DNA of 58,063 nucleotides from Octopus bimaculoides (lineage: Eukaryota). A program made the translations under genes and the position numbers. Below, piece by piece: positions 1 through 58,063 of the stretch. Within the stretch, counting starts at the first letter, position 1, and each line of letters starts with the position of its first letter. The notes under the pieces are model-generated. The model did no database searches and had not been told where the DNA came from. It saw only the letters and a program-made list of their open reading frames with translations. Where the stretch lies: the NCBI RefSeq assembly GCF_001194135.2, contig NC_068982.1:99553047-99611109 (forward strand), in the 5' to 3' direction.

Positions 1-100
1 TAAAATGTTTTTTGACTAAAACACAACTGGAACCCTAAGTAAGGCATCTGTAAATTTTGAATGAAATTGGTTGTGTAGTTCTCGAGTTTTAGGGATTCAC

Positions 101-131
<31 letters not shown>

Positions 132-157
132 CACATTCTCATTTTTATATATATAGA
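1..157 (+). mobile_element. 3' end of a probable non-autonomous Helitron-like element with internal (CAGA)n
   Basis: aaattttgaatgaaattggttgtgtagttctcgagtt, then (CAGA)n, then a TATATATAGAT end; layout resembles Lep1-type non-autonomous Helitrons (family recognition from memory). Confidence 0.45.
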
Positions 158-172
158 TATATATATATAATA

Positions 173-402
173 TTTCTTATATTGCCCACAGGGGGCTCAA
201 CATAGAAGGGACAAACAAAAACAAAGGGATCAAGTCGATTACCTCGACCCCCAATGCGTAACTAGTACTTATTTAATCGATCCAGATAGGATGAAAGGCA
301 AAGTCGACCTCGGCGGAATTTGAACTCAGAACATAACAGCAGACAGAATACCGCTAAGCATTTCGCCCGGCATGCTAACGATTCTGCCAGCTTCCCGCCT
401 TA
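173..402 (-). mobile_element. tRNA-derived SINE, family 1
   Basis: Reverse complement of aaggcg..agctggcagaatcgttagc..gttctgagttcaaattccgccgaggtcgactttgcctttcatcc; A/B-box-like head; about 10 further copies in the window. Confidence 0.85.
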
Positions 403-420
403 ATATGTATGAATGTATGT

Positions 421-574
421 TATAAGTCCGACAGCTGTTTCTGGGAGCTCAGTGATCCATAATAATGGATTATCCAATGTTAATTGCATCCATACAGCCG
501 CATATCGTGATGAACTAAATCTAGCAACATTCTTATGGATCACCGAGCCCCCAGAAACAACTGTTAGACTTGTA
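421..574. repeat. 42-bp imperfect inverted repeat (arms 421-462 and 533-574, 70-nt spacer)
   Basis: tataagtccgacagctgtttctgggagctcagtgatccataa vs reverse complement of right arm tacaagtctaacagttgtttctgggggctcggtgatccataa: 36/42 identical. Confidence 0.85.
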
Positions 575-1029
575 ATACCTTTCACCCACCCATTTAATCT
601 TGATAGTTTTATGACTATACCCACTGTGATTTCTGTCGACTCCCTCAGCCCCTTTCCAAACAGACACTGCTCCTTGTTCCTTGGCATTAAATTTTGATAT
701 ACAAAGATTTGATAAACAAAACTATAAATTAAAACTGACCCCCAAAAAACAGTAACATGCTAGATCTCTTATAAGTCTTTCTTCCTGATACCTTAGTCGC
801 TTCTAAGCTGAACTAAAGACAGTATGACCTTTGTCTATATCCTTACCTTCTTGGAGGTTTTAGGTAAAATTATACTAATGTGTTCATTTGTTTTAGCTTA
901 ATTTAATTCTCTGTATTTATGCAGCTGAGTATTGCTCTGCATTTAAATTGATGTAATGGTTGTATTCTTCAATTAGTGGAGTCGCTTGAAACGATGGTAC
1001 TGCATTACCTCTGGATATCATGTTGCTCA

Positions 1030-1080
1030 TTATATATATATATATATATACATACATACATACATACATACATACATACA

Positions 1081-1092
<12 letters not shown>
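1030..1092. repeat. (TA)n/(CATA)n microsatellite
   Basis: Direct reading. Confidence 0.95.
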
Positions 1093-1111
<19 letters not shown>

Positions 1112-1824
1112 CATTCAGCTACGGTAGCAGTTAAATAATATTCTTAAGGCCGCAATTTACTCACACGCAGCATCCTTCAGATCTTGCCACTAATTCAGTT
1201 CTTAACCAAATTGAAAACTGTTAACATTTTTTGAAGAGAGCTGATCCCCAGCTACATTTTGGCATAAAAAATTGAGATTTGATCCAGCAGAAAAAAGTTT
1301 ACATCAAAATGTGTAGCAACGTTATAGGAGAGTAAGTCATGCCACCAATCAAGTTTACATCTAAATAACTTTTTAATTTAAAAAACAAAAATTGTTTATC
1401 TTAACTTTAATGATAGAAGAAAGCATAAAGAATTTCATAGTTTTGTTCTCATGCAACAAAAATTTGTATTAAAAAAGTTATGAGGTAAAATATCACGAAA
1501 ATAATATAAGGCAAAAAAATTGGGTTCAATTATAATTAACTTCTTTATTTTTAAAACAAACTATATTTTAATTTAGCTTAAATGATAGAGCTCAATTCGA
1601 GGAATTTCATGGTATCAATCTCATGCAATGAAGTTTTAAAAGAAAAAACGTTATGAATGTTTGTTTCTCAAATTTGAGGGTGATAATATAGTTCTATACT
1701 TTTTTATGAATATAATTTTATAAGGTCACTTTTAATATATCACCGACATCATTGAGGTAAGGAAAAAATTATCAACGACACCACTAATTGACACATTTGA
1801 CACATTATTAATTATCATAATAGC

Positions 1825-1980
1825 AAAGCCTGGAAAAAACATGGATTACAGGGGAAAATGCGAGCAAGAGAAATAATATTCTTAAGATTATAAGCCTGGA
1901 AAATTACAGGACAAGTAATTACACTTGGAAAAGTTCAGGACAACTTGTTACATCTGGTAAAGTACGGAACAAGAAAATTT
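1825..1980. repeat. Degenerate ~30-bp minisatellite, 3-4 copies
   Basis: aagcctggaaaattacaggacaagtaattac / acttggaaaagttcaggacaacttgttac / atctggtaaagtacggaacaag. Confidence 0.55.
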
Positions 1981-2491
1981 TTATTTAAGATATTGCAGCT
2001 AAGGATAAAATTTGAATATTAACAATTATTTGATTTCAATTTACAGAGTAACATTATAATTAAAAAAAGGTACCATCATTTTACTAAAATATTGACATAC
2101 TAGAATAAAAAAATGAGAGCCAGAATTACCAATATAGCTAAAGTTTTATGCAAAGTAGAATAGTATATATGGTAGGCAAATTCATTACGTAAAAAGTGAA
2201 GGAGGAAGAGTGAGAGAGAGAAGGAACGGTGAAAAGGAGATATATGTATATGGAGGTAAAAAACTGTTTATCCGCTATCTAGTTCGCTGCTTAATAACTG
2301 TGAATTCAATCTCTGTCAGATTTAAGTTTGTCCTTCATTTGTTTCCATATGATAAATTAAATCCTAGTAGAAACTGAGGAACGATTAACCAACTTATATA
2401 TCACTATTATCCATTACACAAAAACAAATCAGAATGCATCGAAAAATACATATTGCTTACCTGATCTATTTTTTCTTATTTTTCTTTTTAG

Positions 2492-2663
2492 TTTTCATTC
2501 TGTGTTGGAGCCCCTACATGATCTACGACTTATTGCAAGTATACGACCTCCTGGAAGAAAATGTCGCTGTTGCTACATTTGTACAAAGTTTAGCTCCACT
2601 AAACAGTGCAGCAAATCCTATTATATATGGGATTTTTACAACACGAATTTGTAAGAGCCTGAG
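2492..2663 (+). CDS. CCAPR: CCAP (cardioacceleratory peptide)/NPS-type class A GPCR, exon encoding TM6-TM7-helix 8
   Basis: (V)[17 protein letters not shown]...[34 protein letters not shown]: CWxP and NPxxY motifs plus the DLLQV and [12 protein letters not shown] signature of CCAP receptors; polypyrimidine tract and AG at 2490-2491; donor AG|GTAAAT at 2664. Confidence 0.85.
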
Positions 2664-3195
2664 GTAAATTCCACTATGTTATTATCTAAAAATATATCTT
2701 CAGTGCTCCCAGTTGTATATTTGAATTCGGCAGAAATGATAAAGTATCGGACTTTAATCCCTTTAAGAATTAAGTATGGTGGGAGTGAATGTTCTGTAGT
2801 GTTCGACTTATCCACTTCTTTAGTTGTCGATAAATACCTATAAATGACGCAAGATTTATTCAAACGACTACATCCTTCTCTTTACAACGTTGATCTTCTT
2901 TCTACTTAATATTTGGCGTTAAGTGTGTACATTAAAAAGCAAGATGCTGGTGAGTCAGTGGTCTTTTTATACATACTTGAAGCTTTTCCACTTCGCTTAG
3001 CGACTAATTCGAATGGATCAGTTTCTCAGTTTATTTAATGACTTAGATATAGGAGGAAGAATAGCAGTAATGATCCTTTTCAGAGCCATCTAAACTAGTA
3101 GAAGGAAGGGACAAAATTTGTCCTCGGACCAAATATCTGACCCGATTGCATTTCCTACAGAACAGAGTTCATTAAAGATCCTTAAGGACTAACTG

Positions 3196-3329
3196 TTTCC
3201 GCAAATTTCTCTCCAGAGTTTTGCACGATCCGAGGCTATGGAATAAGATACTTGCCTAAGATGCCGTGTGGTTGGATCGATCCAGAAACGCCGGAGTTAC
3301 GAAATGAACTTCTTAACCTCACAACCATT
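3196..3329 (-). mobile_element. SINE family 2, 5' fragment
   Basis: Reverse complement resembles the tRNA-like head ggttaagaag...ggcatcttaggcaagtatctt of the copies at 16057 and 20478. Confidence 0.55.
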
Positions 3330-3980
3330 GTCCTGAAAATATAGGCTTAGAATTGTACCAAATCAAAAATGAATCAATATTGTTAATTTTTACATTATCT
3401 AATTTATAACATTATTAATGATTCACTTACAGGAAGAGTTGAGCTCTACGGTACAAATCACAAACATTCAGAAAATATATGTTGTTTCTTTGCTCATGTA
3501 CTCATTTGATGTAGTGAACCACTCAATTCAGCAGTTCATTGAACTAGATCGACTAAGCAATTCAAATCTACCAGTCAGCATCGTTGCTCATAAGATTTGT
3601 TCCTTCAGCGCACGGCTTGACTTGTGGATTCTGCTATTCACAATTATCTCTGGTTAAATACGAATAACATATCTTTACTATTATTCTACCTTAGCTATAG
3701 GCTTCTTTGATACTAGAATTTGAAATCGTATTGTTGGTTTTTTTTTGTTTTGTCTTTTTTGGATTATGTCTTCGTTACAATTGCTATTGAACTGCTATCA
3801 GTAGAAACTAATTAAACCAGATCTAGCTACACCGGCTAAAACACTTTCAATAACTCAATCTACAAAATCGAGTCTTTGTCATGTTTCTTTCTCAAAAAAA
3901 AACCTACAATTATATTTGCATTTCTATAAAATCAAAATCTGTGTATTATATATCTATTCTTTTTTTATTTTATACAACAG

Positions 3981-4233
3981 GAAAATGAAACGGATTAAAA
4001 ATGGAGTTGGTATGGGTAGAATGAAGTACTGTATGTCAAGACGACAAACTCAGCGGACGTCTACCTTCTATACAGATATAAGCTCTGTTCGTGAAGCAAT
4101 GCAGAAACTTTCTTGTGGCTCTAACACATCTTTTCCTAAAGTGACTTGCTCCAACAGTAAAATGGATGTTTCACAAAATGCAGCTGCTAATGAATTCCAA
4201 CCGATATCTCGAACGGTCAGCAGAAATATATAA
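3981..4233 (+). CDS. CCAPR: Terminal coding exon of the same GPCR (Ser/Thr-rich cytoplasmic tail)
   Basis: Acceptor ttttattttatacaacAG at 3979-3980; phase 2 matches the 2663 donor (AG+G=Arg), reading RKMKRIKNGVGMGRMKYCMSRRQTQRTSTFYTDISS...SRNI* to TAA at 4231-4233. Confidence 0.7.
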
Positions 4234-4597
4234 ACTTTGGTTGACTCAGGATCTAAATAATAATAGGTGTAGAGAAGCATGTGTGAAACTTCAAATGTTC
4301 TATAAACTACTAATAACATGGACAAAAAAAAGGAAGGAAAAATAAGAAGTAAATATTTGTTCATTTAAAATTATATTTTGTGAATGAAATATGACTTTAA
4401 ATAGTATTAATAGTTAAATTTAATAATTAATGATATCTGTTGGTAAATCCTAATGACAAAATCCCCAAATATCTATTTACTGATGATTCATTTTTCGCCA
4501 AGTATACGCACAATTGTAAAGAAACACATGTAAACATAACAATCATATATAGGAGAGCATTGGAGTTCGCTTGAAGTATTGTGTATTGTTTGTAAAG

Positions 4598-4603
4598 AAT
4601 AAA
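4598..4603 (+). promoter_or_regulatory. Candidate polyadenylation signal of the GPCR
   Basis: AATAAA about 365 nt after the stop codon; common hexamer in AT-rich DNA. Confidence 0.3.
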
Positions 4604-6323
4604 GTGCTTTGAATGGCACAACACTGCATTATAATAACAACAAATGGCTATAATAACTGTTGTAATTTAATCATCCATAGTCTGATATGANNNNNNNNNN
4701 NNNNNNNNNNNNNNNNNNNNNNNNNNNNNNNNNNNNNNNNNNNNNNNNNNNNNNNNNNNNNNNNNNNNNNNNNNNNNNNNNNNNNNNNNNNNNNNNNNNN
4801 NNNNNNNNNNNNNNNNNNNNNNNNNNNNNNNNNNNNNNNNNNNNNNNNNNNNNNNNNNNNNNNNNNNNNNNNNNNNNNNNNNNNNNNNNNNNNNNNNNNN
4901 NNNNNNNNNNNNNNNNNNNNNNNNNNNNNNNNNNNNNNNNNNNNNNNNNNNNNNNNNNNNNNNNNNNNNNNNNNNNNNNNNNNNNNNNNNNNNNNNNNNN
5001 NNNNNNNNNNNNNNNNNNNNNNNNNNNNNNNNNNNNNNNNNNNGAGGGGAGAGAGAGAGGGGAGAGAGAGAGGGGAGAGAGAGAGAGATAAGATATAAAT
5101 CAGAAACAATAGCATATTTTCCTAAATGTCAATCTGCTCGAAGTTTGCTCTACTTCATTAATACAACAATTTTATGGCATGTTTTCATAGTATTCCAGGT
5201 AAGCTGCACAAGTGTAAATTCTTTTTACTTTTTCCAAATTTTCTGAGATGTTAGATGATGGGAAACAAAAAAAGGCATTGTGTTCATGCTTTTCCAAAAA
5301 GGGTTAATGTTCTGAGTGAAATAAGTTGAAGTTGCTACGACTGGGAATCAAAAATATGTTGCAGAATCTGCTCACTGAAAGCCTTTTTTAAAATTCAAGT
5401 TTTATATCATATCCGATTCGCTAAACGTCTAGCAACATACATCCTTAACCTATCTTCTTGCAGTTCTGCAGGTTTTGCAGGAAAAGAATACTGACCTAAC
5501 ACCTTATCCATAGGCTATCTTTTTTCTCTTACGGGTTTATTTGGACTAAACCGACGTTATACTCATTAACATGATAATAAGTTTTTTACTATTTTGTGGT
5601 ACATACTTGTCACTAGGAGGGCTGGAAATTGCGCATTAAGTGTTTTGACAAACAGAACACTCAAATATATCATACAGTACATCAGACATATCAAAAATGT
5701 TTAATGAATATTATTCAGTTGCAATGTGAGTGCTCTTAAGGAAAAAGTATACGCTCGACAGAACGCATCTGTAAGACAGTGTCAACCTCTGATTGTAAGT
5801 GTTTCACTTCAATGATATTGATTATGCCCTTAGCAATAAGCAATAAGTGTAATTGTTCCCATTTATCTTTCAAATCAAATTCGCCTGTGAGTTTCTATTG
5901 CAATGCGTCGTTAATGGCATTCGGAAAGGCATGTTCATCATCAACATCCATCCCCGGTTGCCTTAAAAGTTCAAAACCTTGTGCGTAGTCAACTGGAACC
6001 TTTACAAATCGGTTATTAAATTTTTTTATGAATTTCATTATTGCACACACACACNNNNNNNNNNGGAAAGCGAGAATGCCTTACCTCAGTCTGCGCTTTC
6101 GTACAATGTACGCAAAATGTTCATTTTGTCAAATATAAATAAAAAAGCTGGTACTGAAATGTAAAAGATCATTTTGGCATATTTACATATTTTCATTATT
6201 GATGATGCTGTTTGACCGAAGAATACTAAATTTTGTTATTCATCGCCATGCGTATATGAATCACATTCCTGTTTCGCATGATTAAATTTTTATACTTGTT
6301 TTGTAAGGTATTTATTATTATTT

Positions 6324-6782
6324 TCGTATACACACAACAGATCAAACTCTTGGAAAAGAAAAAAATTCTAACATCGGGCTACAATAAGTAACCTTTGATG
6401 CCAAGAACCCTCCTAAGTATCCTAGCTCTCCCTAATAACACTGTTTACTGGAGCTGTACTAAACTGGGTTTTCTGCCTAGTTCCTCTAACCATCTCTTCA
6501 AATCTTTAGCGATAGTTCCTAATGCACCTATAACTACTGCGATGCATTTTACCCGCACTTTCCATAGTCTCTGTAATTCAGTGGCTAGGTCCTGGTACTT
6601 TGATATTTTTCTATACCTCTCATATTGATTTTTTTTTCATCATTTGGGACTGTAAAGTCAATTATCTATTTGAATAAGGCTTTCCTCTTTTGATTTGCAT
6701 AACCTACATTGGGAATCTACTTAGTTTTTGTCTATCTTGGCTTTTATCCAATTAGTCCTTAATGCTTGATCTTTTGCAGCTG

Positions 6783-6783
<1 letters not shown>
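6324..6783 (-). mobile_element. R4/Dong-clade non-LTR retrotransposon, 5'-truncated 3' end (element A)
   Basis: Minus strand: AAKDQALRTNWIKAKID..DSQCRLCKSKEES (zinc knuckle start) and KYQDLATELQRLWKVRVKCIAVVIGALGT..VLLGRARILRRVL (restriction-like endonuclease C-terminus); stops and an internal deletion; (AAT)n at both ends. Confidence 0.8.
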
Positions 6784-6810
<27 letters not shown>

Positions 6811-6813
<3 letters not shown>

Positions 6814-8596
6814 TAGTCTTATTTTTATAATGTGCTTTCACGGCACTATCGAGCACAGCTCTGTGTGCCTTGGGTATGTGCTGTGGTTTGCTGTGATGCT
6901 CTTATGGTTACTGTATTGAAAGTGTTTTGCGTAGGATGTGTGCAGTGCCCAGTAGTGCAATTTTCTGTATGTTATATATATTTGTAAGTCCTGGTGTTTT
7001 TGTTATGTATTTGTCTGAATATTTTTTTTATTATACCTAAGGCACCTACTATGATAGGAATTGTTTCTGTTTTTAGACTTCACATTCGAATTACCTCTAT
7101 TTCCAGGTCTTTGTATTTTGAAAGTTTCTCCNNNNNNNNNNNNNNNNNNNNNNNNNNNNNNNNNNNNNNNNNNNNNNNNNNNNNNNNNNNNNNNNNNNNN
7201 NNNNNNNNNNNNNNNNNNNNNNNNNNNNNNNNNNNNNNNNNNNNNNNNNNNNNNNNNNNNNNNNNNNNNNNNNNNNNNNNNNNNNNNNNNNNNNNNNNNN
7301 NNNNNNNNNNNNNNNNNNNNNNNNNNNNNNNNNNNNNNNNNNNNNNNNNNNNNNNNNNNNNNNNNNNNNNNNNNNNNNNNNNNNNNNNNNNNNNNNNNNN
7401 NNNNNNNNNNNNNNNNNNNNNNNNNNNNNNNNNNNNNNNNNNNNNNNNNNNNNNNNNNNNNNNNNNNNNNNNNNNNNNNNNNNNNNNNNNNNNNNNNNNN
7501 NNNNNNNTGTTATGTTTCTTTTCATTATATGTTTTTGGTAATTTCTGGTGGGGAGGCTTTGGTCTTCTGCTGGAATTAAAAACCCTTCAGTCTCTGCTTT
7601 GAGTCCTGAGCTTCTCAGCCATTGCTGGGATTTAGTTTAGCCCAGTATTTGCCATGAAGGGGCTTTTCTTGCCATCGTTTTATCGTGGTTCGTTGCTGTT
7701 CTACTTTTAGCTTGGATTTAATTTGTTTTACAGCTTTTGTTGTTTCTTCTCCTTCATAGTTGTTAGGTAGTATGTCTTCTTGTTTGTATTTGTCAGCTTC
7801 CTTAAAGACTGAAAACAACTTTTGGTTTTGTTCGTGTTTTGTAACAATTTGTATTAGTTTTCCTTGCTTCTGAAGTAGGTATTTTTGTAGTCCTATGGTG
7901 GTTATTTTGTAATAGTTTTCTAGCTGTATAAGTCCTCTACCACCTTCTATACGTTGTATATATAAACTTTCTATGTCAAATTTGGGTAGTGCATCTTAAA
8001 TCCTGTGATTATTTTCCTTGTTTTCCTGTCTATTTTGGTTAGCTCATTTGATGTCCAGTTGAGGATATTGTAGGCTAGAGTACTGATGCCTATTAACTTG
8101 CTTTTCGCATTGAGCTTTGTTTTCAGTATATAGTATTCTTTTTTTTTCCCTTTCACTTGTGTGTGTTGTATCCTATCTAGTTCATTGATTCCTAAATATT
8201 TGTATGTCTGGCTTTGGTCTAATTCTCTTATTTCATTTGCTTTATCTAGTGTGATGTTGCTACTCTTAACTAGTTTTCCTCTTTTCAAGGTTCCTTTGGC
8301 ACATTTTTCTAAGTCAAATTTCATATTTATTTCTTTGGTAAATCCATGTACTGTCCGTAGCAGCTGTTTATCATTTGTAGAGTTTTAGGTGGCTGATTGT
8401 TTTGCCGTAACAGTTGTATCCGGATCTAGTTCTGTTTCGCATGTCAGATAAAGATGTCAGTGCCAAGCAGAAAAGGAGTGGAGAGAGCGTGTCTCCCTGG
8501 AATATACCCCTTCTAATGGAGATAGCTTTGGTTTTTATGAGTCCCTCTTTTGTTTGGAGCTGTAGCACTGTCTGCCATTTTCATAGGGTGTCTTAG

Positions 8597-8597
<1 letters not shown>
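6811..8597 (-). mobile_element. R4/Dong-clade non-LTR retrotransposon, 5'-truncated (element B), spanning a gap
   Basis: Minus strand: IRRGIFQGDTLSPLLFCLAL, MKFDLEKCAK, TYKYLG, KPLHGKYW, WLRSSGLKAETEGFLIPAEDQSLPTRNY, then EKLSKYKDLEIEV..PIIVGALG..KIALLGTAHILRKTL*; frameshifted; bounded by (TAT)n at 6784-6810 and 8598-8655. Confidence 0.85.
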
Positions 8598-8655
<58 letters not shown>

Positions 8656-8658
<3 letters not shown>

Positions 8659-8749
8659 CCATCTTATTTTTATCCCATGATTTCACTGCACTACCGAACG
8701 CAGCTCTCTGTGCCTTGGGTATGTGCTGTGGTTTGTTGTGATGCTTTTA
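8656..8749 (-). mobile_element. 94-bp 3'-terminal fragment of the element B family (element C)
   Basis: Clearly homologous to 6811-6905 (cagctct.tgtgccttgggtatgtgctgtggtttg.tgtgatgct); (TAT)n on both sides. Confidence 0.85.
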
Positions 8750-8751
8750 TA

Positions 8752-8805
<54 letters not shown>

Positions 8806-8838
8806 GTTATTATTATTGTCATCATCCTTATTATTATT

Positions 8839-9052
8839 AAGGCGGTGAGCTAGCAGAATTGTTAGCAATCCGGGAAAAATGCTTAACAGTATTTCGTCCG
8901 TCTTTACGATCTGAATTCAAATTCTGCTGGGGTCGGCTTCACCTTTCATCTTTCCAAGATTTATAAAATAAGTGCCAGTTGAGCACTGGGGTCAATGTAA
9001 TGACTTGCGCCCTTTACTTGAAATTGCTGGAATTGTGCCAAAATTTGAAATC
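8839..9052 (+). mobile_element. SINE family 1, near full length; a partial copy follows the (TAG)n array at ~9128-9215
   Basis: aaggcggtgagctagcagaattgttagc...tcaaattctgctggggtcgg...gtgccaaaatttgaaatc. Confidence 0.85.
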
Positions 9053-9074
9053 ATTTCTATCATTATTATCATTT

Positions 9075-9128
<54 letters not shown>

Positions 9129-9517
9129 AGATAGTAGCTGGCAGAATCTTTAGAACGGTGTACAAAATACTTAACTGCATTTCGTTAGTGTTTATGTTCT
9201 GAGTTCAAATTCCCCCATTACCACATATTCTACAGTTACTTACATTTTATTTTAGGCGTGGCTGTGCGGTTAGAAGCTTGCTTCCCAACCACATTGTTCC
9301 GGAATTAGTGGCACCTCGGGTAAGTGGTACGTCAGATTTTCCGTTGTGTATACAAAATTCCGTTGTTATTTTTCTTGTTTCCAATTAAAAATATTGGAAC
9401 TATAACTTATAACTGGGACAGCTAAAGTATTGATGCCTATTATCTTATTTTTCGCGTTAAGCTCAATTTTAAGTACTAATCTAACTCGGCTATAATATCC
9501 GTTCCTTATATTCTCTT

Positions 9518-9792
9518 CCATTTGTGGGTATTGTAACGTATCTAGTTCATTGATTTCTAAGTATATGCATATCTAGATTTTGGTCTAGTTCTCTTATTTC
9601 ATTTTCTGTATCTCGTGCGATATTGCTTTTCTTAACTAATTTTCTTCTTTTCAAGATTGCTTTGGCACATTTTTCTTAGCCTAATTTCGTATTTCTTTGG
9701 TAAATCTATACACTTTCATTAGTAATGTTTCTAGTTGTTTATCATTTGCAGCATAGAAATTGAGATCATCCACATACAAGTGATGATAGATC
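9518..9792 (-). mobile_element. R4/Dong-type reverse transcriptase fragment
   Basis: Minus strand HLYVDDLNFYAANDKQLETLL..EKCAKAILKRRKLVKKSNI..NEIRELDQ; homologous to 8150-8390. Confidence 0.75.
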
Positions 9793-9951
9793 ATTGTTGT
9801 TGTTGTTGTTGTTGTAATAACAAGTTTAAAATACGTACTTCCTGTTTGTTTTCCTTGGGCTGAATAAAACGGGTATTGCTTAATTTATTTTTCATTTTTT
9901 TTGTGCATGGTGGTTGGAGACGGAAATGGTCTGATGTTGATTGGATCGTAA

Positions 9952-10252
9952 TGTGGTGAGCGTGTTTATACGTGTTGTGCGAGTCTTGGAGATGATACAC
10001 AGTTAAAATACATCATTTCATTTGGAAAATAGAAATAAATTTTAATGAGTATTACTTACTCGGATATAGTCCAACACTTTTAATGAGTATTACTTACTCG
10101 GGTATTGTTCAACACTTGGTCAGTGTGGCGAGCGTGTTTACACGTGTTGTGCGAGTGAAGGAGAAGATATTCAGTTAAAATACATTATTTCATTCGGAAT
10201 ATAAAAATACATTTTAGTTAGCATTACTTACTCGGATATAGTCCAACACTTT
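9952..10252. repeat. Tandem duplication: ~129-bp unit, 37-bp partial, ~129-bp unit
   Basis: tgtgg[t/c]gagcgtgttta[t/c]acgtgttgtgcgagt...cagttaaaataca...ttacttactcggatatagtccaacacttt at 9952-10080 and 10124-10252; partial at 10081-10117. Confidence 0.85.
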
Positions 10253-10392
10253 GCCAGTTATTTTAGGCTCCATTTGTTGTCTTTATTCCCGATGTTTTTG
10301 GGTAGATTTTGGAGAAGCGTTTTATCGCTCGCACATGTTAAACATCCCCGATTTTCTTCTTCTTCTNNNNNNNNNNTTAAACATCCCCGATT

Positions 10393-10419
10393 TTCTTCTT
10401 CTTCTTCTTCTTCTTCTTC

Positions 10420-10492
<73 letters not shown>
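10393..10492. repeat. (TTC)n(TAT)n compound microsatellite
   Basis: Direct reading. Confidence 0.95.
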
Positions 10493-12599
10493 CAGTGTTA
10501 TTATTATTACATGTTTGTTCGAGCAGAAGTATCAGTGTCCATGCCTTATACAGATTCTGCGAAAAGAGGTTGATGTACTTCATATTCATCTTGGTTATAC
10601 AATGTGTGTAGATAAACAAGAAAAACGGCTGAAAAAATAACATGGCTACCAACCCAATTTCAACTCATTTTTAAAGTAATTAACACCTCCCAGGCGTACA
10701 CTCTATTGATTAGGCACATGCTAATATAAACATAGAAAGTGATGTAATATTTAGCTCAAGATGAAATAATTTAAACAGTTTATTAGATTTTTTACCAAAC
10801 TAGATTCATAAGAGTAAGGCAGAAATTCGTATTGACTTGATCATTACTTCATGTCTTCTTCTAGTTCTTAGAAAATTGACCTGATGGTATTGGATAAGCT
10901 CTCTGTGAGGATAGTGGGTCACATTCTGTCAACGATGCACTGTAATTACTACAACTCACTATATGTAATGGTGTAGCATTGTAAAATAGGCAGATGCTTC
11001 GTTGTCTTACAAATATGATTTGAGGTCGACGAAGTAGGTTAATAATATAGTAAAAGTTGATCGAATTGACTACAACCTTTCTTTATAAAATCTATAGCCT
11101 TACCATGATGTAAGAAACGACCACATTGCAAGTGAATATTTTTCCAACCCCGGAGAGACAAAGACAAACGTTAACAATGGCAGGAATCGATCTCAGAACC
11201 TTGTTAGATGAAATTACTTTTCTTTTGGTCCTCCTAAGTTGTTATATCTGGCCTATTATGGCATTTAAATATTTTGAATGAAAACTGTGTTGCAGTCATA
11301 GCTTTGAAAAATTCGCCTCTTACTCTCTGGTGCCTATTTTGCCCCATTTCAAATAATACTACTTCGAACTCGCGCTTTACTTACGGAATGATGATGAAAT
11401 TTAAAATTTAAAATGTATGTTTGTTTAAAATACTAATTTTAATATAAAATATTTTCAGTTTAAATACAGAATTTTTGAAAACTTATTAACTTTATCTCTG
11501 TTTTCATTTTCAGAAAAATATGTTATAGTTAAGCGCTTATTAAGATTGTTAAAATTGAGAGCAACTTTCTCAACGAAAGTTTATAAATAATTTTTTAATA
11601 TTGTTTATCGAAAAAAGTTTATTTAAAAACAATATTCTATTTCATTTGATTTTACTTAAATGACTTTTCTACAAACAACGTTCTNNNNNNNNNNNNNNNN
11701 NNNNNNNNNNNNNNNNNNNNNNNNNNNNNNNNNNNNNNNNNNNNNNNNNNNNNNNNNNNNNNNNNNNNNNNNNNNNNNNNNNNNNNNNNNNNNNNNNNNN
11801 NNNNNNNNNNNNNNNNNNNNNNNNNNNNNNNNNNNNNNNNNNNNNNNNNNNNNNNNNNNNNNNNNNNNNNNNNNNNNNNNNNNNNNNNNNNNNNNNNNNN
11901 NNNNNNNNNNNNNNNNNNNNNNNNNNNNNNNNNNNNNNNNNNNNNNNNNNNNNNNNNNNNNNNNNNNNNNNNNNNNNNNNNNNNNNNNNNNNNNNNNNNN
12001 NNNNNNNNNNNNNNNNNNNNNNNNNNNNNNNNNNNNNNNNNNNNNNNNNNNNNNNNNNNNNNNNNNNNNNNNNNNNNNNNNNNNNNNNNNNNNNNNNNNN
12101 NNNNNNNNNNNNNNNNNNNNNNNNNNNNNNNNNNNNNNNNNNNNNNNNNNNNNNNNNNNNNNNNNNNNNNNNNNNNNNNNNNNNNNNNNNNNNNNNNNNN
12201 NNNNNNNNNNNNNNNNNNNNNNNNNNNNNNNNNNNNNNNNNNNNNNNNNNNNNNNNNNNNNNNNNNNNNNNNNNNNNNNNNNNNNNNNNNNNNNNNNNNN
12301 NNNNNNNNNNNNNNNNNNNNNNNNNNNNNNNNNNNNNNNNNNNNNNNNNNNNNNNNNNNNNNNNNNNNNNNNNNNNNNNNNNNNNNNNNNNNNNNNNNNN
12401 NNNNNNNNNNNNNNNNNNNNNNNNNNNNNNNNNNNNNNNNNNNNNNNNNNNNNNNNNNNNNNNNNNNNNNNNNNNNNNNNNNNNNNNNNNNNNNNNNNNN
12501 NNNNNNNNNNNNNNNNNNNNNNNNNNNNNNNNNNNNNNNNGTACACAACTTCCAGGAGCAAAAATTTCACAGTGGCAGTAGGATAGGTGATAGGAAACA

Positions 12600-13720
12600 A
12601 CGTGCCAATGATTGTAATTGATCTTTACCGGTCAGAGCGATTGCCTTTCATGATTGCATATTAGGATATTTTTATGTGTAGTTGTTGCGCACATCGTCCA
12701 AGAAAATTGAGTGCTCTGTGTTTTGTAGAATCAACAATTAGTCAGGAATGAAAGGGGTTTTGGACCTAAAGAGGAAGTATCGCCTTTAGATAATAGTTTT
12801 AGTAGATTATAAAGACATAGTTACCGTTAAATATCATCGGATTATACGACGTAATATTTCTAATGAATTTGAAGGTGTTGTAGTTTTGTGATTGTTTCAT
12901 TGATATGAGAAGTAATTGTATTTTGGAGCCGTTGAATAAGGCTAAATGATTTCATTAGGGATCATTTCAAAGTCACTATTCATGGAAGCGATGTCAAGGT
13001 ATCGAGATTCAGGGTAGATGACGCCTATGTGTGGATAGTTAAAGATGATTGATTTGAGGAACATCTGCGCAGGAGAGTGTGTTGTTAGAAATAGCATCAA
13101 GTAATGTGGAGAAAGAAGGCCATTAAAGATGTAATTTAACCCCGAAGTATACCGATAACACGTGATACAGAGTAATCTCCGTGTATTCAAAATACCAAGG
13201 AATGTTCTGACGGAAAACGTTTGATCCAAAAACGAGAGACATGGAAGCTGTCGGTGCGCATCTTAGCAAGGAGATTCTTGAGCCAAGAACAGTGGAAGGC
13301 TTTGCTAATGTTAAGGACAATCACATTTCTTTCGCTGAAATTCTTAATGGAGGGAGTTGAAAACATACCTTCTGTACAACTGTGTCTGTAGGAATCACGC
13401 TGACAGAAGCTAATGAAGGAAGAATATAATAGAAGAGGTTATTATTTACAACTGTTTCCTTCAGTTGAAATCTATGACAGTCGATACTTGACAGGATTAA
13501 AATAGATGACTTTTTTGAGGGATATACTGCGCTATTGTATGTATCCATGGATTTGAATAAATTTAGCGCGAATGGAAGCACTTGTTGGAAATGATGAGAG
13601 AAACACCTGGGCTAGAGTAACTGGAAAAGTTTTAGCGTTTGATGACTGAGTGCATGTAGTTGTAAGATTACTGAGTAAGAGATGGGGAATTTGAGAGGGG
13701 TTTGGCTACATAACATTTAC
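12600..13720 (-). mobile_element. Heavily decayed CR1/L2/Jockey-group LINE reverse transcriptase remnant
   Basis: Minus strand RSISLKKVI and VIVLNISKAFHCSWLKNLLAKMR..WIKRFPSEHSLVF, resembling YRPISL and LDISKAFDxVWH..LL.KL..WI..FLS.R; many stops. Confidence 0.6.
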
Positions 13721-14754
13721 TTCTTTAATAAGCGTAAATACAATAAACCTCACTTAAAAACAAAACCATGTCTCGGGTTCGGCTTGTCGGAAGATTACTT
13801 GTACTGCGTTGGCTAATGTATACTCATGACATGCGAAGTTTTAACTAAATATATCAAGTTTGTATTTATATTGTTTTAGTTCAAATGTTAATGGAATAGA
13901 AAAAGAAATACTCAGAGAATTCCTCTAATTAGCTTAAGTCTCCTGTCTTGTGTAATTTTGTAATGCCGTTCAGCTAGAGTTAAAACAGACTTTAAAAATC
14001 AAATCAATTTCATCACAAGACAGACTTTCAAAACTTTCAGTTTGTACTGTGAACAGTAATGTTCTTATTATTGGCAGAGCTATGCAAATTTTATGTCAAT
14101 ATAAATATTAACATAACTTTCATTTTAGTAAGTAACAACTTTCTTCTAAAAACTATTCAAAGTAAAAAAGCATGATCTTTTAAAGAGTCAAAACTGTGTA
14201 ACTGCAAATGTATGTGTGTACGTGCGCGCGCGTATGCGTTTGAGTGAGTCTGTGTCTGTGTTTGTGTCTGTGGGTATGTATGTAAATATGTATATGTTTG
14301 TATGAGTATATATGTGAAGTATGTGTGTACAAAGTACGTTTGGATTTACACACGGAAGAAAACAATATTCAAGAAATTTGAATGCCAGAATAACTACTGA
14401 AGTATTTTCAGTTTCAGAAGAATGTGTAACTACTGAATAGCATCAAAGACCCCATGAACATTCTTCGGGGTACCATTATCGTTGTGGTTACTGGTAGTAT
14501 TCAAAAGCTTTCCATGAAATAAGTTAATCTTAGATGTGCAAGTTAATACGATAGTCGCTGTTATGTAGAGCAGCAGCAGTTTACATTGATGTACTGGGTT
14601 TGTCCATGTGATTTATCTACCGATATATACAATGAGGTTGCGACAATTAAATGCGACAATTAACTGCCTTTACAGCAATGAAGAAGTAAGAAGGTACCCC
14701 TCTGACCAGCTTCGGATACATGTGGTTAATTCCCTCTATATATGGGTCTAAAAT

Positions 14755-14878
14755 AATGGCAGAAGGCCAGCAATTTTGGTGGGAGTGTGTAAGTCGATTA
14801 CATCGACTCCAGTGTTCAACTGGTACTTATTTTATTGACCCCGAAAGGATGAAAGGTGAAGTTAACCTCGGCGGAAGT
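14755..14878 (-). mobile_element. SINE family 1, 3' fragment
   Basis: aagtcgattacatcgactccagtg..ctggtacttattttattgaccccgaaaggatgaaaggtgaagttaacctcggcggaa. Confidence 0.8.
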
Positions 14879-16056
14879 GTTTCCTCTATATATTGAAACA
14901 AAATTTTGAAGGGAAGTTTACTTGTCACATTTATCAAATGATATATTCATATCAATGAAATACTGTGAGAATTAAAATGGATATCTAAATTTAGACTCAA
15001 TATTTGAATTTCCTACAAGCGGATCGCTTGAGTGAATGTCGTTTTACATTTCCTATTGATAGCTCTGAGCAAATCAAATACATTGTCCTGGAGAATGCTC
15101 CTCTGATTTCAAATAATATATTTTATTTGAAATAAAATATTTTTTAATAAAACGATTAACTAGAATATAATTTCGCTTAAAATGAAATATCTTATTTGAA
15201 ATATTTAAAAATTTTATGCGAAAGCCTCCGTAATTATTTGCATATCAAAAACTTTGTGTTTAATTGTGTAAATCCAGTTACAAAAAAGTAACTGAATTAT
15301 ATTTATTTTGCTTTTCACAAACTTGTTTGGAAGGATGAACGGATGGATGGATGGATGGACGGACGGACGGACGGACGGACAGACGGACTGACAGATAATG
15401 CAGTTCTTGTTCTCGTCATTATTTGATATTTCGTTTGCTCTCTACTTTGTCGTTGTTTATATGGGAGTCCAGATGAAAGGATAACTGTGAGATCACACTA
15501 CTACACAATCGGAGTTTGTGGACAAGTGATAACAATTATATTGAATTCTAATGAATGGTTATTTGTCCTTTTATAGCAAAACTGAATTATAAAGTATGTG
15601 TGTGTGTGTGTGTTTTCTTCTTTTAAAACCAATATCCTCCTATTCGTTATGTTAAGCAATTAATTTATTTTGTTATTTCAGTGAATAATAAGCTCAAATC
15701 ATAATTTATTATCAACTTAACTCACTTCATTCTACTTATTTTATTTAAAACATTACTAACAGGTCACCAATAGTATGTAATCTTGTGAAACTGCCATTAA
15801 TATTCTTTCCGTGCAATAATGTTAGTATATCTGCGCCTTATTGTTTGATAGTTTAATGTTTGATTCTGACTAGTCACTTCCCTACTGTCAAGGTTGTACA
15901 AGGAAAAAAAATTACATAGCATATTGTGCTTTCCAATATCCTTTCCCAAATCTCTACCTACTAAACTTCTAAGTTCTTTCAGATTTTTATAATCTTAGAT
16001 GGGAGAATCATGTTTAAGGCACGGAAACTGTGGATCTGCGCGCTTTCTCCGTGCAA

Positions 16057-16211
16057 GCGTGATTGTGTGGGAAGAAGCTTGCTTCCCAACCTCATGGTTC
16101 CTAGTTCAGTCCCACTGCGTGGCACATTGGGAAAGTGTCTTTTACTCAGGCCGACCAAAGTCTTTTGAGTAAATTTGGTAGACGAAAACTGAAAGAAGCC
16201 CGTCGTATATA

Positions 16212-16247
<36 letters not shown>

Positions 16248-16387
16248 TGTTTGTCTCCCACCACCACTTGACAACTATTGCTGGTGTGTTTACATCTCTG
16301 CAACACATTGGTTCAGCAAAAAAGAGANNNNNNNNNNNNNNNNNNNNNNNNNNNNNNNNNNNNNNNNNNNNNNNNNNNNNNNNNNNN

Positions 16388-16457
<70 letters not shown>

Positions 16458-16658
16458 TGTTTGTCTCCCACCACCACTTGACAACTATTGCTGGTGTGTT
16501 TACATCTCTGCAACACATTGGTTCAGCAAAAAAGAGATCGATAGAAAAAATCCCAAGCTTAACAGAATATAAGTACTGGGGCCGATTCATTGGACTAAAA
16601 ATTCTTCAAGACGGTGCCCCAAGATGGCTAGAGTCTAATAACCGAAACAAGTAAATAA
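16057..16658 (+). mobile_element. SINE family 2 (tRNA head, internal (TG)n, conserved tail), spanning a gap
   Basis: tgtgtgggaagaagcttgcttcccaacc..ggttcagtcccactgcgtggcac..gtagacgaaaactgaaagaagcccgtcgtatat (TG)n ..gaaacaagtaaa; homologous to 20478-21020. Confidence 0.85.
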
Positions 16659-16760
16659 AAAAAAACCTTGTATTAATAATAATGGCAGAAGGATAAAAGT
16701 ATGTTTTGGGGAATGCAGTTGTAAAAGAAAAAAAAGGAAAAAAAAGGCATCGGAGGGGTG

Positions 16761-17063
16761 ATGCATACCCTACCCGCACACAAGGTTAAGATAAAATTTA
16801 ATTTAATTATCTCACACGAATTCATATTTCAACAAAATGACATGAAGAGTTATTTCCCCTGTATATCATTTATGCATATGTAATAAATAAAAAAAAAACA
16901 TTTGATTCACCAAACCAAAATTTAATGCGCTCGATTCACTCACCAAATGAGTATTTCTGCTAGATTTGGTGAAAATCCGTTCAGCCGTTCTCCAGTAATT
17001 TTGCAAGCACACAAAGACGACCGACTACAATATCCTGCTTTCGTTTACACGTGCAGGGTAATT
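16761..17063 (+). mobile_element. Possible Helentron-associated (HINE/DINE-like) non-autonomous element
   Basis: taccctacccgcacac...agatttggtgaaaatccgttcagccgtt...cacgtgcagggtaat; motif recognition from memory only. Confidence 0.35.
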
Positions 17064-17779
17064 ACTTGCCAGTTTTTTTTCTTTGTTTTTTGTTTTTTAT
17101 TTTGCACCACATTGATCAAATAGACAGTTGACTTCCTCTGATGACAAGACAATTTATTTTAGGATTTTCTATAACAATATGAAACTTGTTCCGATTTTAT
17201 TTATTAACTATATTGTTTTCAAGTCCTTCAATATCTCCACAATTCTCTTCATCTACCAATCTCTTGTTTTCTTTTCCACTGGTTATTGTCATTTATTTCT
17301 TTCTGGTTTTGTTTCAGATTACTCTCTCACGACCACATAATATCATATCGGGAGATACGATCTTCAAAAAATGTTCACAAAGCAGGCAATTACACTTACC
17401 TAAACTGTCGTTCGGTTTAACACAACTCGGCTCTTGTATAGATATAGCAGAGTCAACTCTGTTGCAAACATCCGGACCAGATCAGAGGATAAGTAACTCA
17501 ATATCTTGATACACTACTTCCTACTACAGTGACATAAGCCTTTCTTATTACCTTCTATATTCACAGAGATCCTGTAAAGTTTATGGACACCGATCTTCTA
17601 CCTCTGTCGAAACTATAAAACAAATTACGTGGATAAATTCTTCAGATTTTGATTTCTGCAGAGTCTATATTTATTGTGAGCAGGGTTATTTATTGTTGTT
17701 GTTGTTGATGTTATCTATTATTTGTATTTGAAGTAAAATACATTTGAAGAGGCCTCCCTACTCTTGAATTGTTTTGAGG

Positions 17780-18078
17780 TATTCTTCAAAGTGAAATGTT
17801 AAATATCTGCATGTACTCTATGGTACACCAAAACTACATAAGGTCCACAGGATTATCGCTCAGACGCAGATGCACTCTGCATCGACAGCAGATTGCATTC
17901 CAAGAATACAGAATGATACCCTTTAGTGAACATATTGAAAAATGCGCAAAATAAATGCTACCACAATTTGTAATCTTTCCATTCTATCAATGTGCCATTG
18001 GAACACCAACACAAGTTAGATTAAATAAGCAAACCTTCTTCATTGAAAAATATAAGCCAAAACTTATCCATTTCTAAC
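17780..18078 (+). mobile_element. Penelope-like element, GIY-YIG endonuclease remnant
   Basis: NYIRSTGLSLRRRCTLHRQQIAFQEYRMIPFSEHIEKCAK*..FVIFPFYQC..RLNKQTFFIEKYKPKL: YIGxT..L..R...H and terminal E..FI..Y.P.LN pattern of PLE endonucleases. Confidence 0.75.
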
Positions 18079-18482
18079 ATTTTTAAATAAGGACACTCAC
18101 CTCATTGAAAAAATACAAAGCAAAACCTAACCACTTGTAACATTTTATTCCTTCTGAACCAGATCATGTTAAATTAATCAAACCTAGTCATTCCCAACAT
18201 TTTTTATTATCTCCCTTATACCGGAAAAATTCCTGATTACCTTCCCCTGTCCGGAACTCATTATTTCACGTCATAGCGAAGACATGACACGATATAGGTA
18301 AAGAAATTTGAGAAATTTGAAAAAAAAATACGAATCCGGTTATTTCTCCAAAAATAATGTTACTATACTAAAAATTTTATAACATTTTTCAAACATAACG
18401 ATTTAAATATATACTTTATCCATATAACACAAGCCTTCTGCAGTTTTTTTCACTCTTTTTTGTCTTTTATATATAATATATG

Positions 18483-18513
<31 letters not shown>

Positions 18514-18569
18514 GATAACGACTTGTCACTCCTCCAACTTTGCACAGGGATAAACTTATTTATATTATA

Positions 18570-21450
18570 TCAAGTATCCAGTTTAATGTAAGGTATACCA
18601 TATTACCATATGGATACATCCTCAGTCCAAAGAGTGGTATTTAACAGATTTTGCAATTGATGTAGTGGATTTTGGTAATATTTTGGACTTGTTAAAGCCA
18701 AAATTAAAATGACGATACATCCTAAGCACAGACGGTCAAAGAACAAATCCCTACCAAAAAGAATCAATGTAGGAGAGCTTAAAGATCTTGAGTTGTGGGA
18801 ATTTTAGCAGGAACCGATTCAGGATCCGTCATCATAGGGTGAATTAGAAAATAATTTACATGATATCTCTTCAGAATTCCTTGGATTTGAAAAACCTGAT
18901 AGAGGGGATTAATTTTACAAAAATAATACAGAGATAACTCAACTACTTGAGCAAAAGTCTGCACTCAGAAAATCACTCTAGATTAATTTATTCTCTAACA
19001 GTCTCAAAAACACAAGAGAAGCTAAAACGAATTAAAACAGGGGTACAGAGAGCAATAAGAGGAATGGAGTATGAAAGAAAATTGACAGAGGAGTTTGTCA
19101 AAAGATATTCAATCAGAAGCTGATTACCATGATGCTAAAGAGTTTTATACTCATAAAAAAAAGGCATATGACCCTGAAGCTACTAAAGTAAACAGCAACA
19201 GCTTTGCTTGAATGCAAACGTGTAATGTTTGCTCTTTACGTTTCTTTCTTATTCTTTATATCAATAGAAGCTATTGTCAAATGATGGAAGGAAACTTTTC
19301 TAATTTATTAATCCGAAATTCTAATGTCAGTGGTGATATCGACTCCAATCTTCATCACATATTAATCATTTATTAATTGGATAATATTCCTTTAGTTGAA
19401 GAGGTTCAAATCTCTATTAATAAACTTAATCCTGGAAAAGTGCCAGGAATAGATGGAATCACAAGTTAGGAGCAGTACCAAACGCTTGGTTTGATGGTGT
19501 TATATTTCCTGTTTATAAGGGGAAAAGAGTGGTTGATGAGTATAAATATTCAAGAGGAATCATATCCTTATCTTCTGTGGGAAAAATATTTACTGGGCTT
19601 CTCTTTGCACAATTAAACGATAAGATTTCACCGAATGTTCTTTCAGAATCTTAATGTGGTTTTAGACCAAATACGGAGCCATGTGTATGATGTTTTCTAC
19701 ATGTCACGCGCAACAAAAATGTCGTAAATAAAATCTATATTTAGTCCAGAGTTTTGTCGATTTCACAATGGCCTTTGGCACTGTAAATAGGCACGTATAA
19801 CTGGAAGTTTTACGTAAGCTTGGTGCCCTGTAGGTTTTGTAAACATGAGGTCTGGAGAACTTTTCGTTTGTACTTGAAAGTACATTCAAAGGTTGCAGGG
19901 AAGATGTATATATTCATTACATAATAACCGGTATATTAGTTAATTTGAAAAGGTTTTCAGGGAAAACAAAAATGTTTACCTCTTTAATAAGAGATTTATT
20001 GTATGCAGATGGTTGTGACTTGGTAACCTGTTCAATCAGTGACACGCAGCACCTAATGCTTAAATTGATAAATCCTGTAAACTTTATCTAAATTTATTTG
20101 GGTTTACAATAAATTTACATAAAGCTGTTGCTATTTCAAACAGCTTCCAGCCCAAATTGAATGTTATGGACGAATATGTCTATCTTGGAATTGGGTGGAC
20201 TTCATTAAACTATGAAATAGCGAACCGTTTCAGGCTTTCAAGAATTTTGAAAGGAAGGACATGCTTGGTCTAATAGAGATATTACAGGGAACACAAAGGT
20301 TACAGTGTATAGGGTGTGTGTGCTTTCAACCTTTCTACTCACGTGAGACGTGAGTAGCATATAGGAAGAAGGTTTATTTACATGAACGATTTCATTAGCG
20401 ATGTTTGCGCTCAGTATTAAAAATGAAATGGGTGTGCAAGGAACCGGATTCTGAAGTAGTTGAGCGTTCTGGTATACTCTTTTACTTGTTTCAGTCATTT
20501 GACTGTGGCTATGCTAGAGCACCGCATTTAGTCTAGCAAATCGACCCCAGGACTTATTCTTTGGATGCCTAGTACTTATTCTATCGGTCTCTTTTGCCGA
20601 ACCGATAAGTTACGGGGACGTAAACACACCACCATCGGTTGTCAAGCGATGTCGGGGGGACAAACACAGACACACAAACATATACACACACATACATACA
20701 TACATACATATNNNNNNNNNNNNNNNNNNNNNNNNNNNNNNNNNNNNNNNNNNNNNNNNNNNNNNNNNNNNNNNNNNNNNNNNNNNNNNNNNNNNNNNNN
20801 NNNNNNNNNNNNNNNNNNNNNNNNNNNNNNNNNNNNNNNNNNNNNNNNNNATACATATATACGACAGGCTTCTTTCAGTTTCCGTCTACCAAATCCACTC
20901 ACAAGGCTTTGGTTGGCCCGAAGCTATAGTAGAAGACACTTGCCCAAGGTGCTACGCACTGGGACTGAACCCAGAACCATGTGGTTGGTAAGCAAGCTAC
21001 TTACCACACAGCCACTCCTGAATAGCATTGAAACTGAAATTCATTGATACTGACTTCACAGGACTGGCCATCTTATGAGGTAATCTGATCAATGCATGCC
21101 AAAATAACTATTATGTGGTCAGATAAAAGAAGCAAAGATACCTCAATGCAAACCAAAAATGTGTTTCAAAGATTCAATAAATAGTTCACTGAAGAATTTT
21201 GAAATGATGCATGTAAACTGGGAGAGTGATGAAATGGATCGGAGAAAATGGAGGAGTAAAATCCGTTAACAGACTGCATTGTTTGAAGATAACAAGTGGA
21301 AACATGCTGTAACAAAAGTAAGACAGGGAAGGGTTTGCTTGTGGCCAATGATCCTTTTCTTCTTCCTTATGATACCTGCAACTTTATTTGTCTATGCCAT
21401 GTTGGACTAGTTAGTCATGAGCGTAATCATATATTTAGGTCTTCTCCTCT
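18570..21450 (+). mobile_element. RTE-clade (BovB-like) LINE remnant, interrupted by a SINE
   Basis: WIHPQSKEWYLTDF (APE end), LSES*CGFRPN, FVDFTMAFGTVNR, LIRDLLYADGCDLV, KMCFKDSINSSLKNF, CNFICLCHVGLVSHERNH (RTE C-terminal Cys/His motif); many stops and frameshifts. Confidence 0.8.
20478..21020 (-). mobile_element. SINE family 2, full length, inserted in the RTE LINE
   Basis: Reverse complement caggagtggctgtgtggtaagtagcttgcttaccaacc..ggttcagtcccagtgcgtagcaccttgggcaagtgtc..(ATAC)n..gactgaaacaagtaaaaga. Confidence 0.9.
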
Positions 21451-22059
21451 GATGATTATTCACAGTTCCAATCTATTGAACTAATAAGATCTGCAGAAGT
21501 AAAATTTGGGTTGACTAGGCACAAGAAATATCACAATAGCAATTTGCAGCGATTTTCACTACTAAATCAAGCGTTTTCATGTCGTCTGTGTGGAAAAATT
21601 TATAAATTTCTTACTAGACCTAGGAGTTATTTCCGGTCGCATAACATATAGACAATACCTAACCAACTTGTAATTCTCTAACTGTAAATATTTTACTTAA
21701 TATCTTCTTATCAATGGATTTGTATCAAATTTGTATATAACTGTTACTTATTAATTTTTACAGGTAAATAATTTTTTATTTATTTTTAATTAAACATTTT
21801 ATTGTTTGTATATAACAATAATTTTACTGCAAACATAACTAAAGGCGCTAATTGATTTAACATTAATGTATTTTCGTGTAATACTTGAGTGGTTATGTGT
21901 TGCTACTTTTAACTAGCTTAGTGTCCATTGTATGTGTTCTGACAGTATCGATGGTTGGAAAAACCATACTCGATTAACGAGTCGAGAGTCATGGTAGATA
22001 GGCATGAATATTTGTGTGTGTGTATGTGTGTGTGTGCGTGCAAACTTTTATATGTATAC

Positions 22060-22325
22060 ATGGTGAAGGTACGTGGCCTACTAGTTAGGACATTAAATTC
22101 CTGAGTGTAGGGTCGTGCTTTCAGTTCCTAGACCGGGTGGTACGTCAGGTTTCTGGGCAAACCACTTCACTTCACTCCACGTTACTCTCAAGTGAAATTA
22201 TTTCCCTATAACAGCTAGAAGATAGTCCCGTGATTGATTGGAGTTCTGTCCAGTAGGGGAGTACTGTACCCCCTGGTCGCCATGCAAACTGTGGAATAAA
22301 CTCTAACCTAATGAGCTTGTAGGTT
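22060..22325 (+). mobile_element. Old tRNA-derived SINE with V-domain-like segment
   Basis: Degenerate head gtggcctactagttagg..ttcagttcctagaccgg and cccgtgattgattggagttctgtccagtagggg, similar to the V-SINE central motif. Confidence 0.4.
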
Positions 22326-22354
22326 TGTATCAGCCCCCTGATATGTATATATCT

Positions 22355-22575
22355 TTTATCTTTTACTTGTTTCAGTCATTGGATCATTGGACTGCTTCTC
22401 CGCCTTGAAAGGCTTAATAGAATACATCGACCCCAGTACTTATTTATTTTTTTAAGGTTAATATATATTCCATCGGTCTCTTTTGCCGAACCTCAAAATT
22501 GCAGGTACGTAAATAAATCAACACCGGTTGTTAAGTGGTGGAGATAACAAACACACTGACAGACACACTTAGAGC

Positions 22576-22615
<40 letters not shown>

Positions 22616-22622
22616 GGCAGAC

Positions 22623-22672
<50 letters not shown>

Positions 22673-22764
22673 ATATCACGTGCTTTTTTCAGTTTCCGTC
22701 TACTAAATTCAATCACAAGGCTTTGGTCGACCCAAGGTCATAGTGGAGGACACTTGCCCAAGAT
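22355..22764 (-). mobile_element. SINE family 2, partial, with (GACA)n(GATA)n
   Basis: tcttttacttgtttcagtcatt..tcggtctcttttgccgaac..ttcagtttccgtctactaaattc..gacacttgcccaag. Confidence 0.8.
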
Positions 22765-22935
22765 NNNNNNNNNNNNNNNNNNNNNNNNNNNNNNNNNNNN
22801 NNNNNNNNNNNNNNNNNNNNNNNNNNNNNNNNNNNNNNNNNNNNNNNNNNNNNNNNNNNNNNNNNNNNNNNNNNNNNNNNNNNNNNNNNNNNNNNNNNNN
22901 NNNNNNNNNNNNNNNNNNNNNNNNNNNNNNNNNNN

Positions 22936-22968
<33 letters not shown>

Positions 22969-23001
22969 TTGTGTATATGTGTGTGTGTGTAGATATATTG
23001 T

Positions 23002-23038
<37 letters not shown>

Positions 23039-23290
23039 ATACACGTACATACGTACGTACGTACGTATGTATGTATGTATGTATGTATGTATTATGTATG
23101 TGTCCGTGTATGCATGTACGTATGTCTATATGTCTGCAAGTGTATTAATGTGTGCGTGCATGGTTATCATTGCAAGTGTGGATTTATATGTTTTGGCGTA
23201 AGTGTACATATACATATGTTGTAACTCGTACACATGTGTATATACATGTCCTTATTTTATACTCTTTAGCTGTTTGTATGCATATGCATG
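22936..23290. repeat. Compound (TG)n/(TA)n/(TATG)n low-complexity tract
   Basis: Direct reading. Confidence 0.9.
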
Positions 23291-24924
23291 GACATCCAAA
23301 TGTGTGCCAAATGTAAATGAGTTGAAGTGCGTGTCATTTATTGCATTTAACCCAGTAAATTCGAGGTCCCGAATGTATTTCCAAATCGAAATTTGTAACG
23401 TGGTATCTTTTTGTGTCTATAGAATATAGTTGTATATAACTACAATTAAACAACGTTTCACTTAAAATTATATTCTAATATTTTTCTTTTGAATTTGCCA
23501 TCAGATTTTATATATGTATATATGTACTTTGAACCTGAGATCCTGCTTTTGTTATAACGAGTACTAAATTTCAAGAAGTACCCTCTCATTAAACTCAGAC
23601 CAGGATGTTTATTTCAATTCCTTATTGATCTTGCTTCATGTTATCCACTAATACCTTTCGAGAATTCATGAACATTAAGATTTACATAACTGAATATTAT
23701 TCGAATAAGCACAAAATCTACTTCAACTCTTTTACAATTCTTATAGGCCTCAGTCATTTACTTATCTTGGCAACAGAAATTACAGAACCAGGAGAGTGTT
23801 GTAATGACGTTCTTATCTATTATTTACCTCAGTAATAGACCATTACCATTTCTCTTCCTTTACAAAATCTGGACTATAAAGAGAAGGAAATATATTACTC
23901 AAACACCATTGTTGGTCTTTGTGGAATCGTGATGCTTTATTTAGAACCTGTTTTGTAATCGTCTCACTCTCTGTTGTCATTAAAACATGTCGTTAAAGTT
24001 ATTGCAGTCGTTTATTTGCTTTTGTTATTTTGAAAATTTCTGATAATGAGCATTGACTTATAATAAAATTCAAGAATTATAGTAATCAAGTGAGAAGATA
24101 AGCGCAGGCAGTGCGAAATTTGTACACGAGTAGAAATGAGATACGCAAATTTGTGGGGGATGAAGATCGACTTGCTAAGTTTGGAAGGATATTTAAATTT
24201 AAATTTCAAAACAGGCAAACATAAAATAAAATCTAGCTACTTCAATTATCATGTTAACTATGAACAATTTTGACTGAAATGGATTTAATATAACCTCTGA
24301 GAAGAAAACTTGGGGTGTGGATGTATCATATCATCTTCTGAACAGAATGCTTTTCTGCTGACAAATAACAAGATAAGATTGTCGATTAAATGTACTCCCT
24401 GCTTTTTCTGCTTGATTTCTTAATTATTAAGACACTATAACTATTTTCTATATAAAGTTGGTGAGGAAAAGGGTTTGTGTGAACTAGTTACAGTTTTCGT
24501 TGTACTTCTCTTTCGTAACCGTATAGATGTTAAGGTAAAATACTTTAGTCAGATATAACTGTCCGATGTGTGATACAAAAGACTCCAACATAAGTTTGTT
24601 TAGAGCAAAGTCGCTTTGAAAAAACAAAATTGAGAGTCAAAATATTTTGTTTTTTGGTAGTATTTTTTAATTTAAGAAGACCAGCAATGCGTGAGTTAAA
24701 GAGATGAAATTATATTAAAGTAATCAAAAATCAATTATTTAAAGTTTATGACTTCTGTGACACCAAGGATGGTAATAAGACATATTTTAAAAGTTATATT
24801 TCAATGTATGCCAGTATTATTATTGTATTGTCTCTTTTCTTCATTCTGTTTAATACATTATGTGCATCTTTGGATATATTTTTAATTTCATCTTCTATTT
24901 TGTACTATAAATGAGAAATAAAGA

Positions 24925-24927
<3 letters not shown>

Positions 24928-25003
<76 letters not shown>
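24928..25003. repeat. (TAT)n microsatellite
   Basis: Direct reading. Confidence 0.95.
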
Positions 25004-25004
<1 letters not shown>

Positions 25005-25266
25005 TGTCCTGAACACAAGTGCTTTCACATAACACCACTGTGAAGATACTTTTTCCGAGATCACTGGATGGAAACAATTGAATGAGGACCATTTTACTTA
25101 TAAAGGACTTCGAAAGATTTGAACATGTACCCTGAGGTAGAAAAGGAGTTCCGCCCATAGATATTTTTGTTGAAAGCACATTTTTAAAGTATACACTTTA
25201 GTTTGCTTATAAGTGGTTTAGCATCGTCATGTATAGAGTATCATCAGTATTAACATCATTATTATT

Positions 25267-25326
25267 AAGGCCGCGAGCTAACAGAATCGTTAGCACGCAG
25301 AAGAAAATGCCTATAGGTATTTCATT
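25267..25326 (+). mobile_element. SINE family 1, 5' head only
   Basis: aaggccgcgagctaacagaatcgttagcacgcagaagaaaatgcctataggtatttc; homology stops before the B box. Confidence 0.7.
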
Positions 25327-25330
25327 AGAC

Positions 25331-25378
25331 GGGTGCTGATGAAGAAGCAAAAACTCCTGAAATATAGCATATACGCCC
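25331..25378 (+). ncRNA. Type I minimal hammerhead ribozyme fold
   Basis: Stem I GGGUG/CGCCC (one G-U), CUGAUGA 25336-25342, stem II AGAAG/CUCCU (one A-C) with CAAAAA loop, GAAA 25359-25362, stem III UAU-AGC-AUA, cleavage triplet AUA; predicted cut after 25373. Confidence 0.7.
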
Positions 25379-27963
25379 ATTACTCTTTTTCCTCTTCAAG
25401 CTCATTCTTTGTTTACATCTGACGTATCGGATAAGAAACGCAGTAACAAAAAGTAGTGCTGGTTATAACTTCTATAGAATATTCGTAGAGATAATCTTAA
25501 CAAGTGATGTAAAGTGCACTTCTAACACAGTAGAACACGGTATTGACTTATAAAAACATTTAATATATTTTACAGTATATTATGATTGTATAACGAAATA
25601 CCGCGCCCCTAAAAGTCATTAATAAACTTCTCTCTCCCACTTTTCCTCTTGCTCCTCGTCTCTCCCTTCAACTAACCACCACGTGACAGCGTAACACATT
25701 TGGTCTTTGCGTATTAATACATAAAAACTTACACACACCCACACATTATATACACACACACATACTCATGATTACATATATACATATATACATATGTATG
25801 TATACATCTTTATCTCTTCTTATCTACTTCTTTCTATCACTCCTTCCTCTCTCTTTACACATCTGCTTTACACTTCACTACGGTTTTAGAAAATAATAGC
25901 AATCTGATAAACAGGCAACAATTTTTTATGTATCCTATTACAAAAGTAATCATCTCAACAGGCAACAAGAGCGAAGACGACAGTAGCTGTAGTGACCACG
26001 GCATAGTAGAATTGGTATCTACATTAATGATAGCAACGCAACAAGAAGGTTAACAAACTCCAACCAAAGATCCTTGAAGTATTCGCACCAGCGAATCTCC
26101 CTTACATTATACGTTTTCACCTAATAAAAAGAATACATTTGAGATTCTAGCCTTAGATGCATTATATTTGAAGAAAACACGGATGGTCATCTCTTGTTCA
26201 TGGGTGTATTTGGTGGGTGTTGAGTTGGAGCTTAGTAAAAACAAAACAAATACACATGTAATAACTAAAGTAAACATGGTAATATACGAGGAGGAAGTAG
26301 ACAATGGAAGAAGAAATTTTGAAATAGTTAAGTAAAAGTAATAGAATATCTAATCTTTGTTTCATAGAAAGGAAACAATAAAATTGATATAAAGTTTGTT
26401 GTTAAAACTACATTGAAATAAACGTTATATATGCGTGTGTGGATGTGTACGTGTCGTATCATAGATAATTGTCCAAATATAGAATCAAGAATAAGAAGCG
26501 ATTTAGGGAGAGAAGTTGGTTTAGCTGTAAAGGCTCTAAAGATGCAAGTGCTTTTGTTGATTATAGTTATTTTAGGGAATTAATGTAGGCGGGGGTCATT
26601 ATTATTCGAAACAGTGAGAAAAAATGAAACAAAGAAATGAGTAAAATACAAGAAACATAAAAGAGAAAGGAAAGAAAATCATAGGAAATAGAGAGTGTTT
26701 AGATTTGTCATTAAATAGTAAAATATGAGCAAGTGATAATAAAGGTTTACGTCACAAGTGGTGTTAGTTTCTCCCACGGGGCTATATTTTCAACCTTTAG
26801 CGTGCAGCACGTTCGTGAGATTAAGAAGTTCGTTTTATAAACATGTGAGGGTAGGCTCAGTCCTACTGCGTTGTTTCTTGGTCAAGTATCTTTTACCATA
26901 GCTTCAGATTGATTCAAGACTTGTGAGTGAAATTTGATAGACGGAAACTATGCGGAAACCAACTTCCTATACTATGTTTGTGATTAGGTAGAAGACCTAA
27001 TACTTTCTCCTATTTAATATCACCGCCTGACAGCTGGTTGCCTTTAGCGGAATCCACTATGTTGCAATCAATCAGGATAAATATCAAACTTTGAACTGTA
27101 GCCTCACTCTCCCATTTTCCATACTAATTTCAGAATCCCTGAAAAATTCCTCTGGGTACTACTCTACCTCAAACTATAAAAGAAATTTCAATAATTCGCT
27201 TTTGTAATCTTTTGAATGAGTTTAGGCTTTCGGTTAATACAATATTGCAGAACTAAATAATCTGATTTTTTGTTTCTTTTTTTAATAAAATATCTATATA
27301 TTGTCTGAGTACATTTGATCAGTGATTGTTATATTGATTTGATGAATTAATTGTAAATATCAAAATATATCTTGAGAAAAATTTAACTGATTTATTCGAC
27401 TCTCTTTTGAGAAATGCGCAAAAATATTTGCTGGAGTTATCAAAGTCGTCNNNNNNNNNNNNNNNNNNNNNNNNNNNNNNNNNNNNNNNNNNNNNNNNNN
27501 NNNNNNNNNNNNNNNNNNNNNNNNNNNNNNNNNNNNNNNNNNNNNNNNNNNNNNNNNNNNNNNNNNNNNNNNNNNNNNNNNNNNNNNNNNNNNNNNNNNN
27601 NNNNNNNNNNNNNNNNNNNNNNNNNNNNNNNNNNNNNNNNNNNNNNNNNNNNNNNNNNNNNNNNNNNNNNNNNNNNNNNNNNNNNNNNNNNNNNNNNNNN
27701 NNNNNNNNNNNNNNNNNNNNNNNNNNNNNNNNNNNNNNNNNNNNNNNNNNNNNNNNNNNNNNNNNNNNNNNNNNNNNNNNNNNNNNNNNNNNNNNNNNNN
27801 NNNNNNNNNNNNNNNNNNNNNNNNNNNNNNNNNNNNNNNNNNNNNNNNNNNNNNNNNNNNNNNNNNNNNNNNNNNNNNNNNNGGTTAATTGGTTAAATAT
27901 CTGGACAACTAATTAATCGATAGTTTGAATAACGTGTTGGTTAAACAATTAATTCATTGTTTG

Positions 27964-28010
27964 TAAGTCAAAGTCCTTTCGTCACTGTTCGAGACCTCTT
28001 CAGTAACTTA
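27964..28010 (-). ncRNA. Type I minimal hammerhead ribozyme fold (PLE/retrozyme-like)
   Basis: Minus strand UAAGUUA CUGAAGA G GUCUC GAACA GUGAC GAAA GGAC U U UGACUUA: 7-bp stem I (one G-U), intact core, stem II 4/5 paired, one extra nt after A9, near-palindromic stem III AGGACU. Confidence 0.65.
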
Positions 28011-29181
28011 GGGACTTCCTCTCTCGCTCCAAGGTCAAGACACAAAAAAAAAATGTTAAAGATGTTATAGAGTTTTAAGCGGCAAGTTATTTGTTTAATG
28101 TAAGTTGATGAAATAATTAATTACTACAAAAGCAAGTAATATAGTTAAACATCAAATGCTTCATTATTCATAATCCGGGGTTCAATAAGGATTTAGACCT
28201 ATTAACATTAGAGCAATGACATATAGGTAGTGTTACTTCAATATCTTCCCCAATGACACTTGTAACACACTTAAAGCAAAATGTCTATAACAGTGAATCA
28301 AAATATTGTCTGACTGACTAGAATTTGTGAAATGATTTTAGTTACAGCGGAAAATATCCATTATCAAAGATTTTATCAAGCTTATCTAAGCCACTCTAAT
28401 ATAATATGCAGCTAGATTGCTTGAACAACACTTGGTTGAGTCATATAATCCATTGTAACAAGAAAGATTGGAAGATTGTTAGAAGTGACATATGTTATAA
28501 GAACAATATCAGTCGTAAATACGTCATTTCGTACTGCTAACTTGCTTACGGTGAATGTTCCAGCTTAATTTGTAAACGGTTGCATCTCTCTTTACATTCA
28601 ACCAATGCAAATTGAAGTAATCTTCAGTTATGATTTCCAGAAAAGATTACGATGGTAATTCGCCTTGCTACGTGCATTGCATTGGAAATATATAAATACA
28701 CGAATAAACTGTTCGGTAGAAGGGAGATTGCTTGAAGGGAGAAGTTTTAGTTCTTATTTTCTTCATTTCATTTTCAGCATATCTCGACAATAATAGCCTG
28801 GGGATCTATTTATGTATTCATTATTCATTATTACTTACAGCAGTGGATATGGATGAGACAGTAGACTTAATGCTATAAGGTATATATGCGTAAGGTTCAC
28901 CATACGTAATATAGTGAGGATATAATGAATTCAAAAACTTTGATTAACTGAAATTCTTGATAAAAGTAGTAAACTAAAACTTCCTATAGAAGTCTTTAAA
29001 TTTAGACGGATAGAAAAAGGAGATAACTCCAATATGATCCATTATTTGTAATATCAGAAAATATAGAAAATGTTATATGGGACAGGTTTTGGTCATCAAG
29101 TGAATCGTCGAGAGCAGCTGACATAATTCTGTATTAATAGACGACCTCAGCACTTCACTGTTTTCTATTTCAGTAGAAACC

Positions 29182-29227
29182 AAATTTAAGCAAGAGGCCA
29201 GCGATAACGTGTAAATACGCAGAAATC
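29182..29227 (+). repeat. 46-bp direct repeat, copy 1 (copy 2 at 30309-30354)
   Basis: aaatttaagcaagaggccagcgataacgtg[t/c]aaatacgcagaaatc, 45/46 identical. Confidence 0.9.
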
Positions 29228-29396
29228 CCATATTTAGCAATTTCACCACACCTGCTGGACACTTTCCGTGTGCCGCTGATACACTTTTGTTCTTTTTAGC
29301 ACTATATGTCTATACGAAAAGCTTTCTCATGACAAATACTACAGTGTTGTAGCTTTTTTACAGTATATCCACGTTAAGTATGACATATACACGTGC

Positions 29397-29400
<4 letters not shown>

Positions 29401-29443
<43 letters not shown>
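29401..29443. repeat. (GT)n microsatellite; a (CATA)n tract lies at ~29750-29857
   Basis: Direct reading. Confidence 0.95.
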
Positions 29444-29449
<6 letters not shown>

Positions 29450-30534
29450 AATATAAACAGCTAGGCGCAATGTAATACCATAAAGGAAAAAACTTATCGT
29501 TACTAAATGTAACTGAGAGTGTCGAAGCAGCTACATTGCTAGTAAGAGTTAAAAACTCTTAACGCTGTCAAAAGAGCGCAATATATATACACTGATAGGG
29601 GAGGTAACCACCCCATGGCCGTCTCTAAAATCACCAGTCTAGACCATTTTCGCTTATTTCGTAGGCATCATCGGTAGTGTCGGTTTGGTTAAAACCGTTT
29701 GCCAGTATATATATTTTTATCATAATAATTTATGGCTGAAATAGCTATATACATGCACGCATACATACATGCATGCATACATACATACATACTTGCATAC
29801 ACACAAACATACATACATACATACATACATACATACATACATACATACATACATACGTCAACAACTCAAATGTAAGATTTGTTCCCCAAAGATGGAGGCT
29901 TGTATCATCAGTCGATGGAATCAATTTACAAATTTGCAACAAACATCAAATTGCTGTTGACTAAAAGAATTTCCGACGTCGACTATGCTCCCGCCACCAA
30001 AGAAATGCAGATTAACCAGATTTGAATATATTGCAGTGGGTGTTTTCTTTGTTTTAGGCCATTTTCCGACGATAAGATATTGACACTACTTATACATTAT
30101 AAGTAGCGTATATTTCATGAAAACGTTTTTGTCCAGTTTGGCAGAGGAAATGAGAACATTTTTGTTGGTGCCCTGTTGATGCTTCATGTTAGCATCCCGC
30201 GCACCACCGGACCATGTGCGTGTCTGTGCGGCTGGGTAAAGGCACAACAAACCCATTCATCCATTCTCCAGAAGTGCACTGTTGATGTTTCACGTTTCCT
30301 GCGCAACGAAATTTAAGCAAGAGGCCAGCGATAACGTGCAAATACGCAGAAATCTGTCATCCATATCTGAACTATATAATGTAAAATGTTCATACGAAAA
30401 AAAAAAACGGCCATTGTGACTCACAGCCATTTGAGTTTAACCGTGTGACCACTTCCGGAAGCTACGCTCGCCACCTGGAGTTGGTTCCCCCCCCCACCTG
30501 TGTTCCCTCCCCCGTTTAGTCGGACGAGTAAATA

Positions 30535-30950
30535 CAGGGTGTCCCAGAATTACTGATGATTTGAGTGAAATCGGGTGCATTTTTTAAAACTCGCTTTCAT
30601 TTATGTTTATTATGTTTAATATGTTAAAAGTGTATAAATTTTGAATTTTGTTTATAATTTTATTTCCATTCCTGTTGGATCCCTTTTATTTGTCCATGAC
30701 AACTTGTTTTCAATTTGGCAGCAATCATTTTCTTTACCTCCATCCCCAAGATGGATCAATCATTTAGCTGAGCTTAAAGAACACATTCAGACAGCAGTGA
30801 AGTAACTAACTCTTGAAATGCTTCAAAATGTGTTTCCCAACGCTAAGGAGAGATTTTGAAGTATGCAGGGATAGAGACAAGCTGAAAATTTTCATTATAA
30901 GTTTGACGTAAGACCTATAAATCTATCTGTTTTGGTAATAAACATAAAAT
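30535..30950 (+). mobile_element. Tc1/mariner-superfamily non-autonomous remnant
   Basis: TA|CAGGGTGTCCCA end; HLAELKEHIQTAV..LEMLQNVF resembles a transposase C-terminus; partner TIR not found. Confidence 0.4.
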
Positions 30951-30994
30951 TCTGTCAGTTTTTTTTTTTAATTTCCTCATTTTCATTGAAACAG

Positions 30995-33017
30995 ATAGAT
31001 AAATAAGATTGACGCGTGTCGCGGATGGCCTGATTGGGAAAGCACAAACCTGTGCAGTCCCCAGCAGAACCATCCAGGACAATCTTCATCTTATACGCTA
31101 CACCGTAGAAGGGTATGGTAATGATTCTGGCAACGGTGGGGCACTGGTCCATTTAGACCAAGCTAAAGCATTCGATAGGGTAGACCATCGTTACCTGGTT
31201 TCTGTTCTCGCGCAGTTTGGACTGGGTCTTAGTTTCCTCAGGTGGATCATAAAGTTGTACAATAACATCGACTCGATCGTTCGGGTGAACGGCTTTCTTT
31301 CAAAGCCGTTCTGCATCAAACGGTCGGTTCGCCAAGGGTGTCCACTCTCACCGCTTTTATACGTAGTGGCCCTCGAGCCATTGCTGCGAAAGCTGAGGGG
31401 CGTCCCGAAGAATCCAGCAGGTGGAGGATCGGTTACAGCGAACGCGGACGACATCACTATCATCGTGACCAAGATGGAACACCTACAGAAAGTAGGCGAA
31501 ACCATCAAGGTTTACGAGACGGTGGCAGGAGCAAAACTTAATTGGGAAAAATCAGTCGGCTTGCAACTCGGCACCTGGAGGGCAAGTCAATGCCTTTGAA
31601 TAGCATCGTAGGACGCTGGACGGAGGGCCCGGTTAAGTTGCTAGTAATCTGGTTTGGTCCAGATCTCCAGATAGAAAAGAATTGGTCCGAGGTATCAAGC
31701 AAGGTGACCCACATAGTCAAGACCTGGTCTTGGCGGTGCCTATCCTTGAAAGGGAGGGTGGAGGTGGCTAATGTGTTTATCGCATCGGTCATTGTTTCCC
31801 GCCTAACCGTCGTTCCTTGTCCAGATTCGTGGTTGAGCAAGTTGGAGAGGCAAATCTTTCGCTTTTTATGGAAGAACTCTACTCCACTTGTAAAAAGTTC
31901 TATTTTCTGTCAAAAGCCGTTAAAGGGTGGGTTAGGGATGCCTTGGCTGTTGATGCACAAGCATGCACTGAGGTTGAGGCATCTCAGGCTCTACTTGGAT
32001 AGTGAACGGGTGTGGTCTCCGCTCGCTAAACAGATGTTTCCCAGCTTTACTAGTTTTGGTGGTAGAGAAAACTGGTTTCGTCGAAGATTGAGGTTGGGTA
32101 TCTGGTATACGGAGTGCCGCAAGGCTCTCCTCCAGTTCCGCAACTCTGACAATGCCAGCGGTTTCGGTACCACCGCGGCTTACTCTAGTAGGTTGGTAGA
32201 GGCCCTGGGAAGGACCCTGGGTCTCAATGACAATCAGTTAGACAGCCTGTTCCGAAGAACATTCGGGCCGAAGACACTGGATAACTTCCAAAAGTCTTTG
32301 GCCTGGCAGTGTTACCGAGGAGCCCTACCCGTTTCGGATAAGCTCACCAGACACGGCTACCCTGGGCCGTCGGCCTGTTCAAGTTGCGGGCGGGACGTGG
32401 AAACGGTCCTGCACGCTATTGTTCAGTGTCCGGGTATATCAGAAGTGTAGATTTATGCAGAACACCTGTTGTCAGAAAGGAGAAGATTACAGCTGTCGTC
32501 TGAGTCAATTCTAAAAATTAACCCACCGGATTTCCTTACAGAAGAAGGTAAGAATTGTTTTCTCGTTGTAGTAGCAATTGCGAGAGAGGTGAAATGAAAG
32601 TCGAGAATGAAAGGTACTGTGACAGACAGCTTTGTCTCCGGCCTTACTTTGGTGAATGTTTTCACTTTTCACCTGAAAAGGATGGTGGGGCTGGAAAGGA
32701 GGTGCCTATCAGAGTGTATGTTCAAAAAAGATGGACGTGTGTAGCACGTATGCTGGGAGTGAAAGGCTCTGCATGAGCACGTGATAAAGATTACTAAAGG
32801 TGTCGGTTGAGAAGACAGAGCTCGTGGGGTCGGAGCATATCTGTGTTTTAAACCCCATATTGTCGTCCATTATATGTTATTGTCTTTTGTGTCACATTCG
32901 ATTTTTTTCATTTTGTCATTATAAATGTTTATACCATCTGTTGTATATGACCTCCCGATCATATTACATTGTCCCCTCTATGTACGCCTGTAATAGGTAA
33001 TAAAAAAAGAAATAAAA
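30995..33017 (+). mobile_element. L1/Tx1-clade LINE, 5'-truncated ORF2 (RT plus C-terminal zinc finger), pseudogenised
   Basis: TIQDNLHLIR, LDQAKAFDRVDH, SVRQGCPLSPLLY, ANADDIT, KLNWEKS, LGMPWL, CSSCGRDVETVLHAIVQCP; frameshift near 31581 links ORFs 31009-31599 and 31542-32450; TAG at 32448; A-rich 3' end. Confidence 0.9.
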
Positions 33018-33019
33018 CG

Positions 33020-34009
33020 TTTGGTGAGGAAATGACCAGTGAGTGGTCAGCTCGGAAATGGTTTAAACAATTTCGCTGAGTAGACCTGAGCCTTGAAGAT
33101 CGTAAGCGTAGTAGACACCTATCTGTCATCGATGACGGTCAATTAAAGTCCGTCATTGAGAAAGATCCACGTAAAAGCACTCGAGAAGTGACAAAAGAAC
33201 TTCAAGTTAGCCAAAAAACTGCCAGCAACCATTTGCATGCGATCGGAAAATCAAAAAAGCTCAACAAATGGATACCACACGATTTAAATGAAAATCGGAA
33301 AATGCGTAGATATGAAATTTGCTCGTTGCTTCTTCGTAACCAGACCGATCCATTTATCCACCGTATTGTAACTTCTGATGAAAAGTGGATTCTGTACAAT
33401 AATAAAAAACGTTCTTTGCAGTGGTTGGACCAAAATGAAGTACCGAAAACCTTCCCTAAACCCGAGCTCTTCAAAACGAAGATTATGGTGACTGTTTGGT
33501 GGTGTACTGCTGGACTCATCCGCTATAACCCAGAAAAAACATTACTGCAAAAGCATATTGCTATGAAATTGCCAAAATGAACTAAAAACTGGTACTCCTG
33601 CGTCCCAGACTGGTGAACAGAAGAGAACCAATAATTCTTCGTGACAATGCTTGACCACATGTTTCACTAATGACGTTCCAGAAGTTGAGGGAACTTGGCT
33701 ACGAAGTTCTTCCTCAACCAGCTTATTCCTTAGAACTTTCTCGTGCCGACTACCACTTTATCAAGCACCTTTACGGTTTCCTGCAAGAGAAAGAGTTCGA
33801 AAATCAAACCGATGCTGAAAGTGTGTTCAAAGAGTTCATCAGCTCAAGAACTCCAGATGTTTATGTTACCGGAATAAACAAACTTGTAACTTGTTAGCAA
33901 AAGTGTGTTGATTGTAATGGTACTTTGATGAATAAAATTTCTGCATTGTTGAAATATATTGTGATGAATTTCATGTTTCAAAAGGTTGCTTACTTTCTAC
34001 TCGGCCTAA
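33020..34009 (+). mobile_element. Mariner (DD34D) transposon lacking its 5' end; pseudogenised transposase
   Basis: ARKWFKQFR, KWIPHDL, RIVTSDEKWILYNN, KIMVTVWW, IILRDNA*PH, QPAYSLELSRADYHF; 3' TIR ..tactttctactcggcctaa followed by TA at 34010-34011. Confidence 0.9.
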
Positions 34010-35263
34010 TAAAACTGCAGTCGGAGATAACACAGAAATGATGGAGCGCATACAATTACGCCAAACAACAAACCAATAAGAGAACGCACAAACAGCTACG
34101 TAAATACCACAATAACAGCAATACTTCTCTCAATAAATGTATGACTAAATGGTTACGAAGTTTGTTTTGCGGCAATGTGGTACCGGGTTTGATCCCACTG
34201 CGTCGTATTTTGGTTCAAATACCATTTTCTATGTCTTTGGATCGGCCCATATTTTACGAGTATATTTTGGTTTGCAGAAACTATACAAAAACACGTCGGA
34301 GAGATTGAACAAGTAATTCAAAAGTATATCATTGTCATACAATGTGTCGCGCTGATCCTAGCTTAGAAGCGTGTTAAGAGTGCACGTCTATCTTGAGTAT
34401 ATATCTCCTTACTCTCTAATTGGATGAACAGATAATTAGTTGATCAGAAAACATAACTAAATTTTCATTGTTGAAACCCACGGAAATCCATCCATATATA
34501 TGTGTATACGTTCACACACACACACACACACATTTATATGTATATATCCAATGATCATATCATTTTACAACCATTTCCCACTGGAAATACAACAATAATT
34601 ACCCAAGTTCTTTCATGACATTTAGCAGTCCAGCTGTCCCTTGCACACATATAGTCTCGTAATATAAAGAGCAGGTGGTTTGATGCATTTCAAATAGCGT
34701 TGAAGGAGACACTTTATAACATATGATCAAATTACTTCAGAATAAAATTTGTTTTTCATCAATTTGAAATAGATAAACTAAGCAGCAGATCCATACTAAA
34801 TAGATTGAGGCAACTCTACACAACGCTTATACAAAATTGGATTTGAGTCAAGTCAAAAGAAATCAATATACAATACGGTTTGAAGCCTGTTCACTATAGT
34901 TTCAGTTAAAAGGCCTGGAGAAATTCCATTATAGAAACAAAGTGAAAAGTCTAGGGCAATGAGTTAAAGACATTTCAGAACTTCTTACAATATTCATTCA
35001 TATCGGACTCTGGGCTCAAATCATAACGGGATTTAATTTGTCCTTCATCCCTCAAAAAGTCGATTAACAAAATACTTGTTTCATAAAAAAGTGGATTAAA
35101 GGTGGTTGTTGGCAAAATCACTGAAACTGAATCTAATAGTATTTATAGTATTTAGCTATGTTCCGATACGTATAAACCTCTCTGGGTTGGATAAACAAAA
35201 TAAATAATAGTAATTTATTAACAATCGATTTAATCGACTTATATTCTTTCGTTATAAATATGT

Positions 35264-35654
35264 CGTGGCACTCTGTCGGTTACGACGACGTGGGTTCCAG
35301 TTGATCCGATCAACGGAACAGCCTGCTCGTGAAATTAACGTGTAAGTGACTGAGCACTCCACAGACACGTGGATTCTGTACAATAATAGCGTAGTTCTCG
35401 GGGAGATTCAGCATGACACAGAGTGTGACAAGGCTAGCCCTTTGTAATACAGGTACAACAGAAACAGGAAGAAACAGTGAGAGAAAGTTGTGGTGAAAGA
35501 GTACAGCAGGGTTCGCCACCACCCTCTGCCGGAGCCTCGTGGAGCTTTAGGTGTTTTCGCTCAATAAACACTCACAAAGCACGGTCTGGGAATCAAAACC
35601 ACGATCCTACGACCGCGAGTCCGCTGCCCTAACCACTGAGCCAATGCGCCTCCA
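35264..35654 (-). mobile_element. SINE family 3, full length with target-site duplication
   Basis: Minus-strand tRNA-like head tggaggcgcattggctcagtggttagggcagcggactcgcgg..ggttttgattccc; 11-bp TSD TATAAATATGT at 35253-35263 and 35655-35665. Confidence 0.9.
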
Positions 35655-36000
35655 TATAAATATGTAGTAATGGATGAAATCAGTTTACTGTATAGACTTA
35701 GTCTACTGTTCTCTCTCTCTCTCTTAAAAATTGAATTTGTGTCTAATCAAAAAAAAAAAAAATCATAAAGTAAGCGAAGGAATATGTAGAAAACGAACTT
35801 TTGATCTTAGCATATTAATAAATGCGCAATATATATTGATATGAACCATTAAAAAAATAACCAATCACAATGTACTTATTTATTTAAATTGGTTCTATTC
35901 TTCGGTGTTTCGTTACGAAAGTATATTACGACTCAGAGGAGACGAAATCAGAATTCATTTTAATGTTGTAGCTGAGGTAGCACTAACGCTTAAGTCAAGG

Positions 36001-36499
36001 GTGAGTTTATATTTATTTTTATGCTTACAGAAAGTGATTTTTATGTGTGTAATATTTGTTTTCCTGACACTAAATCAACGTGGAAAAACTTTCAGAACTT
36101 CGAGGGAATTTTGTAAATCAATGTAACAATGAATGTCATTTTTAACCCGTCGATGTATATATCCTGATATATCTGTCTGTTATAGAAATTATTTCAATCA
36201 CTTTTTTTTTCCTTTACCTCGTGGACGATAAAGTATATTCTCGTTTCCTAATACTTTAATTAATTTCTGGTAAGAGCTTCCATATTGTGGAGATCGTGAT
36301 CATTCTATTATAAATTCCTCCGTAGATAACTAGCATATAACCCTCTGTACACACTCTTTTCAAACTGAAACTAATCAAATGTAAATGCTTCCAAAAAGCT
36401 TCTCTTTAATGTTAAAATATTGTGTTCACAGAAACTAAATTTTGTGCTCTGCCTTAACTGTAGTAAAGCATATTAAACTATTTTAGCATTTATTTTCAG
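36001..36499 (+). other. Candidate 5'-UTR intron of BTB gene 1
   Basis: Strong donor AAGG|GTGAGT at 36001; acceptor tttattttcAG at 36498-36499, 18 nt before the ATG. Confidence 0.55.
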
Positions 36500-36517
36500 A
36501 CATCTTCAGTTAAAAAT

Positions 36518-38839
36518 ATGGACTGTCCTGGTAATCCCGAGAATGCATCGTTAAGAAGATGGTATAGGAGTTTGAGAACCAGCAGCCCATTTAATACGCA
36601 CCTATCTACGCTATTGAAAGCGGGCTTCCTCTGTGACGTTTATTTGAAGGTTGAAGAAACTGTTATTCCAGTACATCGCGTTATCTTGGCGTCTATTAGT
36701 AATTACTTCAAGGAACTGTTTGAAAATGAAGCACTAATAGATAACACTCTAGATCTGACTTTGCAAATTGAAGATGCTGATATTCTAAAGATTATTGTTA
36801 AGTATATCTACCAGGGGGAGGTAACGTTAAATTCCAGTTCTGTTTTTATGTTACTTAATGCCCTCAGTCATATTGATATCAGATATTTAAAAAAGCATTG
36901 TGAACAGTTTCTTTTCGATCGATTGCGACCTATTTTCTTATTTCCAACCTGGGAATTAGCTTGGCGTCACAGTTTGCATGAACTTACGGCTGTATGCTTT
37001 GTTCTTTGTCGTGAAACGCTCTGTAATCAAGTTCTGCGGAGTAAATATATAAAATATATGTCTATAGAATTTATAGAATTTATTATCGACTCCGATCTCA
37101 CCATCGATTTTAACTCGGCTGTTTTAATGAAACTTCTAATTAACTGGTTATCTCATGAGTCTTCTGATCGCTTCCCAAATGTGAAACAAATAGTAAAAAA
37201 AATTCTTTGGAAAAGACCACTTTATGAAGAACAAATAATTGATATTGAAACCTTTTTGTTCCCTTATGACGATGATTTAAAAAAGCTAGTTAAAGATTCT
37301 ATGAGATCCATAATGCAAGAAAACTTATACAGCCCTTCAAAAGATCTTGAACCGAGTGAAGAAATTGTTAAAAAGTCTACTGAATCACAAAGCCAAGAAG
37401 CAGATGAGGTTTTTTATGAAGATCAGGCTGCATGTAATGAAGGCACATTTTCGTATAAAGATATGTATTTTGGAGAAAGCTCTTGTTGCATAAATTATGT
37501 AAATCCGTTAACATGCTCCTTAAACATTGGGGCGAACAAGTCTCTGATTAAATCAAAGTTTACAATAGAATACCTATGCACTCAAGATTCTTTACTCGAA
37601 GAAAATCCGCTATCTGAAGAGTTGCAACAACAGCCGATAGATACCCGAAAATTCTCTGATCCAAACTGGAGTATTATTATTCAAGAGTCAGAAAACCAAG
37701 TAATTGCATTATATTGCTCAATTAGTGAAAATTGGTATAGTTCTAATATGCCAAGATCTATAAAAAATACAATCGGTTTTCTAAATGGCGAGATTGTCTG
37801 TAGGCACGATCGTTCTGGAATAATGATATATAATCTAAAATTGATGAATTGGAGAATTCTACAGCCACCTTATCTGGCGGTAGCTGCTGAGGAGGAATTC
37901 GTTCCATGTTTAGATAATTCGCAAGCAATTTTCTTCACTTGCTCTGGATCGTTATATTCAGCTTGTGCTCTCCGACATCGAAAAAAGAAAGGTTTTAGAA
38001 TAATTGTGAATGAATGGAACCTTGAGGAAAATGTTTGGGATTGTAAAATATCCGTGCGTCCAAATAGACGTGAAGGTTTTGTTATGTCGGTATCACTTGG
38101 CGTTAAAACATCAACAGGTACGTACATATATCTTATGGCATCAGCTACAATACGTAGAATGAAATTAACCGGAGAGTCGAAAAAAATTGCTTCAAATAAG
38201 TCCAATATAAAAGTTAGCATGAAACCAAATGAAATATTTTATGTATACAAAATTAATATGAAGTCTTTGATATGCGAAGAGCTTGGATATCGTTTCAGTG
38301 AACCAGCACATCTTGAGAATGTTCCATCAATCGTCCTAGAAGATCGCATAATTTTTATCCTAGATGTGTATGAAGCGATTGAAGAAAACTTTGAAATGTC
38401 TTTTAAAACACGTTCGCAGTTCCCCTTAGATACGCTGGTACTGTATCATGAAATAAATCTTTGGAGGAGAGTTAAGTTGTTATTGCCTCTACCCCCCTTC
38501 TATGACATGCCAGTTAGGAGAGTCGATGGAAAACTTTATTCTGCCGTATGTATTTCATTTTTTAAAAATTTCATGTTACTAGGACTACATCGAACTCCAC
38601 ACGTATATCAAATTGCTATTTATGATATAGCACGCTTACAGATTACTGTTCTCAGCCCTGTGCCACTTCCAGCAGTCGGGAATATGATGATGACTGCAGT
38701 TGATAATCATCAGCCTATAAACAAGATAACAAATGAATATGCGAAGGACGTCGACCTGATACCTTATCACTTCAATCAATGGCAATTAAGAAACTGGTAT
38801 GGCATTATTGACCCAACTGAAAGCCATACCCCACGGTAG
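36518..38839 (+). CDS. BTB-BACK-beta-propeller protein (divergent KLHL/KBTBD-like, putative Cullin-3 adaptor), 773 aa, single coding exon; paralog 1
   Basis: Uninterrupted ORF; BTB GFLCDVYLKVEETVIPVHRVILASISNYFKELF..IVKYIYQGEV; BACK WELAWRHSLHEL..MSIEFIEFII..LLINWLSHE; six blade-like segments (LYCSISENW, IYNLKLMNW, EWNLEENVW, YKINMKS, LYHEINLW, IYDIARLQ); full-length homology to 50898-53231. Confidence 0.92.
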   Translation: MDCPGNPENASLRRWYRSLRTSSPFNTHLSTLLKAGFLCDVYLKVEETVIPVHRVILASISNYFKELFENEALIDNTLDLTLQIEDADILKIIVKYIYQGEVTLNSSSVFMLLNALSHIDIRYLKKHCEQFLFDRLRPIFLFPTWELAWRHSLHELTAVCFVLCRETLCNQVLRSKYIKYMSIEFIEFIIDSDLTIDFNSAVLMKLLINWLSHESSDRFPNVKQIVKKILWKRPLYEEQIIDIETFLFPYDDDLKKLVKDSMRSIMQENLYSPSKDLEPSEEIVKKSTESQSQEADEVFYEDQAACNEGTFSYKDMYFGESSCCINYVNPLTCSLNIGANKSLIKSKFTIEYLCTQDSLLEENPLSEELQQQPIDTRKFSDPNWSIIIQESENQVIALYCSISENWYSSNMPRSIKNTIGFLNGEIVCRHDRSGIMIYNLKLMNWRILQPPYLAVAAEEEFVPCLDNSQAIFFTCSGSLYSACALRHRKKKGFRIIVNEWNLEENVWDCKISVRPNRREGFVMSVSLGVKTSTGTYIYLMASATIRRMKLTGESKKIASNKSNIKVSMKPNEIFYVYKINMKSLICEELGYRFSEPAHLENVPSIVLEDRIIFILDVYEAIEENFEMSFKTRSQFPLDTLVLYHEINLWRRVKLLLPLPPFYDMPVRRVDGKLYSAVCISFFKNFMLLGLHRTPHVYQIAIYDIARLQITVLSPVPLPAVGNMMMTAVDNHQPINKITNEYAKDVDLIPYHFNQWQLRNWYGIIDPTESHTPR

Positions 38840-40271
38840 TTGAGTTGGTTTTATTTTTACTTCAATTCATTAGCGAAAATTCTTAAATATTCTTACTTAC
38901 ACTTGCGCAGGCACTCTTGCGCACTGCCTTGGAAGCTACTTCCAAGACTGTGCAATACATAAAATGAATTTAATCCTGGTATTATTTATCTTCTAATCAT
39001 TTGATAAAGAAAGAGGAACCAATGTTTTGAAGAACGGACAGTTTGAATTTCTATAAGACTTTTAGTCACCTGTTCATGTAATAATTACAGCTTACCAGAT
39101 TGAATCTCATCAATATTCTGGCTTATATTCAGTCACCAATTATCTGAGCTTAATGACCTGTAAAAGGAGTGACTTTTTTTTTTTTTTTATGCAGAAGCTG
39201 TTGTAGAAAGAATTGACATACACTTTCACTGACTTGTCAAAGATTAATTTTGCAATGATGGGCATCGTTACATTCGTAATTTGACATGGTTTTTAAAAAC
39301 TTTCAAAATATTCCCACCGGTAATGAGCTGAAAGCTGATTGTGAATACTTCGACTGAAATTGTTATAACCCATGACTTTTAATCGTGGTAGATAGTGTGA
39401 TGAAGAAATCTTACGCAAGTTGTTACTGCAATATGTATATGCACACCTACACAACTCGACTTTTCCTAACTTCTCAGGATCTCTTAACAGATTATACTCC
39501 ATACTAAAATTTTAATCTTACTTTCTAAGGTAAAGGAAGGAGTAAAATCGAAGTTCGTACTTAAAGAAAATATGTAAATGTGCCACATGAAACCAAACCC
39601 AAAGACTGAACACTTGCTTTAACAACGGCAGCCATTATTTGGCTTCCATTTACGAAGGATAATGGAAGAGAACAGCACTACTGCCAATAACATTTTAATT
39701 TTCGCTTAATCTTATTCTTACACGTTTTTCAAGATCCAAGTTTATTTATAATGGTAATTACAGTAAATAGTTACCACCTTAGCACACTTCTGGTTCATAC
39801 TCCAATCCAGGTTAAGCATTTTCTATAGAATTGTTTTACAGGATGAATTCAATAGATTATGGTTCAATCAGAACATTATACGTGTTATCTTAATGTTGTG
39901 CTTGATTTGTTCTCAATACCTCCTTGAAAAGCCTACCACTCTCGGAATAAGAGTAACAGACTTCTCTGGAAAATGTGACTTAGTTATTATCAACTAATAG
40001 AAGCTAAAGCGATTCCAGTAATTAAAAAAATTTATAGAGAGTAGTGACAAGTGTTTCTTTTGTTTCTAAAGAAAAACTCTTCTGGAGTAGTAAACATCTA
40101 TATACGCAGTATTGGATGCAATCTTAGACAACATCACTGAAGGCTATATTCTTTGTTATATACTTATCAACACTTAAGTTACATCTATTTTTCACAGTCA
40201 AAAACTAAATCTTATGGAACGAAATCGAAAAAGATCTGTATTGTTTTGTTGCTGTACGACTATTACATTTT

Positions 40272-40306
<35 letters not shown>

Positions 40307-42699
40307 ACATCAGAAAATCTCACATGGCTAGACTTGAACCCACAATCCCAATGACAAGTATAGTACTTGTTCTTTCGCTTCGTAACCATTTTCAGTCCCA
40401 CTGCGTAGTACCTTTCGCAAATTTCTTCCCTACTTTTGAGCTAATTATTTCATTTACTGGAATTTGAACAGAAACTGTATGATAGCGAGATAAATATGTA
40501 CCAATAAAATAAGTATAAAACTAATTATTATTCGACTAAACCCATGAAGGCGATGCACTAGCATGGCCGCAGTCCTATAACCGGTAAAAGACTACATAAA
40601 ATTTTTTAACTATTCATCAGTTTTACAAATGATATTAACGCCATAGGAAATAGATTATTTGAAATAGTTTGTGTGACGTTATATACAGTCTTTTTAAGAC
40701 CTAGTAAAGTCTATCGCTTTCCAGATTTGAAGTCGATTTCTTCCGATAGACAAAAGGTATCGCCCCCTCCCACCCTGACACAGGCTTGATACTTTATCCT
40801 TAAAAGAATTAGCGGGTTTCGGTAGTTCTTACGAGAACCTCTCGCCACGTTGAATCCTTAACGTTACAGTAACTGACTCTTAGACAAGAGACATCACCAA
40901 GCTATTACGTTAATTACCCTTAAAGGAGAAAAAAAATTAATATTGTAGAAACAGTAACAAGAACAATCTTAGAATTATAATTCTTAAGAGGAACCATATC
41001 AACTCATGGAGATGTTCAATTACTATTTATACATGACTTAGTATATCATCAGAAATTTCAAAATGTGCCACTGAAATTCTTAGTTACAAGGCAATATAGA
41101 GAACAAATGGTGTTGATGCGGTATTGAGGCTGGACTGATAGCCTGTAGTTGTATATGACCAACCCGACATGGCTTCTTGAAACCAGACTGAATAAGGAGT
41201 AATCTAAAAGTGAATTTCTGGACTGCAGGTGGAGATAATATAGTGAATGATGTTGGCGCCAAATTTTCACTTAGTAACTTAGTTGCGTTATATTAAATTG
41301 TTCAAACCCAGTTTAGAAACCTTTAGATATTACTGTATATTTTCACTTTAAAAGAAAAAAAAAATGGTCATTTACTTTTAGAAATTCAATGGTTTAAATT
41401 AATGACGGAATCTATTATAGGCCTAGTAGAGTTCTGATCAAGCTTGTGGGCTGAGAGACTTATTTCACAGATGACGTTTGAATGAAATATATATCCACAC
41501 ATTCGTGAATATATTTCTCAGTATGAGGAGAGAGGGAGATGTTTATGCCAGTCACGCGTAGTGAGTTTAGTCTTGTTCTCTCTCCCACCTCTTATGTGTA
41601 TGCGAATATTTTTCGCGAGCCAAAATACAACTGTCAGCAAACAGGCTGAATGTCCAGTCAGCTGCGCTAAATCTGCGTCCAAGTAGCTGCGCCCAATCGT
41701 CTTTCATTCTGAAGGTAAAGAAACATACGTGGAAATATTAAGGCGCATTTCTGAATATACATATCCTAAGTTGTTCACTACTCTTGTTTAGTGTTTAATT
41801 GGATTATTAGTGACAACTTGTGGAATTCTGATTGCAGGCCAAATGGCTTTACTGATTTACTTTCTTAGCTTGTGTTGACTTTAGTTACATTTTGGTATCA
41901 TCTTTGACTACAGAACAGGTCTTAAATGGCTTAACTGGTATTGAAGTATAATAAAACAGCAGGGTTCCACATACGCAGTAAAGTGAGTTACAAAAATTTG
42001 ATCGACATAGTATCCAAAGAGTAAGTAGAAAAAGTTTCCTATAAAATCTTAACATTTAGAAACAGTAAGCAGATTTTATATCATCCTCACAGCCTTAAGG
42101 TTTAAGATAAATGTTGATTTATTTCTCAGTCGAATATATTGAACATACGAAGCAGTTGGTATAAGAGCGGTACCAAGGAAGGTAGTGTAGAAGAGCTTTT
42201 AAAAATGAGAAAAAATTTCAATTTATCGAAGTCCTTTATAAAGATCTTCCCTAAATTCTGAAAATCGGTTAGGATATTGATTTATTGAGACAAAAAAAAA
42301 TCTTAGTGGATCTGTAGGATACCTTCAACCAAACCTAGGAATTGTTACAATGCAATTGTAGAACTTAATCTGAAGTCACTTGCTTTCAAATTATGCTTCA
42401 CGAGTTATGGCTTGCAAATTAGACGTTGTCAAATTAACTTGTTTGCTTGCAGGGTATTGCGTATTGAACAGATTTCCTACCTAGAACATGAAGATTTTCG
42501 TACTTAATAGGTAGACGATTTTACTATTTTCTCTGCTTTTAGATATACATTTATATTATAAACGGTTATAAGGCGGCGAGGTGAGAGAATCATTAGCACG
42601 CTGAACGAAAGATTTTATTTCCCATACGAGCTAACAAAGAGCGGGACATACACAACATTGGGGACATAGTACAATTTAAAAAAATAAAACGTATGATAT

Positions 42700-44240
42700 G
42701 ATGGAAGAATGAAGATGAGAAATGGAAGTGATCTTACCTGCCACGTCACTTACTTGCCATTGTTCCCTGTACTCCATAATATTTATACCATATTTTCCCA
42801 TGAGTTCCTCACTGGTTATCGTACTCGGTAACTTGTCTGGATCACAGTTCATCCTCCACACTTCATAGCCCTCTTTATATTTTTTATTTCATTCCAATGT
42901 TTTTCCGTTATCAACCAGTATGTATATCTCTCACCCCCACCCCATCATTTTGTACGTTCACAAGGACTATATCCTTCCATCCCGTTATCTTATATAGTTC
43001 TTCTTCTGCCTCCACGAACAGAGTACATGCATAGCAATCAGTACGAAGGGAAGTTTCTACATCTTTGTGTGTATTGTTGCTTCATTTTGTTTTCGTGTTG
43101 CTGGGGAGTGGGTAGGTCTAGTGTCTTCAGGGTGAGGGTGGGATGAGGAGTGTATGGATGGGTATTGGGTGGGTTGGAGTGCATGTGAGAGGCCTTATTT
43201 TTTCTCTTTCGTTTCTTCCTTTTCCAGCTCATTTCCCATTCTTTTTCTTTTGCGTTTTCCGCCTCCACCGGTACCATTTCCTCACTTTCTGGCTCCTCTT
43301 GCTGCTTCTTCTGTAGCAATTCCTGGAGTAGCCGCTCCTCCGCTTGGTCGGTGGAGGGCAATTCGCTCTTATGTGGCCCTTCAAGCCACACTTAAAACAG
43401 CGAGGAATTCTACCCTCCACCCTTACATTCATTATGGTATCTTCCACTGACACTGTTTCTACCATTTCTTCCACGGCCTCATTAGACCCCTGAATGACCA
43501 TATTCAACACCTTCCAGTTTGTGCATTTCGTCTTTGTGGCCTGGAGCACCGTAATTTTATCCTCGCTCTCGGCCAAGACTGCTGCCTCTATCCAGGCCAC
43601 ATCTATTTCCAGTGGAATTCCTTCTACCCTTACTCGAGACGCTCTTTATCTCAGTTACCTGGGTAGAAGCACCAGCTCTTCATCTCTCAGTGGTGTCGCT
43701 GCATGTGCCTTTGCTGTACATTCATTTACACATCTCACCTCCACCTCTCCAAATTTATCCCCTCTGGCAAGATAAGTTATCTCTTGCCAGACCGGGCTCA
43801 TCACCTTCTCCACTTGTTCCGTTGTCATTTGGTCTACCTTTCATTTCTTGACCGAGCAGGTCTTGTATATTACCGTTTTTTCCTTAATCCTCTTTGTTGT
43901 TTCAAGCGGGGTGGGGGAGGTACTTCTACATTGTATCCGTCCCGACTTAATAGTCTCGCAAATTTATACATATTAATTTCCACGTTCTCGTTCGTTTCTC
44001 GGGCGACGTCCGCAAACTTCCCTCGTCTTCCTTCTAACTCCTTGTCCATCATATTCACAGACCTCAGCAGTTCCTCCTATGATGTTGATAGCTCAGACCC
44101 GCTAAGGTCTGGGTAAAATATTTTTTTTTTACTGGTCAGGGCCAACTCTCAGAAGAGAAAAAGCACGAACAACTCGCTGCAAAGCAGCAGACAACAATCA
44201 CAAACCTATAAAAGCAATATAACTGACAAACCACACAGAA
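42700..44240 (-). mobile_element. Retroelement ORF1/gag-like remnant (probably L1/Tx1 clade) with CCHC zinc knuckle
   Basis: VRVEGIPLEID..VRVEGRIPRCFKCGLKGHIRANCPP followed by Glu/Lys-rich segment; broken by stops and frameshifts; higher GC than flanks. Confidence 0.75.
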
Positions 44241-44256
44241 AATAGTAGGCGCTCGA

Positions 44257-44404
44257 AAAGCACGCTGAACGAAATGCTTAGCAGTATTTCGCTCGATGCT
44301 TCGTTCTGAGTTAAAATTCCGCCGAAGTCGACCTTGCCTCTCATTCTTTCAGGGTCAATGATTTAAATACAAATTCCAAGCCTGGTGCCTATAGTAGAAA
44401 GGAT
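44257..44404 (+). mobile_element. SINE family 1, partial
   Basis: gcacgctgaacgaaatgcttagcagtatttcg..gttctgagttaaaattccgccgaagtcgacc..gtgcctatagtagaaaggatt. Confidence 0.8.
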
Positions 44405-45399
44405 TTTATAAACAATTATTGGATCGAAGACTGGTTTAGTCGCCGAAAGATAGCAATTATGGGTTGTTAAATTATAGAATTTTGATCCCATTTTAGGAAG
44501 CTCTCAAAAAAAAAAAAGCAGTTAATCGTCAGATTGCAATAATTCTTCCAGTTCTCTAGGTTTTGAGTTCAAATCCCATTGAATTCCTCTTTTTTTTCAG
44601 TGGTATCGACAAAATCCAAAGAATCCAGCAAGCATTAATGTTCAGACCGTTCCACGGAAATTATAAAAGTGGTATTTGGGTTCAAATTGTTTCCTTTACC
44701 CTTCACATTAGAGACACTGTTAAGAACAGTGGCTGAAGGTATTTTGAGATTACAGAACAGTTGTTTCAATTTTGGATGGAGTATTACTGATGAGTATACA
44801 ACTATACAAAGGAAAATCAAATTCTGATTGACATAGTGAATTAAATGTTTACTCCCCCCAATTTTTTTTTACTTCTCAAGGAACGGAATAAAAACACTTG
44901 GATATTTATAAAATATTTGCAGAATCGACAAATTAATAATCGGTAGAATTAAGTATAAAAGGCTAGTTTGATGTGATAATCGAGAAAAACAGCTTTGTCT
45001 GAAAACGGTAATTCACTATATTGAAGTTGAATTTGCACTGATAAACTCAAAATCGGCGTTGCAAGTACAACGTTGACAACACAGACCAAAAAAAAAAATC
45101 AATTGTCTGTCAAAAAATTTGGACCTGAACTAGTTTGACACACAATCCGAGAATGACATTCATTTATTACCATCACGTCAAGATTTTAAGATGCTGAATC
45201 CATAAAATTTTACCGTTTTTGTTTGTTTTTGTCAATAAAACAGATTTTGAGGAACAAGGCATAACAGACACACATATAGAAATTTATTTTTCTTCAAAAA
45301 GTAGGTTTTAAAATTCTATTGAAAATCTAGCAAAGATCTTAAAATTTCTGCAAATCACATCATTGCTTATGCCTAATTTGCATGAATTCAGGTTTCGAT

Positions 45400-45960
45400 A
45401 ATCGTCTTGAGTGCTAAACCTCAGGAAGATCACGAGCTAAGTTTCAACAATAGTCTACCATTATATGCAAGTCCCATCTTCCTTGATACATTTGTTCTAA
45501 TATTTTTTTTTTTTTTTTGTCCTGGTGAAAACGTTATCCCTCCTCATCACTTCTGTCACTAAGATTTTCGGGGGATTTATGAAGGTAGTACAGCTCTACG
45601 CTTATATTTAATCTCAAGTTCTGAAAGTTCTTTAGCATGTTGTCAACTATTTCGGCATGGTTGACTGTTTCCTTGTTTCCCAGAAAGCCATGCTACTACT
45701 TCAATGCTAATTCTTTGAATTTAGAAAGTTCCCATTTATCATTAATTTTCTGATTTGAGGTTCATCAAATACTCCAGTTTTTATCTTTTCAATACTTAGG
45801 GAAATGTCCCACAGATATAGTGAAAACCTGGTTCATCTATCCAGAGATTTAACAAATTGCTTCATAATGCCAAGTTTGATATGGAGTGGAGGTAGAACTT
45901 TTTCTGGTTGGACTAAAGGCTATTTAACAACATTTAAAAATGCCCTGGATATGTTTGCAG
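45400..45960 (-). mobile_element. DNA transposase remnant, probably Chapaev3 (CMC)
   Basis: Minus strand PLVQPEKVLPPLHIKLGIMKQFVKSLD..KIKTGVFDEPQIRKL..SDEEG*RFHQD..MYQGRWD..MVDYC; family name from memory of the PPLHIKLG and GERFHQD motifs. Confidence 0.65.
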
Positions 45961-47560
45961 TCGCCATTCTTTGATCACCCAATACTTTTCCTTGACTCTT
46001 AATAAGATAATATATAAATCATAAACATTCGTACTAAAATTTTTCAGATAAACATGCATTTTTCTGAAAATGAGGAAAACTGTAGGCAGTATCTTGATCT
46101 CTAGACGCGATGGTACAGAATGGATTCCATTTTTGCATTCAGCATCTCAAAAAAAAAAAAAAAATTCAAATCATGTAAAAAGAAAAATCGTCTTTAGAAC
46201 AAAATAATTGTTGGGTTAGGGTTATTGAAACAAGTACCAATGCATTAAAATCTTTTCGATTCTCATTTAAAGATTAATCTATGTAGGATTAATCACTGAA
46301 TGCCTTTGCAATTTATGTTTGGCAATGGTTTTTAGACGAGGCAAAATATTTATATTATATGGAAAGAGTTAAAACCTTTATACATTTCTTCAAATATATG
46401 GATTCAGCCAATAAGTGAAAACGATTTGTAGAATTCAGTTAGTAAGGATTCCCGAAAAGAGAAAGCCATAATGGATATTGCAGCAAAGGTTAGATTTTAC
46501 TGTTGATATTTGAATGGAATCACAAAATTTACTATTTACAGCTTTTGGAAAAAGTTTACATAAGAGAAACTGTAAGTGAAACAAGTGTTAGGAACTTTAC
46601 AGCTGGTCTAGATTGTGGAATAGTTTTCATTTGTGTCAGGGCATATTTTAAATTTATTACCAACAAAATATTGTTTAGAGAGTCAGGAAGTAATCAAATG
46701 CACTGACAGGGAAGTTTTAAGTGTTCCTCGTTTATATTTAATGAACCATCGAATTCATAAGATACATGAGAATAAAATTGACATATCAATAGTAGAAGTG
46801 GTGTAACGCCGATAAATAAAGAGTGAAACATCGAACCACTATGTCGGGAGACAACGACATTTATTACAATTATATAAGAAACGTTTTTGAAGACATTATC
46901 AGAAACACCACTCTTCAGCCGGCTTTCTACCAGTTTTGACGTGTTCTCCATAATCTAAGACAGACGGATGGTACCTATATAAAACGAAACGAACCCTTAT
47001 ACTTCTTACAAATTAATGACACCCAACTCCGACGTGATATTAAGCAGAGACGGATTACGAACTCGCTCTTGAAGTGATGCTCGACGTGATAAAAAGAGAG
47101 ATGACTCAAACAGATCAGCACAGCCTGTTTTTGAAAAGGTTTTATACGCTTTATCCGACTATTAATACTACGCATATTCTCGGAGGACGCTGTATAGTGT
47201 ATCGCTAAAGGGGAAAAACTACATTTCTGACGGGGAAAGATATTAACTTACCAACATATTTGATTTGATTTTCTTTCTCTATATATTATATACATATATT
47301 CTCATTTTAATGAATGTATGTATATTTCTACAAGTTATGAGGCCATTAATAGATAGCCGAAATACTTCAGTTAAAGGTGCCTTAGACGGAAGATTGAATA
47401 GATTCCTAGTTCAATTTTAGGTTTTAACTTGTTGAGATTCTCTTTTGTGCCTGACATTATTACGAATCAAAATTTCTAGAGTTTAACCGGAAAAGACCTC
47501 CCCTTCGATCCCTATGAGAGTGATCTAAGAGAAGATTTTCCGGCTACATATATACATATT

Positions 47561-48465
47561 GGTTTCAAATTTTGGCACAAGAACAGCAATTTCAAAATAG
47601 GGGTAAGTCGATTATATCGACTCTAATTGAAGACTGGTATTTATTTTATCGACCCCAGAAGGATGAAAGGTAAAGATGACTGCGGTGGAATTTGAACTCA
47701 GAACGTAAAGACTGATGAAATGCCGCTAAGCATTTTGCTCGGCGTGCTAATGATTCAGACTGCTCGCCGCCTTATATATTAACGCATAGTTATAATTAGC
47801 TGTGTTTTACATCGAAGTTAATCTAAAAGCTAATTTTAACCGTTTCTGTAATATGACTTTCGATTGTGGATACAATAACGGTTGCCTGCCTCGGACTAGG
47901 AACTAATTTGTTTATAATTGGCTTCAATAAATGCAGATGAATACCAGCTGGATAAACTTAAATTTCTTCCGTCCTGAGTTCAAATTCAACAGAGGTCGAC
48001 TATACCTTTCATCCTTTAGAGGTCAAATTAAGTACCAGTGAAACACTGGAATCAATGAAATCGACTAGTCCCTTCCCCCAAAATTTCAGGTATTGTGCCT
48101 TTAGTAGAAATGTTTTGAAGGTGGCGAGCTGGCAGAGTCGTTAGCACGCCAGACGAAATACTTAACGGTAATTCACCCGTCGTTACGTTCTGTGTTCAAA
48201 TTCCGCCGAGGTCGACTTCGTCTTTCATCCTTTCGGGGTCAATGTAATCCCTCTCCTAATTTTCAGGCTTTGTGCCTATAGTAGAAAAGGATTGGAGGAG
48301 GAAGCTAGTCGATTATATTGATCCCAGTGCTCAACTGGTATTTATTTCATCGACCTCGAAAGGACGAAAGGCAAAGTCGACCTTAGCGAAATTTGAACTC
48401 AGAACGTAAGGACGGAGAAATGCTGCTAAACATTTTTCCCAGCATGCCAACGATTCTGCCAGCTT
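47561..48465. mobile_element. Cluster of four family-1 SINEs: 47561-47773 (-), ~47970-48110 (+), 48118-48291 (+), ~48295-48465 (-)
   Basis: Each carries gttcaaatt..gtcgac..ctttc.tcc; orientations read directly. Confidence 0.85.
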
Positions 48466-50824
48466 AATAATAATAGTGTCTGCACTTTGTGACATAAATG
48501 TAATAGTAAGCACAGTTTGTTTTTCCAACGTGAAGTAAAAAAAAAAAAAATATCTAGCAAGCTTGACTTGAACCATGCGGATCAGCAAGTTGGTTATTTC
48601 CCATTTATACTTATGTAACTCCTGGCTAACAATTTGGTGCATATAACGCCACCAACATCCTCCAGTGTAAACATGGTTAACGGAGGTTCCTTCTGGTAAA
48701 GTGCATGGTGGTGTCATTTTAGTTTCGAAGACTGACTACACTAGTTACCTTATATTAGGAAATAATTGTCCTTGTACAGGACTTAAGTTTGAAAAAAGAA
48801 ACAAAAACCTAAATTTTAGTTTCCTCCTATCTTGGATTTTAAATTAACAAAGAAGGCATAGCTTACTTTTCAGAGAAAATTGCTGCAATGCCCTACTCCA
48901 ATGGACGTCGTGTTGGAATCTTATGGACTTTGAATTATTTATTAACATCTATTGAGCCACTACATTCATTAAAAGATAAAACCTGGGTGGGTGGTGCAAA
49001 CAAGTTTCCAAGACCCCCCCCCCCACTAGTCAAAAAAAATCTGCACCTTTGTAACATTCCCAAACTGTTTCTGGTGAACACATATGCTTCTCGTTCTTCT
49101 GAAGAACAGTAACAGCTCATAAAAACTGGTAATGAAAGTAAAAAGAAAACTAGTGCTACATTTCACGCACGTTAAAGTTTTCGCTGCCGAGAAAAATTAC
49201 CCCCACCCTAAGAAAAGGAATCGCACATGCGTTTGCGGGAAAAGAGTGCGGAAAAAAAAAACGTTTGTAAGGTTATTTGCTTTTATTGCATACCAATCAC
49301 CCCTTAGTACTGTTTGCAACAGTCGCTTTCTTCTTTTGCTGCTGCCAGAGCAGCACTTTAAACGTCGTTTCTAGCTGTCTGTACTTACAAACTAGAATAC
49401 TATATTCGATAAGCCAGCTTTAATGTTGTGTTAGTCATCTTCCTTTAAAGGCACGAGCGGAGGAGTTCAAGAGAGTGTGTGTGCGCGCGTGTACTCTAAT
49501 TCATTTAGTTGAGGTCATTATGACTGTGGTCCAAATTTAGAAACTTGAAAATATTCCATTATGAGTAGAATATACAAATTGACTATAGACAGCAGAGAGA
49601 AAAAAATTAATGCTATTCCAGAATTAAAGGTTGTACTTTAATAAGCGAGAATAATTGAATTGTGAAGTTGGCGCACGACACTGTAGAAAAGTCAGGTTGC
49701 CCTCCCTCCAAAATTGATAGCGTGTTAAAGTTTAACAATTTCGTTAGATCAAATACTATACTTTAAAAAACCACCACTTGAAGCTTTATATAGCCGTTGA
49801 ACCCAGAAACTGATATACAAGATTTGCGAACTACGCATTTAGAGTTGATACGGTTCTTAAAGAATTCTCCCGTTTGTGACTGAGAACCTCCAGTTCATGA
49901 ATTAGAGTACATATAGTTGTTGCTGACCCATTCACGGAGGATACGTTCTTAATTCTTGTTGACGGGTAATTAAAAAATTAACTGTAGTGTATCTAATGAA
50001 TTTATCAACTGCTCCAGTCACAGCTGAACGAATCTGTTATACATGAACTGCATGTGATATTAAATAAAAAAAAAAAAACTTCAATTTTCATCAATGAAGA
50101 ATAGATTGATTATGAACTCCAATGGAATTAAGAATCTTCCTATGATCCACCATCAGACGGTCATCCTGAGAAAATTACCCAAGTATTTAGGGGCAATAAA
50201 GATAAAAGCAGGCATTCGAAAATGAAATCGACAAGTTTTCTACAAAATTACGCTTCTTTAAGCAACAATAGCTTCTGAATTGTTCAAGGAAGTCACTACT
50301 AAAACTAAATAGGCAGTGTGTGCAAAGGGTCAATATACTGGACGAAGGAGGAAAATATTACATCCACTGAGTAATTTAAAAAATGGGTAGGATGCTACGC
50401 AGTATTGCTTTCTCTCTCGTATCTAACACCAGCCTGGAGTTCGCAACCCTACTCACGTCACACATCATCCAGTTTAGGCAACTATATATGTGGAAGCTAC
50501 TAAGTAATGATTGAGGGTCTTGTGTTGGTAAGTAACAGTGTGAAGTGGTAAGGTCAAAAGTTAATCATAAATAGTCGCCATTATAATATAGCACTCGAAT
50601 AGGCAAAGGATATAAAAGGATATGATAGCAGCCTATGTTGGATAGTCTAATTAAATCAGTCAATATTTGGGATAAATACATAACAAGAATGACTTGTATG
50701 TGTAAAATTTAATGATCATAGTATTACTGAAGTTTGAATTAGAAACTTGTTGACTAGCTTCAATAAATTATTCATAAAATTTCTAGTTAAAAATGGACAC
50801 TAAATCGATGTAGATTTAAACATT

Positions 50825-50830
50825 TTTATT
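50825..50830 (-). promoter_or_regulatory. Candidate polyadenylation signal of BTB gene 2
   Basis: AATAAA on the minus strand about 70 nt after the stop codon. Confidence 0.4.
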
Positions 50831-50897
50831 ATGTATTGATATATAAAAAAAATCTTTGCTAATTGTCAGAACAGTTGTAAACTGCGTCGTTTTTATA

Positions 50898-53231
50898 TCA
50901 TTCGACAAATCCACACCAATCGTTCAATTGCCAGTCCTTAAAGTGATATGACAACAGATCAACTTCTTTGGCAACATTATCTTGTGTCATATTTAAGGGC
51001 CGGTGGATATCGATAGAAAATAGAAACAATTTCCTGATTGCTGGAAGTGGTATAGGACTGAGAATATTTACTTGTAAATGGAAGACATCATAGACAGCAA
51101 TCTGAAAGATGTGGGGAGCTCTATGCATGCCTATCAACACGAAATTCTTAGAAAATAAAATAGTTGTAGAAAAACACACTTTGCCTAGTTTCTTCATTGG
51201 TAAATCACAAAACGGAGGTAGTGGTATGCCGAGTGCCACTCCACTCCAAGAATTTTTGCCTTTTAAATCCAGCACCAATCCATTTATGTAGTACGGTTTG
51301 CGAAAGTAGTAAGAATATTGAAAGTTCTCGTGAAGCTTTGCAATAGAATCTAAAACAAAAAGAATACGATCTCCTAGAATTAATATCGGAACCTGATCGA
51401 GATACGTGGGCTCACTAAAACGCACTCCAACCTCTTCATGTACTAAAGTCTCCATATTAATTTTAAATACATAAAATATTTCATTTGGTTTCATAATAAC
51501 TTTTGTTTCAGTTTCATTGCGACCACAAGTTACAAAGTCAAGTTTCGTAGAGAATCCAAACGAATTTTCAGCCGCAGCACTTTCACTCTTACGAATATCA
51601 GACCTTTTCGTTCTATTGTATAATGCCGTCACTGTCGCCATAAGAAAAACATTCAAGTTTGAGGAGGTTTTGACACTTAATGATACGGATATGACATCAC
51701 CTACAGGTTTGTTTGGATACACGGAAGTTATATAAATCCAAACACTTTCGGTAGTATCCCATCTATTCAAAGCAAAACTTAATTTGTCATTGTTTCGACT
51801 AGTTACAGCACACACTGAATATAGTAGCCCTGAATACGTGAAAAAAGCAGGTTGGACATTACCCAAACATGGAATATCGTCAGTGTTGCGATCAGTCAAC
51901 GGACAAGGTGCAGGCAAAATCATCCAGCTAAACATTTCTAGATTATATAATATTATTACATTGCCTTCGCGTTTGCATGCAAGGAAATTACCAACGAAAC
52001 CAATGGGATCCTGAATAGATAAAGGGAAATATGTGTTGTGCCATGTATGGCTATAAGAACAGTATAGTGAAACTGTATGGTGATTCGATTCTTGTACAAG
52101 AAAACTCCAGTTTGGAGCAAAATTTTCATAAGAATCAAATTGGCGCAGAATAATTTCAGATTTAACTTTAAGACGATTTCCATCTATTGTTGTATACGGA
52201 GGGGCTTGGAGACATTGACACCCACTTGTACCATCTGACTTGATCAAGTGTATCTTTGACTCGAGTCCGGCTCGATGTTGAGTATTACAATTTCTAAATA
52301 TTCTATGAACACGAGCAGAAACCTGAAGCAAATTTCTGTCACTACATGCTGCATTGTCTATGTTATCAAACTGAGCAAAACTATTATTGGTATATATAAT
52401 TTGTTTTTGGCCATTGTCAGAGGTTATAAATACATGTTGCTGCAATAATGGGAGGAGTTCTGTAATAATTTCTTCTAAACTTTCATAAGAATTCATAAAT
52501 AAAATAACGTTCTCATATTCTCGTCGAAGAAGTGGAGTTTCTTGTAAAAATATTTCTAATAAATGTTTTGCCTCTAAAAGGCGTCTAAGTGGATTGTAAG
52601 AAAGCCATAGAATGATAAGTTTTATTGCATGTACCGTGTTAAGATTAATCGTTATCTCTTCGTTTCCGAGAACAGACTTTAAAAATTCTGCAGATAATTC
52701 TTTTATGCTGTCATTCTGTAAAACCATACTACAGAGCGTTTCACAACAAAAAACTAAGCATACAGTCGCAAGTTGATGTAAGTTGTGACGCCAAGCCAGT
52801 TCCCAGATTTGAAATCCATTTACTGGTCGGAGCCCCGCCATCAGAAATTGAGCACAATGAGCTTTCAAAGGATTTAGATCGATCTGATCAAGAACTTTTA
52901 GCAGCTGGTAAACAATCTTATATGACAGAGTTACCTCGCCCTTGTATATATACCTGAGAATCAGGCACAATATGTTCGAATCTTCAATAAGTGGTGTTAA
53001 ATCCAAAGAGTCAATGGTTTCCTTTTCAAATTGGCTTTTGAAATAATCACTTGCAGACGCCAAAATAATACGGTGAGCCGGGATGACAGTAAAACCAACC
53101 TTCAAGTCGACATCACAGAGGAAGCCATCAACGTATAAGGTACTTAGATACGCATCAAATGGTCGACCATATTCCGAGTCTTTAAAGTATCTTTTAATCG
53201 TAGAACCGGTGGCGATTTCGGTACACTGCAT
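50898..53231 (-). CDS. BTB-BACK-beta-propeller protein, 777 aa from MQCTE, single coding exon; paralog 2
   Basis: Uninterrupted ORF; BTB GFLCDVDLKVGFTVIPAHRIILASASDYFKSQF; BACK WELAWRHNLHQL..LIILWLSYN; same six blade segments as paralog 1; start moved from 53267 to ATG 53231 because ttgttctttgttgacAG| (53246-53245) is an acceptor 13 nt upstream and the context aaatATG matches paralog 1. Confidence 0.92.
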   Translation of the reverse strand: MQCTEIATGSTIKRYFKDSEYGRPFDAYLSTLYVDGFLCDVDLKVGFTVIPAHRIILASASDYFKSQFEKETIDSLDLTPLIEDSNILCLILRYIYKGEVTLSYKIVYQLLKVLDQIDLNPLKAHCAQFLMAGLRPVNGFQIWELAWRHNLHQLATVCLVFCCETLCSMVLQNDSIKELSAEFLKSVLGNEEITINLNTVHAIKLIILWLSYNPLRRLLEAKHLLEIFLQETPLLRREYENVILFMNSYESLEEIITELLPLLQQHVFITSDNGQKQIIYTNNSFAQFDNIDNAACSDRNLLQVSARVHRIFRNCNTQHRAGLESKIHLIKSDGTSGCQCLQAPPYTTIDGNRLKVKSEIILRQFDSYENFAPNWSFLVQESNHHTVSLYCSYSHTWHNTYFPLSIQDPIGFVGNFLACKREGNVIILYNLEMFSWMILPAPCPLTDRNTDDIPCLGNVQPAFFTYSGLLYSVCAVTSRNNDKLSFALNRWDTTESVWIYITSVYPNKPVGDVISVSLSVKTSSNLNVFLMATVTALYNRTKRSDIRKSESAAAENSFGFSTKLDFVTCGRNETETKVIMKPNEIFYVFKINMETLVHEEVGVRFSEPTYLDQVPILILGDRILFVLDSIAKLHENFQYSYYFRKPYYINGLVLDLKGKNSWSGVALGIPLPPFCDLPMKKLGKVCFSTTILFSKNFVLIGMHRAPHIFQIAVYDVFHLQVNILSPIPLPAIRKLFLFSIDIHRPLNMTQDNVAKEVDLLSYHFKDWQLNDWCGFVE

Positions 53232-54566
53232 ATTTAAAATAAACCTGTCAACAAAGAACAATGTCATTAAAAGAAAATCAGAGCTAAAATGAGAAATTGT
53301 TGGCGTTGTAATGAATATATTTGTATTATACGGATCAAAGAAACGAGTTATTAAACATTTCTACATTATTCGAACAGGAAGCTTTCGATTTGGAATACGT
53401 CATAAAAATGATAAAAATTGAACACGCAAAATTGAGCGCGCAGAAAAGCTAGCTTCCAAATCCTGTTTCCTGATTTAGTAGGAACCAACTTTAAATATTT
53501 GTACCATTTTCCTAAAATTTTTCTGAAATTAATGAATTACAAAATGGGATTTAGCGTGAAAAATTACATCAATATACCAAATTTTCACATAGTTTCAAAA
53601 GCTGACAGCTACTGAATAAGTCTGTAATTTCAAAATATTGGCAATCCATTGTTTTTAGTCTCAGAGTTGCCATCAATGTTCGACAATTTCCGTAAAGTCT
53701 TTATTTACTTTCATGTCCTGTTGAACCTTACATTCGCTTTGATGTGGGCGAAAAACGAAACATGGCCCTTTTTTTTTTTTTTTTTGTATGCATGTACGTG
53801 TATGCGAAAGATAATGGGTGTGCGTGTGTGTNNNNNNNNNNNNNNNNNNNNNNNNNNNNNNNNNNNNNNNNNNNNNNNNNNNNNNNNNNNNNNNNNNNNN
53901 NNNNNNNNNNNNNNNNNNNNNNNNNNNNNNNNNNNNNNNNNNNNNNNNNNNNNNNNNNNNNNNNNNNNCAAATATTCCAATAAGAAAATGACATTAAATT
54001 CTGCTAACGAATAAAATTTTAATCACAAAATCGAATTTCAACTAACTATACTTCATACGCATTTATGTTAAAATGGACCAGTGTAGCAACAATAATTATG
54101 TAGTCGGCAAAACTGTGAAACACGATTCATATTACAAAACTATTTTTCTCTATATCTACTCTGATAGTGTTGAAGATTCAAATATATAGGCATAAGATGG
54201 GCCTTTACACCAGTCATATGAATACGAATATTTGTCGAAATCAATACAAATTCTAGAAGTTCAGCTCTATCCGCGATACTGACGCTTCGGAAATAAAAAT
54301 TTTATAACAAAGCCGTTTTAGTAGAGCAGAGAGAAAAAATAAATTGTCGTTGAACCATGTTACTATTAATTTATGAACATACGGTGGTGCACCAGCATGA
54401 CCGCAGCCACTTGGCTGAAACACATAAATAAATATATTTAAAAAAATAATAAAAATTTTTAAAAAGCATAACGGGTTTTTAAGAACAAGATCTATCAACA
54501 TACACAGCCCAATGATATAATTATTACAAGAACTTTCCAATTATTTTCCTTAACAAAATACAATAT

Positions 54567-54782
54567 TAAGGCGTCGAGCTGGCAGAAACGTTGGTACGCC
54601 GGGCGAAATGCTTAGTGGTATTTCGTCAGTTTTTACGTTCCGATTTCAAATTCCGCCGAGGTCGACTTTGCTTTTTATTCTTTCGGGGTCGGTTAATTAA
54701 GTACCAGTTGCGTACTGGAGTCGATCTAATCGCCTGGACCCCTCCCCAAAAATTTCGAGCCTTGGGCTTAGAGTAGAAAATA
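54567..54782 (+). mobile_element. SINE family 1, full length
   Basis: aaggcgtcgagctggcagaaacgttggtacgccgggcgaaatgcttag..caaattccgccgaggtcgactttgc..agagtagaaaa. Confidence 0.9.
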
Positions 54783-55985
54783 ATAAAATACTATATTGAC
54801 TACATTACATATAGGACGACCTACAATTACAAAATGGCAAATACTATTATACGTGAATATTTCTATTTTAAATTGTATCCGACAAAAAGTAATGTACAAA
54901 AGATTTAAAGAATATATATTTATACCGATTACCTTCACTTGCAGTTATTCGTGATCCACCAGTGGCAGTAAAAACTTTTTAATAAACTTCTACAAATAAG
55001 AAAGTGAGTTAATTTAAATATTGCACACGTTAAATAGTTTCTGTTGGATTTAAATATGCAACACTATATTTCTTTTAAAAAAATATGGTTGAAGGTTCGT
55101 TTTTTAGTTATTCATTTATTTGTTATTTTATTGTGATATTATAAATGTAATACATAACTTTGTGTGTGTATCAGGCATGTGCCGTCAGTAATTACTCAGA
55201 GCAGGCAGTTTGCGACCTTTATGTAGTAAAACACAAACGCGCGACTGAGATGAAGGCAAATATATTTCTGCCTTTATAGTACGTAAAGAAAAAGTGTTGT
55301 AGAAATGTACGCAGCACGTGTACTATACCAGTACTATGCGTAGCTTAAATACTGAAATTAAAAAGAAGGGGCAAACTATCCCTACCAAATCGACAAAAAA
55401 ATAAAATATTTTGCATTTTATGCATAGCAATCAGAGTAACCTTCATAATTTTATTGAATTAGGTGCATATTTTGCCATGAGAGGAAAATGTTGCTATCGA
55501 TTTATTCAAGGTAGGCACTGCCCATCTTGCCTATCTAGGTGGCACTTCCCTGATATATATATATATATATATATATANNNNNNNNNNNNNNNNNNNNNNN
55601 NNNNNNNNNNNNNNNNNNNNNNNNNNNNNNNNNNNNNNNNNNNNNNNNNNNNNNNNNNNNNNNNNNNNNNNNNNNNNNNNNNNNNNNNNNNNNNNNNNNN
55701 NNNNNNNNNNNNNNNNNNNNNNNNNNNNNNNNNNNNNNNNNNNNNNNNNNNNNNNNNNNNNNNNNNNNNNNNNNNNNNNNNNNNNNNNNNNNNNNNNNNN
55801 NNNNNNNNNNNNNNNNNNNNNNNNNNNNNNNNNNNNNNNNNNNNNNNNNNTATATATCCCTAAAATAAACTTTCTTCTCTACTATCGATGACTTAAGTAC
55901 TGTCATGAATTAGTCGCAATGCAATCAACTATAATCGTCCTCTATTCCTGTAAAAAGATTAGGTTATATAAATTGACGTAAAGGT

Positions 55986-56290
55986 TGGTACTCCGTCGGT
56001 TACTACGTTGAGTGTTCCAGCTGATCCGATTCATGGAACAGCCTGCTCGGGAAATTAACGTGCAAGTGACTGAGCACTCCACAAACATGCGTACCTCTAA
56101 TGTAGTTCTTAGGAGATTCAGTGTGACACAGAATGTGACAAGGCTGGCTCTTTGAAATACAGGTACTACTCATTTTTGCTAGCGGGGTGGACTGGAGCAA
56201 CACGAAAGAAAATATTTTGCTCAAGGACAGAACGCGCCGCAGAATATCGAACTCATGAGCTGAATACCCGTAGCCACTAGGCGACGCATG
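55986..56290 (-). mobile_element. SINE sharing its 3' module with 35264-35654 but with a different central domain
   Basis: ccgtcggttac..gttccag.tgatccgat..ggaacagcctgctcg.gaaattaacgtg.aagtgactgagcactccaca shared; ggactggagcaac..ttgctcaaggaca part differs. Confidence 0.8.
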
Positions 56291-57854
56291 ACTGAGTCAT
56301 GCGAATTGATTTCAATTTTCGATAGCATATTTTAAAGATTCTTTATCGACTCGGAGGTAAAAATCTATCCACAGTTGGAGTTTGATTTATATAGTACGAT
56401 AATGAGATATAGCGTAGATTGTTTACTTTTTTGAGTTCTTTTACTCTCTACAGCAGCCTTTCTCAAAGTCTTTCTCAAACAGTATTTCCCAAGGGTTTTC
56501 TAAGTGCATGCATATATATGATTGGTCACTCTATTTTATCATATACTAGCGCTTACATGCTAGCTTAAAGATAATGCTTCTGACTGTGATATTAATTTTT
56601 ATATATATAGATTATTTAGAGCAACATTTTTTTCCCAAAATTTATAACTTTAAATCATAAATTTTGAAAACTTTGTGCGAAATTGTTAATCTTTTTCTCT
56701 TAGCGCGTTGAAGTTGAATATAATCAACAGAAAACGGTTATTTCTCTGCATTATTATCTAGTACTCGTGATTCTCAGCTACTTTTTCCCATCTGTTTAGT
56801 TGGATAATGAAGGAGGCCATGATCTTCTTGATGGAACCTCGAAGATGTTCCTTAAACGCACTGCTTAGGTCATGATTTCCATTTACTTCATGGTATAGGC
56901 TTTATGGGTTGATTGCATTAAAGACATACAGAGTATTCAGTATTTGTATCTCCACTATCTCATCATCTATTCCTGTCTTCTTTATATCTCCTTCGACTGC
57001 ATCCTCTTAGTGATGGCTTCCTCTAGTTCTCCCATGAATGACTCAGAATCAAAGCATAATAATTCTCTTCTCATATCATTCAAATATTAACTATTTTTCA
57101 AAAACTTTATTGAATAGTTTTATAGAGACCAGACCAGCATTTATCTCTTGGAATTCTGATGTTTACTTTTATCAGTTTATATGTGCTCTAAATGAAATCT
57201 AATAGAATATTCTGTGTTACCATTAATATTGCATATTCCTTTCTCGTCTCAGTCGCTTTCGGCTGGATGTGTCCTTTATTATTAGATATTTAAAAACTCT
57301 CAGGACCCAATCGAATTTGTATATTCACTGAGCTTTCTGTTGATTTGTTGAATTTAGAAAAGAATTATCTTAAATACGAAACATTACCGTTTCTAAACAA
57401 ATATACACTTACTCTCAAAAGTATGCAGCAAAAAGAAAAATTTATAAACACAAACACCTGTCTATCTGTGTAGCTATCGCACACTAACATAAAACCACAA
57501 ATATTATACATACGTATTTGGTAGATTTTATTTAGAGATCATATGAACTTATAAAGGTAAATACTTTTTCAGATTATATGGTATAGGACACCAGAGATAT
57601 TTGATTATCTTCGATGTTTTAGAAAATTCTGTTATATTGAAAACATTGTTGATTATCTCATAAAACGACTATTATTTTTGGGGACAAGATACAAACTACG
57701 TAAGACAGCTTTGGTAGGCCGTATTATTATAAAACTTAAATCGATGTAGCCGACATTGAATATTTGCACGCTAGCAGATATTTCAAAGCAAAAAGTTGAA
57801 TGTTTTCATAGACTCTGCTCCATGATGCGATACGTAAATATATAATGTAATATA

Positions 57855-57984
57855 AGATAGATAGATAGATAGATAGATAGATACAAGCATGTACATACAT
57901 GCACTTACACACACACATACATACGTACGTACATACATACATATATGTATATATACATATATAGATATATACATACATATATAC

Positions 57985-58063
<79 letters not shown>
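57855..58063. repeat. Compound (GATA)n/(CATA)n/(CA)n/(TA)n microsatellite
   Basis: Direct reading. Confidence 0.95.

What the first reader, a model, noticed from the sequence alone, without database searches (positions are those of the whole stretch)
36518..53231. Convergent pair of intronless BTB-BACK genes with a non-canonical beta-propeller: candidate lineage-specific Cullin-3 adaptor family
Seen: two intact ~775-aa ORFs, tail-to-tail 12 kb apart and homologous along their length (e.g. 32/49 identical in MKPNEIFYV..DRIIFILD). After BTB and BACK there is a ~130-aa poorly alignable linker, then six blade-like units with the YD/N..W pattern but no Kelch GG dipeptides, then a shared unusual tail AK[DE]VDLxxYHFxxWQLxxWxG. 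Established: BTB-BACK-Kelch proteins are Cul3 substrate adaptors whose propeller selects the substrate. Inference: a divergent, possibly cephalopod-restricted adaptor subfamily with two substrate specificities, perhaps heterodimerising through BTB. Caveat: single-exon KLHL-like expansions occur in other molluscs.
Basis: partly seen in the sequence, partly recalled or inferred. Interest (0 to 1): 0.7.

Follow-up and report, generated by a model that had tools for sequence, protein, structure and literature searches.

The report
Cephalopod-only pair of degenerate Kelch adaptors
Two neighbouring octopus genes encode members of a small, cephalopod-restricted branch of the well-known BTB-BACK-Kelch family of ubiquitin-ligase adaptors, with a propeller too diverged for standard Kelch models to detect and with the usual Cullin-3 contact motif deleted.

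Summary
Two intact single-coding-exon genes (A 36518-38839 +, 773 aa; B 53231-50898 -, 777 aa) lie tail-to-tail 12.06 kb apart in Octopus bimaculoides and are 38-41% identical along their length.

Both have BTB, BACK, a ~110-aa disordered linker, a six-bladed propeller and a conserved aromatic tail. The propeller is not a new fold. AlphaFold (pTM 0.80) gives six four-stranded blades, and a profile built only from this family's blades retrieves only Kelch propellers among the 60 PDB hits shown (KLHL20 E=2e-12). It is a degenerate Kelch domain without the Gly-Gly pairs.

An exhaustive HMMER search of 1.84 billion cluster representatives found only 11, and every one that carries a name is from a coleoid cephalopod. 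The convergent pair is conserved in O. vulgaris and Argonauta. Both copies are under purifying selection (propeller dN/dS: B 0.21, A 0.56).

One caveat is new. The A/B clade has deleted the BTB phi-x-E triplet that docks Cullin-3, whereas its cephalopod paralogues keep it. Cul3-adaptor function is therefore plausible but not secure.

Expression, dimerisation and Cul3 binding could not be tested. Verdict: a lineage-specific variant of a known family, of moderate interest.

The parts
36518..38839 (+). Gene A: single coding exon, 773 aa plus stop; BTB-BACK-linker-propeller-tail
   Evidence: ORF. The exact protein is in the public collection on O. bimaculoides chromosome CM046602.1. Orthologues: O. 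vulgaris (85.6% aa over 578 codons) and Argonauta P0007 (38.7%).
36486..36509 (+). Splice-acceptor-like pyrimidine tract with AG (ttattttcag / acatcttcag) just upstream of the A start codon; possible 5'-UTR intron end
   Evidence: Read directly; inference only, no transcript data.
36608..36913 (+). A: BTB/POZ domain (aa 31-132)
   Evidence: Pfam PF00651, E 1.4e-21; KLHL3 4hxi E 4.5e-15.
36725..36748 (+). A: shortened BTB alpha3-beta4 loop (aa 70-77, NEALIDNT) lacking the phi-x-E Cul3-contact triplet
   Evidence: Alignment with KLHL3 (M-S-E), KBTBD2 (L-S-E) and the paralogues (F-R-E etc.). In the gapless phmmer alignment M-S-E pairs with A-L-I.
36950..37321 (+). A: 3-box/BACK helical region (aa 145-268)
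   Evidence: Pfam BACK aa 145-230, 19.0 bits (cut-off 20.9). The KLHL3 alignment runs to aa 229. Helices reach aa 268 in the low-confidence full-length model.
37322..37648 (+). A: poorly conserved, probably disordered linker (aa 269-377), present at this length only in octopod A/B
   Evidence: No secondary structure. Alignment gaps in the other family members. dN/dS 1.66, CI 0.67-9.9.
37649..38704 (+). A: six-bladed degenerate Kelch propeller (aa 378-729). Blades: I 384-410 plus closing strand 723-729; II 418-448; III 471-513; IV 522-593; V 604-656; VI 676-711
   Evidence: AF2 pLDDT 79.7, pTM 0.80. Blade map. Foldseek top hits are Kelch-type. Blade profile hits only Kelch proteins. dN/dS 0.56.
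38705..38836 (+). A: conserved C-terminal tail (aa 730-773) with AKDVDLIPYHFNQWQLRNWYG
   Evidence: Motif conserved in the octopod A/B sequences and largely in distant paralogues. dN/dS 0.26. Low model confidence, with one short strand at aa 755-757.
38840..50897 (.). 12,058-bp interval between the two stop codons; repeat-rich, with a CCHC gag-like fragment at 43232-43600 (-)
   Evidence: The interval is 7.2 kb in Argonauta and 8.3 kb in O. vulgaris.
50898..53231 (-). Gene B: single coding exon, 777 aa plus stop
   Evidence: The exact 777-aa protein is public, with >=90% identical orthologues in O. vulgaris (CAI9717220.1) and O. sinensis (XP_036356701.1). Argonauta orthologue P0006 is 48.6% identical.
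53232..53267 (-). Non-conserved upstream extension of the mechanical ORF B; crosses an acceptor-like ttctttgttgacag ending at 53245; not coding
   Evidence: In L007 the ATG is absent and an in-frame TGA is present.
52842..53129 (-). B: BTB/POZ domain (aa 35-130 of the 777-aa protein), including the shortened alpha3-beta4 loop (FEKE--TIDSLDL)
   Evidence: Pfam E 1.4e-15; loop alignment.
52467..52811 (-). B: 3-box/BACK region (aa 141-255)
   Evidence: Pfam BACK 23.2 bits, above the 20.9-bit cut-off.
52128..52466 (-). B: weakly constrained linker (aa 256-368)
   Evidence: dN/dS 0.67-0.78; poor alignment with A.
51009..52127 (-). B: six-bladed degenerate Kelch propeller (aa 369-741), with a ~21-aa longer BC loop in blade IV than A
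   Evidence: Aligned to the A model. dN/dS 0.21, CI 0.11-0.38.
50901..51008 (-). B: conserved C-terminal tail (aa 742-777), AKEVDLLSYHFKDWQLNDWCGFVE
   Evidence: dN/dS about 0.2.

Best explanation
A and B are old inverted duplicates. The duplication happened in the octopod lineage before Octopus and Argonauta split. They belong to a small, coleoid-cephalopod-restricted, single-coding-exon subfamily of the BTB-BACK-Kelch (KLHL/KBTBD-like) superfamily.

Shown here:
- BTB and BACK/3-box modules are present.
- The C-terminal domain is a six-bladed propeller whose blades are recognisably, though only weakly, Kelch repeats that have lost the Gly-Gly pair.
- The C-terminal aromatic tail is conserved and constrained.
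- Both genes are under purifying selection, strongest on the propeller and tail.

Inferred from the family:
- Each protein dimerises through its BTB domain.
- It uses the top face of its propeller (BC and DA loops, the most A/B-divergent part) to bind a specific partner protein.
- It presents that partner to a Cullin-3-RING ligase for ubiquitylation.
- The ~110-aa disordered linker between BACK and propeller gives unusual reach or flexibility.

The canonical phi-x-E Cul3 contact is deleted in this clade. Any Cul3 docking would therefore have to rest on the 3-box/BACK groove and an altered short loop that keeps a conserved [LI]-[ID] pair.
For: Architecture: Pfam BTB and BACK; KLHL3, KBTBD2 and gigaxonin BTB-BACK alignments.

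Propeller: AF2 on a 13-sequence alignment gives pLDDT 79.7, pTM 0.80 and about 28 strands in six blades. The top Foldseek PDB hit is a designed six-blade Kelch, E 3.4e-10. The top named viral-library hits are poxvirus Kelch/BTB proteins. The blade profile retrieves only Kelch propellers among the 60 hits shown (SAKe 1.6e-14, KLHL20 1.8e-12, KEAP1 ~1e-7). Paralogue P0013 passes the Pfam Kelch_1 cut-off, 21.1 vs 20.1 bits.

Lineage restriction: 11 representatives among 1.84 billion, all named ones coleoid.

Conserved convergent pair: Argonauta and O. vulgaris. Orthology is backed by bootstrap 0.92 and 0.98.

Constraint: B dN/dS 0.36 (propeller 0.21); A 0.65 (CI 0.45-0.98; propeller 0.56; tail 0.26).

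Top-face BC loops are the most divergent part between A and B. The role of BC/DA loops in substrate binding and of the C-terminal strand in closing blade I comes from PMC3597819.
Against: - The phi-x-E triplet of the BTB alpha3-beta4 loop is absent from A, B, both Argonauta orthologues and P0008, because of a 2-6-residue deletion. Six paralogues keep it. In KEAP1 its phi residue buries the largest interface area with CUL3 (PMC10564622), and the triplet makes the hydrophobic-pocket and H2-helix contacts in KLHL11 (PMC3597819).
- BACK scores are marginal.
- No expression, binding or dimerisation data could be obtained.
- A evolves markedly faster than B, which could mean relaxed function.
- The lineage-restriction search used a profile of only two sequences, so very remote relatives in other molluscs could have been missed.
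Confidence: 0.55

Rival explanations
1. Cul3-independent or pseudo-adaptor role. The octopod A/B clade (with P0008) has lost productive Cul3 docking. It now acts either as a dimeric propeller scaffold, for example cytoskeletal or trafficking as some Kelch proteins are, or as a regulator. As a regulator it would sequester substrates, or heterodimerise with Cul3-competent partners and so blunt or redirect their ligase activity.
For: The clade-specific deletion of the phi-x-E loop contrasts with its retention (F-R-E, F-Q-E, F-L-E, C-Q-E) in the other cephalopod family members. The importance of the motif is documented in PMC3597819 and PMC10564622. In the Argonauta A orthologue the loop is almost gone (CVAG--KHLDL). 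The inserted linker and the faster evolution of A fit a shift in function.
Against: The BTB, 3-box and BACK helices are otherwise conserved and align to KLHL3 through aa 229. The 3-box groove contributes a large part of the KLHL11-Cul3 interface and could be enough. The shortened loop keeps a conserved hydrophobic-acidic pair ([LI]-[ID]-D/S/G) that might substitute. BTB-BACK dN/dS is below 1 in B, at 0.53.
Confidence: 0.3
2. A and B work as an obligate heterodimer, one adaptor built from two adjacent paralogues, like mammalian KBTBD6/KBTBD7.
For: The pair has stayed adjacent and convergent since before the Octopus-Argonauta split. The BTB domain is among the best-conserved stretches between A and B. 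Precedent: KBTBD6 and KBTBD7 are adjacent, intronless, lineage-specific paralogues that assemble one CUL3 ligase (PMC10565993).
Against: No test of dimerisation was possible. Retained linkage of duplicates is common without physical interaction. The two copies evolve at very different rates. This reading also overlaps with both explanations above rather than excluding them.
Confidence: 0.1
3. The ORFs are non-functional retrocopies or annotation artefacts, and the C-terminal half is not a real domain.
For: Single-exon structure; surrounding transposon debris; no expression evidence obtained.
Against: Intact ORFs of ~750-780 aa are kept in at least four octopod genomes, including Argonauta. dN/dS is significantly below 1, with the strongest constraint on the propeller and tail. 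The fold prediction is confident.
Confidence: 0.03

Closest known systems
BTB-BACK-Kelch proteins (KLHL family; e.g. KLHL3, KLHL20, KEAP1)
   Same: Domain order BTB, then 3-box/BACK, then a six-bladed propeller closed by a C-terminal strand. The BTB-BACK aligns best to KLHL3 (E 4.5e-15). The family's blade profile matches KLHL20, KEAP1, KLHL12 and KLHL2 repeats.
   Different: - No Gly-Gly pair in any blade.
- Pfam Kelch models do not detect A or B.
- The phi-x-E Cul3 contact is deleted.
- A ~110-aa disordered linker is inserted between BACK and propeller.
- A 36-44-aa conserved aromatic tail follows the propeller.
- No orthologue was detected outside cephalopods.
KBTBD proteins (e.g. KBTBD5/KLHL40, KBTBD10/KLHL41, KBTBD2)
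   Same: Atypical Kelch repeats that depart from the consensus, very uneven BC-loop lengths, and an extended C-terminus beyond the closing strand (PMC3597819). The model here likewise has long BC loops in blades IV and V and a short extra strand in the tail (aa 755-757).
   Different: No sequence-level match of the propeller or tail to any KBTBD chain in the PDB. Whether the tail strand joins blade I as a betaE strand could not be checked. KBTBD2 keeps L-S-E in the BTB loop.
Mammalian KBTBD6/KBTBD7 pair
   Same: Adjacent, intronless, lineage-specific paralogous BTB-Kelch genes (PMC10565993). They are a precedent for a two-gene adaptor.
   Different: Independent origin, mammals versus octopods. 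Heterodimerisation of A and B is untested.
Poxvirus BTB-Kelch proteins (e.g. vaccinia A55 group)
   Same: Top structural matches in the viral predicted-structure library (E 1.8e-9). They are also diverged, intronless BTB-Kelch genes.
   Different: Unrelated origin. The viral proteins are reported to bind Cul3 tightly (abstract of bioRxiv 10.1101/461806, seen). TM-scores here are only 0.3-0.5.

Membership tests
BTB-BACK-Kelch superfamily (KLHL/KBTBD) | N-terminal BTB/POZ domain | tested here: met
   PF00651: A E 1.4e-21, B E 1.4e-15; PDB BTB matches.
BTB-BACK-Kelch superfamily (KLHL/KBTBD) | 3-box/BACK helical domain directly after BTB | tested here: met
   PF07707: B 23.2 bits (cut-off 20.9), A 19.0 bits (just below). 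Continuous alignment to KLHL3 BTB-BACK through aa 229. Met, but marginal for A.
BTB-BACK-Kelch superfamily (KLHL/KBTBD) | C-terminal six-bladed beta-propeller homologous to Kelch repeats | tested here: met
   AF2 pTM 0.80 with six four-stranded blades. Foldseek top hit is a designed six-blade Kelch, E 3.4e-10. Blade profile hits only Kelch propellers, KLHL20 E 1.8e-12.
BTB-BACK-Kelch superfamily (KLHL/KBTBD) | Propeller closed by a C-terminal betaA strand completing blade I | tested here: inconclusive
   The strand order in the model fits: three N-terminal strands, five complete blades, then one extra strand at aa 723-729.
Canonical KLHL-type Kelch repeat | Consensus Gly-Gly pair ending strand B, Tyr in strand C, Trp in strand D; detectable by Pfam Kelch models | tested here: not met
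   No Gly-Gly in any blade. Strand C carries an aromatic in five blades (Y in I, II, IV, VI; W in III). Trp is present in strand D of blades I, II, III and V only. No Pfam Kelch hit for A at E<=10 or for B at E<=1. In the alignments the Gly-Gly lies in an insertion relative to the family profile.
Cul3 substrate adaptor (CRL3 receptor) | phi-x-E motif in the BTB alpha3-beta4 loop that inserts into Cul3 H2/H4 (PMC3597819, PMC10564622) | tested here: not met
   Deleted or absent in A, B, Argonauta P0006 and P0007, and P0008. Present in P0009-P0013 and P0020.
Cul3 substrate adaptor (CRL3 receptor) | Physical binding to the Cul3 N-terminal domain and BTB-mediated dimerisation | not testable with these tools
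Needs AlphaFold-Multimer or biochemistry.
KBTBD subgroup | Extended C-terminus adding a short betaE strand to blade I (PMC3597819) | tested here: inconclusive
   A conserved 36-44-aa tail with a short predicted strand at aa 755-757, pLDDT about 50-60. Its pairing partner is unknown.
Any named bilaterian KLHL/KBTBD orthologue group | One-to-one orthologue of the C-terminal half outside cephalopods | tested here: not met
   Profile search of 1.84 billion representatives found 11 hits at E<=1e-3, and all named ones are coleoid cephalopods. Limitation: the profile was built from two sequences.

The most novel reading that the evidence does not exclude
In the octopod lineage, a cephalopod-specific BTB-BACK-Kelch gene lost its canonical Cullin-3 docking loop, gained a long disordered linker and then duplicated. 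The resulting A/B pair now works without Cul3. It would act as a propeller scaffold, or as a pseudo-adaptor (possibly an A:B heterodimer) that competes with or modulates the Cul3-competent paralogues. That would be a natural example of a ligase adaptor turned into a non-ligase regulator.
Probability: 0.2. Interest if true: 0.5.

Novelty: new variant of a known kind. Interest (0 to 1): 0.33.

Why it matters
BTB-Kelch adaptors decide which proteins a Cullin-3 ligase destroys. Lineage-specific expansions of such adaptors are one way animals gain new regulation. This is a small family found only in coleoid cephalopods, the group known for neural and behavioural novelty. Standard domain models miss its substrate-binding domain, and public annotation names its members inconsistently ('ring canal kelch', 'kelch 38', 'kelch-like 2/11', 'uncharacterized').

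The clade-specific loss of the Cul3-contact motif gives a simple, testable question: do these proteins still bind Cul3? If they do, they show how tolerant the BTB-Cul3 interface is. If they do not, they show a ligase adaptor being repurposed.

The practical gain is modest but real: a defined family, a blade map, and a sensitive way to recognise degenerate Kelch propellers by searching with a single-blade profile.

Tried and rejected
1. The word-indexed protein search failed. All three homologous-protein runs (C-terminal half, 13-sequence profile, BTB-BACK) returned nothing or one hit, not even the query's own public entry. I therefore could not fetch canonical KLHL sequences for a profile-profile comparison and used the blade-profile search instead.

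2. Full-length AlphaFold with only A and B in the alignment gave pLDDT 34, which is unusable.

3. The whole-domain C-terminal profile against PDB sequences gave nothing significant, only marginal Kelch hits at E 0.7-2.8. The single-blade profile was the informative version.

4. Logan contigs did not serve as expression evidence. L007 and L008 are colinear with genomic DNA and end in repeats, so they are genomic. The L010 ends show no poly(A) tail.

5. AATAAA scan: 148 sites against ~133 expected in this AT-rich DNA, so it is uninformative.

6. Literature searches for cephalopod BTB/Kelch gene-family work and for the accession, locus and run identifiers found no paper on this family.

7. I could not place the unnamed ENA assembly ERZ21867824, source of P0008, P0009, P0011 and P0012. 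There is no nucleotide similarity to the octopod or Sepia-like loci, so its organism remains unknown.

8. Rejected idea: the propeller is WD40-like or a new fold. The closure topology, the blade-profile hits and the Foldseek hits all point to Kelch.

9. Rejected idea: the genes are dead retrocopies. Conservation and dN/dS contradict it.
Full report
**Observation.** The window is AT-rich, gap- and microsatellite-rich animal DNA. An exact-protein look-up places it on Octopus bimaculoides chromosome CM046602.1 of assembly GCA_001194135.2, around 99.58 Mb.

Two long ORFs occupy the stated interval. A is 36518-38839 (+), 773 aa. B is 50898-53267 (-), 789 aa as a mechanical ORF. It is the public gene model. 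In a second octopod, genomic contig L007 at 86% nucleotide identity, the upstream ATG is missing and an in-frame TGA closes the extension.

The stop codons are 12,058 bp apart and the genes converge. A and B are 38% identical and 59% similar over their whole length. By my hand count from that alignment, the quoted 49-residue stretch is 32/49 identical. Pfam finds BTB in both and a weak BACK, and no Kelch model in either. PDB sequence matches stop at about residue 262. The linker is ~110-115 aa. 'Intronless' should read 'single coding exon', because acceptor-like sequences lie just upstream of both start codons. That last point is inference only.

**What the C-terminal half is.** The half-protein alone found nothing in the word-indexed search. 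An exhaustive HMMER search with an A+B profile against 1.84 billion cluster representatives found only 11 proteins at E<=1e-3. All have a BTB domain and the same C-terminal domain; only some reach a detectable BACK score.

With a 13-sequence alignment of that domain, AlphaFold gave a confident model (pLDDT 79.7, pTM 0.80). It is nearly all-beta, with about 28 strands that fall into six four-stranded blades. Three N-terminal strands plus one late strand (aa 723-729) make up blade I. This is the closure described for KLHL Kelch domains (PMC3597819).

Foldseek's best PDB match is a designed six-blade Kelch protein (E 3.4e-10), followed by generic propellers at low TM-scores. In the viral predicted-structure library most named top hits are poxvirus Kelch/BTB proteins.

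At the sequence level the whole-domain profile was not significant against the PDB. A single-blade profile built from 63 blades of the family retrieved only Kelch propellers among the 60 hits shown: SAKe designs 1.6e-14, KLHL20 1.8e-12 with matches across its repeats, KEAP1 ~1e-7, KLHL12, KLHL2 and IVNS1ABP. The canonical Gly-Gly falls in an insertion relative to the family profile. Diverged paralogues also keep weak Pfam Kelch matches in several blades, and one is above the Kelch_1 cut-off.

The propeller is therefore a degenerate Kelch domain, not a new kind. Atypical repeats, very uneven BC loops and an extended C-terminus are already described for KBTBD proteins.

**Family, age and constraint.** Named members come from O. 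bimaculoides, O. vulgaris, O. sinensis, Argonauta hians and Sepia pharaonis. Four more come from one unnamed ENA assembly that I could not place. Every member I could inspect on DNA is one uninterrupted ORF.

The convergent pair is conserved in O. vulgaris (gap 8.3 kb) and in Argonauta (gap 7.2 kb). A neighbour-joining tree pairs A with Argonauta P0007 (bootstrap 0.92) and B with P0006 (0.98), and places P0008 as a single-copy outgroup. The duplication therefore predates the Octopus-Argonauta split. The long linker is specific to this octopod clade.

| Region (O. bimaculoides vs O. vulgaris) | dN/dS | 95% CI |
|---|---|---|
| B, whole gene | 0.36 | 0.25-0.53 |
| B, propeller | 0.21 | 0.11-0.38 |
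| B, linker | 0.67 | 0.34-1.68 |
| A, whole (578 codons) | 0.65 | 0.45-0.98 |
| A, propeller | 0.56 | 0.35-0.96 |
| A, tail | 0.26 | 0.07-0.76 |

Both genes are functional. A is the faster-evolving copy. The tail motif F-x2-[WY]-x-L-x2-W-x-G is conserved in the octopod A/B sequences, and most of it recurs in the distant paralogues.

**Mechanism.** By architecture the most likely role is a BTB-dimerised substrate receptor. Its propeller top face binds a partner and presents it to a Cullin-3 ligase. Between A and B the BC loops are the least conserved class (32% identity, 5% invariant), against 47% in the strands. This fits different partners, but the evidence is weak.

One result cuts against a simple Cul3 reading. 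In an alignment with the KLHL3 and KBTBD2 sequences printed by the PDB search, the phi-x-E triplet of the alpha3-beta4 loop (M-S-E, L-S-E) is kept in six cephalopod paralogues as F-R-E, F-Q-E, F-L-E or C-Q-E. It is removed by a 2-6-residue deletion in A, B, both Argonauta orthologues and P0008. This triplet inserts into the Cul3 H2/H4 pocket in KLHL11 and SPOP (PMC3597819). Its phi residue buries the largest interface area in KEAP1-CUL3 (PMC10564622).

The 3-box/BACK region is retained, and the short loop keeps a hydrophobic-acidic pair, so binding is not excluded. I rate 'still a Cul3 adaptor' at about 0.55 and 'Cul3-independent scaffold or pseudo-adaptor' at about 0.3.

**Novelty and limits.** No paper mentions these loci or this family. 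Public names are automatic and inconsistent. I class the finding as a new variant of a known kind: a lineage-restricted BTB-BACK-Kelch branch with Gly-Gly-less repeats, an inserted linker, a conserved tail and a deleted Cul3-contact motif.

Limits:
- The taxonomic search used a two-sequence profile.
- The organism behind four members is unknown.
- Expression, dimerisation and Cul3 binding are untested.

Noticed in passing
window 2389-2664 (+): Stop-to-stop ORF with CWSPY (CWxP) and NPIIY (NPxxY) motifs. It looks like the TM6-TM7 exon of a rhodopsin-type peptide GPCR. Pfam 7tm_1 gives E 6e-7 (29.6 bits, just under the 30.5 cut-off). The best PDB relatives are somatostatin, vasopressin V2 and oxytocin receptors (E ~1e-6).
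   Followed up: partly
window 31009-32450 (+) and 33188-33580 (+): Transposon debris in the GC-richer stretch (~43% GC) upstream of gene A: a LINE-type reverse transcriptase (RVT_1 E 2e-21, plus zf-RVT) and a mariner-type Transposase_1 fragment (E 1e-12).
   Followed up: partly
window 43232-43600 (-): A gag-like ORF with a CCHC zinc knuckle (E 1e-3, below the Pfam cut-off), inside the interval between genes A and B. That interval is longer here (12.1 kb) than in O. vulgaris (8.3 kb) or Argonauta (7.2 kb).
   Followed up: partly
window, many sites (e.g. ~4700-5080, ~7130-7500, ~11680-12540, ~27450-27880, ~53832-53967, ~55580-55850): Numerous runs of N (assembly gaps) flanked by TG/CA and AT microsatellites. 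One gap lies only ~600 bp upstream of the gene B start, so its promoter and 5' exon region are incomplete in this assembly.
   Followed up: no
L006 20592-22337 (-) (O. vulgaris orthologue of gene A): The public gene call for the O. vulgaris A orthologue is 822 aa, against 773 aa in O. bimaculoides. Its C-terminus also differs after the W-x-G motif (…IIDRTEKATAYGS). The ends of the A protein are therefore not well conserved or not consistently annotated.
   Followed up: no
family members P0009-P0013, P0016, P0020 (other loci: L003, L004, L009, L010): Cephalopods carry at least three further lineages of this family, with a short linker and an intact phi-x-E motif. In O. bimaculoides one is LOC106867820 on another chromosome, which has a 367-aa isoform named 'kelch-like protein 11 isoform X2'. 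They would be natural positive controls for Cul3 binding.
   Followed up: partly
window 37870-38220 (-): A 116-aa antisense ORF lies inside the gene A propeller region. There is no evidence that it is anything but chance.
   Followed up: no
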